Shown here: piece after piece, positions 1-64,000 of the stretch
Position numbering within the stretch: the first letter of the stretch is position 1
How the letters are laid out: each line of letters opens with the position of its first letter
NCBI GenBank assembly: GCA_963668185.1
Contig: OY764162.1
Coordinates: 916,754 to 980,753, forward strand
Source: Dehalococcoidia bacterium
Lineage (GTDB): Bacteria; Chloroflexota; Dehalococcoidia; Lucifugimonadales; G963668185
Reading direction: 5' to 3'
DNA: 64,000 nucleotides
Translations under genes and position numbers: made by a program
The notes under the pieces: model-generated
Database searches by the model: none
Told to the model about the DNA's origin: nothing
Seen by the model: the letters and a program-made list of their open reading frames with translations, nothing else

Positions 1-13
1 GGAGTGGAGCGCA

Positions 14-748
14 TTGGATAATAACGAGGTATCGGACGAGATACTGGAACGCTACAAGCACATGGTGTCGGCGACGGTGTACACGTCGCTGTCCAGGATG
101 GGGTACGAGAACTGCGTCATCGAGGGCGTGAAGCCGTACACGCCGGGGCGGAAGCTGGTTTCAAGAGCGGTTACGTTGCGGTACCTGCCGATCCGGCCTG
201 ACCTGGTGGCGGAGATTCGCGGCGGAGAGGCGGGGTTCGCGGAGCCGAACAACCCGGACTCGCCTGAGTACGCGGCGATGGGTTCGTGCGGCCCGGGCTA
301 CACGCTGGTGGTCGATGCGATGGGCAAGCCTGCGGCGAACATCGGCGACGTGAAGTCGATCATGCTCAAGATGGTCAACGCGGACGGGTTCATCACGGAC
401 GGGTACATCCGGGACCTGGCTCCCATCCTGGACTACGGGTTCATCATCTACGCCGGCGGCAGGACGCCGAGGGCGGCGCGCGGCTACATGACGGAGTACG
501 CGGCGAACGTGGACATCCAGTGCGGCGGCACGCTGGTACGGCCGGGAGACCTGATCATCGGCGACGACGACGGCGTGGTCGTGGTGCCGAAGCAGCTTGC
601 GGTGCCGGTGCTGGAGTGGGCGGAGGAGCACGAGGCGGCTGAGCAGCGGATATTGGAGCTTGTCCAGAAGGAGAACGTGCCGCCGGGAACGTACTACCCG
701 CCGACGGACGCGTTCAAGGCGCGTATGCGCGAGGAGCAGGGGGCGTAG
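14..748 (+). CDS. RraA-family protein (RNase E regulator / HMG-aldolase-like fold)
   Basis: 244-aa ORF with a TTG start preceded by GGAGTGGAG. Motifs 'FITDGYIRD' and 'GDLIIGDDDGVVVVP' match my recollection of the RraA/HMG aldolase family. Confidence 0.6.
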   Translation: MDNNEVSDEILERYKHMVSATVYTSLSRMGYENCVIEGVKPYTPGRKLVSRAVTLRYLPIRPDLVAEIRGGEAGFAEPNNPDSPEYAAMGSCGPGYTLVVDAMGKPAANIGDVKSIMLKMVNADGFITDGYIRDLAPILDYGFIIYAGGRTPRAARGYMTEYAANVDIQCGGTLVRPGDLIIGDDDGVVVVPKQLAVPVLEWAEEHEAAEQRILELVQKENVPPGTYYPPTDAFKARMREEQGA

Positions 749-749
749 G

Positions 750-1115
750 GGCGGTCGCGGGCAGGCCCTTCGACAGGCTCAGGGCGAACGGGTTTGGGGC
801 GGCGAACGTACGGCAAGGCCCTTCCACGGGCTCAGGGCGAACGGGGAAGGTCGGGTTTGAAACCCGACCATACGGCGTGGGTGCGGGGCGGGCGCGTTGG
901 CAGAGGGCGCGGCCAGGGCCGTTCGCGAACGGCCCCTACGGTAGGCCCTTCGACGGGCTCAGGGCGAACGGAAGGCCCCGCATACCACCCCTCCCACCCT
1001 CACCCTCAAGGGAGAGGGGACAGTCAAGGTACGTGTGCGGTTACATACGCCGCCGATGCAGCGTTGCGGCGGATGGATTCCCGCCTGCGCGGGAATGACG
1101 GCATCGGCGAGGGCG
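750..1115. repeat. Cluster of GC-rich palindromic REP-like elements (several families)
   Basis: Three copies of ggcccttc[gc]ac[ag]ggctcagggcgaacgg (764-791, 817-844, 944-971). Palindromes ggtcgggtttgaaacccgacc (849-869) and gggccgttcgcgaacggcccc (916-936). One ggattcccgcctgcgcgggaatgac (1075-1099). Confidence 0.85.
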
Positions 1116-1119
1116 CGGG

Positions 1120-2475
1120 TTAGCCGACTTTGGCGGATACCTCGCCGATGGATTCGTTGAGCGCGCGGACTATGAAGTCGACCTCTTCGCGGGTGACGCA
1201 GAGCGGCGGGGCCAGCCAGACGTGGTCGCCGCGCTGGCGCGTCAGCAGCTGGCGCTCCAACAGCAGGGGCGTGAGCTTGTCGCCGATGTCGTCGTCCTTG
1301 CCGAATTTCTCCTTGGTGTCGCGGTCCTTGACCAGTTCGATGCCGAAGAACAGGCCCAGGCCGCCGTTGATGTTGCCGACGATGGGGTGCTCGTACAGCA
1401 CCTGAAGCTGGTCGTACAAGTAGCTGCCCATCTCGGCGGAGTTCTCGACCATGTTTTCGCCGATCATGATGTCCAAGTTCGCCAGCGCCGCCGCCGCGGA
1501 CAGAGGGTTGCCGCCGAAGGTGATCAGGTGGCTGAACATCTTCTCCCGTTCGCCGATGAACGTGTCCGCGACCGCCTTGCTGGCGATCGTGCCGCCGATG
1601 GGGGCGTAGCCGCTGGACAGGCCCTTGGCCACGGTCATGATGTCCGGCTTGAGGTCCCAGTGCTCCGAGGCGAACATCTTGCCGGTCCTGCCGAAGCCGG
1701 TTATGACTTCGTCGGCAATCAGCAGAACGTCGTTGTCGTCGCAGATCTTGCGGATGGTGGGCCAGTAGTCGGGGTGCGGTATCTGCACCTGCGAAGACGA
1801 GACCGGCTCGCCGATGAAGGCGGCTACGGTGTCGGGCCCTTCGTGCTGGATGGCCCTGTCCACGTCGTTCGCGCACTCCAGCGAGCACTCGGACTGGTTG
1901 CTGCAATAGACGCAGCGGTACTCGTACGGCTGCGTGATATGGATGTTGCCGGGCAGCATGGGGCCGAACGACTTCTCGACGTAGCCGCCCTGTCCGAGGC
2001 TGGCGGCGGCGAAGGTCGCGCCGTGGTAGGAGCCGCGGCGGCTTATGATCTTGAACTTTCCGCCGTTGCCGCGGAGCTTGTGGTACTGGCGGGCCATCTT
2101 CAGCGCGGTCTCCACGGCCTCGGAGCCGCCGCTGGACAGGAACACGCGCGACTCCTTGTCGGGCGCGAGGTTCGCGACCTTGTCGGCGAGCCGGATCGTG
2201 GGCTCGGTGGTAGTGTTCTCCGGCGCGTAGGTGATGTGCTGCATCTGCTCGTACACTGCGTCGGCGACCTCGGGGCGGCCGTAGCCGATGTTGGCGAGCC
2301 ACATGCCGGAGAGCACGTCTATGTACTCGCGGCCCTGTACGTCGGTTACCCAGATGCCCTTGCCGTCGGCGATGACGTGAAGGCCGTCCGGCTTGTCGAA
2401 GTCGGCGACCTGCTGGGCGTGGGGCCAGAAGTGGTCCCTGGCCATCTGCCTGAGTTCGTCGAAGTTGGTGGTCAT
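1120..2475 (-). CDS. Class-III (omega) pyridoxal-phosphate aminotransferase
   Basis: 451-aa ORF. Family-typical 'LLIADEVITGFGRTGKMFA' and 'DIMTVAKGLSSGYAPIG' (PLP-lysine region), with an N-terminal 'HFWPH' motif. Confidence 0.85.
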   Translation of the reverse strand: MTTNFDELRQMARDHFWPHAQQVADFDKPDGLHVIADGKGIWVTDVQGREYIDVLSGMWLANIGYGRPEVADAVYEQMQHITYAPENTTTEPTIRLADKVANLAPDKESRVFLSSGGSEAVETALKMARQYHKLRGNGGKFKIISRRGSYHGATFAAASLGQGGYVEKSFGPMLPGNIHITQPYEYRCVYCSNQSECSLECANDVDRAIQHEGPDTVAAFIGEPVSSSQVQIPHPDYWPTIRKICDDNDVLLIADEVITGFGRTGKMFASEHWDLKPDIMTVAKGLSSGYAPIGGTIASKAVADTFIGEREKMFSHLITFGGNPLSAAAALANLDIMIGENMVENSAEMGSYLYDQLQVLYEHPIVGNINGGLGLFFGIELVKDRDTKEKFGKDDDIGDKLTPLLLERQLLTRQRGDHVWLAPPLCVTREEVDFIVRALNESIGEVSAKVG

Positions 2476-2519
2476 GTGCTGCTCCTTAGCTTACGGGGTG
2501 CCAGTGCTTCACGGTACTA

Positions 2520-2634
2520 GGCGGCGCGGTGCTTGGCAAGCCGGAGGGAGAGGCCCTTCGACATGCTCAGGGCGAACGGGGGCGGGCGGTTCGCGAACCG
2601 CCCCTACGGTTGGGTCAGGGCGAACGGACGAACT
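2520..2634. repeat. REP-like element cluster
   Basis: Contains ggcccttcgacatgctcagggcgaacgg, the palindrome gggcggttcgcgaaccgcccc and a second cagggcgaacgg. These are the same families as at 750-1115. Confidence 0.8.
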
Positions 2635-2871
2635 TCAATTCGCTTTGGCTTTAAGGGGAGCGGTCGTAGGCGCTATCGGCTCGATTCCAAGGTCAGCGCA
2701 ACCTTCAAGGTAAACGTCGATTGAGATTTCGAACTCTCTCTTGATGCCTTCTACGTCAGTCGCCTCGGCGTTTGCGACAGGGTAGGGCCCGCTGTTGATT
2801 ACCCTGGCGTGCAGTACCTCGGCTTCCTCATCATAAGTGACCTCGCCGATGTAGCCTTTGTACTTCAGCAT
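2635..2871 (-). CDS. hicB: HicB-family antitoxin, N-terminal fold only (apparently lacks the C-terminal DNA-binding domain)
   Basis: 78 aa. 'MLKYKGYIGEVTYDEEAEVLHARV...IKREFEISIDVYLEGCADLGIEP' matches the HicB N-terminal pattern. The start overlaps the upstream stop (TGATG). The ORF ends where the REP cluster begins. Confidence 0.6.
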   Translation of the reverse strand: MLKYKGYIGEVTYDEEAEVLHARVINSGPYPVANAEATDVEGIKREFEISIDVYLEGCADLGIEPIAPTTAPLKAKAN

Positions 2872-3122
2872 CAGATGTCCCCCGTGCGTTCGATGAACCT
2901 TGCGATGTCACGGACGGTATCGCGTCGCGTTTCGGGTCGAGGGTGGGGTCTGTGAATCACGATAGAGTTGGCTCCTTTGACCAACTGTACTCTAGAGCCG
3001 GCTCGTTCGATTAACCGGATTCCTAGCGCGGTCAACAGAGATTCAATCTCCGCCCACCTGACATCCGCAGGTGTGGGTGTCGCTCTCATCCGCTCCAGCG
3101 TCCGGCGGTGCCGCCTCCGCAT
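2871..3122 (-). CDS. hicA: HicA-like toxin (short form of the 137-aa track ORF)
   Basis: Core 'HRRTLERMRATPTPADVRWAEIESLLTALGIRLIERAGSRVQLV...IVIHRPHPRPE' resembles the HicA-like family found upstream of hicB. Met55 of the track ORF was chosen as start, because the longer N-terminus runs into the IS end. Confidence 0.5.
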   Translation of the reverse strand: MRRRHRRTLERMRATPTPADVRWAEIESLLTALGIRLIERAGSRVQLVKGANSIVIHRPHPRPETRRDTVRDIARFIERTGDI

Positions 3123-3154
3123 TCTACGTGTGCTTCGAGGCTCGGACAAGACAG

Positions 3155-4285
3155 TGTACTCGTTCAGTACATATGGGACAGTTTTGGCGAGACCATGTCC
3201 GGGTGGTGATGCTGAAGATACTCGGCCGGAGTGCGCCCGTCCAGTGAGTGGTGTGGGCGGACAGTGTCGTATAGGCGCTCCCATTCCAGAAGCGCTCTGT
3301 TGAGTGGCGCCATCTCGAGGTCGCCGTCATACAGTTCGTAGAACTCCTCAGTGTGGGTACGCTGCGCCCTCTCTACGTGGCCATTGAGCTTCGGGGATCG
3401 CGGCGGCAACACAAACAGTCTGATCCCGTAGTCCCGGCACGCTGCCTCGAACTCAGCCATGAACTCAGAACCCCCATCGACCTGCACCGCCTTGATCGGA
3501 AACGGAAAGCGCCGACGCATTGAGTCCAGGAACCGCGCCGCCAACGTCGACGTGGCTCGCGTGTGTACCTCGATCACGTCCCACCGCGACACCACATCCC
3601 TCGCAGTGAAGTGCTTGAGCACCATACCCGGAAGGGGGCGGACATCCAGCGTGTCCACCTGCACTATGTCGCCCGGATTGACGGCCTGGTACTCCCTGGG
3701 CTTGCGCACCGCATAGGGACGGGCACGGGCGCGCTTACGCGCCGCTACACCCTGTCGCGGAGGTTCCTTGAGTACGCCGCGAACCTTCAGACTGGCCAGG
3801 ATGCGGCCCACCATCGAAGTGGACACCTGCCAGCCCTCTCGCCTCAGCATCACCACCAACTTGTCCTTGCCCCAGCATGGATACCGCTCCCTCATCTCCA
3901 TCACCGCCTCGGCCAACTCCACGCTCCACGTAGGACCGCGTACCCTGTGAGGACGACGGCTCTTGGCACACAGGCCGGCCGGTCCCTCTTCCCTCAGCGC
4001 CCTGTCCCACCTGTACAGCGTCGAGCGGGCCATGCCCAATGCTTCAGCCGCTTCGGAGCCGGACAGTCCCCGCCGTCTCAGCGCCTGCCAGCAGTTCACC
4101 ATGCGCAATCGCTCCTGCGCTTCGGCAGGCAGGTCTGTCAGTGTAGCCTTGGCAAGCTGGTAGAATGGCTTGGGTAGACCTACTACCCGCATACAGGGAC
4201 CTCCTTGGTTTGTCTCACCCAAAGGATGGTCCCTTTCTCTTTCCCTTACAACTCCCCCTGTCTCACATCTATCTGAACGAGTTCA
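3155..4285 (-). mobile_element. IS481-family insertion sequence (about 1.13 kb)
   Basis: Single transposase ORF flanked by imperfect ~27-bp inverted repeats. Left is TGTACTCGTTCAGTACATATGGGACAG (3155-3181). The reverse complement of 4259-4285 is TGAACTCGTTCAGATAGATGTGAGACA. The 5'-TG(T/A) terminus is typical of IS481. Confidence 0.7.
3164..4222 (-). CDS. IS481-family DDE transposase (HTH + rve integrase core)
   Basis: 352 aa. N-terminal HTH 'MARSTLYRW'. Integrase core 'VQVDT...', 'VQVDGGSEF' and 'PPRSPKLNGHVERAQRT' (DDE with the family-typical spacing). Confidence 0.85.
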   Translation of the reverse strand: MGETNQGGPCMRVVGLPKPFYQLAKATLTDLPAEAQERLRMVNCWQALRRRGLSGSEAAEALGMARSTLYRWDRALREEGPAGLCAKSRRPHRVRGPTWSVELAEAVMEMRERYPCWGKDKLVVMLRREGWQVSTSMVGRILASLKVRGVLKEPPRQGVAARKRARARPYAVRKPREYQAVNPGDIVQVDTLDVRPLPGMVLKHFTARDVVSRWDVIEVHTRATSTLAARFLDSMRRRFPFPIKAVQVDGGSEFMAEFEAACRDYGIRLFVLPPRSPKLNGHVERAQRTHTEEFYELYDGDLEMAPLNRALLEWERLYDTVRPHHSLDGRTPAEYLQHHHPDMVSPKLSHMY

Positions 4286-4376
4286 TAGGACGCAATGTTA
4301 TGCGTGGGACGCGCCGTCAGCAGATTGTACTCGTTCAGCAATACGGAGGCACTACCCACACTTAAGGAACCCCTAT

Positions 4377-4943
4377 TCACCCGTTCGCCAGAGGGAGATA
4401 TGCCAGCCTGTCATACACTGCCCCGCCCTGAGACAGAGTGCTGCGCATCAGGCTCAAGCCCTCGACTGCAAAGCGCCCCTCCTCTTCGGAAGCGATGCAA
4501 CGCACGTGGTCCAGCGCTGCCCGCACTGTCGAGGCCGGCGCATTTGCTCTGAACCTCGCAACGGTGACGTGCGGCCTGAATCGAGGGCGCATGTCTTTGG
4601 GGAATCCTGCCTGCTCCATCGACCTCTCAACAGCGTCACGCAGCAACTGAAGCGCTTCGATTTCGCCGTCCAGGCCGACCCAAAGCACGCGCGGCCTCCT
4701 CTTCCCCGGATACACGCCGCCGCCAACCGCGTGCAGCCGTATGTGTGAGAACCCTTCGCCGGCATGAGAGAGCGCGATTGTCGCATCGGAAGCAGCACGG
4801 TCCGGCATCTCGCCCAGAAACTTGACCGTGAGATGCAGCCTATCCGGGTGCACGGGCCTCAGTCCCGGCAACGAAGCGTCAAGCAGCGGCGCCATCCTTC
4901 GAGCGAGGAAACTCCGGACCTTCTCCGGGAGCTCAATCGCCAC
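4377..4943 (-). CDS. thpR: RNA 2',3'-cyclic phosphodiesterase (2H phosphoesterase, LigT/ThpR)
   Basis: 188 aa with the two HxT motifs 'HLTVKF' and 'HVTVAR' at the expected spacing. Confidence 0.85.
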   Translation of the reverse strand: MAIELPEKVRSFLARRMAPLLDASLPGLRPVHPDRLHLTVKFLGEMPDRAASDATIALSHAGEGFSHIRLHAVGGGVYPGKRRPRVLWVGLDGEIEALQLLRDAVERSMEQAGFPKDMRPRFRPHVTVARFRANAPASTVRAALDHVRCIASEEEGRFAVEGLSLMRSTLSQGGAVYDRLAYLPLANG

Positions 4944-4951
4944 AAAGGCTC

Positions 4952-5497
4952 TCAGGACTCTTTCCCCGACTTCTTGAGGTCTTCAGAAAGGCGTTTGAGA
5001 CGAATGAACCAGCCTGTGATGTCTTCCAGGGAGTAAGCGGCGTTTGCCGGGCTGGGGCTCGGCGCCAGGAAGACCCGCGATTCGAGTATCCGCCAGCACT
5101 GCAGGCCAAGCGTTACTTTTGTGCGCTCCGCGCGAGCGTACCTCGCGTAGTTCCTGCACGCCACCACGCCCAGGAAACAGACGATCGCCGGGCCGAATCT
5201 TACGATCTTGTCTGTGAACGGCGCGACAGACCGGCGAAAGTCGGACGCGGTCAAGCCAGACACGCCACGCGAAGGACGCTTAACCAGGTCCGTCAGTCCG
5301 ATCCCGTGCCGCAACACCCGCTCGTCAGTTTGCGCTGTCAGATCTTCGTTCACCAGGCCACTTTCGTTGAGCGCCGGCCAGAACCGGTTTCGCGGCGATG
5401 CGAAGTAGTGTCCGGCCTTCACAGAGCTCAGCCCAGGGTTGATTCCCACGAACAGGATGTCCAGTCCGGGCTGCAGGTAGTCAGGGAGAGTCTTCAC
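4952..5497 (-). CDS. mug: G/U mismatch-specific uracil-DNA glycosylase (UDG family 2, Mug-like)
   Basis: 181 aa. 'ILFVGINPGLSS...GHYFASPRNRFW' matches the Mug/TDG active-site motif GINPG. Confidence 0.8.
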   Translation of the reverse strand: MKTLPDYLQPGLDILFVGINPGLSSVKAGHYFASPRNRFWPALNESGLVNEDLTAQTDERVLRHGIGLTDLVKRPSRGVSGLTASDFRRSVAPFTDKIVRFGPAIVCFLGVVACRNYARYARAERTKVTLGLQCWRILESRVFLAPSPSPANAAYSLEDITGWFIRLKRLSEDLKKSGKES

Positions 5498-5537
5498 CTG
5501 GTTGCCGCCGAGGGTATGGGCCTGCCTTGCAGGTCTG

Positions 5538-8500
5538 CTATCTTCCCGCCAGGTAATCGGCCATGGGCTTCACGTTGTAGCTGGTCGCCGCATCGGTCAG
5601 CGCCTCCACTGCCGCCCGCGCCGTATCCGGTGACGTGAAGCAGGGGATGCGACGCTCCACGGCCGCCCTGCGAATATGGAAACCGTCCTGCAACGTCTCG
5701 CGGTCGCCGGTCACCGTGTTCACCACCGCGGTGACCGTCCCGTCCATGATAATGTCGACCACGTTCGGGTGGCCTTCGTTCAGCTTCTTGGGCACGGAGA
5801 CTATCGGGATCCCAAGTCCTTCGATCATGGCGGCCGTTCCCTCAGTGGCATAGAGACTGTACCCCGCATCTGCGAGGCCTCGAATGAGGGGAAGGGACGC
5901 CGCCTTGTCGCGGTCGGCAATGCTGAGCAGCACGGAGCCCTCCTCCGGCAGCATCATGTCCGCCGCCATGAACGCCTTTGTCGCTGCTGGGCCGAACTCG
6001 TAGTCAACGCCCATCGCCTCGCCCGTTGACTTCATCTCCGGGCCGAGGTAGGTGTCCACACCCGTCAGTTTGGACATGGAGAACACAGGGGCCTTCACCC
6101 CGACCAGCTTCCGGCGCTTCCACAGGCCGCCCTCGTATCCCTGCTCGCGCAGGCTGTGGCCAAGCATGGCGTTGATCGCCAGCCTGACCATCGGCACGCC
6201 GGTGAGCTTCGAGATGAAGGGGATCGTCCTGCTGGCCCGTGGGTTGACCTCGATGATGTAAACGCTGGCCGGCTGGCCGTCCGCCCGTAAGCGTTCGTCA
6301 TTCGGGCTTCGATACGAGTCTCCGCCGACAAGGACGAACTGGATGTTCATCAGGCCGTGCACGTCTAACCCCAGCCCTATGCGAGTGGTATAGTCGACGA
6401 TCGTGTCCACTTCTTCCGGCGTCAGAGTGAGGCCGGGATATATCGCCATCGAGTCTCCGCTGTGGACGCCCGCGCGCTCCACGTGCTCCATGATCCCCGG
6501 GATGAGGACCGCCTCCCCGTCGCACACCGCGTCGACCTCCACCTCGCGCCCTTCGAAGTACTTGTCGATCAGCACCCTCCGGCCTCCTCCGGCCTCGAAC
6601 GCCCCGGACATGTACTTCACCAACTCGGTAGCATTCTGCACGATCTCCATGGCCCGGCCACCAAGAACATAGCTCGGCCTAACCAGAATTGGATAACCGA
6701 CCTCCTGTGCCACGTTGAGCGCCTGCTCCAGGTTCGACACCGCCGCACCGGGCGGGTTTGGGATGCCCACACGCGCCAGGAACTCCTCAAAAAGATGCCT
6801 GTCCGAGGCCATGTCGATCGTACGCGCGGATGACCCCAAAATCGGCAACCCGGCAGAATCCAACGACTGGGACAGGTTGATCGCCGTCTGCCCTCCGAAC
6901 TGCACGATTGAAGGCGGCACGGCCAGGTCGTCCCCGGACTCTGCGACTGCCTCGTTCTCCAGGATGTCCCGCACACTCTCTTCGTCCAGCGGCTCGAAGT
7001 AGAGCCGGTCGCTCGTATCGAAGTCGGTCGACACCGTCTCGGGGTTGGAGTTGACGACAACGCTCCCCAAGCCTGCGTCTCTGAGCGCCCAAGCGGCGTG
7101 CACGGAACTGTAGTCGAACTCGATGCCCTGGCCGATTCTTATCGGACCGCTGCCCACGACCACCGCCTTCTGGCCCGGCATCGGCGCTGCCTCGTTCTCT
7201 TGCTCGTACGCGCTGTAGTAGTACGGCGTCTGAGCCTCGAACTCCGCCGCGCACGTGTCCACCATCTTGTACACGGGCCGGATTCCCCACCTGCCGCGCA
7301 GCTTCCTTACCTCATCCTTCGTCCGGTCGGTAAGCAGCGCCACCTTCTCGTCCGAGAAACCGAGCCGCTTTGCTTCCAACAGGGTTCCTTCATCGAGAGT
7401 CCCGGTGATGAGCCGCTGTTCCATGTCCGTAATGTTCTTGAACGCGTACGTGAACCACGGGTCAATGCCGGTAAGGCGCGACATCTCCTCCGGCGACGCT
7501 CCTTGGCGCAGTCCGGACATTACGGCCCACAGCCGCTCGTCATGAGAGTCGAGCGGCAGGCCTGACAGAGAGGCGCCGTTCCTCCAGGCCGGTTCCTCCC
7601 ACAGGATCGATCTGTTCGTGATCTCAAGCGACCGCACCGCCTTCTGAAACGCCGCCTCGAACGTACGCCCTATGGCCATGACCTCGCCCGTGGCCTTCAT
7701 CTGCGTGCCGAGCGACCGGTCCCCGCTGGGGAACTTGTCGAACGGCCAGCGCGGGATCTTGACGACGCAGTAGTCAAGCGCGGGCTCGAACGAGGCCACA
7801 GTCTTTTGGGTTACCGCGTTCGGAATATCGTCGAGTCGCCGGCCGGCCGCGATCTTCGCCGCAACTCGCGCAATCGGGTAGCCGGTGGCCTTGCTCGCCA
7901 GCGCCGAACTTCGACTCACCCTGGGATTGACCTCGATCACGTAGTAGGAGCTGTCCGCCTCGCTGCCCGGAAGCGTGTCCCCCACGATCCGGTTCGGCTC
8001 CAGCGCGAACTGGATGTTGCAGCCGCCCTCAATCCTGAGGGCGCGGATGATACGCAGGCTGGCCGACCTGAGCATCTGGTACTCCTTGTCGGAAAGCGTC
8101 TGGCTGGGCGCCACCACAATGCTGTCCCCCGTATGCGTCCCCATCGGGTCGATGTTTTCCATGTTGCAGACCGTGATGCAGTTGTCCGCGCCGTCCCGCA
8201 TCACTTCGTACTCGAGCTCCTTCCACCCCACAAGCGACTTCTCGATCAGCGCCTGGCTGATCGGGCTGGCCGCCAGCCCGCCCGACACGATCGCCTCGAA
8301 CTCCTCCTCTGTGGACGCGATGCCGCCGCCTGTGCCTCCCAGCGTGTACGCCGGCCGCACGACCAGTGGTAGCCCCAGCCGTTCGAGCGTATCTCTTGCC
8401 TCCTCCATTGAGTGCACGGTGGCGCTCGGCGGTACGGGTTCTCCCAAGTCAAGCAGCAGTTGCCTGAACAGGTCTCTGTCTTCGGCCTGCTTGATCGTCT

Positions 8501-8855
8501 CCAGCCGTGTACCCAGTAGGCGGACGCCGTACCTGTCGAGGACGCCCGCTTCCGCAAGCTCCACCGCAAGGTTGAGGCCGGTCTGGCCGCCCAGGGTAGG
8601 CAGCAGGCCGTCCGGCTCCTCAGCCTGGATGACCCGCTCCAGCACTGCGGCGCTGAGCGGCTCTATGTACACCACGTCGGCGATGCCCTCGTCCGTCATG
8701 ATCGTGGCCGGGTTGGAGTTGACGAGCACCGTTGTGACGCCCTCTTCCCGGAGCGACTTGCAAGCCTGCGTGCCGGCGTAGTCGAACTCGGCCGCCTGCC
8801 CGATCACAATCGGCCCAGACCCGATCACAAGGACTTTGGAGGGCTTGGAAATCAC
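5538..8855 (-). CDS. carB: Carbamoyl-phosphate synthase large subunit
   Basis: Unmistakable CarB sequence with two ATP-grasp halves ('[21 protein letters not shown]', '[19 protein letters not shown]') and an MGS-like C-terminus. The start is set at GTG 8855 ('[14 protein letters not shown]'), which overlaps the upstream stop as GTGA. The track's 8921 start adds a basic non-homologous leader. Confidence 0.95.
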
Positions 8856-9076
8856 TGCTTCGTTACTTCCTCGATTTCTACGGTGATCTTTACGCCCTTT
8901 AGGTCGTAACCTTCCGACCATACTTCGTCAGCGCCTATCAACTCGTAAATCAGATCCTTGATCGACCGCATCGGATTGTCTCTACTGACCTCATCTTCAC
9001 TGCCGTTCCAGAGAATCACTCCTCTGTTCATTGGCCTAGCGCATCCGTTCTCGAACTCGTACTTTCTTAACAGCAT
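8852..9076 (-). CDS. Hypothetical 74-aa protein inserted between carA and carB
   Basis: ATG is preceded by AAGAGGAG at 7-nt spacing. The stop overlaps the carB GTG start (GTGA). Sampled GC is about 48% against much higher flanks. No motif recognised. Confidence 0.6.
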
Positions 9077-9100
9077 CTATCGACTCCTCTTATCTAGCCA

Positions 9101-10204
9101 TCAACCATTCCTCGCCGCCACTATATCCATGAACCTATCGAAGATGTACCCGTTGTCGAGCGGCCCCGGCGACGCCTCCGAGTGGTACTGGATGCTCATG
9201 GCCGGCAGGCTAGTGTGCGCGATGCCCTCCACTGTGCCATCGTTGAGGCTGACGTGGCTCACCACCGCCTCGGCCGGCAGCCCGTCGGGGTCGATCGCGT
9301 AGCCGTGGTTCTGGGCCGTGATGTACACGCGGCCGGTCTCCTCGTCCCGCACCGGGTGGTTGCCGCCCCTGTGACCGAACTTCAGCTTGAACGTGTCCGC
9401 GCCAAGCGCCCGGCCAAGCACCTGGTGGCCAAGGCAGATGCCCAGAATCGGAACGCGCCCTAGCAGCGCCCTGGCCGTGGCCACGCTGTAGTCCAGCAAC
9501 TCCGGGTCGCCGGGCCCGGGCGAGAGCACGACCCCGTCCGGGTTGCGCGCCAGTATGTCCGACGCCGACGCCGACGCCGGCATCGCCGCCACCTCGCAGC
9601 CTTTGCCGGCGAGTATGCGCATGATGTTGTACTTCACACCCATGTCCAGCACCAGTATCCGGCGGCCGCTGGCGGCCGGCGCGGCCAACGCGTCCGAGTT
9701 CCAGTCGTACGCCTTCCTCGTGCTCACACTTGAAACGAAGTCCTGGTCGCCGTAGCCTGGCAGCCCGCGCAGCCGTTGGAGCGCGCGTTCCGGCGTCCCC
9801 TCGCGTGTAATGAGACCCATCATCACGCCCCGGCTGCGCAGCCTGCGCGTGATCGCGCGCGTGTCGACGTCTGACAGCCCGGGCACGCCCGCCGCGTCCA
9901 GGTACTCGTGCAGCGTCATGCGCGACGTGTTGTGGCTGGGGCGCAGCGAGTGCTCCCGCACGACGAAGCCGGACACCTGGATTCGTGCGGACTCGTGGTC
10001 CCCGTCGTTGATGCCGTAGTTGCCGATCAGCGGGTACGTGGGCATCACGATCTGCCCTGCGTACGACGGGTCGGTAAGCATCTCCTGGTAGCCCGTCATC
10101 GACGTGTTGAACACCACCTCGCCGTGAGTCTCCACATCCGCGCCGAACGCCCGGCCCCTGTAAACAGAGCCGTCTTCGAGGACCAGGTATGCGGGAGTTG
10201 GCAT
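9101..10204 (-). CDS. carA: Carbamoyl-phosphate synthase small (glutaminase) subunit
   Basis: Typical CarA: 'AYLVLEDGSVYRGRAFGA' at the N-terminus and the GATase triad region 'PILGICLGHQ'. Start set at Met32 of the track ORF. Confidence 0.95.
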   Translation of the reverse strand: MPTPAYLVLEDGSVYRGRAFGADVETHGEVVFNTSMTGYQEMLTDPSYAGQIVMPTYPLIGNYGINDGDHESARIQVSGFVVREHSLRPSHNTSRMTLHEYLDAAGVPGLSDVDTRAITRRLRSRGVMMGLITREGTPERALQRLRGLPGYGDQDFVSSVSTRKAYDWNSDALAAPAASGRRILVLDMGVKYNIMRILAGKGCEVAAMPASASASDILARNPDGVVLSPGPGDPELLDYSVATARALLGRVPILGICLGHQVLGRALGADTFKLKFGHRGGNHPVRDEETGRVYITAQNHGYAIDPDGLPAEAVVSHVSLNDGTVEGIAHTSLPAMSIQYHSEASPGPLDNGYIFDRFMDIVAARNG

Positions 10205-10214
10205 AGTAAGTCTA

Positions 10215-10586
10215 CTAACTTCTGTCGATCGGAAGCGACCGAGTGCGAATGCGGCGGGTGGAAACGCTGACAATCGAACCCGCTTCAAGGTGCCCACTGA
10301 AATTATCTAGAACTTGCCGGAGATATGGGTTAACCACATTGGGCTGCATGTTCCTGAGCCGGAACATTATGACGCTCGGAAACTGTGCGTCCCTTGCGGC
10401 CATCAGTTTGCTAAAATCCAGATCATGCGTCAGCAAGACTCGGTCCTCATCCAGCGCCAACTGTAGTATTTCATGGTCTTCCAACCTCCCGCGGCCCTCT
10501 ACTCCAATGTGAATGGCGTCGTATCCAAGAGTTATAAGGTATTCGACGGTTCTTGGAGAGATTCCCATATCCACCAGGAATCTCAC
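10215..10586 (-). CDS. DUF5615-family PIN-like / Mut7-C-like putative RNase (toxin-like)
   Basis: 123 aa. 'MRFLVDMGISPRTVEYL...GYDAIHI...D.EILQLALDEDRVLLTHDLDF' matches the DUF5615 pattern that pairs with DUF433. It overlaps the upstream gene by 4 nt. Confidence 0.65.
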   Translation of the reverse strand: MRFLVDMGISPRTVEYLITLGYDAIHIGVEGRGRLEDHEILQLALDEDRVLLTHDLDFSKLMAARDAQFPSVIMFRLRNMQPNVVNPYLRQVLDNFSGHLEAGSIVSVSTRRIRTRSLPIDRS

Positions 10587-10825
10587 CCTAAAATCTGCTC
10601 TATCGGGTGCATGCTCTCGTCAGCCAGCCGCGATGCGTACTCAAGAGACTGTTGTATGTCTTCAGATTCGAGATACGGGTACGCATCGATGATCTCTTTC
10701 ACTGACATGCCGTTGGCCACAAGGTTCAGAACGAGTGATACCGTCACGCGCATGCCACGAATGCAAGCACGTCCTTCCATCACGTTGGAGTCGAATGTTA
10801 TTCGGTCTAAATCAGGCATCGGCAT
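10583..10825 (-). CDS. DUF433 domain protein (antitoxin-like partner of DUF5615)
   Basis: 'RITFDSNVMEGRACIRGMRVTVSLVLNLVANGMSVKEIIDAYPYLESEDIQQSLEYA' is the classic DUF433 pattern. Start set at Met9 of the track ORF, just after the upstream stop. Confidence 0.65.
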   Translation of the reverse strand: MPMPDLDRITFDSNVMEGRACIRGMRVTVSLVLNLVANGMSVKEIIDAYPYLESEDIQQSLEYASRLADESMHPIEQILG

Positions 10826-10832
10826 CCTCTTG

Positions 10833-11045
10833 TCATCGCAGGGTTTCATTCAAACGCAACTCTTTCTTCGCCTCATCCCATGAGATGTAACCCTCGCGTG
10901 ATTCTCTGACGCGGTCGATCTCCTCCAGATCCTGCAAGTCTCCGATCAACTCCGTCCACGAGTCGTAATCCAACAGCACTGCCTTCTTCTTTCCAGAAGA
11001 GTCCACGAGGATTCGCGCACGTTCGATCAAATCACCTGTTTGCAC
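10833..11045 (-). CDS. Small Phd/YefM- or RelB-like antitoxin-type protein (tentative)
   Basis: GTG at 11045 lies 2 nt after the upstream TAG. 'KKKAVLLDYDSWTELIGDLQDLEEIDRVRESRE..ISWDEAKKEL' resembles antitoxin C-terminal halves. The longer track ORF overlaps the preceding gene. Confidence 0.4.
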   Translation of the reverse strand: MQTGDLIERARILVDSSGKKKAVLLDYDSWTELIGDLQDLEEIDRVRESREGYISWDEAKKELRLNETLR

Positions 11046-11047
11046 TG

Positions 11048-12481
11048 CTATGCGCCTCCAACCGTCTCCCGGCTTTCTTGCCGAGCCGCATATACAGTCT
11101 GCAACAGTTCGGTTAGCGCCTCTTTGTGAGTTTCCCATTCGTCACGGCTGAACGCGAACTGTATCTCAGCGCGTGCATCTGTCAAAGGCTCAAGGTTATG
11201 CGGCCAAGTTGTGTGCCTGATTTTCTCTGTCATGGGACGGAACTTATCGCGACACAGGTTGGCCGAGGCTGGATAGAATACTATTCCTATGCCCTCGTCC
11301 CACAGGCCAATTCGAGCATGCGGCGTCAGTTCAGGCCCGGTTCGGGCCGCTATATCAACTCCAAGCCTGTGCAGTACATTGATCGAATCGGGCCAGTTAT
11401 CTCGAAACAGCTTCAATGCATCGCGCGCCAAGTCACTCGCGCCGTTATCGTTGATGCTGTTTTCGATGTACGCTTGGTGAATGGTTCGCACCAGTTTGGC
11501 CAGGGCCTCTTCGTGAGTCGTCCACTTTTCCGCATTTACTCTGAAGATGATCTCTGTTCTGGGATCTTCCAATGGCTCACGTCCCTCCGGCCACAATACG
11601 TATGGAATCTCCTTTAATGGCTTTCTGAACTCATCCAAGCACAACGCCTTGGCCGCTGGAAAGAAAACTATCTCTATTCCCTCGTTCTTGACGCCAATAC
11701 GCGCATATGCCTCTCTCCTTCCCACGATTGGGATGTTGAGCCCGAAAGCTCCTGGACGTGGTCGAGACGTGGGCCAGTTCTCTTGAAACATCTCCCTTGC
11801 TGCTTCAAATAGGTCAGACACACCTGATTCTTCTATTCTGCGCTCCAACTGTATTCTCCGCTCCTCCACGCTAACACGCCGTCTTCGCGAGCGGCGTTCG
11901 GGTTCGGCTGCTGCCTCCACTTCCACTTGCTTGGCCAGGAACGTCTTGCCGTCATAGACGAACCCGTGAAACGTTAGCAGCGAGACCTCCATACCGCTGT
12001 TCTCGGCTAAGAACCTCACCATCCGTTCCGTCCTGTCATCGACGCCCAGCCCAACTAGAAACAGCCGCAGTGGTTTAAGCGACTCCAGCGCTCCATGTCT
12101 GCCGTACCATTCTTCGAAGTCCTCGACTTCTTCGATTCCGTGGGCACCCCCTGAGCGGTCTGAAATGTGAGTTGCAAGTTCGCCCAGTTCCATGCCGTCT
12201 AGGTAAGAGGCGTAGTCGATGATCTGCGCCACCGCCTCCCGCGATAGTGTGCCGCGCTTGAGTTCGAATACGCACAGCCGCCCGTCTTCGTCCACGCCGA
12301 GCAGGTCGAGCGGGCCGCCCTCCGTCGGCGTCTGCCGGCCCACGAGCGTTAGACCCCCGAGCAGCAAGCCGGGATTCTTCGCAAGGACGTTCTCCAGCAA
12401 CTCCTCGGACTCCATTCGATCGGACGTCTGTAGCTGCGTTACGTCTTCGCCGTCAATCTGCCACAGCTTGATAGATTCCAA
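11048..12481 (-). CDS. NucS/DUF91-like PD-(D/E)xK nuclease domain protein with two tandem DUF4268-like C-terminal repeats
   Basis: N-terminal 'GLTLVGRQTPTEGGPLDLLGVDEDGRLCVFELKRG...AVAQIIDYASYL' carries a D..E.K motif. Residues 222-337 and 349-466 are clear internal repeats ('SDLFEAAREMFQENWP' / 'SDLARDALKLFRDNWP'). Confidence 0.6.
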   Translation of the reverse strand: MESIKLWQIDGEDVTQLQTSDRMESEELLENVLAKNPGLLLGGLTLVGRQTPTEGGPLDLLGVDEDGRLCVFELKRGTLSREAVAQIIDYASYLDGMELGELATHISDRSGGAHGIEEVEDFEEWYGRHGALESLKPLRLFLVGLGVDDRTERMVRFLAENSGMEVSLLTFHGFVYDGKTFLAKQVEVEAAAEPERRSRRRRVSVEERRIQLERRIEESGVSDLFEAAREMFQENWPTSRPRPGAFGLNIPIVGRREAYARIGVKNEGIEIVFFPAAKALCLDEFRKPLKEIPYVLWPEGREPLEDPRTEIIFRVNAEKWTTHEEALAKLVRTIHQAYIENSINDNGASDLARDALKLFRDNWPDSINVLHRLGVDIAARTGPELTPHARIGLWDEGIGIVFYPASANLCRDKFRPMTEKIRHTTWPHNLEPLTDARAEIQFAFSRDEWETHKEALTELLQTVYAARQESRETVGGA

Positions 12482-12490
12482 GCTAGCCCC

Positions 12491-12688
12491 CTATCCAGTG
12501 ACCGCATACTCTAGGGTTCTGGGATTGGAGATTCGTCTCGATGCGTCCAGTATCTCCATTCCGACGACGTTCCCGTGATCATCGTAGTCGATGATGACTC
12601 CGGGCTTCTCCTCGTCGCTCTCTTCAATATCGGCATCGTTGAGGAGAATTCTTAGAATGTCCACTTCTTGGTCGTATATCACTTTCAC
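12491..12688 (-). CDS. DUF2283 domain protein
   Basis: GTG start with GGAG 7 nt upstream gives 'VKVIYDQEVDILRILL...GVIIDYDDHGNVVGMEILDASRR', the typical DUF2283 pattern. The longer track ORF (to 12916) overlaps pyrC. Confidence 0.6.
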   Translation of the reverse strand: MKVIYDQEVDILRILLNDADIEESDEEKPGVIIDYDDHGNVVGMEILDASRRISNPRTLEYAVTG

Positions 12689-12731
12689 GATCTTCTCCAG
12701 CGTGCTTCCAATCCCGGCCTGAAGTTCAATT

Positions 12732-14078
12732 CTACTCCACGCCCCCATACACAACCTTGCCCCCGAACACCGTCGCGACCACGCGCCCCCTGAGCGTCGC
12801 GCCCTCCAGCGGCGTGTTCTTGCCCTTGGACGCGAACTCGGCCGTGTCCACCGTCCACTCCAGGCCGGGGTTGAAGACGACAACGTCAGCGGGCGCGCCC
12901 GGGCGCAGCGTCCCAAGCTCGCGGCCCAGGAACTGAGCGGGCGCGCTTGTGAGCTTCTCGATCAAGAGCGGCAGTCCCACGTCGCCTGAGTGCGCCAGCG
13001 ACATCAGCGAACCGAGCGCCGTCTCCAGCACGCTGATGCCGAACGCCGCCTCGTCCACCGTCGTCATCTTGTCGATCGCGTTGTGCGGCGCGTGGTCGGT
13101 GGCAATGAAGTCGATCGTGCCGTCCTTGAGTCCCCCGATCAGCGCCTCCACGGCGCTCGGGCTGCGTAGCGGCGGGTTGACCTTCGCGTTCGGGTCGTAC
13201 GCCTGCCGGGTCAGCGGCGCGTATCGTGAGCCTTCCGCCGTCATGCCCATGACCGCCTCGTCCGTCAGCGTAAGGTGGTGCGGCGTGACCTCGCACGTCA
13301 CGTTGAGCCCGCGGTCCTTCGCCCTCGCGACGTGCTCCAGCGACTGGACCGTGCTCACGTGCGCCACGTGCAGCCTGCCGCCGGTCAACTCGGCCAGCGC
13401 GATGTCTCTGGCAACCATCACGTCCTCCGCCGATCCGGGCACGCCCTTGACGCCGAGCCGGTTCGACACCCATCCCTCGTTGATCGAGCCTCCTTTCGAA
13501 AGCTCGTGCACCTCGCAGTGATTGATGATCGGCAGGCCCAACGCGGAACTGTAGCTGAGCGCTTGCCGCATGAGGTTGGAGTCCGACACCGGCATCCCGT
13601 CGTCGCTGAAGCCGATCGCGCCCGCTTCCGCCAACTCGGCCATCTCGGCGAGTTCGTCTCCCTTGCCGCCCGCCGTGACGTTGCCGATGGGCAGCACCCG
13701 CACCGCGCCCTCCGCCGACGCACGGTCCAGCACGAACTCTATCGCGGCCCGCGAGTCCAGAGGCGGGTTCGTGTTCGGCATGGCGCACACCGTCGTGAAC
13801 CCGCCGCGCGCCGCGGCCCGCGTGCCGGTCGCGATCGTCTCCTTGTACTCGAACCCCGGCTCCCGCAGGTGGCAGTGCACGTCCACGAATCCCGGACAGA
13901 CGATCATGCCGTTCGCGTCCAGCGCCCTAACCCCCGCGTCCGCGGGCAGATTTCCGCCGACGGCGCTTACCAGGCCATCCTCGAGCAGCACGTCCGCCAC
14001 GCCGTCGATGCCCTGCGACGGGTCCACGACCCTGCCGCCCCGGATAAGCACGGGCGCAATCCCCGCTGTGTGTCTCAT
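12732..14078 (-). CDS. pyrC: Dihydroorotase
   Basis: 448 aa. 'PGFVDVHCHLREPG' metal-binding motif and 'DHAPH'. The start overlaps the pyrB stop by 4 nt. Confidence 0.9.
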   Translation of the reverse strand: MRHTAGIAPVLIRGGRVVDPSQGIDGVADVLLEDGLVSAVGGNLPADAGVRALDANGMIVCPGFVDVHCHLREPGFEYKETIATGTRAAARGGFTTVCAMPNTNPPLDSRAAIEFVLDRASAEGAVRVLPIGNVTAGGKGDELAEMAELAEAGAIGFSDDGMPVSDSNLMRQALSYSSALGLPIINHCEVHELSKGGSINEGWVSNRLGVKGVPGSAEDVMVARDIALAELTGGRLHVAHVSTVQSLEHVARAKDRGLNVTCEVTPHHLTLTDEAVMGMTAEGSRYAPLTRQAYDPNAKVNPPLRSPSAVEALIGGLKDGTIDFIATDHAPHNAIDKMTTVDEAAFGISVLETALGSLMSLAHSGDVGLPLLIEKLTSAPAQFLGRELGTLRPGAPADVVVFNPGLEWTVDTAEFASKGKNTPLEGATLRGRVVATVFGGKVVYGGVE

Positions 14079-15100
14079 TCTCCGTCCTCCGAGCGGCGCC
14101 TCGGCGCGGCAAGCGCGGTCAGCACCGCCATACGCACCGATACTCCGTTGGTGACCTGCTCCTCGATCACCGATCTCACGCCGTGCGCCACCTCCGGGTC
14201 TATCTCGACGCCCTCGTTCATCGGCCCCGGGTGCATCACCAGCGCGTCCGGCTTGGCCGCCTCCAGCCGCCTCGCGTTGATCCCGTACCGTTGGGAGTAC
14301 TCGCGCAGGCTCGGCAGGTGCCCCGCCTCCTGGCGCTCACGCTGTAGCCGCAGCGCCATCACGATGTCGGCGCCTTCCAGCGCGCGCTCCAGGTCCGTCT
14401 CCACGGTTATGGAGGCAAACGGATGGTCTTCCGTTCGCAGGCGTTCACGGTTGAAGTCCACAGGCAGCAGCGTCGGCGGCGCGCACAGAACGACCTCCGC
14501 GCCCATCTTCGTGAGGCCCCACATGTTGGACCTCGCCACCCGGCTGTAGTTGATGTCTCCCACGATCACCGCCTTCAACCCTTCGATCCGTCCAAAGCGC
14601 CTGCGAATCGTGTAAAGGTCCAGCAGCGCCTGCGTCGGGTGGGCATGTGCGCCGTCGCCCGCGTTCACGATAGCCGCATCGAGGTGACGCGCCAGCAGGT
14701 ACGGCGCTCCCGCGTGCGGATGACGGATCACGATCACATCCGCCCTCATCGCCTGGAGCGTCAGCGCGGTGTTGTACAGCGACTCCCCCTTCTCCATGCT
14801 CGTACCGTTGCCGGAGAGATTGATCACGTCCGCGCTCAGTATCTTGCCCGCCTGCTCGAAAGAGACGCGCGTCCTCGTGCTGGCCTCCACGAACAGCGTG
14901 AGAACGCTCTTCCCGCGAAGAGTCGGCACCTTCTTGATGTCCCTGTTCAGCACCTCTGACATGGCCTCGGCGTTGTCCAGGACCTCTTCGATTTCGCTCC
15001 GTGTGTAGTCGTCCAGATCCAGGACGTGCCTGCGAGGCGCTGGTCGGGTGCGGGCGATGTTCGTTCGGGACTTCGTTGCCGCGCTGGCAGTGAGCGTCAC
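14075..15100 (-). CDS. pyrB: Aspartate carbamoyltransferase catalytic subunit
   Basis: Canonical motifs '[11 protein letters not shown]', '[10 protein letters not shown]' and 'HPGPMNEG'. The start overlaps the pyrR stop by 4 nt. Confidence 0.95.
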
Positions 15101-15648
15101 TTTGCCCTCCTTGTCACCAGGTCCACGCGGTCGAAGCCGTCCGTCTCCTCCACGCGCACGTCAACCTCTTCGTCGGCGCGCGTCGGGATGTTCTTGCCCA
15201 CGTAGTCCGGCCTGATCGGAAGCTCTCGGTGTCCGCGGTCCACCAGTACCGCCAGCCTGATCTCGCTGGGCCGGCCGAAGTCCATCAGCGCGTCCATCGC
15301 CGCGCGGATCGACCTCCCCGTGTAAAGGACGTCGTCCACGAGCACGATCCGCTTGCCGTCGATGCCAACCGGAATGTCGGTGGGCCTGACAACCGGACGC
15401 GCGCCGGAAGCGATGTCGTCTCTATACAGGCCGATGTCCAGCGAGCCGACGGGCGGGTAGGTTCGCTCGAATTCGCCGATGATATGCGAAATCCGTTCGG
15501 CCAGCGGGACGCCTCGCGTGTGCATCCCCACGAGGACGAGGCCGTCCACGCCGCTGTTTCGCTCCACGATCTCATGAGAGATTCTGACCAGCGAGCGGCG
15601 CATGTCCTCGGTCGTGAGGACCACCCTGTCAGTGGTCATTCCCGGCAT
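15097..15648 (-). CDS. pyrR: Bifunctional pyr operon regulator / uracil phosphoribosyltransferase
   Basis: '[14 protein letters not shown]...[14 protein letters not shown]' and the PRPP motif '[17 protein letters not shown]'. Start set at Met57 of the track ORF (Met60 is also possible). The upstream part of the track ORF is the leader RNA. Confidence 0.9.
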
Positions 15649-15650
15649 GT

Positions 15651-15816
15651 CGCGTTCGGAACTGGCAGCAAAACAAAACCCCCTGCCTTCGCTGGCAAGG
15701 GGCTTAACGCTTCTCCGCGCGGCTTTCAGCGCCGCCGCCGTCTCGGCTGCCCGCCCTTGCCAGCCTCTCAGGACTGAATTAAAGGAACGCCGAAACGAAT
15801 CTATGCTCTCTGGCAA
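15651..15816 (-). promoter_or_regulatory. PyrR-dependent transcription attenuator (pyr leader)
   Basis: Minus-strand AGUCCUGAGAGGCU (plus 15762-15775) matches the PyrR binding-loop consensus ARUCCAGAGAGGYU with one mismatch. A second CCAGAGAG core lies at plus 15805-15814. It is followed by a terminator hairpin. Confidence 0.65.
15670..15702 (-). terminator. Intrinsic terminator of the pyr attenuator
   Basis: Minus strand reads CCCCTTGCC-agcgaa-GGCAGGGG followed by TTTTGTTTT, located 20-50 nt upstream of the pyrR start. Confidence 0.6.
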
Positions 15817-15864
15817 ACATCATAGCCGATCCAGACGTCGCCCTTCAACCGAACCGCCGTCAGG

Positions 15865-15988
15865 GTAACTGTTCACACTCCGTGAGAGACTATGTACTCC
15901 TCTTGCCTCTTCCCCAGTCTGCTGGGGAAGATTGAGATGGGGTAAGAGCGGCGATTGCTGGGCCGCCTCATCAGCACTGAACACTTAC
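15865..15988. mobile_element. MITE-like element, copy 1 (carries a family-C hairpin cttccccagtctgctggggaag)
   Basis: Ends are GTAACTGTTCAC... and ...CTGAACACTTAC, which form terminal inverted repeats. It shares ends and subterminal sequence with the copies at 20335-20448 and 37731-37844. Confidence 0.55.
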
Positions 15989-16003
15989 GCCTTCAATCAT
16001 CAG

Positions 16004-16222
16004 TGGACATCTGCGAACTAGAGTGCTATTCTCATCGCGTGGACATCATGACAGTCGCTCAGGAGCCGCTCCGCAGCCGGTCGTCGATGGGACATTTTGG
16101 GGACATTTCTGAGTCATTTCAGAGTCACGATGGGACACGCCAGCTACGGCGGATGGGGCGGCTCTGGGACATCGGCGAAGCTTCTCAGCTTTGGCATGTC
16201 CCGAAATGCCCCAGAATGTCCC
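16004..16222. repeat. Phased array of the heptamer (T)GGGACAT and its inverted form ATGTCCC
   Basis: Forward copies at 16004, 16040 (TGGACAT), 16089, 16100 (GGGACAT), 16111, 16122 (GAGTCAT/C), 16132 (GGGACAC) and 16166 (GGGACAT). Inverted copies at 16196 (ATGTCCC), 16206 (ATGCCCC) and 16216 (ATGTCCC). Central spacing is 11,11,11,10 nt and the inverted copies are 10 nt apart. The array ends 24 nt before the SD of the next gene. Confidence 0.7.
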
Positions 16223-16259
16223 ACATTTTTTTAGGATAGGCCGGAAGGAGGAGCAGTCC

Positions 16260-17309
16260 TTGGATTTTGATCCGACAGTGAGAACGGCGATCATCGGTTG
16301 CGGAGGTCTGGCGCGCAACCGGGTCAGGGAGATTCTGGCCGGCTTTCGCAATACGCACATCCCCGTGGTGTGCGAGCCGTCCGACGAGGCCTTCGAGCGG
16401 ATGGCGACGCTGTTCGAGGAGTCTGGCCGAGCAGTGCCGGTCAACGTGCCGGACCTGTCCACAATGCTCGATCAGCATGTGGACAGGCTCGATGCGGCGT
16501 ATGTGGTCACTCCCCACGCCCTGCACTTCAGCCAGGCCGACGCATGCCTGAAGGCAGGGCTTGACGTCCTAGTCGAGAAGCCGATGGTGATGAACGCGGA
16601 GGAGGCGAGGAAGCTCATCGAGACTCGCGACAGCACAGGGCGCATGCTGACGGTAGCGTTTCAGGGGAGCCTGCTTCCACATGTCCGCAAGGCGGCGGAG
16701 ATGCTTCGCTCAGGCGAACTGGGCGAAGTCCAGAGCATTTCGGGCGTCATCTGGCAAAACTGGGTTGGGCTGGCAGCGGACTCATGGCGCATGAGGCCGG
16801 AGCTCTCAGGCGGCGGGTTTGTGTTCGACAGCGGGGCCCACATGCTGAACACCGTGTCCGACCTCGCCGGAGAGGACTTCGCAGACGTCTGGGCGCTGCT
16901 GGACTACCAGGGCGGCCCGGTTGAGATCAACGCGGTCATAATGGGCAGGCTGCGGTCCGGAGTGCTGGTGACAATCCACGCCTGCGGCAATACGGCGAAG
17001 TCGTGCGCGTCCGATATTCGCGTGTTCTGCTCGAAGGCGGCGCTCAGGACAGGCGCGTGGGGCGAATCGCTGGAGATACTGCGACAACAACCGGAAGACT
17101 GGCATCTCAAGGGACAGCGGCGGGACCAGGGATGGGAGCGGGTGGAAGTGCGTGACTCACGCGGCGTCTGGGAGGAGTTCCTGTCCGCCCGCGAAGGCGT
17201 GATCGTCAACCCGTCCCCGCCTGAGCTTGGCCTGAGGATGGCCATTCTCTGGGACGCGATCAGAGAGTCTGCAAGTCAGGACGGTACGCCCGTCCGTCTG
17301 AAAACCTGA
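16260..17309 (+). CDS. Gfo/Idh/MocA-family NAD(P)-dependent oxidoreductase
   Basis: TTG start at 16260 with GGAGGAG 7 nt upstream. Rossmann N-terminus '[13 protein letters not shown]' and 'VLVEKPM'. The track's ATG at 16191 lies inside the heptamer array. Confidence 0.8.
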
Positions 17310-17343
17310 GCGCGAGTACAATATCGGAACGTCAGGAGCAGTT

Positions 17344-18093
17344 ATGAGCCAGCTTCCCAGAGTGACCGTTTGGAATGAGAACCGGCATGAGAAGGAGGAC
17401 GCGGACGTCATCGCGGTCTACCCCGACGGCATGCACGCTCCAATTGCCAGGCATCTTGGAGACCGGGGATTTTCAGTGAAGGTGGCGACGCTGGACGAAC
17501 CGGAGCACGGTCTCACGGAAGAAGTGCTCGCAGAGACTGACGTGTTGACCTGGTGGGGGCACAAGGCCCACCGGGAGGTAAATGACGAAATCGTGGAGCG
17601 CGTGTACCAGCGCGTCCTGGACGGGATGGGACTCGTGCCGCTGCACTCAAGCCATTTCTCCAAGATCTTCAAGAAGCTGATGGGAACCAGCTGCGGGCTT
17701 TACGTCCGTGAGATTGGCGAAAAGGAACGCGTCTGGGTCGTTAATCCGGGCCATCCGATCGCCAAGGGGCTTGGAGAGTATTTCGAAATCCCTCATACGG
17801 AGATGTACGGTGAGCCGTTCGACATACCTGAGCCGGACTCGCTCGTCTTCGTGAGTTGGTTCGCCGGGGGCGAGGTGTTCCGTAGCGGGTGCTGCTACAA
17901 GAGAGGGCGCGGGAAGGTGTTTTACTTCAAGCCGGGTCACGAGACGTACCCGATCTTCTACCAGACCGAGGTGCTTCGCGTGATCGAGAACGCGGTCCTG
18001 TGGGCCGCGCCGGATGACGGCATCGACGACCGGCCGGACCGCACGACGGCCAGGGGGATTCACCGCTACGATCCCCTCGAAGACATTCGCTAG
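17344..18093 (+). CDS. ThuA-domain (trehalose-utilisation-like) protein
   Basis: 249 aa. '[10 protein letters not shown]...YPDGMH..IA..L', '[11 protein letters not shown]' and '[10 protein letters not shown]' are typical of ThuA-like class-I glutamine-amidotransferase-fold proteins. Confidence 0.75.
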
Positions 18094-18143
18094 AACTGAG
18101 GCAACGAGGCCGGACTTACTTGCAGACGGACGAGGAACACTGA

Positions 18144-19301
18144 ATGGACAGGAAGCTGAAGATGGGAATGGTGGGCGGCGGGCGGGACGCGTTCATCGGC
18201 CCGGTCCACCGCATGGCGGCGCAGCTTGACAACAGGATCGAACTGGTCTGCGGCGCGTTCAGCAGCGCTCCGGAGAAGTCGAGACTGAGCGGCAGAGACC
18301 TGTACCTGCACCCGGACCGGGTGTACGGACACTACGATGAGATGTTTCGCGGCGAGTCCGCCCTGCCCGACGGCGAGCGGATGGACTTCGTCGCCATCGT
18401 TACGCCCAACGACGTCCACTACCCTGTCGCGCTCGCCGCTCTCGACGCTGGGTTCCACGTAGTCTGCGACAAGCCGATGACAACGACGCTGGACGAGGCG
18501 AGAGAACTGGAGCGCAGGGTGGGAGAAGCAGGAAAGCTCTTCTGCCTCACGCACAACTACACCGGCTATCCGATGGTGAAGGAGGCGCGCGACTTTGCGA
18601 AAGGCGGAGAGCTTGGCGCCATCCGTCGGATTGTCGTTGAGTACCCGCAGGGCTGGCTCGCCACGAGGCTGGAGACCGAGGGCATGAAGCAGGCCGAGTG
18701 GCGAACCGACCCTGCCCGGGCCGGCGCTTCATCGTGCATGGGGGATATCGGCACGCACTGCGAGAACCTGGCGGAGTACGTCGCCGGCCTCCGCATCACA
18801 GAGATGTGCGCCGACCTGACAACGTTCGTGGAGGGCCGCGAACTCGATGACGACGGCAGCGTCCTGCTTAGATTCGAACGCGGCGCGCGCGGCGTGTTGT
18901 GGGCCAGCCAGGTCGCGGTGGGAGAGGAAAACGGCCTGCGGTTGCGGATATACGGCGAAACGGGCGGGATAGAGTGGCGGCAGCTTGAGCCGAACACGCT
19001 TGTCGTCCACAGGCCGGACGGCCCCACGGAGATCAGGCGCACCGCCACCCCGTTTGTTGGGGCGGCGGCGTCCGGCAGCGTCCGATTGCCGGCAGGCCAT
19101 CCCGAGGGCTTCATCGAGGCGTTCGCGAACATCTACAACGCCTTCGCGGACGCGCTGACCGATGTGCTGGGAGGAAAAGAGGTGGACGAAGATGAGTACG
19201 ATTATCCCAACGTGCGCGACGGCGTCCGCGGCATGGCGTTCCTGGATGCGGTTGTGCGAAGCGGCGAAAGCGACGAAAAGTGGGTGCGGCTTCCGCAGTA
19301 G
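18144..19301 (+). CDS. Gfo/Idh/MocA-family oxidoreductase
   Basis: 'LKMGMVGGGRDAFIGPVH', 'HVVCDKPM' and 'CLTHNYTGYPM' match the large-type Gfo/Idh/MocA pattern. Confidence 0.8.
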   Translation: MDRKLKMGMVGGGRDAFIGPVHRMAAQLDNRIELVCGAFSSAPEKSRLSGRDLYLHPDRVYGHYDEMFRGESALPDGERMDFVAIVTPNDVHYPVALAALDAGFHVVCDKPMTTTLDEARELERRVGEAGKLFCLTHNYTGYPMVKEARDFAKGGELGAIRRIVVEYPQGWLATRLETEGMKQAEWRTDPARAGASSCMGDIGTHCENLAEYVAGLRITEMCADLTTFVEGRELDDDGSVLLRFERGARGVLWASQVAVGEENGLRLRIYGETGGIEWRQLEPNTLVVHRPDGPTEIRRTATPFVGAAASGSVRLPAGHPEGFIEAFANIYNAFADALTDVLGGKEVDEDEYDYPNVRDGVRGMAFLDAVVRSGESDEKWVRLPQ

Positions 19302-19328
19302 CGGGGCCGAAGAACCACAAGGAGGAAG

Positions 19329-20327
19329 GTGCATATGACGAGGCCGGTCACGCTGTTTACCGGGCAGTTCGCGGACATCCCCCTGGCCGAGCTTGCTCCC
19401 AGGGCGGCCGGGTGGGGCTACGACGGACTGGAGCTTGCTTGCTGGGGCGACCACCTGGACGTTGAGCGGGCGGCTGTGGATCAGGACTATGCGGAGGGGC
19501 GGAAGGCGCTGCTGGCGGAGCACGGTCTCAAGCTGTTCGCGATCAGCAACCATCTGGCCGGACAACTAGTCTGCGATCCCAATGACGACGCCCGGACCGA
19601 CACGTTCGCGCCGGCGCATGTCCACGGCGACGCTGACGCAAAGCGAGCATGGGCTGTCGAAGCCATGAAGAACACCGCCAAGACGGCCCGAAACCTGGGT
19701 CTGGACGTTGTCAACGGCTTCACCGGATCATCCATCTGGCACATGCTCTACAGCTTCCCGCCGGTAAGCTCCACGACGATTGACGAGGGCTTCGCCTACT
19801 TTGCCGAAATGTGGAACCCGATCCTGGACGTGTTCGATGAGTGCGGCGTGAAGTTCGCACTCGAAGTACACCCGACGGAGATCGCGTTCGACATTGTGAC
19901 TTCGCGCCGGGCGTTGGAGGCGGTCGATCACAGGGAAGCGTTCGGTTTCAACTTCGATCCGAGCCACCTGTACTGGCAGATGGTCAGCCCGACAAGGTTC
20001 CTGAAAGCTTTCCCGGACCGGATCTACCACACCCACATAAAGGACGCCGCGCTCACGCTGGACGGGGACTCGGGGATCCTGTCCTCGCACCTCAACTTCG
20101 GCGAGCCGGGCCGGGGCTGGGACTTCCGCACGCCAGGCCGGGGAGGGATAGACTTCGAGGACATCATACGGACGCTCAACGCGATCGGTTACGAAGGGCC
20201 GCTCTCGGTCGAATGGGAGGACGCGGCGATGGACCGGGAGTTTGGCGCGGCCGAGGGCTGCCGGTTTGTGAAGTCGCTTGAGTTCCCACCGTCCGACCGC
20301 GTCTTCGACGAAGCGTTCGGCGAGTAG
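19329..20327 (+). CDS. Sugar phosphate isomerase/epimerase (xylose-isomerase-like TIM barrel)
   Basis: 332 aa. 'GYDGLELACWGDH', 'ALEVHPTEIAFD' and 'IYHTHIKD' match the AP-endonuclease-2/xylose isomerase-like TIM barrel pattern. Confidence 0.8.
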   Translation: MHMTRPVTLFTGQFADIPLAELAPRAAGWGYDGLELACWGDHLDVERAAVDQDYAEGRKALLAEHGLKLFAISNHLAGQLVCDPNDDARTDTFAPAHVHGDADAKRAWAVEAMKNTAKTARNLGLDVVNGFTGSSIWHMLYSFPPVSSTTIDEGFAYFAEMWNPILDVFDECGVKFALEVHPTEIAFDIVTSRRALEAVDHREAFGFNFDPSHLYWQMVSPTRFLKAFPDRIYHTHIKDAALTLDGDSGILSSHLNFGEPGRGWDFRTPGRGGIDFEDIIRTLNAIGYEGPLSVEWEDAAMDREFGAAEGCRFVKSLEFPPSDRVFDEAFGE

Positions 20328-20334
20328 TTGTCCT

Positions 20335-20448
20335 GCAACTGTTCAGACTTGCTGAGTCTCTACAGTCCCTTCCCCAGTCTGCTGGGGAAGGTTAGGATGG
20401 GGTCATGGGGCGAGGTGCGGGGCCGCCCCCTCAACTCTGAACACTTGC
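20335..20448. mobile_element. MITE-like element, copy 2
   Basis: Ends GCAACTGTTCAGA ... CTGAACACTTGC. The interior carries cccttccccagtctgctggggaaggttaggatgggg. Confidence 0.55.
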
Positions 20449-20495
20449 GTTGTCCTTCCGGGCGTCGTCGTCTGAGCGGCGCGCGTCCTTCGGCC

Positions 20496-21329
20496 TTAGT
20501 CCAGCGCCACGTTGTCGATCAGGCGGGTCTTCCCCACCCTTACCGCGATGGCAACCACAGCATGACGCCGGAGAGTATCGACCTCCTCGAAGGTGTCGGG
20601 GTCCACGACGCTGACGTAGTCGACGCTGACGCCCTCCTGGGCATCTATGAGGCGCAGCATCTCTGCCTTGACTCGGGCCGGATCCGAAATGCCCTCAGCC
20701 CATAGCTTCTGAGCCAGGCGCAGCGCCGCGTGGAGTGCCCGCGCGGACTCGCGTTCACCGGCGCTTAGGCGTTGGTTGCGGCTGCTGAGTGCCAGGCCGT
20801 CCGGATCTCGAACGGTTGGCACGGCTACGATGTCGGCTCCGAGGTTCAGATCAGCGTTGAGGCGCCGAACGACTGCGCACTGCTGAGCGTCCTTCTGGCC
20901 GAAGTACGCGCGGTCAGGACGCACTATCGCCAGCAGCTTGCACACGACCGTGGCCACGCCCGCGAAGTGGCCGGGCCGCGAGGCGCCCTCAAGCCGCTCG
21001 GCCACTGCCCCCACGCTGATGCTGGCGCTGAAGCCGGGCGGGTACACCTCCGCCGCCGAAGGTGTGAAGGCGATGTCCGTGCCGGACGCCGCAAACTGGG
21101 CGAGGTCTCGTTCCGCGTCCCGGGTGTACTCTTCGAAGTCGCCCTGATCGTCGAACTGCGTGGGGTTGACGAACAGGCTCGTCACCACGGTCGTATTCTC
21201 GCGCCGGGCCCTGTCCATCAGGGCGATGTGGCCCGCGTGAACGGCGCCCATCGTGGGCACGAGTCCGAGCGGCCTCGGCGCTGAGCTTGCGATTTCTCGC
21301 ATCTCCGCCACTGTGCGGACGACTCTCAA
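20496..21329 (-). CDS. panC: Pantoate--beta-alanine ligase
   Basis: 'LGLVPTMGAVHAGHIALM' (HxGH) and 'FGQKDAQQ' motifs. Confidence 0.92.
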   Translation of the reverse strand: MRVVRTVAEMREIASSAPRPLGLVPTMGAVHAGHIALMDRARRENTTVVTSLFVNPTQFDDQGDFEEYTRDAERDLAQFAASGTDIAFTPSAAEVYPPGFSASISVGAVAERLEGASRPGHFAGVATVVCKLLAIVRPDRAYFGQKDAQQCAVVRRLNADLNLGADIVAVPTVRDPDGLALSSRNQRLSAGERESARALHAALRLAQKLWAEGISDPARVKAEMLRLIDAQEGVSVDYVSVVDPDTFEEVDTLRRHAVVAIAVRVGKTRLIDNVALD

Positions 21330-22123
21330 CTGAAGCTCTCGGACTCCGTGGGAAAGGCTCCTGACTGCACGTCGGCTACGTACCGGGCAAGCGCATCGGT
21401 GGCGATGTCCGCCAGTTCGGCGTAGCGGCGGGCGTGCTTCGGGGCGAAGTCTGTGTAGAGGCCGAGCAGGTCATGCAGTACCTGCACCTGGCCGTCGCAG
21501 TGGGTGCCAGCGCCGATGCCAATCGTAGGGATAGCTGCCCTGGCCGTAACAGCCTGCGAGGTTATGGAGGTCACGCCCTCGAGAACAAGAGCGTATGCGC
21601 CCGCCTCTTCGAGCGCCAATGCGTCTCTTACCAACCGGGCTGCGGCGTCCTCAGTCCTGCCCTGGATGCGGTAGCCGCCGAGTTGGTTGACTGCCTGCGG
21701 CGTGAGACCGATGTGGCCCATCACGGGTATGCCGGCGCTGACGATCCGATCGACCGTTGCGGCGGCGTGTTCGCCCCCCTCGAGCTTGACGGACTGCGCC
21801 CCGCCCTCCTTGAGGAGCCGTCCGGCGTTGCGGACCGCCTCAGCCGTGTCGGCTTGGTAGCTCAGAAACGGGAGGTCGGCAACGATGTGGGCCTTGCGGG
21901 AACCTCTCACGACCGCCCGCACGTGGTGGATCATCTCATCCATGCTGACGGGCACGGTGGTCTCGTAGCCCAGAACCACCTGCCCCAAGCTGTCACCTAC
22001 CAGGATTATGGGGACGCCGGCGCTCTCGACTATCTGCGCCGAGGTGTAGTCGTACGCGGTCATCATGGCGATCTTCTCGCCACGTTGTTTCATCTGTTGG
22101 AGGCGTCTGGTTGTTGTGCGCAT
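21326..22123 (-). CDS. panB: 3-methyl-2-oxobutanoate hydroxymethyltransferase
   Basis: 'IAMMTAYDY', 'ILVGDSLG' and 'VKLEGG' are typical PanB motifs. The stop overlaps the panC start by 4 nt. Confidence 0.92.
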   Translation of the reverse strand: MRTTTRRLQQMKQRGEKIAMMTAYDYTSAQIVESAGVPIILVGDSLGQVVLGYETTVPVSMDEMIHHVRAVVRGSRKAHIVADLPFLSYQADTAEAVRNAGRLLKEGGAQSVKLEGGEHAAATVDRIVSAGIPVMGHIGLTPQAVNQLGGYRIQGRTEDAAARLVRDALALEEAGAYALVLEGVTSITSQAVTARAAIPTIGIGAGTHCDGQVQVLHDLLGLYTDFAPKHARRYAELADIATDALARYVADVQSGAFPTESESFS

Positions 22124-22353
22124 TAGGCTCTCTTCCGAGTCCGGTCACCTGTGGACGCCACGGACCATCCCGCAGCCGCGACGTGCCGAACTCTACCACA
22201 ATCGCGCTCGGCCAAAGAGCAGTCTGCGCGCGGCCTCTTGTGACAAATGGTGCAAAGCGCTCCAGGCAATACTATGATTGTCCGCCGAATCCTGGAATAT
22301 CCAGCGCCTCAGGGATGCCGGCAGGCTCTCGACTGGCGGGAACGTGAGGGCCT

Positions 22354-23373
22354 ATGTCACCGGCGCTGCTTTGGCTTCAGTTTGGCGCGATCGCCGTTGC
22401 CATTCTGATCGCGGCGCAGTTCATGGCGCGCTCCGCGGACGCCGTGGCCGAGAAGACTGGACTCGGACGTTCATTCGTCGGAGTAGTAATGCTGGCCACG
22501 GCCACTTCGCTTCCCGAGCTGGGCACGGGAATCAGCGCCATTGGCTTTGTCGACTCTCCTGACCTGGCCATTGGCGACGCGTTCGGAAGCAACCTGTTCA
22601 ACCTGATGATCATCGGGCTTGCCGACTTGTACTGGCGGAACGGGCCGCTGCTGACAGCCGTGCGGCTCACCTCTATCACGGTGGGAGCTTTGGGGGCGGG
22701 ACTCATCCTTCTGGCGGTCGGCGCGGTGTACTTCCACACCACGACCACCCTGATGTCATCCTGGTACGTAAGCCCACTGTCCGCCGCGCTGATAGTGGGT
22801 TTCCTAATCGCGATGATGCTCGTGTACAGGCAAGATAAGAGTGACCGGGAGAAGGACGAGGAAGAAAACGAGACGAGCAAAGAGTATGCCGACCAGAGCC
22901 TGAAGAAGGCAATCGGCATCTACATCGTCTCGGCTGGAGTTGTGGTTGCCGCCGCCGTGCTGCTGGCGGAGACCGGCTTTGAGATAGCCGAGGCGATGGA
23001 CTGGGAGGCGAGCTTCGTAGGAACGCAGTTCCTTGCTTTGAGCACTTCACTTCCGGAGATCGCGACTGCGTTCGCGGCGCTGCGGTTGAACGCGCCTGAC
23101 CTGGCCGTCACGAACCTGCTGGGCAGCAATGTGTTCAATATGGGCTTCATCCTCTTCGTGGATGACCTTGTGTTTACGGAGGGCGTTGTGTGGAACGCCG
23201 TGTCGCAGGTGCATGTCGTTGCTGGCCTCGTAGCCGTGTTAATGACCGGCGTGGTCATCGCGGGCGCGGCGCTCAGGCCGCGGGGCAGACTGGCTACGGT
23301 GTGGACGCCGGAGGGCATTGTCCTCGTGGCCTGCTACGTAGCCGGCAACGTGCTGGTCTTTGCCCTCGGTTAG
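22354..23373 (+). CDS. CaCA-family cation (Na+/Ca2+ or H+/Ca2+) exchanger membrane protein
   Basis: Polytopic hydrophobic protein with the two alpha-repeat signatures 'GDAFGSNLFNL' and 'NLLGSNVFNM', separated by an acidic cytoplasmic loop. Confidence 0.75.
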   Translation: MSPALLWLQFGAIAVAILIAAQFMARSADAVAEKTGLGRSFVGVVMLATATSLPELGTGISAIGFVDSPDLAIGDAFGSNLFNLMIIGLADLYWRNGPLLTAVRLTSITVGALGAGLILLAVGAVYFHTTTTLMSSWYVSPLSAALIVGFLIAMMLVYRQDKSDREKDEEENETSKEYADQSLKKAIGIYIVSAGVVVAAAVLLAETGFEIAEAMDWEASFVGTQFLALSTSLPEIATAFAALRLNAPDLAVTNLLGSNVFNMGFILFVDDLVFTEGVVWNAVSQVHVVAGLVAVLMTGVVIAGAALRPRGRLATVWTPEGIVLVACYVAGNVLVFALG

Positions 23374-23430
23374 ATCCGGCCGCGTAGATTGACCGCTCTG
23401 GCAGGTGATGCTAGTTTACGAAGCCAGATT

Positions 23431-25887
23431 ATGGACAGCAGGATTCCGCAACACGCAGAGATCGTCGTCATCGGTGCGGGCATCGTGGGATGCAGCGTCG
23501 CCTACCACCTTGCCGACGTGGGGTGGAAGGACGTTGTGGTGCTGGAGCGAAGCGCCATCGTCAGCGGAACGACCGCGCACTCCGCAGGACTGGTGACCCA
23601 ACTGCGGCATACCCGCGCACTGACAGACATCTCACGCTATGGCGTGCGCCTCTACGAAGAGCTCAAGAACGAGACCGGGGTGGACACAGGCTTCCGGCAG
23701 ACCGGCAGCATCAGCGTAGCCCGGACCCAGGCCCGCATGGACGAGCTTCGCCACATGATCTCGATGGCGAAGAGCTTCGGCGTGGAGATGAACGAGGTCA
23801 GCCTGGACGATGCGAAGAGGCTCCTGCCCCTGTTGAGCACGGAAGGGCTGGTTGGAGCCGTGCACCTGCCCAAGGACGGCGAGACAGTGCCGGACAGCAC
23901 CGCGAACGCGCTTGCCACGGGCGCCAGGAACCGTGGTGTGAAGATTGTCGAGAACACGCGCGTTACCGACATCCTCGCCCGCGACGGTGCGGTGTCAGGG
24001 GTCTCCACGTCGCGCGGCGACATCGAGTGCGAAGCGGTGGTCGTCTGTGCGGGCATGTGGTCCCGGGAGATCGGCCTTATGTGCGGAGTCCCCATTCCGC
24101 TTCATGCCGCCGATCACGCCTACTTCGTGACCGAAGAGGTGCCCGGCGCCGCGGATGACATGCCCTCGCTCCGTGACCCGGACGGGTGCATCTACGTCCG
24201 GCGGTACCCGTACGAGGGCGGAGGACTGCTGATCGGCGGCTTCGAGCCGGAGGCGGAACCCTGGGGGATGGAAGGCATACCGGACGACTTCTCCGTCCAC
24301 ATGCTCAACAGGGATTGGAGCCACTACAACGTCTTCATCGAGAATGCCCTGGAACGCGTTCCGGCGCTGTCGGAGACGGGAGTGCGATTCAGGCTGGTTG
24401 GCCCTGAGAGCTTCACTCCAGACACACGTTACATCATGGGAGAAGCCCCTGAGTTGCGAAACTTCTTCGTGGCCACTGGCTTCAATTCAAGCGGCGTGGC
24501 GTCTGCGGCCGGGGCGGGCAAGGCCATGGCTGAATGGATCACGGAGGGCGAGATGACGATAGACCTCTCCGAGGTGGACATCGCCCGCTTCCAGGGCTGG
24601 GCCAACAACCCGGCTTACCTCCGCGAGCGCGTCTCGGAGGTGTTGGGCCTGATTTATGCCATGCACTGGCCTCACAGGCAGCCGGAAACGGCTCGAAATG
24701 TTCGCCGCTCTCCCCTGCACGACCAACTGGCCTCGCGCGGCGCGTGCTTCGGGGTTGCCGCCGGGTGGGAGCGAGCCAACTGGTACGCCCCGGAGGGAGT
24801 TGAGCCCACTTACGAGTACTCGTGGGGACGGCAGAACTGGTTCCCACACTCGGCGCGAGAGCACATGGCCGTGAGGCAGGCTGTTGGCCTGTTCGACCAG
24901 ACCTCGTTCGCGAAGTTCCTGCTCCAGGGCCCCGACGCAGAGGCAGTCCTGCAACGAATCATGGCGAACGACGTTGCCGTGGATCCCGGCAGGCTCATCT
25001 ACACGGCAATGCTGAACGCGCGCGGCGGTATCGTGGCGGACTTGACGGTGAACCGGCTTTCGGAAGACGCGTACATGATTGTCACTTCTGCGGCGTCGAT
25101 CACCCGCGACCGCGCCTGGATCGAGAGACACATACCGGAGGACGCGAGAGCGACGCTCACCAATGTCTCGTCGTCGTATGCCGTACTGAGCGTAATGGGG
25201 CCGCGCTCAAGAGACCTGCTGTCGCGCCTGACGGATTCCGATCTGTCGAACGAGGCTTTCCCCTTCCTGACCTCCAGGGAGATCTACCTGGACTATGCGC
25301 CGGTGCGCGCTTGGCGGATTACCTATGTCGGCGAGTTGGGCTGGGAGCTTTACATCCCGAGCGAGTACGCCGCCAACGTGTACGAGTCGATAATCCGGGA
25401 GGGCGGCGAGTTCGGCTTGGCGCACGCGGGCTACCACGCCCTGGAGTCGCTTCGCTTAGAGAAAGCGTACCGAAGCTGGGGCCACGACATCTCCAGCGTG
25501 GACACACCATTGGAGGCCGGGCTAAGATTCGCGGTTGCATTCGACAAGTGTGTCGACTTCATCGGGAGAGACGCACTTCTACGGCAGAGAGAAGCGGGCG
25601 TTGAGAAGCGGTTGGCCGTCTTCGTGCTGGAAGACCCTGAGCCCCTGCTGCTGGGCGACGAACCCATCTACCGGGACGGCGCAATCGTAGGTCACACTAC
25701 TTCCGGGAACTACAGCCATGTGCTTGGACGCTCCATTGCGATGGGGTACCTCGAGAACGAAGAGGGCGCCACGCCGGGCTGGATACGCACCGGCTCGTAT
25801 GAGATCGAGGCCGCTACCGAACGCTATCCTGCCGGAGTGCGCCTGACCCCGCCCTATGATCCTAGGGGCGAGAGAATCAGGTCATAG
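23431..25887 (+). CDS. FAD-dependent oxidoreductase fused to a GcvT-like aminomethyltransferase domain (dimethylglycine/sarcosine dehydrogenase-like)
   Basis: 'IVVIGAGIVGCSVAYHL' dinucleotide fold, a DAO-type middle region and a C-terminal folate-binding GcvT-like part ('GELGWELY'). The ATG at 23431 is preferred over the track's TTG at 23389. Confidence 0.85.
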   Translation: MDSRIPQHAEIVVIGAGIVGCSVAYHLADVGWKDVVVLERSAIVSGTTAHSAGLVTQLRHTRALTDISRYGVRLYEELKNETGVDTGFRQTGSISVARTQARMDELRHMISMAKSFGVEMNEVSLDDAKRLLPLLSTEGLVGAVHLPKDGETVPDSTANALATGARNRGVKIVENTRVTDILARDGAVSGVSTSRGDIECEAVVVCAGMWSREIGLMCGVPIPLHAADHAYFVTEEVPGAADDMPSLRDPDGCIYVRRYPYEGGGLLIGGFEPEAEPWGMEGIPDDFSVHMLNRDWSHYNVFIENALERVPALSETGVRFRLVGPESFTPDTRYIMGEAPELRNFFVATGFNSSGVASAAGAGKAMAEWITEGEMTIDLSEVDIARFQGWANNPAYLRERVSEVLGLIYAMHWPHRQPETARNVRRSPLHDQLASRGACFGVAAGWERANWYAPEGVEPTYEYSWGRQNWFPHSAREHMAVRQAVGLFDQTSFAKFLLQGPDAEAVLQRIMANDVAVDPGRLIYTAMLNARGGIVADLTVNRLSEDAYMIVTSAASITRDRAWIERHIPEDARATLTNVSSSYAVLSVMGPRSRDLLSRLTDSDLSNEAFPFLTSREIYLDYAPVRAWRITYVGELGWELYIPSEYAANVYESIIREGGEFGLAHAGYHALESLRLEKAYRSWGHDISSVDTPLEAGLRFAVAFDKCVDFIGRDALLRQREAGVEKRLAVFVLEDPEPLLLGDEPIYRDGAIVGHTTSGNYSHVLGRSIAMGYLENEEGATPGWIRTGSYEIEAATERYPAGVRLTPPYDPRGERIRS

Positions 25888-25942
25888 CGCGACGCCGGGG
25901 CCCAATCCGATCTGAACGGCGAATCCATAAACTCGGGGAACG

Positions 25943-26770
25943 CTAGTGGAGTTCAATCGTGGAGAGGTCGATGCTGAACTCTGAGTATGCCTCCACAAAG
26001 TTATGGTCGAGGCCGTACTTGTGGAACTGGCCCACCAGGGTTTCTAGACCTGACAGGCTCAGGTTGGCGAAGTGCACGACGGCGCGCTCGTTCCCGTGCC
26101 CGCCGTTGTACAGGTTCCATTCCTGCGAGTCGGCAGTCTTCAATAGCAGCGTATAGCTGCCATCGGCGGGGTTCGCCCAACCTATGTCGATGCCTGCTGA
26201 GTTGACCTCGTAGCTTGCTCCGATTTCGGAGCCAGCGATCTGGTGTATCTCTGGGATCGCGAGATCAATCGAAGACAGGTCGATCGTGAACTCCGGATGT
26301 TCGAGCAAAACCCTACCGACGTCGTCATGTTCTATGAAATGGCCGATGAGTGTCTCCGTTCCTGAAAGGCTGAGGGACTCGTACTCCACCGAAGCGTAGT
26401 CCTCGCCGTGGCCCCCATAGTAGATGTTCCACTCGACCGAGTCCGCGGTCCTGAGCAGGAGGGAGTAGCTGCCGTTCTCCGGATTCGTCCACACTATGTC
26501 GAATCCGTTCAAGCCGACCTCGTAGAAGGCCCCGATGTCCGTGCCATCGATCAGATTTTCCGTGACCTCTTCAATAACAGGTTCGAGTGTTTCGACTTCA
26601 GTTGCTTCTTCGACTGCTATGGCAAGCTCTGGAGTCGCAGCGGGTTCCTGTTGGACGGGATCTGCGGTGGTCACAGATTCGTTGCCACAGGAGACAAGAA
26701 ACAGTGCGGCTGAGCAAGTGAGTATGGAGCAGACGACGGGACGGATGGCCTTGTAAAGCATCTTTCGCAT
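25943..26770 (-). CDS. Putative lipoprotein with two tandem ~95-aa repeats, function unknown
   Basis: Start set at 'MRKMLYKAIRPVVCSILTCSAALFLVSCG' (signal peptide plus lipobox LVSC). Repeats 'IGAFYEVGLNGFDIVWTNPENGSYSLLLRTADSVEWNIYYGGHG' and 'IGASYEVNSAGIDIGWANPADGSYTLLLKTADSQEWNLYNGGHG'. AT-richer than its surroundings. Confidence 0.6.
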   Translation of the reverse strand: MRKMLYKAIRPVVCSILTCSAALFLVSCGNESVTTADPVQQEPAATPELAIAVEEATEVETLEPVIEEVTENLIDGTDIGAFYEVGLNGFDIVWTNPENGSYSLLLRTADSVEWNIYYGGHGEDYASVEYESLSLSGTETLIGHFIEHDDVGRVLLEHPEFTIDLSSIDLAIPEIHQIAGSEIGASYEVNSAGIDIGWANPADGSYTLLLKTADSQEWNLYNGGHGNERAVVHFANLSLSGLETLVGQFHKYGLDHNFVEAYSEFSIDLSTIELH

Positions 26771-26960
26771 CGTATGACAGTCTCGATGGCTGAGGCCTAA
26801 CGTTAGTGCCGGGGACAGACCATGTACAAGGTTATTTAGGCCCCAACTCATCGAATTAACGAGATGGTGGGATGTCTTCTGCAGCCAGGTCTCGCATGCA
26901 TGATCGCAGGTAGCCTTGTTGCCATGATGGCCATACCCTCAAGGACGTAGAGCGCTTCGG

Positions 26961-27821
26961 CTATGCGAGACGGCCCGCGTCAACGCCTGTGCGCCGCTCC
27001 GGCCACCTATCGATCTCAACAGCCGAAAGGAAGTCGGCGACGGTACGATTGAACAGGTCCGGCTCCTCCAGATTGATGGCGTGCCCCGACTTCGGGAACA
27101 CTGCCATACCAGACTTGCGGATGCATCGCTTCATGAACACGCCTGGCTCGATGCAAGGATCGTCCTCGTCACCGAACATGATGAGCGTGGGTACGTCGAG
27201 GGCGCGAAGCTCCCGCTCCTGATCGAACACAGGCGCGCGCCTGGCCTGGAAGCCGCGGAATGTGAGCGCCGAGCCGGTGCTCGAATGCGACAGAAAATAG
27301 CCTGCGAACCGCTCCCAGCCAACCGGGTCCTTCTCCAGAAGCTGGATGCGTGTGGGGCCTCTTGCGTAATCGACCATGGACTGCATGCCGTGGGCCTCCA
27401 TCTGATCAGCAAACCGGTTCGCGGTCTGGCGGAATGCGACGGGATCGACAGAGCCCGTTCCCGCGCCCGCCACGATGAGCGATCGCGCCATCTCAGGATA
27501 CTTGATGCCGAAGTTGAGCGTGACGGCTCCGCCCATGGACAACCCGCCGATGTGCGCGCTCGATATGCCGAGGTGGTCCAGCAGGCCCTTCAGGTCTTCA
27601 ACCGCCCGTTCCTGGCTGTAGGCCTCCAACTCCTCCGGAACGTCCGACGGAGGGTATCCCCGGGCGTTGTATGTGATGACCCGGTACCTCCGCGAGAAGT
27701 ACGAGACCTGCTGTTCCCAGGAGCGGTAGTCGCCCGCGAACTCGTGGCACAGTACGAGCGGGAAGCCCTCCCCGTGTGACTCGTAGTAGATCGAGAGACC
27801 GTCGATTGTAGCTTTCGGCAT
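26961..27821 (-). CDS. Alpha/beta-fold hydrolase
   Basis: 286 aa. 'PLVLCHEF' and the nucleophile elbow 'IGGLSMGG', with a C-terminal 'SGHAINLEEP' catalytic His region. Confidence 0.8.
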   Translation of the reverse strand: MPKATIDGLSIYYESHGEGFPLVLCHEFAGDYRSWEQQVSYFSRRYRVITYNARGYPPSDVPEELEAYSQERAVEDLKGLLDHLGISSAHIGGLSMGGAVTLNFGIKYPEMARSLIVAGAGTGSVDPVAFRQTANRFADQMEAHGMQSMVDYARGPTRIQLLEKDPVGWERFAGYFLSHSSTGSALTFRGFQARRAPVFDQERELRALDVPTLIMFGDEDDPCIEPGVFMKRCIRKSGMAVFPKSGHAINLEEPDLFNRTVADFLSAVEIDRWPERRTGVDAGRLA

Positions 27822-28128
27822 AGTCGGTGCCGCCTCTCCTCACATGCACGCGTGATGCCCGCAGGAACAGTATAGTGCGTCGAAATAGTGCGTCGAATCG
27901 CCATCGGCGGCGGCCTTTGACTCACCCATCATACAAGCGCAGGAACAGTTCACGCTCATGAGACTTTCCAGGACGACCGCTACTCCGGTAGTCGAACTGA
28001 ATGACACCTTGAGTCGATCACACTTGAGGAAGTCTCCGCCGCGGCTCAGCGCTACGTGACCGGGGACAGCTGCGTGAGGGTGGCCCTCTTCCCGGAGAAG
28101 TAACGCCGCTGCCCGCCAATTCGCCTTG

Positions 28129-28155
28129 TTGACTGAGATTTGCCGGTGTTATACT
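28129..28155 (+). promoter_or_regulatory. Possible sigma70-type promoter
   Basis: TTGACT (28129-28134) and TATACT (28150-28155) upstream of the small Zn-ribbon ORF. The 15-nt spacer is short. Confidence 0.3.
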
Positions 28156-28187
28156 CCCACCTCTATTTCAGGGAGGTGGACACAGCG

Positions 28188-28409
28188 GTGGCAATCAACA
28201 ATAACGGCCCTTTTCCAGACTGCAAGGCCTGCCCGGACGGAAGCTTGCTCCCCCTCTCTGACTTCGGCAGTCAGGGAGCCCCCATCCACTACAAGGCTTG
28301 GGTGTGCAGCAACCCGGACTGTGGGTTCAACCTCAAGATCCGCAACGGCGACGTTTACATCAACGAGCCGATCTCAAGCGGGCAGATGCACACACCTCGT
28401 ATGAGGTAG
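28188..28409 (+). CDS. Small zinc-ribbon-like protein (CxxC ... CxxxxC)
   Basis: GTG at 28188 is preceded by GGAGG. 'CKACPDG' and 'CSNPDCGF' are cysteine pairs about 37 aa apart. No further family assignment. Confidence 0.45.
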   Translation: MAINNNGPFPDCKACPDGSLLPLSDFGSQGAPIHYKAWVCSNPDCGFNLKIRNGDVYINEPISSGQMHTPRMR

Positions 28410-28646
28410 CGCCTCGAGTCCCACACTCGCCGCCGCAGTTAGCGCGGCCGGCGCGGCCCCTGCCCTCCCACGTAAAGCCCGTTCGAGGCGGCGCCAAGAC
28501 TCCTATCTCCGGCATCTGGGTTCCGTTTCGTTCGTGGTGAGCCTGTCGAACCATGAGTGGGCTACTGGCTGCCTGCGCTATAATTCCCCCAATCGTGTTA
28601 GCCGAACGTAACGACACGTCACGAAGCACGCTTCGAAGTTGAGGCG

Positions 28647-29780
28647 ATGAGACTTACGCAAGCCGTCATTGAGAGACTCCGGTCACGGCGCCTGCACCGC
28701 GCAACCGGCGTGGCGATGATTGCCCTTGGCCTCGTCATGCTGCTCAGTGTGGCCGGATACTATGCTTATTCGTACTACTCGCGTGCCAACTTCGACGACC
28801 TCAGCTTCGACGTCACAACCGCCGCCACAATTGAGACGTTGGAGGCTAACGAGACCGCACAGAACGACAGCTTCACGGTGGTGGATCATGCGAGCAAGGC
28901 GGCGGATCCTATCGCCGAACCGGCATCCACCAGGGCCACCGAAGAAGCAGCGCCGTCAACCGGCGTTTCAGAGGTGGCAGAAACAACCGCCGAGAGCTAC
29001 GAAACCGAGGCCGTGGTTTCGGCCACCGCCGAGACCGCGCCTGAATCAGCCGGCGTCAGCGAGACGACGCCGGAGTCGAACGGCGGCGCGGTGATCGCCG
29101 CGGACTCCCCTGACTCCGGGGACGAAACAGCCGGTCCCCAGGCCGGCGCGGCGTCGTACGACGGCCCCGTCCTGATAGACAGCTTCGCCACGTCGTATCC
29201 CGGTGCCGAAGTTCACCCGAAGTACTGGGACGACCCATTGTGGGCTGGTAGCGACCGGCTGGAGGTGTACTTGTTGCCGGAGGGGTTTGCGGCAGTGTCA
29301 TACAAGGCCGACGACTATGAGTGGCTGGGCGCGGCCCCGGCGCGCCGCATGGTCATAGCCGACATCGGCGTGGACGCGATCGTGAACGGCCTCAGGATCA
29401 TAGACCTTGGAGACAGCCAGGCGTACGAGACGCCCAAGAACATCGTCGGCCACATTCCGAGCACCGCGAATCCGGGCGAGTACAGCAACGGCTGGTACTT
29501 CGGCCATCTTCAGAGCCCGATCAGGGGCGAGGGCAACGTGTTCCGGTCCCTGCCGAAGCTGAGCCAACTCATTCGCGACGGCGATCCTATATTCGTGACG
29601 CTTTACAGCGCCGACGGCGCTTACCTGTACCAGGTGGTCAAGGGCGAAGTGGTCCACCCCTCCGAACTGGAACTGACCTACACGAAAGATGCCGAGATAA
29701 CCCTCGTGACCTGCTACCCGCCCCTCGTTTACGATCACCGTTACGTGGTGACCGCCAGGCTGGTCGGAGTGAACAACTAG
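28647..29780 (+). CDS. Membrane-anchored sortase-family transpeptidase with a long acidic Ala/Thr/Glu-rich linker
   Basis: N-terminal TM 'VAMIALGLVMLLSVAGYYAY'. C-terminal catalytic domain with 'GHL', 'TLVTCYP' (TLxTC Cys) and 'VVTARLV' (conserved Arg). Confidence 0.75.
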   Translation: MRLTQAVIERLRSRRLHRATGVAMIALGLVMLLSVAGYYAYSYYSRANFDDLSFDVTTAATIETLEANETAQNDSFTVVDHASKAADPIAEPASTRATEEAAPSTGVSEVAETTAESYETEAVVSATAETAPESAGVSETTPESNGGAVIAADSPDSGDETAGPQAGAASYDGPVLIDSFATSYPGAEVHPKYWDDPLWAGSDRLEVYLLPEGFAAVSYKADDYEWLGAAPARRMVIADIGVDAIVNGLRIIDLGDSQAYETPKNIVGHIPSTANPGEYSNGWYFGHLQSPIRGEGNVFRSLPKLSQLIRDGDPIFVTLYSADGAYLYQVVKGEVVHPSELELTYTKDAEITLVTCYPPLVYDHRYVVTARLVGVNN

Positions 29781-29824
29781 CGATTCCCGGCAAGCGGCTT
29801 CGACAGGCCGCGGCGGTCCCTGCC

Positions 29825-30712
29825 TCACTCCTGCTGGCGGCCGATCACACTCTGCGCCAGGTCCATGAAGTTCTCGGCCGGAGTCGACAGCGTCTTGCCC
29901 TGGAGCGTAACGACTCCACCCTGGTCCACCGGAAGCAAGGCGGCAAGGCTGGCGACCCCAATGACCCGTTCGTCATCGGGGTCTATGGCAAGCCTGGGCC
30001 CTACCGATATGCCCACGTTCATGGCAACGTAGCGCTTGATCATGTCGAAGTTCTCCAACTCGACGATCACGTCATACTGGATGTTCCTGCGGCGAAAGGC
30101 ATGTTCGAGCAACGCCCTCGTGTGTGACTGCCGGCCCCGGAGTATGAGCGGGTAGCGGCCTATCTGCTCCAGCGACGTTACTGGCTCACGTAACAGCGGA
30201 TGCCCCTGCGGAGCGATGAGCACCCGCTCGTACGGGAACAGGCCTCGGAACTCCAGCGTGGCCGAGTACACCGGCCTCGCCAGGAACCCCATGTCAACTT
30301 CGCCCTCCTCCACAAGCGCCAGCACCTCGTTCCGCAGCGCGGACCGCATCCTCAGGTGCACGTGAGGGAACCTGGTCCTGAACTCGCTCACCACGCGCAG
30401 CAGCGTGTGAGGAATGATGTCGTGCGTGGCCGCGATCGCCACGGGCCCCTCCTCCTCAGCCATCGCCGTCTGGGATGCCAGGGCGTCGATTCCTTCGACG
30501 AGCGGAGTTGCAAGCTGAGACAGGGTGGCGCCCGCGAGCGTCAGTTGGATGGGGCGCTTCATACGGTCGAAGAGCTTGGCGTTGAGCTCCGTTTCCAGCT
30601 TTTTTATGTGAGTTGTCGCCGTAGGCTGCCCGATGTTCAGATTGTCCGCAGCCTTCGAGATACTCCGCAGTTTGGCCGCCGTGCAGAAAGTTCTCAACTC
30701 TCTAAGTTCCAT
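29825..30712 (-). CDS. LysR-family transcriptional regulator
   Basis: N-terminal wHTH 'MELRELRTFCTAAKLRSISKAADNLNIGQPTATTHIKKLE' followed by a LysR substrate-binding domain. Confidence 0.9.
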   Translation of the reverse strand: MELRELRTFCTAAKLRSISKAADNLNIGQPTATTHIKKLETELNAKLFDRMKRPIQLTLAGATLSQLATPLVEGIDALASQTAMAEEEGPVAIAATHDIIPHTLLRVVSEFRTRFPHVHLRMRSALRNEVLALVEEGEVDMGFLARPVYSATLEFRGLFPYERVLIAPQGHPLLREPVTSLEQIGRYPLILRGRQSHTRALLEHAFRRRNIQYDVIVELENFDMIKRYVAMNVGISVGPRLAIDPDDERVIGVASLAALLPVDQGGVVTLQGKTLSTPAENFMDLAQSVIGRQQE

Positions 30713-30860
30713 CGGTCACTCCGTTCCCCGCAGTATCAACGAGCCGAATGTAAACATCATACTGCATGACTTCACGCAATTTTACCGCCGGCCTGAGAAT
30801 TACTGTAGGAACCATGGTTCAGGCAGATGCAAATCCAAAAGAAGTGAGAGGTGAAGCGAG

Positions 30861-31025
30861 ATGATCAACACAATTCTGGGCCGGCTGCCGGTGAGACTGA
30901 ACTCGGACTTCGAGTACTACCTGAGGAACCTGGAACGCAGGAGCGCCCATGGCCTGCCGTCCATCCAGGAAGCCAGGAGGGACTACCGGGCCGCCGTGCG
31001 GTCCAGGCACCCGTTCATACCGTAG
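30861..31025 (+). CDS. Hypothetical 54-aa protein divergent from the LysR gene (not in the ORF track, below its size cutoff)
   Basis: ATG is preceded by GAGAGGTG at 7-nt spacing, codons are GC3-rich, and a strong hairpin terminator follows. Translation: MINTILGRLPVRLNSDFEYYLRNLERRSAHGLPSIQEARRDYRAAVRSRHPFIP. Confidence 0.45.
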   Translation: MINTILGRLPVRLNSDFEYYLRNLERRSAHGLPSIQEARRDYRAAVRSRHPFIP

Positions 31026-31058
31026 GCCCATCCGTAAGCGATCGAACCGGCTGATTCG

Positions 31059-31094
31059 AGGACGCTCCGCATTAGCGGAGCGTCCTTGCTTTGC
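31059..31094 (+). terminator. Hairpin terminator after the 54-aa ORF
   Basis: AGGACGCTCCGC-atta-GCGGAGCGTCCT (perfect 12-bp stem) followed by TGCTTTG, a weak T tract. Confidence 0.55.
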
Positions 31095-31166
31095 ACATCA
31101 CATCGCTGGTATCCCTCCGCTCGGAGATGGGACAATGGGGCGCACCAGCCAAAGGAGATTCATCCG

Positions 31167-32105
31167 GTGAGATTCCTGCGCCGGGACAGCAAGAACAGGA
31201 CCAGAGACGCCGCTCGGAAGACGCGGCGGGCATGGTTCGGGCGCGTCGCCTCCATGTTCCGGGGGCAACCCCTGGACGAAGAGGTCTGGGATAGCCTGGA
31301 GGAGGCGCTGATCTCGTCTGACATTGGCGTATCCACCGCGATGGAACTGCTGGAGAACGTGCGGGAGGAAGCCCGGAACTCGTCGCTGGACAGCGCTGAC
31401 GACGCGATCGCGTTGGTGAAGCGGAAGATCGCCGACGCGCTGCGAACCTCCGGCGACGGGCGCGGCCTGGACCTAGACAGGACGCCCGCTGTCGTGCTTG
31501 TCGTCGGCGTCAACGGAGCCGGCAAGACCACCAGCATCGCGAAGTTGGCCAGGGCGCACCAGAACTCGGGACGGTCTGTGATCCTGGGCGCCGCCGACAC
31601 CTTTCGGGCGGCAGGCATCGAGCAGCTACAGGAGTGGGGCAAGCGGCTGGGCATAGACGTCATCGCCCACCAGAGTGGCGGAGACCCAGGGGCCGTGGCG
31701 TTCGATACGGTCCAGGCGGCCAGGGCGCGCAATGCCGACGTCGCCATCATCGACACGGCGGGCAGACTCCAGAACAGGACCAACCTGATGCAGGAGCTTC
31801 GAAAGGTGCACCGCATAGCGGAACAGCAGGCGAAGGGCTGGGCGTTCCATGTGCTCCTCGCGCTTGACGCCACTACGGGCCAGAACGGGCTGGCGCAGGC
31901 CCGTTCATTCACCGAAGCGGTCAAGTGCGACGGCGTGTTTCTCGCCAAGCTCGATGGCTCGTCCAAAGGCGGCATCGTCGTGGCGATCGCCGAGGAACTG
32001 GGGCTGCCGGTGCTGTACGTGGGCACGGGGGAGTCGCCGGACGACATAGCCGCGTTCGAGCCGCGAGAGTTCGCCGACGCCCTGTTCGACGAGGAGACGG
32101 CCTAG
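31167..32105 (+). CDS. ftsY: Signal recognition particle receptor FtsY
   Basis: GTG at 31167 with AAGGAG 8 nt upstream. SRP-GTPase motifs 'VGVNGAGKTTS', 'DTAGR' and 'LAKLDGSSKGG'. Confidence 0.9.
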   Translation: MRFLRRDSKNRTRDAARKTRRAWFGRVASMFRGQPLDEEVWDSLEEALISSDIGVSTAMELLENVREEARNSSLDSADDAIALVKRKIADALRTSGDGRGLDLDRTPAVVLVVGVNGAGKTTSIAKLARAHQNSGRSVILGAADTFRAAGIEQLQEWGKRLGIDVIAHQSGGDPGAVAFDTVQAARARNADVAIIDTAGRLQNRTNLMQELRKVHRIAEQQAKGWAFHVLLALDATTGQNGLAQARSFTEAVKCDGVFLAKLDGSSKGGIVVAIAEELGLPVLYVGTGESPDDIAAFEPREFADALFDEETA

Positions 32106-33409
32106 GCTTTCGGCCAGTCCTCCACCCGGATCAGGTTGCCGACCTCGCCGACGACGTCGAGACTGCCAATAGCGTTGACGGCGCGCTGGACCGCGTCCTC
32201 GTTCGCGACGTGCGTCATGAGCACAAGCTCCGCCTGGCCGGACGCCTCGTCGGCGCTCTTCTGGATGACCGAATCGATGCTGATGCGCAGGTCGCCCAGT
32301 ATCCTGGTGATCTGCGCGAGCACCCCCGGCCTGTCCTTGACCGACATCCTGACGTAGTAGCGCGTTTCCAGTTCGGAAAACGGCAGGACCCCAAGCTCGG
32401 ATGAGGGCGCGGCAGGCGTCGGCGCAGCGCCTCCGGCCATGCCGCGAACGATGTCTATCACGTCGCCCATGACCGCGCTGGCCGTGGGCAGGGAGCCAGC
32501 GCCGCGCCCGTGGAACGTGATCAGGCCCGCAAGGTCCGTCTCCATCTCCACGGCGTTGTACACCCCGGAGACTTTGCCCATCAGTTCGTCCTGCGGGACC
32601 ATCGTCGGGTGCACCCTGGCATGGATGCCGTCGCCGGTGCTGCTCGCGAGTGCGAGTAGCTTGATCGAGTATCCCAGCTCTCCGGCGTACTGGAAGTCGC
32701 GCGCCTGCAGCCTCGTGATTCCTTCGTGGTAAACGTCGGTGTCGCGGACGCCGGCGCGGAACGCCAGGCTGGAGAGGACCGCCAGCTTGTAAGCGGCATC
32801 CACGCCTTCGACGTCGTCGGCAGGGTCGGCCTCTGCGTATCCGAGTTCCTGCGCCTCTTGCAGCGCCGTCTCGAAGTCGAGTCCGTCGCTGGCCATTCTC
32901 GTTAGTATGTAGTTGGTGGTGCCGTTGATGATGGCGCGGATCGTACGGACGTTGTTGGCCGCCAGGTCACGCACCAGCGGCGAGATGATCGGCGTGCCGC
33001 CTCCGACGCTCGCCTCGAACAGCACGCGCACCCCGTGCTCCGACGCCGCGGCCAGAACCTCGGGGCCGCTGCTCGCCATGACCTCTTTGTTTGCCGTGAC
33101 CACGTGCTTGCCGGCGGCGATGGCGCGGAGGATGTAGTCGCGGGCCGGACTCCGGCCGCCCATGACCTCAACCACCACGTCGATGTCCGGATCGTTCAGT
33201 ACGTCGTCAGCGTCTGTCGTGAGAACGCCGTGCTGGACCGCGGCTTCCCTCGGCTTGGCGGCGTCGCGTACCAGAGCGCGCTTGAGGCGGATCTCCCTGC
33301 CCGCCAGGGACGCGACGTGACCGGGCTTGTCTCCGAGAACGCGGGCTACTCCCCCGCCGACCACGCCGAGCCCAAGCAGTCCTATCTGGACCGTAGAATT
33401 AGAACTCAA
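32102..33409 (-). CDS. hom: Homoserine dehydrogenase (with C-terminal ACT domain)
   Basis: 'IGLLGLGVVGGGV', 'FEASVGGGTPII' and 'INGTTNYIL', with a C-terminal ACT-like 'YYVRMSVKDRPGVLAQI'. Confidence 0.9.
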   Translation of the reverse strand: MSSNSTVQIGLLGLGVVGGGVARVLGDKPGHVASLAGREIRLKRALVRDAAKPREAAVQHGVLTTDADDVLNDPDIDVVVEVMGGRSPARDYILRAIAAGKHVVTANKEVMASSGPEVLAAASEHGVRVLFEASVGGGTPIISPLVRDLAANNVRTIRAIINGTTNYILTRMASDGLDFETALQEAQELGYAEADPADDVEGVDAAYKLAVLSSLAFRAGVRDTDVYHEGITRLQARDFQYAGELGYSIKLLALASSTGDGIHARVHPTMVPQDELMGKVSGVYNAVEMETDLAGLITFHGRGAGSLPTASAVMGDVIDIVRGMAGGAAPTPAAPSSELGVLPFSELETRYYVRMSVKDRPGVLAQITRILGDLRISIDSVIQKSADEASGQAELVLMTHVANEDAVQRAVNAIGSLDVVGEVGNLIRVEDWPKA

Positions 33410-33411
33410 GG

Positions 33412-34539
33412 CTAACTTTGGGGCGCAGCCTGTCGGGTGATCCCGATCAGCTTGGCGCCAATGTCAGGCGGCTCCGAGAAACCCAACTGTAGAAGCACCC
33501 AGTCGTAGATGTCGCTGTTCAGGGCCGAGTACACGTCGAACTCCGCCCTGCGTTCGTTCACCCAGTCCGTCAAGGCGCGGGACTTGAGTTCGTTCCAGTG
33601 CTCCTCGGACAGGTCCCTCGCCTGCTCCTTGCCGCCAACCATGAAATAGAAGAAGACCCTGTTGGTCTTGTCTTCGTAGTCGGGCAGACGCTGGCTCAAC
33701 TGTCCCACCTCGAGGTCGAACAGCACGTCATCATAGTCTTCGAGGATGCCCTTGGGCATCCATCCAAGCTCGCCGCTCTTCCGCACCGTGTCGCGAGCGT
33801 CGCGGGAGAACTCTCTGACAACTCCCCTGAACGCCTCGATGTACTCCTCCGGGGTCTCTGCCTGCTCGATGGCGAACTCGTACTTCTCCTCCATGATGTC
33901 GAACTCCTGGCCTTCGAGCATCACTACCCGGAAGACCCTGACATGTTCCGCGAAGCGGGGCACGGACTCGCTCATGAACTGCACAAGCTTCTCCCGCGTC
34001 ATCGACCGTCTGATGGTATCGCGGTGCTCGTCCTCGCTCAGTTGAATGGCGTTCAGGTACCCGCTGTACAACTCCCTGAATTCGCGCTCCGCCTGTTCAG
34101 GGTCCGAACTTGGCCGCCTTAGCACCAGCTCCCTTATGTGCAAGTCCAACTCCTCTTCGGAGACCGTCACGCCAAACTTCGGGGCGGACTGGACCAGGAT
34201 CTCGTGCTGCACGAGGTTCTGAAGCACGTTGAACACTTCGGTGGCGGTCTCCATCTGGATGCCCAGGTACTCTGCGCCCCTCTGCTGGACGCGCACCAGC
34301 TTGACCAGGTCGCCGCGCGTGTACTCGACGTCGTTGACTCTGACCATGACTTCGCGGGGAGGCAGGACGAAGTTGATGACATAAGCCGCGATGAGAATCC
34401 CCGCCATTGCGAGGATGAATACGCCCGCGACGGCCACGACCAGCTTGGTCCTCCGCCTCCGGCCGGCGAGGTCAACAGACTCTCTTCTTGGGTCTTCCCC
34501 TGAAGAGGAACGGCGGCGGATTCTTCTCTGTGCTGCCAC
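33412..34539 (-). CDS. Membrane-anchored SurA-N/parvulin-like peptidyl-prolyl isomerase-type chaperone
   Basis: N-terminal TM segment. The C-terminal 'SGELGWMPKGILEDYDDVLFDLEVGQLS' resembles the PpiC rotamase motif GGDLGW...F. Confidence 0.55.
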   Translation of the reverse strand: MAAQRRIRRRSSSGEDPRRESVDLAGRRRRTKLVVAVAGVFILAMAGILIAAYVINFVLPPREVMVRVNDVEYTRGDLVKLVRVQQRGAEYLGIQMETATEVFNVLQNLVQHEILVQSAPKFGVTVSEEELDLHIRELVLRRPSSDPEQAEREFRELYSGYLNAIQLSEDEHRDTIRRSMTREKLVQFMSESVPRFAEHVRVFRVVMLEGQEFDIMEEKYEFAIEQAETPEEYIEAFRGVVREFSRDARDTVRKSGELGWMPKGILEDYDDVLFDLEVGQLSQRLPDYEDKTNRVFFYFMVGGKEQARDLSEEHWNELKSRALTDWVNERRAEFDVYSALNSDIYDWVLLQLGFSEPPDIGAKLIGITRQAAPQS

Positions 34540-34601
34540 TGCTCAACTCCCCAAGCGCGGGCGCGGGCCTAGAGACCAGGCCACGCGGGCGGCGTCCCGG
34601 C

Positions 34602-35120
34602 CTAGCCCGGGAAACGTTGGCTCAGCGCTCCTGTGCGGCTGAACGGAATCAGGCCGATGTGCCGCGCCCGCTTGATAGCGGTCGCCAGCGCGCGCTGGTG
34701 CTTGGCGCAGGTGCCGGTCTTCCTGCGTCCCTCTATCTTGAACATGTCCGAGACGTATCTCCTCAGAGGAGCCACGTCCTTGTAATCGATTGTCGTGACG
34801 TGATCTACGCAGAACGAGCACACCCTTCGGCGGGGGAAATACCGCCCACGGCCTCTGCGTCCGCCTCGCGGGCCGGGCCGGGAGTCCCTGTACGGCGCGC
34901 CCTGGCTTGGAGGGCCGGAAGAAGGCGCGGCCGGGGCTGCCGTCTGCTGCGGAGCCGGCGCGACCGGGGCTGACGGCGCTGCCGCCTGCTGCGGAGCCGG
35001 CGCGGCAGGCGCTTCAGTCTGCGCGGCGGGTGCAGCCGCCGCAGGCGCCGCCGGTTGCGCGGCGGGCCCTGGAGCGGGCGCCGCCTCGGTGCTTGTCGTC
35101 TCGGTGTTCTCCGTTGTCAT
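34602..35120 (-). CDS. rpsR: 30S ribosomal protein S18 with a ~95-aa Ala/Pro/Gln-rich N-terminal extension
   Basis: The C-terminal 75 aa '[64 protein letters not shown]' is canonical S18. The only in-frame ATG (35120) has GGAAGGA 4 nt upstream. Confidence 0.8.
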
Positions 35121-35217
35121 CTGTCCTTCCGTACCTCTTTGCGAACGAGGCTCGCCTGCCCCTGGTCGCTCCTGTCTATTTCAACGTAACCCTGTGCCGA
35201 TCGGATTTCCCGCGCGC

Positions 35218-35616
35218 CTACCAAGGCAGATCGTCTTCCCCAGCGCCGGGCGTCGGCCCCATGTCATCGCCGCCGTCGGATGGGCCGCCTCCGCTGAGGA
35301 AAACTACCTGGTTCGCATTGATTTCAAGGTTGAATCTCTGCTGTCCATCCTGTCCGGTCCATGTGCGGGTGCTCAGCCTGCCCTCCACGTACACCTGCCT
35401 GCCTTTGCTAAGGTACTGATTTACCGTTTCCGCCAACTGGTTCCAGGCACTGACGGTGAACCACTCGGTCTCTTCACGCCGCTCGCCGGCGCCCGTCGTG
35501 TACACCCGGTTCACGGCGATTCGGAAGGACGTGACCGCCGCGCCGTTAGGCGTGTAGCGCATCTCCGGGTCGGTCCCCAGATTGCCTATGATCATCATCT
35601 TGTTCAGTCCGGCCAT
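35218..35616 (-). CDS. ssb: Single-stranded DNA-binding protein
   Basis: 'MAGLNKMMIIGNLGTDPEMRYTPNG' OB fold and an acidic tail '...EDDLPW'. Confidence 0.92.
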   Translation of the reverse strand: MAGLNKMMIIGNLGTDPEMRYTPNGAAVTSFRIAVNRVYTTGAGERREETEWFTVSAWNQLAETVNQYLSKGRQVYVEGRLSTRTWTGQDGQQRFNLEINANQVVFLSGGGPSDGGDDMGPTPGAGEDDLPW

Positions 35617-35708
35617 TTAGGCATGTCCTTTGGTTGGATTACTCAGCTAGTGCGTGGCAGGCGACTGTCAGACCGTATCTAAAAACACTGGAAAGCGTCC
35701 TTCTCTGG

Positions 35709-35770
35709 CCCCTTCTCCAGTCTGCTGGGGAAGAGCCTGTCCTGAGTCCCTCGAAGGGTTGGGATGGGGT
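35709..35770. repeat. Composite REP-like element (family-C hairpin plus gcctgtcctgagtccctcgaaggg module)
   Basis: ccccttctccagtctgctggggaagagcctgtcctgagtccctcgaagggttgggatggggt, with a related composite at 56073-56133. Confidence 0.75.
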
Positions 35771-35806
35771 TCTCCTCCGATGAGCGGAGTTGGACATATT
35801 ACCCTC

Positions 35807-36103
35807 TTAGACCTTCACCACAAGGTGGCGGATGACGCCCTGGTCCGCGTTGAGCGTCCGCTCCACCTGCAGGGCCGTCTCAGGGCTGGCCGTGAAGCGC
35901 GAAAGGAGATAGCTCCCCTCCTGGAACTTCTGGATAGGGTAAGCGAGCCGCCGAAGCCCCCACGCCTCGTGATGCGTCATCTCTCCGCCGCCATTCTGGA
36001 CCATGCCGTCCACCCGCTCCTGGGCGGCGCTGACCTCATCGTCGCTGGCCTCCGGACTCACTATCATCACCAACTCGTAGTTTCTGGAACGCTCTGTCAC
36101 CAA
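35807..36103 (-). CDS. rpsF: 30S ribosomal protein S6
   Basis: 'RNYELVMIVSP...' and 'WGLRRLAYPI', in rpsF-ssb-rpsR gene order. Confidence 0.9.
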   Translation of the reverse strand: MVTERSRNYELVMIVSPEASDDEVSAAQERVDGMVQNGGGEMTHHEAWGLRRLAYPIQKFQEGSYLLSRFTASPETALQVERTLNADQGVIRHLVVKV

Positions 36104-36175
36104 ACCCTGTACCTCAGTCTCTCAGGTAAACCGCCAGATTATAGCATGGCGGCACTTTCCGCGGAGTTGAAACCT

Positions 36176-36275
36176 TTGCGTAACCGTCATTCCGGCGCAG
36201 GCCGGAATCCAGAAGCAGGAATGGCAACTTGTCCGTAACCGTCATTCCGGCGGAGGCCGGAATCCAGCCAGCCGT
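36176..36275. repeat. Two copies of REP family A (gtcattccggcgcaggccggaatccag)
   Basis: gtaaccgtcattccggcgcaggccggaatccag and gtaaccgtcattccggcggaggccggaatccag lie about 55 bp apart. Each has the inverted repeat attccggc/gccggaat. Confidence 0.85.
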
Positions 36276-36370
36276 TCGACCTTTCTTTCGGTCTTCTGTA
36301 ATTGCGGTCCATGTCAGGCATAGCGAAAACTCTCCACCGCCTCCGGCAAGACGTTGCGCGCCTGCCGACG

Positions 36371-37648
36371 CTAGAGCGCGCCCTCCTCGCGCGCCTGCGT
36401 GAGCGCGGTCTCGTACGCCACCAGCGTTTGGTCAATGTCCTCGTCCGTGTGCACTGCGGAGAGGATCATCATGTTGGCCCCGCCCCATACGCCCTCGTTG
36501 ATCAGAGCCTGCTGGAGTAGCCTCTGGGCGTCCGCGCTCATGCCCATTCTTCCGGCGCCCACGATCTCACGGTCGCTCTCTTGGTCCGCGCCAAACCTGA
36601 CGTGGACGATCGAAGAAACCCCGTAAGCGCTCGCGGGCACCTCGATCTTGGCGAACAGGTCGTTCAGGCCGGCCTTCAGCCGCTCGGCCTGCGCGTCCGC
36701 GCGCTCGTTGATCGGCTCGTCGGCCACGATCTGCAGCGCCGTCGATCCCGCGGCGGCGGAGAGCGGATTGGCGTTGAACGTGCCGGGGTGCGCGATCTTG
36801 CCGGGCGAGATCATGTCAATCACGTCCGCCCTGCCCGCCACGGCGCCTCCCGGCAGGCCTCCCGCGAGTATCTTGGCCAAGGCGCACAGGTCCGGCGTAA
36901 CGCCGTACCGGTCCTGCATGCCGCCCCTGGCCCATCGGAAGCCGCTCACCACCTCGTCGAAGAACAGCAGAACGCCCTTCCGGCTGGTCAGCTCCCGCAG
37001 GCCCTCGATGAACGAAGGCCCGATGACCACGTCGCCCTGAAAGACGACGGCCGCGATGTCGTCGTCAGCGTCCAGCGTTCGCTCGACCTCGGAGAGGTCG
37101 TACGGCAGGACAACCATCGTCTCCCGCACAGCGACGGGGATCCCGTTGTCAAGATTGTCGCCCGCGGCCCCAACGAACGCGGCGTCGGACCACCCGTGGA
37201 ACGCGCCCTGGAACTTCACGATCTTCCGCTTGCCCGTGAACGCCCTCGCCATGCGCATGCCCATCATGATGGCCTCTGTGCCGGAACTCTGGAATCGCAG
37301 CTTCTCCGCGCACGGCACCAACTGCTTGACGAGCGATCCCCAGCGCATCTCCAACTCCGTGGAGGCGCTCAGATGCGTGCCCCGCTCCATCTGGTCCTGC
37401 ACCGCCTTCACGATAGCCGGGTTGGCCTGGCCGAGGATCATCGCGCCGTGCCCCGTCCGGTAGTCCACGTACTCGTTGCCGTCCACGTCCCACTTCCGGG
37501 AACCCTGCCCCCGGTCCATGTACACGCGGAAGGGGTTCAGCTTCCGGCCATCGTGCGTGACCCCGTCCGGGAAGAGCTCCTCGGCAGTCGAGGACAACTC
37601 CACGGAAGTCGGGTGGAGTTCGTAGAATCTCTCAGTGATCGAAGGCAT
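36371..37648 (-). CDS. Class-III aminotransferase (glutamate-1-semialdehyde aminomutase-like)
   Basis: 425 aa. 'YVDYRTGHGAMILG', 'LLFFDEVVSGFR' and 'PDLCALAKILAGGLPGGA' (PLP Lys). Confidence 0.8.
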   Translation of the reverse strand: MPSITERFYELHPTSVELSSTAEELFPDGVTHDGRKLNPFRVYMDRGQGSRKWDVDGNEYVDYRTGHGAMILGQANPAIVKAVQDQMERGTHLSASTELEMRWGSLVKQLVPCAEKLRFQSSGTEAIMMGMRMARAFTGKRKIVKFQGAFHGWSDAAFVGAAGDNLDNGIPVAVRETMVVLPYDLSEVERTLDADDDIAAVVFQGDVVIGPSFIEGLRELTSRKGVLLFFDEVVSGFRWARGGMQDRYGVTPDLCALAKILAGGLPGGAVAGRADVIDMISPGKIAHPGTFNANPLSAAAGSTALQIVADEPINERADAQAERLKAGLNDLFAKIEVPASAYGVSSIVHVRFGADQESDREIVGAGRMGMSADAQRLLQQALINEGVWGGANMMILSAVHTDEDIDQTLVAYETALTQAREEGAL

Positions 37649-37730
37649 GATCGCTCCTCTTCAGGCAACTCGGCGGCTCCGTGGATTATATTCGAGTCCC
37701 TCCGAGCGTGTCAGGCATTGCAGGGTCGGC

Positions 37731-37844
37731 GTAACTGTTCAGATTTCGTGGGACAGCTGCCTCACTATGCCGTCATACCGGCGAAGGCCGGTATCCAGAG
37801 GTGGGGGCGGGTGGGGTCTCCGCTCCCCAACTCTGAACACTTGC
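37731..37844. mobile_element. MITE-like element, copy 3 (carries a family-A variant hairpin)
   Basis: Ends GTAACTGTTCAGA ... CTGAACACTTGC. The left subterminal GTTCAG-N6-TGGGACAG has the same block structure as the IS481 left IR (3162-3181). Confidence 0.55.
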
Positions 37845-37891
37845 CAGCCCACTCATGGTTCGACAGGCCCGCCACGAGGTGAGATAATCGG

Positions 37892-38866
37892 ATGATGAGA
37901 CTGGTCTCAATCGGCGCGTTTTTGTTGTCGCTGGCCCTGTCGGTTGCGTTCGTGTGGGGCAGCGCAGCTATTCCGCCGGGCGACGTTACCCAGGACAAGG
38001 CGGTGGCGCCGTCCCGCGCGCCTGCCCCTCTCAGCGAAACGGACGACGATCCTGACGGCGACGATGGGCAGGACACTCCGTACACGGACGGCGACGGTTA
38101 CGACACCCCGGACACGGACTACGACGGCGTAGATACGCCTCCGACAGACAACGACGGCATCGACACGCCCACGCCGACGGACAACGACGGCGTGGATACA
38201 CCGTACACAGACTATGACGGCGTAGATACGCCGACCCAAGCTGCCGCCGGAACTTTTCGCGATCTGGACGCGCCGACCGAATGGGCGAACGCGATGGCCG
38301 CCCGAATGGCGAACGCGCTCACCGACAACGACGGCACCGACTCCGACGGCATAGACACCACGGGGCAACTCACGTCCAATGACGGCACTGACTCCGACGG
38401 GATCGATACGACGGGGCAGCTTACGTCCAACGACGGCACTGACTCCGACGGTATAGACACCACGGGGCAACTCACGTCCAATGACGGCACCGACTCCGAT
38501 GGCATAGACACCACGGCGCAACTCACATCCAACGACGGCACGGACTCGGATGGTATAGACACCACGGGGCAGCTTACGTCCAACGACGGCACTGACTCCG
38601 ACGGTATAGACACCACGGCGCAACTCACATCCAACGACGGCACAGACTCCGACGGCATAGATACGACAGGGCAGCTTACGTCCAACGACGGCACAGACTC
38701 CGATGGCATAGACACCACGGGGCAGCTCACGTCCAACGACGGCACAGACTCCGACGGCATAGACACCACGGGGCAACTCACGTCTAACGACGGCACCGAC
38801 TCAGACGGCATAGACACCACGGGGCAACTTACGGATAACAGCGACGACAGTGATGACAGCGACTAG
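37892..38866 (+). CDS. Secreted or membrane-anchored highly acidic repeat protein (Asp-rich, DxDxDG-like Ca-binding-type repeats)
   Basis: Signal/TM 'MMRLVSIGAFLLSLALSVAFVWGSAA'. 'DNDG[IV]DTP' / 'DYDGVDTP' repeats are followed by 10 copies of the 17-aa unit 'TSNDGTDSDGIDTTGQL'. The protein ends 'DNSDDSDDSD'. Confidence 0.75.
   Translation: MMRLVSIGAFLLSLALSVAFVWGSAAIPPGDVTQDKAVAPSRAPAPLSETDDDPDGDDGQDTPYTDGDGYDTPDTDYDGVDTPPTDNDGIDTPTPTDNDGVDTPYTDYDGVDTPTQAAAGTFRDLDAPTEWANAMAARMANALTDNDGTDSDGIDTTGQLTSNDGTDSDGIDTTGQLTSNDGTDSDGIDTTGQLTSNDGTDSDGIDTTAQLTSNDGTDSDGIDTTGQLTSNDGTDSDGIDTTAQLTSNDGTDSDGIDTTGQLTSNDGTDSDGIDTTGQLTSNDGTDSDGIDTTGQLTSNDGTDSDGIDTTGQLTDNSDDSDDSD
38321..38830 (+). repeat. Ten tandem copies of a 51-bp coding repeat
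   Basis: The unit accgacaacgacggcaccgactccgacggcatagacaccacggggcaactc repeats head to tail, with mostly synonymous third-position differences and a G/A (Gly/Ala) switch in copies 4 and 6. Confidence 0.9.
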
Positions 38867-38871
38867 GGGAG

Positions 38872-40092
38872 ATGGTTTCCTCTTCCACGGCCTTATCGCT
38901 GTATCCAGATGTCGCCTTTCCTGACGACCCCGGCCTGGAAGACTTACCGAAGCTCTTCGATTCCGAGTGGATCTGGGAAGCGTATCGGCGCCGGTTCGGA
39001 AGACCTGGCACGGACCCCTATCGCATTCGCGTGCGCCAGTTCGCGCACAGCTTGGGCAGGGTCGCGCTCGTCAGCTACGAGATGGAATGGCCAGCCGACG
39101 AGTACATCCCGTCGGAGCACCTGGCCATCCGGGCCGAGCGCGGCAAGCCTGTGGAGATGTTCAGATACCCGGAGGATCCTCGCCTGCCGGGTTTGAGCGA
39201 GGCGGCGCATCCGGAGACTGTCCTCGAACTCCTGAACAGGCACGTCATGGCAATGCGCGCGCGGCGCGCGGCTGTCGAACTGGTCCGCTACAGGCCGGCC
39301 AGCCGGGCGGTGCTGCGCCACAAGGCGGGGCGAGTGCGGTTCTATGCCCGCGTCATGCGGCCGGACACAGTCGCGCCGTTGCTCGCGGCCCAGGAGCTAA
39401 TCGGGCAGTCCGGGTTCGTTCTGCCCCGGCTCGCGGGGTACTGGAAGGAGGGAGGAGTCGTGTGGTTTTCGGAAATACCCGGCAAGAACATGCGGCAGCG
39501 CATAAGAACCGGAAGACTCCCTGACCCGACTCTACTTCTGGACGGCCTCCAGACGCTGTGGGCTGCGCCTAACGCGCCGGCTGGCGCCCGTCCGTTCAAC
39601 TTGCCGGGGGCGTACCGGCGGGCCAAACGGAGCTTCTCGCACAACGTTCGCGACGGCGGCCCCGCTCTGCGCAGTCTGAAAGACGCCGTCAAGTCGTTGG
39701 ACCCGTTCGTTGGGTCATGGCGTCCGACCAGCGTCGCGCATAATGACTTCTACGACGACCAGATGCTGATCCTGCCCGACGGCAGAATCGCGCTGGTGGA
39801 CTTCGAGGAGGCAGGCCCGGGCGACCCGATGCTGGACGTAGGCAACTTTCTGGCGCACTTGAAATGGGCGTCCTGCTTTGGCCGCAAGAGGCGAAGGGAC
39901 GGAAGCGGCGCATACTACAGCCAATTCCGCCGCGCCGCGCTCGAGCGCCTGCGATGGAACGAAAGGGACCTTGCCTTCCGTGAAGCGGTCTGCCTCTTCA
40001 GGATATGCACCAACACGATTCGTCGCCCACAGGGAGACTGGCGCGACAGGCTCGAAGCCGGTCTATCGCTTGTGAACGAGACGGTGGGATAA
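38872..40092 (+). CDS. Protein-kinase-like phosphotransferase (APH/aminoglycoside phosphotransferase family)
   Basis: Starts 6 nt after the repeat-protein stop. Catalytic-loop-like 'VAHNDFYDDQMLI' (HxDxxxxN-like) and 'LVDFEEAGPGDPMLDVG' (DFE/DxD metal site). Confidence 0.65.
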   Translation: MVSSSTALSLYPDVAFPDDPGLEDLPKLFDSEWIWEAYRRRFGRPGTDPYRIRVRQFAHSLGRVALVSYEMEWPADEYIPSEHLAIRAERGKPVEMFRYPEDPRLPGLSEAAHPETVLELLNRHVMAMRARRAAVELVRYRPASRAVLRHKAGRVRFYARVMRPDTVAPLLAAQELIGQSGFVLPRLAGYWKEGGVVWFSEIPGKNMRQRIRTGRLPDPTLLLDGLQTLWAAPNAPAGARPFNLPGAYRRAKRSFSHNVRDGGPALRSLKDAVKSLDPFVGSWRPTSVAHNDFYDDQMLILPDGRIALVDFEEAGPGDPMLDVGNFLAHLKWASCFGRKRRRDGSGAYYSQFRRAALERLRWNERDLAFREAVCLFRICTNTIRRPQGDWRDRLEAGLSLVNETVG

Positions 40093-40254
40093 ACGACCAC
40101 TCCCACTACCGTTGCGCTGATGCCGAAACAGTCCCCCACAAGCGCGTTTCCTTGACTGGAAAAACCGGCGGTGTTTAACATCACCGTCGTTTGCGAGGCA
40201 AAGTCCGCATACCGGCGGCGGGGGCCGTTGGCAGGCAAATAGCTCGGGTCGATT

Positions 40255-41143
40255 ATGTACTTCGTGCGACTGGTGCTCTTCTGCGCCGACGTTTTCAACG
40301 ACTACCTACACAAGAACTGCCCGCACATCGCGGGCGCGATCGCCTTGTACACCCTGTTCTCCCTGTTTCCGCTGATACTTGCGATCATCTCCGTCACGGG
40401 CTTCTTCCTGGGAGACGAACTGGACAGGGCCGACCTTGCGATGGACATTGCCGAGGTCATCCCGGTTTCCAATGCGCTGATCAGCGAAACGATCGAAGGC
40501 ATCGTGCGGGCCAGGACGATCACGAGCGTGTTCAGCATTCTGGGCCTCCTCTGGGCCTCTACCGCCGCCTTTGCTGCGATTCGTAAGGGAATAAACCATG
40601 CTTGGGGCATTACCAGGACGCGGCCGTTTCTAAAGGAACGCGTCATAGACCTGTCGCTGGTATGCGGGGCGGGAGTGCTGGTTTTGATGGTGCTGTTCAC
40701 CGGCCCACTGTTCAACGCCCTCAGGGATATCGCCGGCACCCTGGCACCCGACTACGAGATCGCGGGCACCTACATCTGGGGACGGACGGCTACATTCTCC
40801 ATGCCGGTGTTCTCCTTCCTTACCTTCTTGATCCTGTACAGGTACCTGCCGAACACACGGCTCGAGATGAGACAGGTCTGGCTCTGTGCGCTTGCGGCCT
40901 CGATCTGCTTCGACGTGGTCACGTGGGGATTCGTCTGGTACATAAGCCAGATCGCCGTTTACAACGCCGTGTACGGATCCATCGGCGCGGTGCTGGTCTT
41001 ATTGACCTGGGTATATGTGTCGGCTATCATCATGTTGTTCGGGGCCTTGGTCACGTCCAGGTACGCGGCGGCGGCTCGGAACGACAAGAACGGGAAGGCC
41101 TTCGGTATCGTCTGGAACGGCCTCTCGCGTGTTAGGCTTCGGG

Positions 41144-41172
<29 letters not shown>
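40255..41172 (+). CDS. YihY/BrkB-family inner-membrane protein
   Basis: 305 aa, polytopic. 'AGAIALYTLFSLFPLIL', 'INHAWG' and 'GSIGAVLVLLTWVYVSAIIMLFGA' are typical of the YihY/virulence factor BrkB family. Confidence 0.75.
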
Positions 41173-42286
<1,114 letters not shown>

Positions 42287-42287
42287 G

Positions 42288-45200
42288 TCAGGCCCTCACC
42301 ACGCCGAGCACCGTTTCCTCCCCGTCGATCGTGTGCGCCTCCCGGTAGCAATCGCCGGCGGGCGCGTCCTCGACCAGCCGCTCCGACAGAGTCTCCCCGC
42401 GGACGTAATCGCCGTGCCTCTCCATCACGGCGCGCACATCGGCTGAGCCGCTGTAGTACGTGACTATGCGGTCCGCGATGTCGAACCCGGCGGAACGGCG
42501 CATGTTCTGGATCCGGTGCACCACCTCGCGCGCAAGTCCCTCAGCCTCAAGCTCCGGCGTGACCTCGGTCTCCACCGCCACCATGTACCCGGCCTCGCTC
42601 GAAACCGAGTAGCCGGCCCTGTCCGACGTCTCCACCAGGACCTCGTCCGGCTCCAGCGCATACTCGCCCGCCTGGACCGTCCTCCCCTCGCTCACCGCCG
42701 CGCTGACCTCGGCGGGATCGAGCGCGGCCAGCGCAGAAGTAATGTCGCGGACTCCTCTGCCGTACTTGGGGCCGAGCGCCGCGAGGTTGGGACGCACCTC
42801 GTAGGAGAGCATCTCGCCCTCGTCCCCGGCCACGGCCAACTCCTTGACGTTGATTTCGTCCCTTATCTGCCCGCCGATCTCGGAGAGCATGTCGGACTCG
42901 CGCGGGTCCCTCACCTTCACCACGGCGCGCGCCAACGGCTGCCGGACCTTGAGCGACGCCCGGCTCCTGGCGGCCCTGCCGAGGCTGGACAGTCGCATCG
43001 CGAGCCTCGTCGCGTCGGCAAGCCGCTCATCGACCTTGGAAGCGTCCGGCTCCGGGTAAGACTCCAGGTGCACGCTCTCCTCTCCGCTGCCGGTGGACCG
43101 GACGAGGTTCTGGTGCATCTCCTCCGCCATGAACGGGACTATCGGGGCCAGCAGCCTGCTCAGCGTCACCAGGCACTCGTACAGCGTGTGGTAGGCGGAC
43201 AGCTTGTCGGCGTCCGCCGCGCCGTTCGACCCTCCGACCACGCCCGCCTTCCAGAAGCGTCTCCGGCTGCGCCGCACGTACCAGTTGGACAGCCGCTCCA
43301 CGAAGTCCTCCGCGGCGCGGGCCGCCCTCTCAGGCTCCAGGCCGTCCAGCGCGGCGCGCATGTCCGCCGTAAGCGCGTTCAGCTCCGAGACGATCCACCT
43401 GTCCAGTTCCGGCCTGTCCGCGTGCGGCGGCGCGTCTCCCGCCGACTCCGGTGAGAACCGGTCGATGTTCGCATACGTGACGAAGAACGAGTACACGTTC
43501 CACAGCGGGATGATGAACTTGCGCCGCACGTCGTCCGCGACGCCGTAGCCGAAGTTCAGGTTCGCCGCCGGGTTCTGTCGCGCATACATCCAACGCATCG
43601 TGTCCACGCCCATGCGGTCCGCCGCCTCCTCGAACATGATGGCGTTGCCCTTGCTCTTGTGCATCTCGTCGCCGCTCTCGTCGCGCATCGTCGCGTAGCT
43701 GAAGATCGAGCGGCACGGCTCCCTGTCCTCAAGCACCGTGCTCATCGTGAGCAGCGAGTAGAACCAGTTCCGGAACTGGCCCGGAAAGCTCTCCGAGATC
43801 CAGTCCGCCGGGTACCAGTCGGCCCAGTAGTCCTTGTCGTGCCGGTAGCCGAGCGTCGAAAAGCTCACGATGCCCGCGTCCAGCCACGGGTTGCCCACGT
43901 CCTTGATGCGAGGCACGGAGGCGCCGCACCTCTCGCAAGCGATGCGCACCGCGTCGATCCACGGACGGTGCGGCGAGTGTCCCTCGAACGCGTCCCAGCC
44001 CTCGATTGCGCGCTCCTCGAGCTCCGTCTCGCTGCCGATCACCTCGAAGTGACCGCAGCCGCACTTGAAGATCGGCAGCGCCAGGCCCCAGTAGCGTTTC
44101 TTGGAGATCATCCAGTCCCGCATGTTCCTGAGCCAGTCCAACTCCCGTTCCATCCCGAACCCCGGCACCCACTTGATGCGCCGCGTTACGTCCGAGATCC
44201 GATCGCGCAGCCCGTCCATCGAGATGAACCACTCGTCCACCAGCCTGAAGACCAGCTCCGAGCCGCACCGCCAGCAGAACGGGTACCTGTGGGAGTAGTC
44301 CTCCAGGTGGTACAGGACGCCCTTCTCCCTCAGATCCGCGTAGATGGGATCGTTGACCTCATAAACGTTCATGCCCGACAGCCAGCCGAAGCCGTCCATG
44401 AAGTCCCCGTACTCGTCGAGCGGCGCCAGCGCGGGCAGGCCGAGCTCGTTGCCCAGCGCGAAGTCCTCCTGTCCTGAACCCGGCGCGACGTGCACGAACC
44501 CCGTGCCCTCGCTCTCCGTGACCTCGTCCCACTCCACCACCCTGTGCTCCGCGCCCGCCTGGGCCGGCAACTCGTCGAACGGCGCCCGGTAGCGCAGTCC
44601 GACCAGCTCCTTGCCCGGCATCTCCTCCAGTACCGTGTGCTCTCCGCGTATGACCGGTTTGCACGCCTTCGCCACGTACAGGACCTCGTCCCCGGCCTGC
44701 ACCTTCAGGTATCGCAGTTCCGGATGCACCGCCGCCGCCATGTTTCCGGGCAGCGTCCACGGCGTCGTCGTCCAGATCAGTATCGACTCGTTCTCCCGGT
44801 CCAGCAGCGGGAGCCGCACGAACAGGCCGGGGTGCACCACCTCCTGGTAGCCCTCCGTCACGATCTCGTGCTGCGAAAGCCCCGTCCCGCACCTCGGGCA
44901 CCACGGCATGACGTCCGTGCCCTCGTAGATCCAGCCCTCCTCGTGGCACCTCTTCAGAAAATGCCAGATCGTGTAGTTGTTCTCGTCCGACATCGTGTGG
45001 TACGAGTTGTCCCAGTCCATCCAGTAGCCAAGCCGCACCGACTGGTCCGTCTGCACCTTAGAAAACCGCCGGACGCGCTCCTTGCACAGCTCCACGAACC
45101 TGTCGATGCCGAACGCCTCGATGTCGCGCTTCGACCCGAAGTTAAGCTCCTTCTCCACCTCCACCTCGATCCACAGGCCCTGCCCGTCGAAGCCGTTCTG

Positions 45201-45446
45201 GTAGCGCTGCCTGTACCCCAGCATCGTCTTGTAACGCTGGAACAAGTCCTTGTACGTGCGCCCCCATGCGTGGTGCACGCCCATAGGGTTGTTCGCCGTA
45301 ATTGGGCCGTCTATGAAGGAGAACCGCCTGTCTGACGACTCGTTGCGCTCCATGTAGCGCCGAACGATGTCGTTCTCCTCCCACCACTGGAGCGTCCTCT
45401 TCTCCTGCTCCGGGAAATCCACCTTCGAACTGACCGGTCTGAACAT
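42288..45446 (-). CDS. ileS: Isoleucine--tRNA ligase
   Basis: 1052 aa. 'PMGVHHAWGRTYKD' (HIGH-type) and 'KSKGN' (KMSKS-type 'MHKSKGNAI'), with the editing-domain architecture of type-2 IleRS. Confidence 0.95.
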   Translation of the reverse strand: MFRPVSSKVDFPEQEKRTLQWWEENDIVRRYMERNESSDRRFSFIDGPITANNPMGVHHAWGRTYKDLFQRYKTMLGYRQRYQNGFDGQGLWIEVEVEKELNFGSKRDIEAFGIDRFVELCKERVRRFSKVQTDQSVRLGYWMDWDNSYHTMSDENNYTIWHFLKRCHEEGWIYEGTDVMPWCPRCGTGLSQHEIVTEGYQEVVHPGLFVRLPLLDRENESILIWTTTPWTLPGNMAAAVHPELRYLKVQAGDEVLYVAKACKPVIRGEHTVLEEMPGKELVGLRYRAPFDELPAQAGAEHRVVEWDEVTESEGTGFVHVAPGSGQEDFALGNELGLPALAPLDEYGDFMDGFGWLSGMNVYEVNDPIYADLREKGVLYHLEDYSHRYPFCWRCGSELVFRLVDEWFISMDGLRDRISDVTRRIKWVPGFGMERELDWLRNMRDWMISKKRYWGLALPIFKCGCGHFEVIGSETELEERAIEGWDAFEGHSPHRPWIDAVRIACERCGASVPRIKDVGNPWLDAGIVSFSTLGYRHDKDYWADWYPADWISESFPGQFRNWFYSLLTMSTVLEDREPCRSIFSYATMRDESGDEMHKSKGNAIMFEEAADRMGVDTMRWMYARQNPAANLNFGYGVADDVRRKFIIPLWNVYSFFVTYANIDRFSPESAGDAPPHADRPELDRWIVSELNALTADMRAALDGLEPERAARAAEDFVERLSNWYVRRSRRRFWKAGVVGGSNGAADADKLSAYHTLYECLVTLSRLLAPIVPFMAEEMHQNLVRSTGSGEESVHLESYPEPDASKVDERLADATRLAMRLSSLGRAARSRASLKVRQPLARAVVKVRDPRESDMLSEIGGQIRDEINVKELAVAGDEGEMLSYEVRPNLAALGPKYGRGVRDITSALAALDPAEVSAAVSEGRTVQAGEYALEPDEVLVETSDRAGYSVSSEAGYMVAVETEVTPELEAEGLAREVVHRIQNMRRSAGFDIADRIVTYYSGSADVRAVMERHGDYVRGETLSERLVEDAPAGDCYREAHTIDGEETVLGVVRA

Positions 45447-45530
45447 GTCTGCTTCCTCACACTTCTGTGACTGTTGTTATCTATCGTTCTGCGGCGCCGG
45501 CCCCTGGAGTTCCTGCCAAAGTCTCCCGCA

Positions 45531-45565
45531 AAGAAAAACTCCCGTCCCAAATCAAGGGACGGGAG
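45531..45565 (-). terminator. Intrinsic terminator of the T-box leader
   Basis: Minus strand CTCCCGTCCC-ttgattt-GGGACGGGAG (perfect 10-bp stem) followed by TTTTTCTTT, about 85 nt upstream of the ileS ATG. Confidence 0.8.
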
Positions 45566-45885
45566 CCTGATCGACGCTTCCGCTATCAGGTATGCCGCGG
45601 TACCACCCTAGTTCCCCGAAGGCTCCGTCCGCGAAGACGCGCGAAACCGCCGGGACACTCGTTGCTGGCGCTCACCAGGAACGCCGCGCCCGTGTAACGT
45701 CGGACGAGTCCGGCGCGCCCTACTCGCGCCATCAGGCGCTTTCGGACGGCCGAGGGCCGGGGCCGCTCAGCCTGCGCGCAGCTCGGGAGTGATGCGCCCG
45801 GGGCCGTTCCGCATCCCCTCTCACCAGCTTGGGACTCGCTGCCCGGCCGGTACCCCTGCGCCTGTCTCCGTCTTCGCTTTGAATT
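45531..45885 (-). promoter_or_regulatory. T-box riboswitch leader (Ile) of ileS
   Basis: Minus strand carries the T-box sequence aacuAGGGUGGUACCGCGgcau (plus 45591-45612, core at 45596-45609). A GGUGAGA distal-stem-I-like motif is present. AUCA (candidate Ile specifier AUC, plus 45791-45793) is the only AUC in the stem-I region. A terminator follows. Confidence 0.8.
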
Positions 45886-45963
45886 AAGCGTAGGGTTGGC
45901 AGCATCACCTGTCAAGTGCTAGTATGTTAGCTCTACACCATTGACTTGCGAGGTAGCGTCGAA

Positions 45964-47058
45964 ATGACGGAATTTCACGAAGAGGCAGCTCTAGAGGAAC
46001 CTGAAGGCATTGGAGACGATGATGGAAGCCCCGGAAGTGATTATCCGCTCAACAATGTGCTGATCAGAAATGAAAGCCGTACTGTCTACGATGTGCTGCG
46101 AAGGATTGGGCAAGGACAGTACATAATGGACCCAGATTTCCAGCGGGACTTTGTCTGGGACGATGCTCAGCAGAGCAAATTGATTGAGTCTGTATTGATG
46201 AGGATACCTCTACCAGTTCTTTACCTCGCTGAAGATCAAGATGGGAAGATGATTGTGGTCGATGGCCTACAGCGTCTATCAACCTTTCGAAGATTCGTAA
46301 ATGGCGATCTACGGCTCAGATTGCGCGAACAGTCTAACTTGAATGGAAAGCGGTTCGACGACCTAACTCCTGGACTCCAGAATCGTATCGAAGACTGCAA
46401 TCTCATTCTGTACGTTATTGACGCTCAAGTCCCGGAGCGTGCTAGGTTAGACATTTTCGAGAGAGTTAACAGTGGGGTTGCGTTAACACGTCAGCAGATG
46501 AGGAACTCATTGTACAACGGACAAGCCACACGATGGCTCAGGAAAGAAACAGAAACAGACTTGTTTGTCGATTCGACTGGAAGAAGTTTGCGCAGCGATA
46601 CGATGCGCGACCGCGAGTTCGTCAACAGGTTCTGCGCCTTTCATATTTTCCCCCTCGAACGGTACCGTGGAGAGATGGACGAATTCCTAGCAGATGCTCT
46701 CATACGTATGAACTGCATGGACGATCAGGAACTTGACGAACTCTCGTCATTGTTTCAAAAAGGACTCGAGAACAATCTCGAAGTGTTTGGACGCCACGCT
46801 TTTCGAAAGCGTCAGAGAAACCAAGAACATCGAAGCGTAATCAACGCCTCACTATGGGATGTGATGGTCACTGGTCTATCCTGTATTGACGCCCATGTGG
46901 TGGCATCTCGTGCTGACGCTCTCCAGGAAGGCTTCTATCAGCTAATGGAGGACGAAGACTTTATAGCAGCCATTACCTACGGAACCAATGCGACGAGACG
47001 TGTGATTGACCGCTTCCGAATGGCTCAGGTCTTGTTTGAAGAAGTTTACAATGCTTAA
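45964..47058 (+). CDS. DUF262 (ParB/Srx-like, GmrSD N-terminal type) domain protein
   Basis: 'YIMDPDFQRDFVWDDAQQSKLIESVLMRIPLPVLYL...IVVDGLQRLSTF' (DGQQR-type motif) and 'IFERVNSGVALTRQQMRN'. ATG at 45964 is preferred (GAGGT upstream). AT-rich codon usage. Confidence 0.75.
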   Translation: MTEFHEEAALEEPEGIGDDDGSPGSDYPLNNVLIRNESRTVYDVLRRIGQGQYIMDPDFQRDFVWDDAQQSKLIESVLMRIPLPVLYLAEDQDGKMIVVDGLQRLSTFRRFVNGDLRLRLREQSNLNGKRFDDLTPGLQNRIEDCNLILYVIDAQVPERARLDIFERVNSGVALTRQQMRNSLYNGQATRWLRKETETDLFVDSTGRSLRSDTMRDREFVNRFCAFHIFPLERYRGEMDEFLADALIRMNCMDDQELDELSSLFQKGLENNLEVFGRHAFRKRQRNQEHRSVINASLWDVMVTGLSCIDAHVVASRADALQEGFYQLMEDEDFIAAITYGTNATRRVIDRFRMAQVLFEEVYNA

Positions 47059-48205
47059 TCTGCTTGAACTTAGGCATTTCAAATGCTTCGAACTGCTAAG
47101 ACTACCTCTTAGCAGTTTGACGGTCTTATCTGGCATGAACGCCTCTGGCAAGTCGTCAGTTCTTCAGTCCATAATGCTCCTACATCAGACAATGCGCGAT
47201 CATGAATGGTCGGATCGCCTTGTATTAAACGGCCATGTAGCTCAAGTCGGCATGGTTTCCGACATAGTTGATCAGGATACTGGCCGTGGCCAATTCGAAG
47301 TTGGCCTCGGCAACACCGAAGTCGGCTGCAACTGGGTATTTGCTGGAGAACGCCGCGAAATGTCGGCCGGTTTGACACAGATTTCGATCAACGGCGCCAC
47401 AATCACCCCTCCGTCTCAGATACGATGGTTGCTACCTCTTGATGAGAAGGACGAGGTTCAGAGACTTGCGTTTAGCATTAGGGATCTGACGTATATCACG
47501 GCTGAACGAGATGGCCCACGTGAAGTGTACCCACTTCTGGACGAATATGCCGTCCGAGTGATCGGCTCTAGAGGCGAATACGCTGTCAGCACTCTGTATC
47601 ATGGGCGAGATGACCTTATCGATAATAGACTAGTGTTGGCTGACGTGGCTCCCAAGCTTTCGCGGCAAGTGGAAGCGCGACTCGATACATTCTTCCCGGG
47701 ATGCAAATTGGAGTTGCGACAGATCGAGGGCACAACCGCCGCTACCCTTAGGATACGGACTTCTGAAGCTACAGGCTTCCTACATCCAATTCACTGCGGG
47801 TTCGGCATCACTCAAGTTTTGCCAATAATCGTTGCTGTCCTGTCTGTCCGCGAATCTATGAGTAATGGCAGCCCACTCATTCTCATTGAAAATCCTGAAG
47901 TACATCTACATCCAGCCGGGCAAGCCCTGATGGGCGAGTTTCTAGCTGAAGCCGCTCACTCCGGCGTACAACTCATCATCGAAACTCATAGTGATCATGT
48001 ACTCAACGGAGTTCGCAGAACAGTCAAAACAGGGCGGATTTCGCCAGATGAAATCGCCATCCACTTTCTCCGTGACCGATTCTTGCATGAAACCCAGATA
48101 TTGAGCCCGACTCTAGATTCTTCTGGCAACATTGATGTATGGCCTGAAGGCTTCTTCGACCAGTTCGACAAGGACTTAAACTACTTTGCAGGCTGGGGCG
48201 AATGA
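47051..48205 (+). CDS. AAA ATPase of the AAA_15/21 + DUF3696 type
   Basis: ATG at 47051 overlaps the upstream stop by 8 nt. Walker A 'LSGMNASGKSS', 'YITAERDGPR', 'GFGITQVLPIIVA', 'LILIENPEVHLHPAGQ', 'IIETHSDHVLNG' and C-terminal 'VWPEGFFDQF'. Confidence 0.75.
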   Translation: MLNLLELRHFKCFELLRLPLSSLTVLSGMNASGKSSVLQSIMLLHQTMRDHEWSDRLVLNGHVAQVGMVSDIVDQDTGRGQFEVGLGNTEVGCNWVFAGERREMSAGLTQISINGATITPPSQIRWLLPLDEKDEVQRLAFSIRDLTYITAERDGPREVYPLLDEYAVRVIGSRGEYAVSTLYHGRDDLIDNRLVLADVAPKLSRQVEARLDTFFPGCKLELRQIEGTTAATLRIRTSEATGFLHPIHCGFGITQVLPIIVAVLSVRESMSNGSPLILIENPEVHLHPAGQALMGEFLAEAAHSGVQLIIETHSDHVLNGVRRTVKTGRISPDEIAIHFLRDRFLHETQILSPTLDSSGNIDVWPEGFFDQFDKDLNYFAGWGE

Positions 48206-48215
48206 CTTGGAACTA

Positions 48216-49148
48216 ATGTTGAACGAACTCTCCATACACTCGCAATTCTACAACCCAGCAGAGTTGTTAGAAGCTTTGAATAGGATCATGATAATGCGGA
48301 GCATTGCTCGCAGATTTGGCAGAGAAGTGTATTGCCACAGGAATGTTATGTTCAGGGCCGCTAGACCCGGAAGTTCCCTAATACGAATGCTGTCTTTGCT
48401 ATCTCGTGAACAACAATCTGCCGTAAAATTGTGGATAACTAGGCATGGCCCCTTTTGGGATGATGATCAGAGACACGATCAGAATGAATGGTTCGAGTGC
48501 AACAACGAACTTGTTACAGAGTATGGCATAGCCGAAGCCGCATACTGCTCAAGTATTGGACTGGATTATCGAATGGTTAGCCTCACTCCTTCGGCTTGGG
48601 AGTTCTCACCTATTACTGTGACATGGTACAAAGATGACGCAACTTATTCTGACGTCGACTTAGCAAATTACTGGGATCCGCTCACTTTAGAAGCTAGCCT
48701 GCGCCAAGTCGATCCGGCAATCGAGTCGTGGGCACAATTGGAAGCGACTTCTCGGCAGCGGTTTCAGCATCTGAATTTCACAGCGAACAGCTTCAGTTAT
48801 TTGAATGGTCAACCTTTCGCACCTGGCGCGGCGGTCAGAATTCTCAGTCGTTTTGACGTCTTGGATCGTCTTTGGAGCTACGGTCGTGAGTCCATAGAAG
48901 GACGACGATTATACAACGACCACTTCACCGGCCATAGGGCATGGTTTTCAGATTCGTCTGATAGAGAGAAACGTAGATTCAGGAAAGAACTCACATTCCC
49001 GTCGCCAGATGCTGTTGGGGAAAGCCTCTTCTGCACGTGGCATGGAAAGGTGAATAATCCTCCATATCGCATTCACTTCTCTTGGCCAGTTCCTCCAAGC
49101 GGCCGACTACATGTCGTGTATGTCGGTCTTAAGATTACCCGAGAGTGA
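48216..49148 (+). CDS. Hypothetical 310-aa protein, third gene of the island, no recognisable domain
   Basis: Long ORF with the same AT-richer composition, starting 10 nt after the ATPase stop. In-frame alternative TTG starts at 48186 and 48207. C-terminal 'FCTWHGKVNNPPYRIHFSWP....LHVVYVGLKIT'. Confidence 0.6.
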   Translation: MLNELSIHSQFYNPAELLEALNRIMIMRSIARRFGREVYCHRNVMFRAARPGSSLIRMLSLLSREQQSAVKLWITRHGPFWDDDQRHDQNEWFECNNELVTEYGIAEAAYCSSIGLDYRMVSLTPSAWEFSPITVTWYKDDATYSDVDLANYWDPLTLEASLRQVDPAIESWAQLEATSRQRFQHLNFTANSFSYLNGQPFAPGAAVRILSRFDVLDRLWSYGRESIEGRRLYNDHFTGHRAWFSDSSDREKRRFRKELTFPSPDAVGESLFCTWHGKVNNPPYRIHFSWPVPPSGRLHVVYVGLKITRE

Positions 49149-49278
49149 TTACGTGTCTTGCCAATTCATGCCATAGAGGATTTCGCCAAGTGATCAACGT
49201 GTCACAAAGAAGCCATACTACGAACATCAAGCGTTTTGGGTAATTGCTCATACCGTAGACTTATGCCAAAAGGCAACG

Positions 49279-50184
49279 ATGCGCCACCTGACCTCCACCG
49301 AACAGATCGACAGGGCCTGGATCGAAGATGTCCTCTTCCCCGCGTGCGACGCCTACCGCACAGGCGACTCGCACGCCGATTCGCTCAGGGGAAGGGCGAT
49401 CTACTGCCTGTTCTATGAACCCAGCTTCGTTACGCGCACGTCCTTCGAAAGAGCGGCCGGTATGCTCGGCGCGGACGCGCTGCATACTGAAGACGCGTCC
49501 CAGTTCTTCCCCGTCACGACCGCCAGCTACGTCGACAACGTGATCGACATGCTGGCTAGCCTGCACATAGACCTGGTCGCGCTCCGCAGCAGCGATCCCG
49601 GCGTGACGGAGACCGCCGCCGACGCCGACGCCATCCCGGTGGTCAACGCCGGCAGCGCCGTGGACCACCCGACGCAGGCGCTGACGGACGTGTACACGCT
49701 CCACCGCGAACTCGGACGGCTCGACGGGCTGCGCGTGGCGGCGGTCGGCAGGCTCGAACACCGCAACGTGAACGCGCTGCTAGTGGCGCTGTCGCTGTTC
49801 GACAACGTAAGCGTGGACCTCCTGCCCTTCAGTGGCCGCGTCGACCCCGCCGTGGAGTCGTACTGCCGCGAGCGCGGTCTCCAACTGACGCTGCTGGACG
49901 GCGCCGACGGTCTGTCGGAGGCCGATGCGGTCTATCTGAACGGCCCTCGCACCGTGGCGCACGCGCAGCTTCTCAAGTCCAGGGGCGCGTTCAACCTGCG
50001 CATCGACGACGAGTTCATGTCCCGCCTCAAGCCGGACTGCCCTGTGCTAGACCCCATGCAGCGCAGCGGCGACTTCGAGGTCGCGGTGGACGATGACAGG
50101 CTCGCGTTCTACCGGCAGGCCGAGAACTCCCTGTACGTACGGATGGCCGTGCTCGCGCAGCTGCTGGGCGGGCCGGGCGAATAG
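49279..50184 (+). CDS. Aspartate/ornithine carbamoyltransferase-family paralog with degenerate carbamoyl-phosphate site
   Basis: Alignable by eye to the pyrB in this window: 'EPSFVTRTSFE' vs '[11 protein letters not shown]', 'DHPTQALTDVYT' vs '[12 protein letters not shown]', and 'VLDPMQRSG' vs '[10 protein letters not shown]'. Confidence 0.6.
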   Translation: MRHLTSTEQIDRAWIEDVLFPACDAYRTGDSHADSLRGRAIYCLFYEPSFVTRTSFERAAGMLGADALHTEDASQFFPVTTASYVDNVIDMLASLHIDLVALRSSDPGVTETAADADAIPVVNAGSAVDHPTQALTDVYTLHRELGRLDGLRVAAVGRLEHRNVNALLVALSLFDNVSVDLLPFSGRVDPAVESYCRERGLQLTLLDGADGLSEADAVYLNGPRTVAHAQLLKSRGAFNLRIDDEFMSRLKPDCPVLDPMQRSGDFEVAVDDDRLAFYRQAENSLYVRMAVLAQLLGGPGE

Positions 50185-50195
50185 CGGGGCGCGCG

Positions 50196-51479
50196 TTGCG
50201 TCAAGTCGCCGCCGAGGCAGGCAAGCTCCCCAGGATCAGGCATCTCGCCTCGTTCCGGCACCGGGACTACCGCGCCACGTGGATCGCGTACATGATCTCC
50301 GGCTGCGCCCTCTGGACGATGATCGTCGCCAACTCCTGGCTTGTGCTGGAGAAGTCAGGCTCTTCCGGCTGGGTCGGCATCATCACCTTCGCGTCGATGA
50401 TCCCGTACCTCGTCGCCTCGCCCATCGGCGGCCTGCTCGCGGACACCTTCGACCGCCGCTCGCTCGCGCAGGCCACGTTCGTGGCGTCCACCGCGGTGAG
50501 CCTCGTGCTTGCCGTGCTCGCGGTCACGGGCGTCATCGAGCTCTGGCACGTTGCCGTGCTCGTGTTCCTCAGCGGCTGCTTCCGAACGGTACAGGAGCCG
50601 ACCATCGCCGCCCTCGTCCCGAACCAGGTTCCGCGGGAGGACCTGCTCAACGCCATCACGCTAAGCTCGGCAACGCGGCACGGCGCCCGCTTCCTCGGCC
50701 TGCTGGTGGCCGCGCCGCTCCTGGCCGTCGACTTCTTCGGCGTGAGCGGCGTGCTGTTCATGGGAGCGGCCTTCAACCTTTTCGGCGCACTGATGATGTC
50801 CAGGGTGCGCACCGTGTCGCGGGGTGTGCGCCGCCCCGGCGACAGCATGATGAGCAGCATGGTCGAAGGTCTGGCGTACATCTACACCCACAAGATGATC
50901 GCGCTCTTCATCATCATAACGGTGTTCCACTGCGCCCTCGCCATGTCGTTCGAGGCCGTGTTCCCGATCTTCACGCGCGACGAGTTGGGCGCGGCTGACG
51001 GCTCGGCGCTCGGTTACCTCGTGATGGGATTCGGGATCGGCGCGCTGGCCGGCACCGTGCTCATCGCGGGCATCCGGTCCGAGCGACTCAAGGGGCAGAT
51101 GCTGTTCCTGACCGGACTCGGCAGCGGGCTGACGCCGCTGCTCCTTGCGGTCTCCTTCAACGTCCCGATGGCGATCGCCGCGACGATTGCGATGGGATCG
51201 ACCCAGGCCACGTTCATGACGCTATCCAACACGTACGTCCAGACTCTGGCCCCGGACAGGCTGCGCGGCAGGATATCGAGCCTGTACATACTTCACGCGG
51301 GCGGCATCATGGCGTTCGGCAACCTCGGCTTCGGCTTCATCGCAGACGTCTTTTCGGCGCCGCCGTTGCTGGCGGTGACGGGCCTCATGTTCGCTGCGTT
51401 CATGCTCGTATCCGGCGCAGGCCAGGAAGGACTTCGACGGGTGTACCGCACGGGCGAAGTCGCCGCGGCGACGGCCTGA
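50196..51479 (+). CDS. MFS transporter
   Basis: 427 aa with about 12 predicted hydrophobic segments. 'FRHRDYRATWIAYMIS' N-terminal pattern and 'GGLLADTFDRR' (MFS motif A-like). Confidence 0.8.
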   Translation: MRQVAAEAGKLPRIRHLASFRHRDYRATWIAYMISGCALWTMIVANSWLVLEKSGSSGWVGIITFASMIPYLVASPIGGLLADTFDRRSLAQATFVASTAVSLVLAVLAVTGVIELWHVAVLVFLSGCFRTVQEPTIAALVPNQVPREDLLNAITLSSATRHGARFLGLLVAAPLLAVDFFGVSGVLFMGAAFNLFGALMMSRVRTVSRGVRRPGDSMMSSMVEGLAYIYTHKMIALFIIITVFHCALAMSFEAVFPIFTRDELGAADGSALGYLVMGFGIGALAGTVLIAGIRSERLKGQMLFLTGLGSGLTPLLLAVSFNVPMAIAATIAMGSTQATFMTLSNTYVQTLAPDRLRGRISSLYILHAGGIMAFGNLGFGFIADVFSAPPLLAVTGLMFAAFMLVSGAGQEGLRRVYRTGEVAAATA

Positions 51480-51480
51480 C

Positions 51481-52311
51481 GTGGGAACGAGCGCGCCGAC
51501 CGGACGAGCCGTGCGCAAGGCCGTGGTCCCGGCCGCCGGCCTCGGCACGCGCTTCCGCCCGGTCACCAGAGCGGTCCCCAAGCCGCTGCTGCCCGTCCTG
51601 GACACGCCCGCCATCGCATACGTGGTCGGCGAGGCGTTCGAGTCCGGCGTAGAGGAAGTCGCGCTGATCGTATCCCCCGGCCACGAGGCCATAGGCCGCT
51701 ATTTCGAGGACGGCCCGGAAATAGCCAAAGTTTCAACGGTCGTCCAGCGCCATCCGCGCGGAGTCGGCCACGCCGTCTTGCAGGCCCGCGAGTTCGTGGG
51801 CGATGAGCCGTTTGCCGTGCTGCTGCCGGACGACCTGTTCTGGGCGCCGAGGCCGGCCCTCTCATACCTGATCGACGACTACAAACGGTTCGGAGAAAGC
51901 GTCATCGTGGTCGAGGAGGTCGCCGACGAGCGTATCCCATCTTTCGGAATAATCGAACCCGTGCCGTTGGAGGAAGACCTGTTTGAGGTGCGCTCGATGG
52001 TCGAAAAGCCACGACTCGAAGACGCTCCGTCCAACCTCGCCGCCATCGGACGCTACGTGCTCACCCCGGACATCTTCGACATCCTGAACGGCCTCCCGCC
52101 GGGAGCAAACGAAGAGATACAGCTAACCGACGCAATCGCCGCGCAGCTAACCCGCCGCCGCGTCCTCGCCAGGCTCGTGCCCGGCGCGCACGTCGACGCC
52201 GGCACGCCCGTCGGCCTCCTGCGGGCCTCCGTCCACGAAGCCCTCCGCCGCAAAGACATCTCCGAAACGGTCAGACAACTACTTCAGGAAGAACTTCCCC
52301 AACTGGACTGA
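51481..52311 (+). CDS. galU: UTP--glucose-1-phosphate uridylyltransferase
   Basis: GTG start. 'KAVVPAAGLGTRFRPVTRAVPKPLLPV', 'PRGVGHAV' and 'AIGRYVLTPDIF'. Confidence 0.85.
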   Translation: MGTSAPTGRAVRKAVVPAAGLGTRFRPVTRAVPKPLLPVLDTPAIAYVVGEAFESGVEEVALIVSPGHEAIGRYFEDGPEIAKVSTVVQRHPRGVGHAVLQAREFVGDEPFAVLLPDDLFWAPRPALSYLIDDYKRFGESVIVVEEVADERIPSFGIIEPVPLEEDLFEVRSMVEKPRLEDAPSNLAAIGRYVLTPDIFDILNGLPPGANEEIQLTDAIAAQLTRRRVLARLVPGAHVDAGTPVGLLRASVHEALRRKDISETVRQLLQEELPQLD

Positions 52312-53563
52312 TCGACTCCAGACGCGCCTTCACCGCCTGCAGGAACGCGCCCGCCTCCGCGCCGTCCATGATCCGGTGATCGAACGTCAGCCCGAGATTC
52401 ATGACAGACCGTATCGCTATCCCGTCGCCCACGACCACCGGCCGCTTCACGATCGCCTCCGTCGCCAGTATCGCGGCCTGCGGCGGGTTGACCAGCGGAC
52501 GCGAGGCCACCGAACCCAGCGCGCCCGTGTTGTTCACCGTGAACGTCCCGCCCTGCACGTCCGCCAACTCCAGCCTGCCCGCCCGCGCCCGCTTGATCAG
52601 CAAATCGAGTCGCTGGGCAATCGCCGAGACGTTGAGCCTGTCGGCCCCGTGCACGATCGGCACCATCAGCCCTTCCGGCGCGGCCACCGCAACGCCAACA
52701 TTGACCTCACGGTGCAGCGCGATCCCGTCCTCATCCCACGACGAGTTCAGCAACGGATGCTCCTTGAGACACGCCGCAGCCGCGGCCACGAAGAACGGCA
52801 GAAACGTAAGTCCCGCGCCGGTGCGCTCCAGAAACTCCGCCTTCAGCCCCTCCCGCACTGCCACCAGTCCGGAAACGTCCGCCTCCACCATCGACCACGC
52901 CTGCGGTATCTCCGACGCGCTCCGCGCCATGTTCGCCGCGATCATCCGGCGCACCGGCGTAATCGCCAAGCGCTCGGCCCGTTCATTGGCCCCGTCCCCA
53001 GACCGCGCCGCGCCGTGTTCCGCCGCCGAGAACTCGCCCGCCTCCACGACGCCGCGCACGTCCTGGAGCGTGACCCGCCCGCCCATGCCGGTCCCGGCCA
53101 CGCGCGCCAGGTCCACGCCGTGCTGCGCTGCCAGCCGCCGCACCGCCGGCGAGTAGCGCTGCCTGGGCTGACGCGGCGCGGGCGTCGCGTCGTCCGTCGC
53201 CATCGGCACGCCGCCCGAGCCGGTCGGCCCAACCGGCGCCGCGTCCGCGACGTACGTCCCCAGCGTGTCGATGCCCTGCGTCTCCGCCTGCTCGTCCGCC
53301 GCCGGGCCTGCGGACTCCGCCGCGTCTTCGCCGTCCGCCGCCATCTCGGCTATCGCCGCGCCCATCGGGACCGTGTCCCCTTCCTGCGCCAGGATCCTCG
53401 TAAGCACTCCGGACGCGGGCGACGGAAACTCCATGTTCACCTTGTCCGTGACCACCTCGACCAGCGGATCGTACTTCTCCACCCGCTCGCCGACCGACTT
53501 CAGCCACTTGCCGATCATGCCCTCGGTAACAGACTCCCCAACCTGCGGCAACTCGATTCTCAC
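52271..53563 (-). CDS. Dihydrolipoamide acyltransferase (E2) of a 2-oxoacid dehydrogenase complex
   Basis: Lipoyl domain 'VEVVTDKVNMEFPSP', a peripheral subunit-binding domain 'SPAVRRLAAQHGVDL' and catalytic 'LTFDHRIMDGA'. Confidence 0.9.
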   Translation of the reverse strand: MRIELPQVGESVTEGMIGKWLKSVGERVEKYDPLVEVVTDKVNMEFPSPASGVLTRILAQEGDTVPMGAAIAEMAADGEDAAESAGPAADEQAETQGIDTLGTYVADAAPVGPTGSGGVPMATDDATPAPRQPRQRYSPAVRRLAAQHGVDLARVAGTGMGGRVTLQDVRGVVEAGEFSAAEHGAARSGDGANERAERLAITPVRRMIAANMARSASEIPQAWSMVEADVSGLVAVREGLKAEFLERTGAGLTFLPFFVAAAAACLKEHPLLNSSWDEDGIALHREVNVGVAVAAPEGLMVPIVHGADRLNVSAIAQRLDLLIKRARAGRLELADVQGGTFTVNNTGALGSVASRPLVNPPQAAILATEAIVKRPVVVGDGIAIRSVMNLGLTFDHRIMDGAEAGAFLQAVKARLESISPVGEVLPEVVV

Positions 53564-53651
53564 TGGATCACTCCACCATCAACACAACCCGCTCGTCCTG
53601 ACCACGTAACTCCGTTCGTCCTGAGCCTGTCGAAGGACAAACCACACGCCA

Positions 53652-54635
53652 TCAATACGCCGCCAGCCGCCGGGCCGCGTCCGCGATGTCCTCCGGGCTC
53701 ACCATGAACATGCCCTCCAGAGGCGGGCTGAACGGCATCGCCGGCACGTCCGGCCCGGCCAGCCTGACCACCGGGCCGTCCAGGTACTCGAACGCCTCCT
53801 CCGCGATCACCGCCGCCACCTCCGCGCCGACGCCCAGGAACTTGTTGTCCTCGTACACCACCATCGCCTTGCCCGTGCGCCGGACAGACTCCAGCGCCGT
53901 CTCCGTGTCCATAGGCCGCACCGTCTGGAGGTCTATCAGTTCCACCGATATCCCCTCGTCCGCCAGCGTGCGAGCCGCCTGCGCGCAGTGGTGCACCATC
54001 AGCCCGTACGTGATCATCGTCAGGTCGTCGCCCGCCAGCTTCACGTCCGCCCTGCCCAGCGGCAGCGTGTACTCCGCGTCCGGCACCTCGCCCTTAACAA
54101 GCCGGTACGTCCGCTTGTGCTCCAGGAACACCACCGGATCGTCGTCCCTGATCGCGCTCTTAAGCAGGCCCTTCGCGTCGTACGGCGTCCCCGGCATGAC
54201 CACCTTGAGCCCCGGCGCCTGCGCGAACGCCGCCTCCACGCTCTGCGAGTGGTACAGCCCGCCCCGGACTCCGCCCCCGTACGGCGCCCTCAGCACCATC
54301 GGCACGCTCACGTTCCCGTTCGTCCCGTACCTCGCCCGCGACGCCTCGCCCACGATCTGGTTCATCGTCGGCCAGATGAAGTCCGCGAACTCGATCTCCG
54401 CGATCGGCCTCATCCCGCACATCGCCGCTCCCACCGCGATGCCGGCGATAGACGACTCCGCGATCGGCGTGTCGATAACCCTTGCCTCGCCGAACTCCTC
54501 CAGGAACCCGTCCGTCGCCAGAAACACGCCGCCCCTCTTGCCGATGTCCTCGCCCAGCACGAACACGTCGTCGTCCCGCCGCATCTCCTCCAGCATCGCG
54601 TCGCGTATGGCCTCCAGGACGTTCCGCTCCGCTAT
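53652..54635 (-). CDS. 2-oxoacid dehydrogenase E1 component beta subunit (start codon non-canonical or affected by an indel)
   Basis: Homology clearly begins 13 codons upstream of the first ATG ('IAERNVLEAIRDAMLEEMRRDDDVFVLGEDIG'). The only well-placed codon is ATA at 54635-54633, with GGAGG 6 nt upstream and overlapping the E1-alpha TAG. Confidence 0.85.
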   Translation of the reverse strand: MAERNVLEAIRDAMLEEMRRDDDVFVLGEDIGKRGGVFLATDGFLEEFGEARVIDTPIAESSIAGIAVGAAMCGMRPIAEIEFADFIWPTMNQIVGEASRARYGTNGNVSVPMVLRAPYGGGVRGGLYHSQSVEAAFAQAPGLKVVMPGTPYDAKGLLKSAIRDDDPVVFLEHKRTYRLVKGEVPDAEYTLPLGRADVKLAGDDLTMITYGLMVHHCAQAARTLADEGISVELIDLQTVRPMDTETALESVRRTGKAMVVYEDNKFLGVGAEVAAVIAEEAFEYLDGPVVRLAGPDVPAMPFSPPLEGMFMVSPEDIADAARRLAAY

Positions 54636-55837
54636 GGCGCACCTCCCCCAGGCGCGGCGTAGCCTTCCGGTCCCTTCCCCAGTCTGCTGGAAGAAGTAGA
54701 GCCTCGTTCCTCTGATCCCTTCCCCAGTCTGCTGGAAGAAGTAGAGCCTCGTTCCTCTGATCCCTTCCCCAGTCTGCTGGGGAAGGTTAGGATGGGGCCC
54801 CCCGGCGCATACACATGGTCCCCGAACGTGTCCGTCGACGGGTACCCCGCCGACTCCACGAAGTCCGTCGCCTCGTTCACCTGCCGCACCGCGTCAGCCC
54901 GCATCTCCTCGTCCCGCGCCGCGCTCAGCACGCCGTCCGCGGCCAGCCGTTCGCGGAGCAGCGTCAGCGGGTCGTGCAGGCGCGCCAGGCCAAGCTCCTC
55001 CTCGGACCTGTACCGGCTGTCGTCATCGTCGCTCGTGTGCGGCAGGTACCGCTCCACGCGCGCCTCGATGACCGTCGCCCCGTCCCCCGCCCTCGCGCGC
55101 TCCGCCGCCTCCCGCGTCACGCCGTACACCGCCGCCGGGTCCGTGCCGTCAACCCGCTCGTACGCCAGCCCGTACCCCTCCGTCCGCGCGGACAGATCGC
55201 CCACGGCCATCTGGAGCGATATTGGCACCGAGATCGCGTAACGGTTGTTCTCGTAGAAGAAGATGAGCGGCAGCTTGTGCACGCCCGCGAAGTTCATCGC
55301 CTCGTGGCAATCGCCCGTGCTCGTCGCTCCGTCCCCGAAGTACGTGATCGTGACCGCGCCGTCGCCCCTGATCTTCGACACGAGCGCCGAGCCCGCCGCC
55401 TGCGGTATCTGCGTGCCCACCACGTTCGACAGGTTGAACAACTTCCCCTCGGGGAAGTAGCCCTGCGACGGGAACTGCCGGCCGCCGCTCAGAGGCTCGC
55501 CCTCCTTGCCCATGTACCCGAGCATGATCTCCGTCGGCGTCAGCCCGAGGTGCAACTGCACCGCGAGGTCCCGGTAGTAGATGAAGAACCGGTCCACCCC
55601 GCGCCGCAGCGCGCTCGCGCTCCCCAACTGCGCCGCCTCGTGCCCCTGCGCCGACGCCACGATCGCCGCCTTGCCCTGCCGGTTCAGCATCCAGATGCGC
55701 TCGTCCAGCGTGCGGCACAGCGCCATCTCGCGGTAGATGTCCAGAAGCTGCGCGTGCGTCGGCGCGAAGCCGCCCGCCGTCGGGCCGGTCTGTACGGTCG
55801 TAATGCCGCCGTCCTCAGAATCTGTCACAACGCGCAA
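54632..55837 (-). CDS. 2-oxoacid dehydrogenase E1 component alpha subunit (TPP-dependent) with a REP-encoded C-terminal tail
   Basis: 'YFGDGATSTGDCHEAMNFA' (TPP motif) and 'YRSEEE'. The last ~55 aa ('PSRLGKGSEERGSTSSSRLGKGSEERGSTSSSRLGKGPEG...') are translated from tandem REP copies. Confidence 0.9.
   Translation of the reverse strand: MRVVTDSEDGGITTVQTGPTAGGFAPTHAQLLDIYREMALCRTLDERIWMLNRQGKAAIVASAQGHEAAQLGSASALRRGVDRFFIYYRDLAVQLHLGLTPTEIMLGYMGKEGEPLSGGRQFPSQGYFPEGKLFNLSNVVGTQIPQAAGSALVSKIRGDGAVTITYFGDGATSTGDCHEAMNFAGVHKLPLIFFYENNRYAISVPISLQMAVGDLSARTEGYGLAYERVDGTDPAAVYGVTREAAERARAGDGATVIEARVERYLPHTSDDDDSRYRSEEELGLARLHDPLTLLRERLAADGVLSAARDEEMRADAVRQVNEATDFVESAGYPSTDTFGDHVYAPGGPILTFPSRLGKGSEERGSTSSSRLGKGSEERGSTSSSRLGKGPEGYAAPGGGAP
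54672..54797. repeat. 2.8 tandem copies of a 45-bp family-C REP variant inside the 3' end of the E1-alpha ORF
   Basis: Unit cccttccccagtctgctggaagaagtagagcctcgttcctctgat at 54672-54716 and 54717-54761. The third copy (54762-54797) reverts to the common cccttccccagtctgctggggaaggttaggatgggg. Confidence 0.9.
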
Positions 55838-55886
55838 CTCCGAACGAAGGCCTGCACATCGGGCGAGCCGTCAGACGCTCATCGAG

Positions 55887-56045
55887 ACCTTTCCACAACC
55901 GTCATTCCGGCGCAGGCCGGAATCCAGACGCAGACCTTTCCACAACCGTCATTCCGGCGCAGGCCGGAATCCAGACGCAGACCTTTCCACAATCGTCATT
56001 CCGGCGTAGGCCGGAATCCAGACGCAGACCTTTCCATAACCGTCG
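55887..56045. repeat. 3.4 tandem copies of a 47-bp unit containing REP family A
   Basis: Unit acctttccacaaccgtcattccggcgcaggccggaatccagacgcag begins at 55887, 55934 and 55981, with a partial copy at 56028. Followed by a composite family-C element at 56073-56133. Confidence 0.9.
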
Positions 56046-56176
56046 CCTGGGCCAGTCCAGCCATTCCTTTGACCCCTTCCCCAGTCTGCGGAGCCTGCCC
56101 CGAGTCTCTCGAGGGGGAAGGCTGGGATGGGGTTACGCAAAGGCCTCCTCATGCGGGACAAGCACACCCGGCCGGT

Positions 56177-58279
56177 CTAGCCGCTCGGCGCCGCTCCGTG
56201 CCCCGCGCCGTTGGACGCGGGCGTCATGCTCTCGTCCAGGATCTCCAGCAGGTCGCGCGCCTGCTTCGTGTCCGCCGCGTCCTTCGACTCTATGCCCTCG
56301 GTCATCATCTGCAAGCAGAACGGGCACGACACGCCCACCGTATCCGCCCCCGTGTTCAGGAAGTGGTCCGTGCGTATGTGATTGACCTTCGGGCTCTCCT
56401 CCAGCATCCACATCCTGCCGCCGCCCGCGCCGCAGCAGAACGCCCGCTCCCGGTGCCTCGGCGACATCTCCACCAGTTCCAGCCCCGGAATCGCGTCCGC
56501 GATCTTCCTCGGCTCGTCGTAGATGCCGTTGTGCCGCCCGATGTAGCACGAGTCGTGGTACGCCATGACCGTATCCACGCGGCCCAGCGGCTTGATCCTG
56601 CCCTCGTCCACAAGCCCCGCCACGAACTGCGTGTAGTGCATGACCTCGTAGTTGCCGCCGAACTGCGGGTACTCGTTCTTCATCGAGTTGAAGCAGTGCG
56701 GGCAGATCGTGACGATCTTCTTCACGTCGTACCTGTTCAGCGTCTCTATGCTCTGCTCCGCCATGATCTGGAACAGGTACTCGTTCCCAAGCCGCCGCGC
56801 CGGGTCTCCGGTGCACGTCTCCTCCGCGCCCAGCACCGCGAAGTCCACGCCCGCCCGCTTCAGCACCGACGCCATGGCCCGCGCCACATTCTGGCTCCGC
56901 TCGTCCATCGCCGCCGTGCAGCCCACCCAGAACAGCGTCTCCGCCTCCGGGTGCTCGGCCAGCGTGCGCAGGTCCATCCCCTCGTACCAGTCCGTCCGCG
57001 TGAACTGCGTCCCGCGCCACGGGTGGCCGCGCTGCTCCATGTTCATCAGCGCCTCCATCGCCGTGTCCGGGATGTTCGCCTGTTCCAGCACCAGGTTCCT
57101 GCGCATGTCCACGATGCTGTCGATGTGGTCGATGAACACCGGGCAAGCCTGGATGCAGGCCATGCACGTCGTGCACGACCACACCGCCTCCGGATCGACG
57201 TACGAGAACACGTCCCTCTCCGGCGGGGGCGGCTCCTCCCCGTTCTTCTTCGCCGCCAGCAGCGCCGGCGAGCGGTCGGTCGAGTACGTCCGCAGGTCCT
57301 GGATAATCTTGCGCGGCGACAGCACCTTGCCGCTCGCGTGCGCCGGGCACTGGTCCTGGCACCGGCCGCAGTTCGTGCACGCGTCGAAGTCGATAAGCTG
57401 CTTCCACGTGAAGTCCGGCAGGTCGCTCGCGCCGAACCGTTCCAGCGACATGAAGTCCCCCATCGGGCGCAGCGTTCCGTGCCCCCGCGCCGGGCGCAGG
57501 AACGCGTTCATCGGCGCGAAGAAGATGTGGCTAACCTTCGTGAAGTTGATCGCCATGTACGCGAACACCGCCGCCGTCCCCGCCGCGTGCACCCAGTACG
57601 TGACCTGGTACGTGAGTATCATCACGTCCTCGGACGCCCCCCGGAACATCAGCGAGAACACGTACCCGCCCGGAGCCGCCCACACCGGCCCGTCCAGCGT
57701 GCCGTCCAGCCGCGTGCCCTCGATCCGAATGCCCTCCACGATGAACCCCGTCAGTATCAGGCTCATCAGGAACGCCAGGAACACGTGGTCCTCCACGAAC
57801 GTGTTCAGCCTCGAAGGCTTCATGAAGTACCGCCGGACGATCGCCATCGACACGCCGATGAACGCGAAGATCCCCCCGAACACGTCCCACACGAAGTCCT
57901 CTTGCACCCTGAACCGCGCCGTCGGGAAGTCGAAGTCGAACGGGTTCAGCTTGTGAAACTGGAACTCCAGCATCCCGATCGTCGTCGCCGCGAACAGGAA
58001 CAGGAAGCCCCAGAAGATGAAGAAGTGCATCAGCCCCGGGTACAGCTCGCGCTTGATGAACCGTCTGTGCCCGAAGATGTCCATGCCCGCCAGCTTCATC
58101 GACCGCTTGACCCGCTCTCCCCACGGGCCCAGGTCCGCGTACTCCCTGCCCAGCCGCCAGATGCGCGCCCGCTGCCAGATCGCCCACCCGAACGCCAGCG
58201 GCGTGACGATAAGCAGCGTGTACACCAGCACCCCCCAAAGCGGGTACCCGATGTTCCAGAACTCTTCCCTGCCTGGCAT
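56177..58279 (-). CDS. Membrane-bound (Fe-S) oxidoreductase: NarI/DsrM-like TM domain + 2x[4Fe-4S] + two CCG (HdrD/GlpC-like) domains
   Basis: Hydrophobic N-terminal ~250 aa. 'CTNCGRCQDQCP' and 'CTTCMACIQACP' ferredoxin motifs. C-terminal 'FCCGAGGG' and 'CPFC' CCG-type motifs. Confidence 0.8.
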   Translation of the reverse strand: MPGREEFWNIGYPLWGVLVYTLLIVTPLAFGWAIWQRARIWRLGREYADLGPWGERVKRSMKLAGMDIFGHRRFIKRELYPGLMHFFIFWGFLFLFAATTIGMLEFQFHKLNPFDFDFPTARFRVQEDFVWDVFGGIFAFIGVSMAIVRRYFMKPSRLNTFVEDHVFLAFLMSLILTGFIVEGIRIEGTRLDGTLDGPVWAAPGGYVFSLMFRGASEDVMILTYQVTYWVHAAGTAAVFAYMAINFTKVSHIFFAPMNAFLRPARGHGTLRPMGDFMSLERFGASDLPDFTWKQLIDFDACTNCGRCQDQCPAHASGKVLSPRKIIQDLRTYSTDRSPALLAAKKNGEEPPPPERDVFSYVDPEAVWSCTTCMACIQACPVFIDHIDSIVDMRRNLVLEQANIPDTAMEALMNMEQRGHPWRGTQFTRTDWYEGMDLRTLAEHPEAETLFWVGCTAAMDERSQNVARAMASVLKRAGVDFAVLGAEETCTGDPARRLGNEYLFQIMAEQSIETLNRYDVKKIVTICPHCFNSMKNEYPQFGGNYEVMHYTQFVAGLVDEGRIKPLGRVDTVMAYHDSCYIGRHNGIYDEPRKIADAIPGLELVEMSPRHRERAFCCGAGGGRMWMLEESPKVNHIRTDHFLNTGADTVGVSCPFCLQMMTEGIESKDAADTKQARDLLEILDESMTPASNGAGHGAAPSG

Positions 58280-58289
58280 CTAAGCCCGT

Positions 58290-58560
58290 CCTCTCACACA
58301 GCTTCCGTCCCAACCGTAACCGTAGGGGCGCTTCGAGAAGCGCCCTCCCCGCGCCGTCATTCCCGCGCAGGCGGGAATCCATCCGCCACAACGGCCCACC
58401 GCAGCAACTCGCCGAACCGCCGCAATTGTAGTTTCGACAGCTAGGCCGGTCAAGCGCGCCGCCCCCGCCCCTCCCACTGTCATTCCGAGTCCCCCGAGGA
58501 ATCTCAGACGCCCCGCACTCCACCAACCCCGCGCCACGGCAACCCGCCCCGTTCGCCCTG
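58290..58560. repeat. REP-like element cluster (families D, A, E)
   Basis: gtaggggcgcttcgagaagcgccc, gtcattcccgcgcaggcgggaatcc and tgtcattccgagtcccccgaggaatc... (58478-58535). The last is repeated at 61131-61188. Confidence 0.8.
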
Positions 58561-58627
58561 AACCCCGGCGAACCACGCCCCCAAACCCCCTTCCAACCCC
58601 CGCCCGATCATGGCACAATGCAACATT

Positions 58628-58766
58628 ATCGTAACGCAGCGGCGCGCACGCCCATCCATTGCCCGCCGGAAGGCCGCATCGAATACATGACACCACATCG
58701 TAACGCAACGACGCGCCCGCCCTACCATCGCCCGCGACAGGGCCGCATCCAACGTATGACGCCCAC
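58628..58766 (+). repeat. Two tandem ~69-bp direct repeats immediately upstream of the GLUG-protein gene
   Basis: 58628-58696 and 58697-58766 both begin atcgtaacgca.cg.cgcgc and end ggccgcatc..a...atgac.cc.ac, roughly three-quarters identical by eye. Followed by AAGGAG and the GTG start at 58788. Confidence 0.75.
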
Positions 58767-58787
58767 CACCCGCAAGGAGACAACGCA

Positions 58788-61019
58788 GTGAACCGACACC
58801 ACATACGCCCGATACTCGCCACGCTCGCAATCGCCCTCGCCGCCGGCCTCACCGCCCTGCTCGGCGGCGCGGCCTCCGCCCAGACCGCCGACCGCGACTA
58901 CGACACGGACAACGACAACCTCATCGAGATAACGACGCTGGAGCAGTTGGCCGCCATCAACTACGACCTGAACGGCGACGGCGCGGCTCCGAGCGATGTA
59001 AATGCCTACGCCGCCGCCTTCCCCGACCGGGCCACCGACATGGGTTGCCTAGCCGACTGCACCGGCTACGAACTGGCCCGGAGCCTCGACTTCAACGCGG
59101 ACTCCAGCTACGCCGACGCGAATACTAACAAGACCGCCTGGACCACCGGCGCCGGCTGGACGCCCCTCGGCCTAACCAATGCGCCGTTCACGGGGACCTT
59201 CCACGGCAACGGCCACACCATATCCAACCTGTACGTCAACATAACCGAAACCGTCACAGCCCCTGTGACGGGTATTGCGCACGCCGGGCTGTTCGGCAGC
59301 AGCGACGGCGTGGTGAGGAACGTGGGCGTGACCGGCTCGGTTACGGCCACCATAGAAATAGTGGGAGTCGCCACGGTGGATTCCTACGCGGGCGGGCTGG
59401 CCGCGCGCAGCGCCGGCAAGATAACCGACAGTTGGGCCGCCGTCACAGTGAAAGCGGACGCCACCGGCCCGAGTGGAGCCGCCGTGACCGCCCACGCCGG
59501 CGGACTGGTGGGCGAAGTCGGCGGCACGGGCGTCATCCTGCGCAGCTTCGCCCTGGGCGACGTGACAGCCGACGACGCTCCCGGCGGCAACAACTCTTTC
59601 GCCAACGCCGGAGGACTGGTGGGGCAGAACACCGAGCGCATCGGCGCGTCCTTCGCGACCGGGGTTGTCAAGGCCGTCTCCGTCTCTGGAACCGCCTCAG
59701 CCGGCGGGCTGGTGGGCAATAATGCTACTGGCGGTACAGTGGTGTCGGCCAGCTACGCCACAGGCAGAGCCGAGGCCACGAGCAACCACGTCCAGTACGC
59801 CGGCGGGCTCGCCGGCAGGAACAGCGGGACCATCGGGGCCAGCTACTCGCGGGGGGCCGCCGCCGCCACGGGCCAAGGCACAGACGGCGGCAATGCGGGC
59901 GGCCTAGCCGGGAGCGGCACGGCGGACATCAGCTACTGGGACACGCAGACGTCGGGGATCATTGCCATAGGCGCGGGAACGGGCAAGACGACTGCGGAGT
60001 TGCAGGCGCCCACGGCGTACGGCACGACGCCGGACATCTACGCCGCCTGGAACGTGGACTACGACAACACCCCCGGAGAGGACGACCCGTGGTTCTTCGG
60101 CACGGCGACCGACTACCCGCGCCTCAAGGGCTTCGAGCCCATGCTCGACGGCGTGACCGTCCCCTCCTCGGGGACGCCCGGCGCAGGCGACATAGTGACG
60201 GTGATCGTGACCTTCGACAAGCTCGTAAAGGTAGTGAGCGGCAACGGCAAACCGTCGCTGGCCATCGCCGTCGGCGACGAGACGCGCACCGCGTCGTACG
60301 TCGGAACCCCCGGCACAGCCTCAAAGTGGCTCCCGTTCGCCTACACCGTCGCCCGCGGCGACAACGGCCCCGTAACCGTGCCGGACGGCGAGATCGCGCT
60401 GAACGGCGGCACGATAACCGACCTGTCCGAATTGAACCCGCCCCTGAGCCTGGCCTTCACGGACGCGTCCGTCCCGGCGGACCTCAACGCGGTAACCGTG
60501 CCGTTCGACACGACCAAGCCGTCGGTCAGGTACAAGCCGCCGTCCTCGCTCACCGTCGGCCAGCGCATCCGCACCATCGTCCCGATCACCGACGACACGG
60601 ACATCGTGTCGTACAAGCTGAAGGAAGGCTCCTTCCTGCCGCGCACCCTGCGCCTCGACCCGGAGACCGGCTACATCACCGGCCGCCCCACAAGGGCCAT
60701 AGGGCGCGCAACCACAGTCACCATCATAGTCTGCGACAACGAGGTCGACGCCAGCGGCAACAATCCCAACCCCAACTGCGCCGAAGTCACCCTCAAACTC
60801 CCCGCCATAATCGACGAGGAAGCGGACGCCCCACCCCCCGAGCCCCAGCTCCCCGAAGTCCCCCCGCTGGACCTCTCCAGCATAACCGTAGGCGATGCCG
60901 CGCCAACGCCAACCCTCCTCCTAGCCCTCGCCGGGGCAGGCGCCGCCCTTCTCCTAACCGGCATCGGCACGGCAGCAGTGCGACAGCGCGCCCCCTCCCG
61001 CCGTCGCCGCCGCACATAA
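58788..61019 (+). CDS. Secreted GLUG-motif repeat surface protein with He_PIG-like Ig domain and C-terminal TM/basic anchor
   Basis: Signal peptide 'ILATLAIALAAGLTALLGGAASAQTA'. Multiple 'AGGLVG/AGGLAG' GLUG motifs. 'LDPETGYITGRPT' putative Ig-domain motif. The C-terminus is hydrophobic 'LLLALAGAGAALLLTGIGTAAV' plus 'RQRAPSRRRRRT'. Confidence 0.7.
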   Translation: MNRHHIRPILATLAIALAAGLTALLGGAASAQTADRDYDTDNDNLIEITTLEQLAAINYDLNGDGAAPSDVNAYAAAFPDRATDMGCLADCTGYELARSLDFNADSSYADANTNKTAWTTGAGWTPLGLTNAPFTGTFHGNGHTISNLYVNITETVTAPVTGIAHAGLFGSSDGVVRNVGVTGSVTATIEIVGVATVDSYAGGLAARSAGKITDSWAAVTVKADATGPSGAAVTAHAGGLVGEVGGTGVILRSFALGDVTADDAPGGNNSFANAGGLVGQNTERIGASFATGVVKAVSVSGTASAGGLVGNNATGGTVVSASYATGRAEATSNHVQYAGGLAGRNSGTIGASYSRGAAAATGQGTDGGNAGGLAGSGTADISYWDTQTSGIIAIGAGTGKTTAELQAPTAYGTTPDIYAAWNVDYDNTPGEDDPWFFGTATDYPRLKGFEPMLDGVTVPSSGTPGAGDIVTVIVTFDKLVKVVSGNGKPSLAIAVGDETRTASYVGTPGTASKWLPFAYTVARGDNGPVTVPDGEIALNGGTITDLSELNPPLSLAFTDASVPADLNAVTVPFDTTKPSVRYKPPSSLTVGQRIRTIVPITDDTDIVSYKLKEGSFLPRTLRLDPETGYITGRPTRAIGRATTVTIIVCDNEVDASGNNPNPNCAEVTLKLPAIIDEEADAPPPEPQLPEVPPLDLSSITVGDAAPTPTLLLALAGAGAALLLTGIGTAAVRQRAPSRRRRRT

Positions 61020-61360
61020 CCGCACACAAACAACCATCGTAGGGGCGGGTTTCAAACCCGCCCCTACACCCACGTTCGCCCTGACTCCCTCAGGTGTAGG
61101 GGCGCTTCGCGAAGCGCCCGCCCCTCCCCCTGTCATTCCGAGTCCCCCGAGGAATCCAAGACGCCCCGCGCTCCACCAACGCCGCGCCCCGGCCAAACGC
61201 GCGTCTCGCCGGGGGCGGGGGCCGGCGGCGTGCGGGAGGCCTTGGATTCCTCTCTCGCTTCGCTCGATCGGAATGACAGCAAAGGCCGTTCGCCCTGACT
61301 CCCCCAGGCGTAGGGGCGCTTCGCGAAGCGCCCGCCCCGCTCCGTTCGCCCCGAACACCA
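61020..61360. repeat. REP-like element cluster (families D, E, B)
   Basis: Palindrome gtaggggcgggtttcaaacccgcccctac (61039-61067), two copies of gtaggggcgcttcgcgaagcgccc, tgtcattccgagtcccccgaggaatcc (61131-) and an inverted variant ggattcctctctcgcttcgctcgatcggaatgaca (61245-61278). Confidence 0.85.
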
Positions 61361-61487
61361 CGAAGGGGCCGCCCGCATATCTGGCATTCGCAACGGCCCC
61401 TGCCGTAACATAGCCGCACGAATTACATACCGGCGCGCAGCCTGTGCCGACGGACCGCCGCCTGATCGCCGCCGCCTTCTTGGCGTT

Positions 61488-63434
61488 GTGACAGCCTTGC
61501 CAGACACCCCCATACAGATTTCAGACACCACCTTCAGGGACGGCCACCAGAGCCTGCTCGCCACCCGGCTGCGCACCGAGGACATGGTCCCCATCGCCGC
61601 CCTGATGGACAGCATCGGCTTTTACTCCATGGAGGTCTGGGGCGGCGCGACGTTCGACGCGGCCACGCGCTTCCTCGGCGAAGACCCGTGGGAGCGCCTC
61701 CGCACATTCCGCAAGCTCATGCCGAACACCCGCCTGTCCATGCTGCTGAGGGGACAGGCCCTCGTCGGATACCGCCCATACGCCGACGACGTCGTGGACG
61801 CGTTCGTAGAGCGGTCGGCGGAGAACGGCATCGACATATTCCGCGTGTTCGACAGCCTCAACGACGAGTACAACCTCGAAAGAGCCGCAGCCGCCGTCAA
61901 GTCGTCCGGCAAGCATCTCCAGATGACCATCTGCTACTCCGTCACCGAAGAGGGGCGCATGGGCGGCCCCATCTACAACCTGGACTACTTCCTCGACAAG
62001 GCCCGCCGCTTCGCCGCGTTCGGCGCGGACAGCCTCTGCATCAAGGACATGGCCGGCCTCCTCGCCCCCTACGACGCCCGCGACCTCGTCAACGCGCTCA
62101 AGGACGCGCTGGACGTGCCGATCCAGCTGCACACACACTACACGAGCGGCATGGCCTCGATGTCCGTCCTCATGGCCATCGACGCCGGCATAGACACCGT
62201 CGACGCCGCCCTCGCGCCTCTCGCGCTCCGCACCTCGCAGCCGGCCGTCGAGCCGCTCATCGCGTCGCTGGCCGGCAGGCCCCGGGACCCGGGCCTCGAC
62301 CTCGGCAAGATAACCGAGGCGGGCGCGCACCTTGAGAAAGTCCTGCCCAGGTACGCCGATCTCCTCAAAAGCCCTCGCGCCGCCGTCATCGACACCGACG
62401 TGCTCAGCCACCAGATACCCGGCGGCATGGCTAGCAACCTCCTGTCCCAGTTGCGGCAGGCGAACGCCCTCGACCGTCTCGACGAAGTGCTGGCCGAGAT
62501 TCCGAAGACCCGCAAGGACCTCGGCTATCCGCCCCTCGTCACGCCGATGAGCCAGATGATCGGCACCCAGTCCGTCAGCAACGTCCTGATGGGCCGCTAC
62601 AAGATGATCTCAGACCAGGTCAAAGACTACGTCCGCGGCATGTACGGACGCCCGCCCAGCAAGCTCGATCCGTCCACGGTGGATGTCGTCCTGAACGATG
62701 CCGGCGCCGGCCACGTGGAAGGACGCCCGGCCGACCTCCTGGAACCGGAGCTGGAGGCGGCGAAGGACGCGGTCCAGGACATTTCGACCGACATCGACGA
62801 CGCCCTGATCTACGCCCTGTACCCCACCACCGGCATGAGGTTCCTGAAGATCAAGCACGGCCTGGAGCCGATGCCGGACGAGATGAAGCCGCCCGCTCCC
62901 GTCGAAGCGCAGGACGCCGCTTCGACCACTGTGAAGGCCCCGGCGGTAGCCGCGGAGAAGAGCCCCGCCGCGCGCCGCTTCAACGTTTACGTCGGCGAGC
63001 GCATGTACGAGGTGGCGGTCGATCCGTTGGACGGCGCGGCCCCCGCGATCGTCGCGTCCGGCGCGGCGCACCGGCCGGCCCCTGCGCCCGCGCCGACAGG
63101 CGACGGCCGGCAGCCCGCGCGCGAGAGGACAGCCGCTCGCCGGAGGCCGCCCGCTCCGCGCAAGCCCGCGCAGGCCCCGGCCGCCGCCGCGCCTCCGTCT
63201 TCGCCGGGCGGCGGCGACGCCCAGCTCACGGCGCCCATGCCCGGTATCGTGCTGCGCCACGTCGCCAAAGTTGGCGCACAGGTCAACGAAGGCGACCCCG
63301 TCCTGATTCTGGAAGCCATGAAGATGGAAAACGCCCTGCCCTCGCCGGTAAGCGGCGTGGTGAAGGAGCTGCCCGCCGACGTGGGCGCGAGCGTCGCGAC
63401 CAACGACGTGCTTGCGGTCATTTCGGCCGGCTAG
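61488..63434 (+). CDS. Oxaloacetate decarboxylase alpha / pyruvate carboxylase subunit B-type carboxyltransferase with C-terminal biotinyl domain
   Basis: 'ISDTTFRDGHQS' and 'HTHYTSGMA' (HMGL-like TIM barrel). Pro/Ala-rich linker and biotin attachment 'LEAMKMEN'. Confidence 0.88.
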   Translation: MTALPDTPIQISDTTFRDGHQSLLATRLRTEDMVPIAALMDSIGFYSMEVWGGATFDAATRFLGEDPWERLRTFRKLMPNTRLSMLLRGQALVGYRPYADDVVDAFVERSAENGIDIFRVFDSLNDEYNLERAAAAVKSSGKHLQMTICYSVTEEGRMGGPIYNLDYFLDKARRFAAFGADSLCIKDMAGLLAPYDARDLVNALKDALDVPIQLHTHYTSGMASMSVLMAIDAGIDTVDAALAPLALRTSQPAVEPLIASLAGRPRDPGLDLGKITEAGAHLEKVLPRYADLLKSPRAAVIDTDVLSHQIPGGMASNLLSQLRQANALDRLDEVLAEIPKTRKDLGYPPLVTPMSQMIGTQSVSNVLMGRYKMISDQVKDYVRGMYGRPPSKLDPSTVDVVLNDAGAGHVEGRPADLLEPELEAAKDAVQDISTDIDDALIYALYPTTGMRFLKIKHGLEPMPDEMKPPAPVEAQDAASTTVKAPAVAAEKSPAARRFNVYVGERMYEVAVDPLDGAAPAIVASGAAHRPAPAPAPTGDGRQPARERTAARRRPPAPRKPAQAPAAAAPPSSPGGGDAQLTAPMPGIVLRHVAKVGAQVNEGDPVLILEAMKMENALPSPVSGVVKELPADVGASVATNDVLAVISAG

Positions 63435-63455
63435 AAAGGTACGCTGACGCCGAAG

Positions 63456-64000
63456 ATGAGCACAACACAGACGGCAGAGATAGTAGAGGCCGCTCGCGCC
63501 CACTTCGGCGAAATCGTCGAACAGCAACTCGCCAGGGTGGCCCGGCTCAGGCAGGACACCGCCCGCACCGACTACTCGAAGCTCCGCCCCGTAGAAATCG
63601 GCATCATTGGCGGCGACGGCATCGGCCCCGCCATCGCGCACGAGACCCGGACCGTCCTCGAACGCCTCCTCCGCGCCGAGGTTGAGAACGGCGCGGTACG
63701 CTTTCACGACATCGAGGGCCTGACAATCGAGAACCGCGCCGAGAAGATGCAGTCCATCCCGGACGACGTCATGGCCCAGATCAAGTCGTGCCACGTCACG
63801 CTCAAGGGCCCAACGCACACCCCTGAGCAGGGCGACGGCTGGCCCAACCTTGAGAGCGCGAACGTCGTCATGCGCAAGGAGCTTGACCTGTTCGCCAACA
63901 TCCGGCCCGTGCGCATCCCGCAGGAAGGCATCGACTGGACGATCTTCCGCGAGAACACCGAGGACATGTACGCCGTCGGCAGCCAGGGCATCCACGTCAC
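63456..64000 (+). CDS. Isocitrate/isopropylmalate dehydrogenase-family protein (5' part, runs off the window)
   Basis: Not in the track because it has no stop. The ATG at 63456 opens 'MSTTQ...IGIIGGDGIGPAI...LKGPTHTP...SANVVMRKELDLFANIRPV', typical of the IDH/IPMDH family. Confidence 0.75.
   Translation, partial: MSTTQTAEIVEAARAHFGEIVEQQLARVARLRQDTARTDYSKLRPVEIGIIGGDGIGPAIAHETRTVLERLLRAEVENGAVRFHDIEGLTIENRAEKMQSIPDDVMAQIKSCHVTLKGPTHTPEQGDGWPNLESANVVMRKELDLFANIRPVRIPQEGIDWTIFRENTEDMYAVGSQGIHV

Follow-up and report, generated by a model that had tools for sequence, protein, structure and literature searches.

Toxin-antitoxin-type and nuclease genes at the pyrC-carA junction in the pyrimidine operon of a Dehalococcoidia bacterium: a probable long-standing sink for selfish and defence genes

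Why does a pyrimidine biosynthetic operon carry 2.5 kb of accessory DNA between pyrC and carA, and is that DNA a recent arrival or an old resident? We investigated this in a 64,000-nucleotide stretch of a Dehalococcoidia bacterium contig (hereafter the window), in which five accessory genes lie at positions 10215-12730 on the minus strand (Table 1). The original prediction was of a single inserted cassette combining toxin-antitoxin (TA) genes with a nuclease and using the operon for its expression. The gene map (12688..10215) bears out the five minus-strand genes between pyrC and carA, and Pfam families above threshold agree with TA-type genes and a nuclease-domain protein in accessory DNA that splits the two, whereas neither a single cassette nor a recent insertion survives the comparison with relatives. 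We find it probable that the segment has long been a sink inside the operon, in which selfish and defence genes collect and are transcribed by read-through, and that it is no discrete mobile cassette.

Table 1. Features of the pyr locus, in window positions
Feature	Position	Strand	Remarks
PyrR-binding attenuator	15789..15669	-	Upstream of pyrR; contains terminator hairpin 15705..15676
pyrR	15648..15097	-	NCBIfam PyrR equivalog 235 bits; ATG start
pyrB, aspartate carbamoyltransferase	15100..14075	-	ORF; 4-nt overlap with pyrC
pyrC, dihydroorotase	14078..12732	-	Pfam Amidohydro_1 and DHOase
DUF2283 gene, 65 aa	12688..12491	-	GTG start, GGAG upstream; Pfam 66.4 bits (GA 23)
NucS-like PD-(D/E)xK protein, 477 aa	12481..11048	-	TTG start; Pfam NucS_C 33.5 bits (GA 24)
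Nuclease domain, residues 1-190	12481..11912	-	NucS-like protein
C-terminal alpha+beta domain repeat 1, residues 205-345	11869..11447	-	NucS-like protein
C-terminal domain repeat 2, residues 346-477	11446..11051	-	NucS-like protein
Candidate internal promoter, sigma-70-like TTGACA-16-TACAGT	11185..11158	-	10/12 consensus positions
Phd-like protein, 70 aa	11045..10833	-	GTG start, GGAGG upstream; putative orphan antitoxin
DUF433 (COG2442), predicted antitoxin	10825..10583	-	Pfam 80.2 bits (GA 23.6)
DUF5615 PIN-like (Mut7-C type) predicted toxin, 123 aa	10586..10215	-	Pfam 78.6 bits (GA 23.8)
carA	10204..9101	-	Pfam CPSase_sm_chain and GATase
orf74	9076..8852	-	Between carA and carB; second low-GC insert
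carB	8855..5538	-	ORF; orthologues 74-78% identical

The accessory genes are AT-richer than their surroundings, as had been predicted, with a GC content per gene of 0.49-0.56 vs 0.64-0.69 in the pyr genes, GC3 of 0.57-0.63 vs 0.83-0.90, and GC in 300-nt windows of 0.49-0.62 within the segment vs 0.62-0.71 in the flanks. From pyrC to carA the spacers are 43, 9, 2, 7, -4 and 10 nt, so that the predicted spacing of 2-10 nt or overlap holds everywhere except at the first junction. The stop of orf74 overlaps the GTG start of carB; this gene had no family matches in Pfam, NCBIfam and PADLOC searches, and its homologues, 56-64% identical, occupy the same carA-carB junction in five relatives. Orthologues of pyrB were detected by tblastn in 80 of 80 loci. 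Downstream of carB in the window we also observe a UDG-superfamily gene.

The leader element matches Rfam RF00515 over model positions 1-115 of 115 with 51.4 bits, just under the GA of 54 (E = 9.9e-5), four relatives carry an RF00515 element at the same place (42-48 bits), and just one attenuator was found in the pyr operon. With the pyrR gene and this element together, the operon is a Bacillus-type PyrR-attenuated pyr operon. A scan for terminator-like sites on the minus strand found none between the attenuator hairpin and a carB-internal site at 6101..6088, in agreement with the predicted lack of an obvious terminator in the segment. Because carA and carB lie downstream and no terminator-like site intervenes, transcription of the accessory genes would depend on read-through from the one PyrR-attenuated promoter, and the predicted co-transcription is thus favoured by the anatomy of the locus (strand, spacers, absence of terminator-like sites, a single attenuator and the downstream position of carA and carB).

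Comparison with related genomes resolves the segment into at least three independent modules, a mosaic instead of one five-gene cassette. Subsets of the same families occupy the pyrC-carA junction in 14 related Dehalococcoidia loci, 12 of which have the NucS-like gene there (L001, L004-L010, L126, L163-L165); the junctions vary in DUF2283, DUF4258, Phd, ParE, MazF, RHH, DUF433 and DUF5615, and each relative differs in which modules are present and how they are ordered. The first module would be an orphan DUF2283 gene left from a DUF4258-DUF2283 TA pair. At the L005 junction a DUF4258 gene (Pfam 27.7 bits, GA 25) is followed by a DUF2283 homologue 89% identical to that of the window, where the DUF4258 partner is missing; the gene is therefore an orphan, and can be read as an antitoxin-like remnant of such a pair.

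The second module would be a stand-alone nuclease on the plan of the single-gene defence protein PDC-S11/'Madara', its catalytic motif being intact. Behind the nuclease domain comes a putative DNA- or ligand-sensing C-terminal domain that evolves fast, appears to be of a different fold type and is duplicated in this genome. The PADLOC PDC-S11 model PDLC04916 matches protein residues 4-200 with 114 bits (E = 1.5e-33) at profile positions 5-196 of 358, and in 10 nuclease homologues the match is likewise confined to those positions. D59, E73, K75, Q86 and Y90 are invariant across 48 nuclease homologues, and the AF2 model (pLDDT 83.6) has as its top PDB matches the EndoMS/NucS structures 5gkj and 2vld (Foldseek, E = 7e-6 to 2e-4). 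In Pfam, NucS_C alone was matched, with no match to the NucS N-terminal domain (NucS_N), and the NCBIfam NucS equivalogs score below their cut-offs (NF003270, 46.7 vs 216 bits; NF002876, 28.7 vs 252 bits). The two DUF4268-like repeats that had been predicted stand as an internal duplication, 41% identical between residues 205-345 and 346-477 and with a 30-nt DNA repeat at 381-nt spacing, but not as DUF4268: PF14088 gave nothing at E <= 10 for either repeat and has 0 precomputed matches among the 120 nuclease homologues listed. The C-terminal domain is instead modelled as an alpha+beta sandwich (pLDDT 92.2), whose best PDB matches, YdhG/DUF1801 and YjbR/DUF419, are weak (E >= 5e-3, TM 0.5-0.58). 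Compared with L165, the window protein has 80% identity in its nuclease domain but just 30% and 53% in the repeats, with flanking DNA at 84-90%, and in P0037 the C-terminal domain has doubled independently. The family comprises more than 1,500 homologues, and its single-repeat form, of about 350 aa, consists of nuclease, linker and a C-terminal domain of about 140 aa.

Homologues outside the clade adjoin BREX PglZ-BrxL (L104), a Type I REase (L108), a Type IIG enzyme (L091) and HmaC (L154), giving defence-system neighbours at at least 4 of about 21 non-pyr loci, as a raw count. The nuclease may act as a DNA-targeting defence enzyme whose specificity would be set by the C-terminal domain; specificity, and even defence function, is extrapolated, since the PDC-S11 match covers the nuclease half only and the C-terminal domain is modelled as a sandwich rather than as EVE-like. 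A defence or addiction function of the segment is plausible.

One alternative, an unlikely one in our view, is that the NucS-like protein is a pyr-co-regulated housekeeping partner (a uracil, mismatch or damaged-DNA endonuclease, or a nucleotide salvage enzyme), with the NUDIX, HAD and orf74 genes of the relatives in similar roles and the small TA genes alone being selfish. The nuclease is kept in those 12 of the 14 clade loci, its divergence broadly follows the operon (identity tracks that of PyrC and CarA, r about 0.6, at several-fold higher divergence), the mismatch endonuclease EndoMS/NucS is the nearest match to its modelled fold, in relatives the pyrB-pyrC junction contains a NUDIX gene and the carA-carB junction a HAD hydrolase, and the window has the UDG-superfamily gene after carB. 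However, the family outside the clade is not found in pyr operons (1 of 80 metagenome loci, that one a clade member) and lies away from the pyr operon in the L002 genome, several homologues adjoin RM, BREX or Hma systems, the NucS equivalog scores are far too low and the NucS N-terminal domain is absent, the hypervariable, repeatedly duplicated C-terminal domain is atypical for a housekeeping enzyme, and the UDG gene is absent from every relative's pyr locus examined.

The third module comprises three genes: the Phd-like one, a putative antitoxin gene, and after it DUF433 and DUF5615, predicted to encode an antitoxin and a PIN-like toxin. Of the domains originally called, DUF2283, NucS_C, DUF433 and DUF5615 are confirmed by Pfam, whereas DUF4268 is unmatched and Phd is sub-threshold: PhdYeFM scores 16.8-18.1 bits, under the GA of 29.8, so the Phd label is not confirmed by sequence, and a profile of 13 Phd-like homologues found no solved Phd/YefM structure in the PDB. 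In relatives the Phd-like homologue is followed by ParE (L004), MazF (L009) or PIN (L165), a gene context that backs a putative antitoxin role. DUF433 and DUF5615 have the gene organisation expected of a type II TA pair, being small, adjacent, overlapping (the GTG start of DUF5615 overlaps the DUF433 stop as GTGA, 4 nt) and both above threshold. The DUF5615 protein also matches Mut7-C (22.8 bits) and PIN_10 (18.4 bits), both weakly; a sequence search gave no solved homologue, and by eye its acidic residues D6, D37, D54 and D56 recur in the L005 and L008 paralogues. It is intact in the window, but each of the six relatives retaining this DUF433 has either lost the toxin or kept it in degraded form. 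DUF5615 is in pieces in L001 and missing in L163, L008 and L010, and in L165 it is an in-frame relic of 11 + 13 codons, which keeps the last 13 codons directly upstream of carA, the rest being deleted.

TA operons are typically autoregulated by their own antitoxins, which raises the question of whether the segment persists because it has been exapted for regulation, an antitoxin-autoregulated TA-type internal promoter driving carA and carB independently of PyrR. Such a drive would be useful because carAB also feeds arginine synthesis. A TTGACA-16-TACAGT match lies within the NucS-like gene, towards its 3' end and 113 nt before the Phd-like gene begins; carA has no obvious Shine-Dalgarno and starts 10 nt past the toxin stop, and the codons retained in the L165 relic lie immediately before carA. 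The evidence for an internal promoter is nevertheless weak, since this is one consensus match from a scan with 5 sites per 12 kb vs 2.1 +/- 1.3 expected by chance, none of our tests showed it to be conserved, and L007 and L006, with very different genes upstream of carA, manage without this promoter, leaving the exaptation quite unlikely.

Another reading, which we consider highly unlikely, is that immunity is gated by PyrR, the embedded nuclease and PIN-like toxin being induced through the pyr operon as a metabolic infection sensor. As phage replication drains pyrimidine nucleotides, the operon would sense infection and induce defence or abortive-infection genes: falling UMP/UTP pools would raise the dose of the nuclease and the PIN-like toxin, which lie downstream of the sole attenuator. 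If true, this benefit would explain the retention of the nuclease at the junction across the whole Dehalococcoidia clade.

As to age, the segment is 66-75% identical in DNA to its relatives, and pyrC and carA are 68-73% identical. Colinear alignments run across pyrC-DUF2283-NucS for 2402 nt with L164 (70.8% identity) and for 2044 nt with L007, and GC3 of the accessory genes is low in 11 of 11 genomes measured. In about 25 more distant Dehalococcoidia/Chloroflexota loci, with PyrC identity <= 58%, the pyrC-carA gap is 4-153 nt, in line with the claim that the two genes are normally contiguous. Since homologous genes share the junction in 14 loci and have diverged there as much as their flanks, the accessory genes are ancestral to the clade, and a recent insertion can no longer be deduced from AT-richness, although their GC remains non-native and they are absent in deeper relatives. 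Around the segment we found no integrase, tRNA or flanking direct or inverted repeats, and no viral-contig relatives of it were found. That an AT-richer donor recently supplied all five genes as one mobile cassette by horizontal transfer, a reading implied by the original argument from AT-richness and one which the low GC and GC3 and the adjacency of pyrC and carA in deeper relatives would favour, is hardly credible against the 14 homologous loci with pyrC/carA-like divergence and junction-spanning alignments, the low GC3 in every genome measured, the varying module content and the lack of repeats, integrase, tRNA and viral-contig relatives; the relatives carry shuffled, decaying versions at the same spot.

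The long-standing sink is the reading we favour. Against it count the candidate internal promoter, the confinement of the PDC-S11 match to the nuclease half, the low GC3 despite long residence and the fact that 12 of 14 loci keep the nuclease at one junction, which is unusually stable for a defence gene. The modules may persist because the genes on either side of the junction are required and co-transcribed, so that whatever lies there is always expressed and few deletions can be tolerated; the modules would then decay in place without excision. Under the sink reading, the locus offers a natural example of selfish and defence genes long resident in a biosynthetic operon with every intergenic junction occupied, in which resident genes conform to the strand and close spacing of the operon and degenerate where they are, the toxin going first. 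This bears on how TA and defence genes find 'safe', always-transcribed sites, and indicates that AT-richness is an unreliable clock for recent transfer. The analysis also defines a large family combining the nuclease of PDC-S11/Madara, whose defence role was recently validated, with a different, fast-evolving, repeatedly duplicated C-terminal domain, which may be a new specificity module for a restriction-like system made of one protein.

Among known systems, PDC-S11 (PADLOC-DB v2; 'Madara') of E. coli ECOR34 restricts modified T-even phages, the D63A substitution abolishing restriction, and is a BREX-adjacent protein with an EVE-like C-terminal domain (bioRxiv 10.64898/2026.09.05.749240). The window protein resembles it in its N-terminal NucS-type PD-(D/E)xK domain, with the D...ExK motif kept, and its homologue L104 adjoins a BREX locus as Madara does. 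It differs in that the C-terminal half of the profile has no match, in a C-terminal domain that is duplicated (477 aa) and modelled as a sandwich, where Madara is described as having an EVE-like one, and in lying within a biosynthetic operon and no defence island, its activity being predicted. With NucS/EndoMS (PDB 2vld, 5gkj) it shares the predicted nuclease-domain fold, the catalytic motif and Pfam NucS_C; in contrast, it lacks the N-terminal dimerisation/DNA-binding domain, has the nuclease first, reversing the domain order, carries an extra C-terminal domain and scores far under the equivalog cut-offs.

PIN-COG2442 pairs were predicted by Makarova et al. 2009 (PMC2701414) to form a TA system, one that is abundant in Chloroflexi, and have been catalogued in Synechocystis (PMC4963859); in the literature on the DUF5615/Mut7-C subfamily we found no toxicity or neutralisation test. 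The window pair is similar in its antitoxin-first order with a 4-nt overlap, in both Pfam families being above threshold and in its host phylum, Chloroflexi, but its predicted toxin comes from the DUF5615/Mut7-C branch of PIN-like domains, an extra Phd-like gene lies ahead and the pair sits inside a pyr operon. The window DUF2283 closely resembles that of the L005 DUF4258-DUF2283 pair, except for its missing partner. Finally, the locus is similar to core-gene defence and accessory hotspots in its variable accessory content at a fixed position between conserved bounding genes, whereas the pyr site lies inside one transcription unit, at each pyrR-pyrB-pyrC-carA-carB junction, its inserts keep the operon orientation and tight spacing, and its occupancy looks old, decaying in place with no integrase-mediated turnover seen.

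In our view, the pyrC-carA segment of the pyrimidine operon is best read as an old sink lying within the operon, which holds toxin-antitoxin (TA) remnants and a nuclease related to PDC-S11, a PADLOC candidate single-gene defence family. The original prediction is thereby partly supported: accessory TA and nuclease genes do lie within the operon, whereas their reading as one inserted five-gene cassette does not hold. All genes of the operon are on the minus strand, and the gene map confirms, at the coordinates originally given, a low-GC block of five genes between pyrC and carA, separated from pyrC to carA by spacers of 43, 9, 2, 7, -4 and 10 nt. These genes have a GC content of 0.49-0.56 and a GC3 (GC at third codon positions) of 0.57-0.63, compared with 0.64-0.69 and 0.83-0.90 in the pyr genes.

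Table. Features of the pyrimidine operon and its accessory genes, in order of transcription
Feature	Position	Strand	Remarks
PyrR-binding leader	15789..15669	-	RF00515, 51.4 bits (gathering score, GA, 54), E = 9.9e-5, full model
Terminator-like hairpin closing PyrR leader	15705..15676	-	signal scan
pyrR	15648..15097	-	
pyrB	15100..14075	-	GTG start
pyrC	14078..12732	-	
DUF2283 gene	12688..12491	-	GTG start
NucS-like gene, 477 aa	12481..11048	-	TTG start
Phd-like gene, 70 aa	11045..10833	-	GTG start
DUF433 gene	10825..10583	-	
DUF5615 gene	10586..10215	-	GTG start overlapping DUF433 stop (GTGA)
carA	10204..9101	-	
orf74, 74 codons, GC 0.48	8852-9076	-	stop overlaps carB GTG start
carB	8855..5538	-	GTG start

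Upon examining the nuclease, we observe that the NucS-like call is borne out by Pfam NucS_C (33.5 bits, residues 26-94), in a family of 1,562 scored homologues at E <= 1e-5, the majority of about 350 aa. W7, D59, E73, K75, Q86 and Y90 do not vary across an alignment of 48 members. In the public annotation (P0001, 455 aa) the protein begins at Met23; since W7 is invariant in the 48 homologues and a GGGGG motif lies upstream, the TTG at 12481 is supported as the true start (stretch concerned, 12413-12481 (-)). In an AlphaFold model (pLDDT 83.6) the N-terminus forms a PD-(D/E)xK domain, and the best PDB matches of the model are EndoMS/NucS 5gkj and 2vld (E = 7e-6 to 2e-4). Assignment as a NucS orthologue was rejected, as the protein lacks the NucS_N domain and reaches 46.7 and 28.7 bits with the NCBIfam equivalogs, whose cut-offs are 216 and 252.

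The remainder of the protein had been read as two DUF4268-like repeats; the duplication is real, with residues 205-345 and 346-477 being 41% identical and a 30-nt DNA repeat recurring at a spacing of 381 nt, but DUF4268 gives no match even at E <= 10 and is absent from the 120 listed homologues. The C-terminal domain is modelled (pLDDT 92) as an alpha+beta sandwich weakly similar to YdhG/DUF1801 and YjbR/DUF419 (E = 5e-3, TM 0.5-0.58). It is rare in sequence, with 58 clusters among 1.84 billion representatives, in every case at the C-terminal end of a protein of some 350 aa, and it was duplicated independently in another homologue, P0037. It evolves much faster than the nuclease domain, with a mean pairwise identity of 0.52 vs 0.72; in L165, the closest relative found, the nuclease domain shares 80% identity with that of the window and the repeats 30% and 53%. 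We describe the protein as a nuclease related to PDC-S11 whose C-terminal domain is novel and duplicated.

We also considered that the nuclease is a housekeeping or repair enzyme tied to pyrimidine metabolism, as its stable synteny, its EndoMS-like fold and the presence of NUDIX and HAD genes nearby in relatives would suggest. Its failed NucS membership and hypervariable C-terminal domain count against this, as do the family's other contexts: the gene is found in a pyr operon in only one of 80 metagenome loci, that one within the clade, and in the genome of L002 it is located outside the operon. Beyond the clade, several homologues directly neighbour BREX PglZ-BrxL (L104), a Type I restriction enzyme (L108), an MmeI-type IIG enzyme (L091) and HmaC (L154). 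On balance we regard a housekeeping role as unlikely. A gene for a UDG-superfamily DNA glycosylase (Mug-like, GINPG motif; Pfam UDG 66.9 bits) lies at 4952-5497 (-), 40 nt 3' of carB; as an operon link to uracil repair it was set aside, being absent from all relatives' loci.

With respect to expression, our scan agrees with the predicted lack of a terminator in the cassette, in that, on the minus strand, the first terminator-like site past the leader hairpin lies well inside carB, and Rfam RF00515 detects just one PyrR element in 4000-20000. With carA and carB downstream of the cassette and neither such a site nor a second attenuator in between, the five genes would be transcribed as part of one pyr mRNA, controlled by its sole PyrR attenuator. 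In seven relatives Rfam at GA reported no PyrR site, and the E-value mode recovered the element in four relatives at 42-48 bits. A promoter-like match within the nuclease gene (11185..11158), a single consensus match from a scan that returned 5 sites in total vs 2.1 expected, leaves room for internal transcription; a regulatory exaptation, in which the cassette supplies a PyrR-independent promoter for carAB, nonetheless seems quite improbable to us. We give still less credence to the proposal that PyrR control couples the cassette genes to a depletion of pyrimidines in the course of infection, which we hold to be very unlikely. The non-ATG starts of the cassette (GTG, TTG, GTG, GTG) were considered as a means of damping translation, an idea that was dropped, given that pyrB and carB likewise begin with GTG and that the majority of NucS-like orthologues have an ATG start preceded by a good GGAG.

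Next, we compared the junction across genomes, the closest of which are uncultured Dehalococcoidia with a PyrC identity of at most 69%. Among 14 related loci (L001-L010, L126, L163-L165), the NucS-like gene lies between pyrC and carA in 12, beside subsets of DUF2283, Phd-like, RHH, DUF433 and DUF5615 genes that vary in membership and order. The adjacency of pyrC and carA anticipated in the original prediction was recovered further out, where some 25 loci of more distant Dehalococcoidia/Chloroflexota (PyrC identity <=58%, plus L014) have a gap of 4-153 nt. Since the related loci are occupied and the distant ones near-adjacent, the junction appears to have been invaded once, in the ancestor of one clade. 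Since then the cassette has diverged in step with the operon: its DNA is 66-75% identical to that of relatives vs 68-73% for pyrC and carA, and one colinear alignment each with L164 (2402 nt at 70.8%) and L007 (2044 nt at 68.6%) starts in pyrC, spans DUF2283 and reaches the NucS-like gene. The GC3 of the NucS-like gene (0.53-0.70 vs 0.73-0.91 for pyrB, pyrC and carA) is low in 11/11 genomes measured, which argues that AT-richness, from which an insert had been read, is a stable trait of these genes and not a sign of recent arrival. We found no flanking direct or inverted repeats beyond the duplication internal to the NucS-like gene, no integrase or tRNA marking a mobile element, and no relatives in a scan of viral contigs. 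Given this shared occupancy, co-divergence and composition, a recent mobile five-gene cassette is extremely improbable. The high conservation of DUF2283 (77-89% aa) was considered as a sign of recent transfer, which was rejected, its DNA identity being no higher than that of the flanks.

Two loci depart from this arrangement. In L003 (11375-12319) the junction instead holds a 314-aa protein with a weak nucleoside 2-deoxyribosyltransferase-like match (22.9 bits, below GA), and in L002 pyrC is followed by an unannotated 215-aa protein and a transposase-like gene, with carA not within 10 kb downstream. Elsewhere in the window, a complete Menshen system (NsnA/NsnB/NsnC; 45946-49148 (+); PADLOC E 7.9e-117, 5.2e-99 and 8.2e-107) coincides with the lowest GC of the window (minimum 0.455), showing that in this genome low GC accompanies defence genes at another site as well. 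Two further low-GC patches lie at 26200-26950 and 30450-31000 (minimum 0.525-0.53).

Regarding the small genes, Pfam upholds the DUF2283 (66.4 bits), DUF433 (80.2 bits) and DUF5615 (78.6 bits, also weak Mut7-C and PIN_10) calls. The Phd-like call falls below threshold (16.8-18.1 bits vs GA 29.8), and a PDB profile of 13 homologues found no solved Phd/YefM structure; its context in relatives, where ParE (L004), MazF (L009) or PIN (L165) genes follow, supports a putative antitoxin. PIN-COG2442 (DUF433) pairs are predicted type II TA systems, noted as particularly frequent in Chloroflexi and cyanobacteria (PMC2701414), and are catalogued in Synechocystis in the order antitoxin then toxin (PMC4963859). 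The DUF433-DUF5615 genes probably form a working TA pair in the window. A sequence search of DUF5615 against the PDB gave no match. TA modules at this junction decay in place. DUF433 orthologues are 70-96% identical in L001, L008, L010, L163 and L165, and compared with these the window alone has an intact DUF5615 toxin: the gene is fragmented in L001, absent in L163, L008 and L010, and in L165 (2898-2975) cut to an in-frame relic that keeps the first 11 codons and the last 13 and abuts the upstream side of carA. The 3' end kept in this relic may hold the carA translation-initiation context. Similarly, DUF2283 is an orphan in the window, its DUF4258 partner is kept in L005, and in L165, whose flanks share 84-90% DNA identity with the window, a different antitoxin-PIN pair fills its slot.

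Accessory loading affects the whole pyr operon of the clade, not the pyrC-carA junction alone. The pyrB-pyrC junction carries a NUDIX hydrolase gene (L001, L003-L006, L008-L010, L163, L164), at times with another DUF433-DUF5615 pair. The carA-carB junction carries VapB-VapC, an orf74 homologue and a HAD hydrolase (L001, L003, L005, L008, L163 and L164, often with VapB-VapC), and an MNT-HEPN pair in L010. The window has the fullest version of the pyrC-carA junction and lacks NUDIX, HAD and VapBC; it keeps orf74, which has no match in Pfam, NCBIfam or PADLOC and whose homologues (56-64% identical; L001, L005, L007, L008, L164) occupy the same junction, usually just upstream of the HAD hydrolase. 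The NUDIX and HAD genes may be genuine functional gains of the operon as opposed to selfish genes. A literature search on TA genes in pyr or Dehalococcoidia operons found nothing relevant. In the reading of the junction as an old sink, a site between required, co-transcribed genes would be always expressed and tolerate few deletions, so that selfish genes would persist and erode rather than being excised.

The nuclease probably acts as a defence-type enzyme. It matches the PADLOC PDC-S11 profile (E = 1.5e-33) at positions 5-196 of 358, as do ten homologues. In a 2026 preprint (bioRxiv 10.64898/2026.09.05.749240), the E. coli ECOR34 member of PDC-S11, there renamed Madara, is shown to restrict T-even phages with glucosyl-hmC, an activity that the D63A nuclease mutation is reported to abolish; the protein, encoded beside a BREX locus, is described as a NucS-like nuclease joined to an EVE-like C-terminal domain. 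Architecture, relatives and context would fit a stand-alone restriction-like enzyme with specificity set by the C-terminal domain. In L104 (2421-9107) a homologue lies immediately 3' of BREX PglZ and BrxL, an order that mirrors the BREX-Madara arrangement reported for ECOR34. The two families differ in their C-terminal domains, EVE-like in Madara and modelled as an alpha+beta sandwich in the window's family, and the C-terminal half of the PDC-S11 profile is unmatched.
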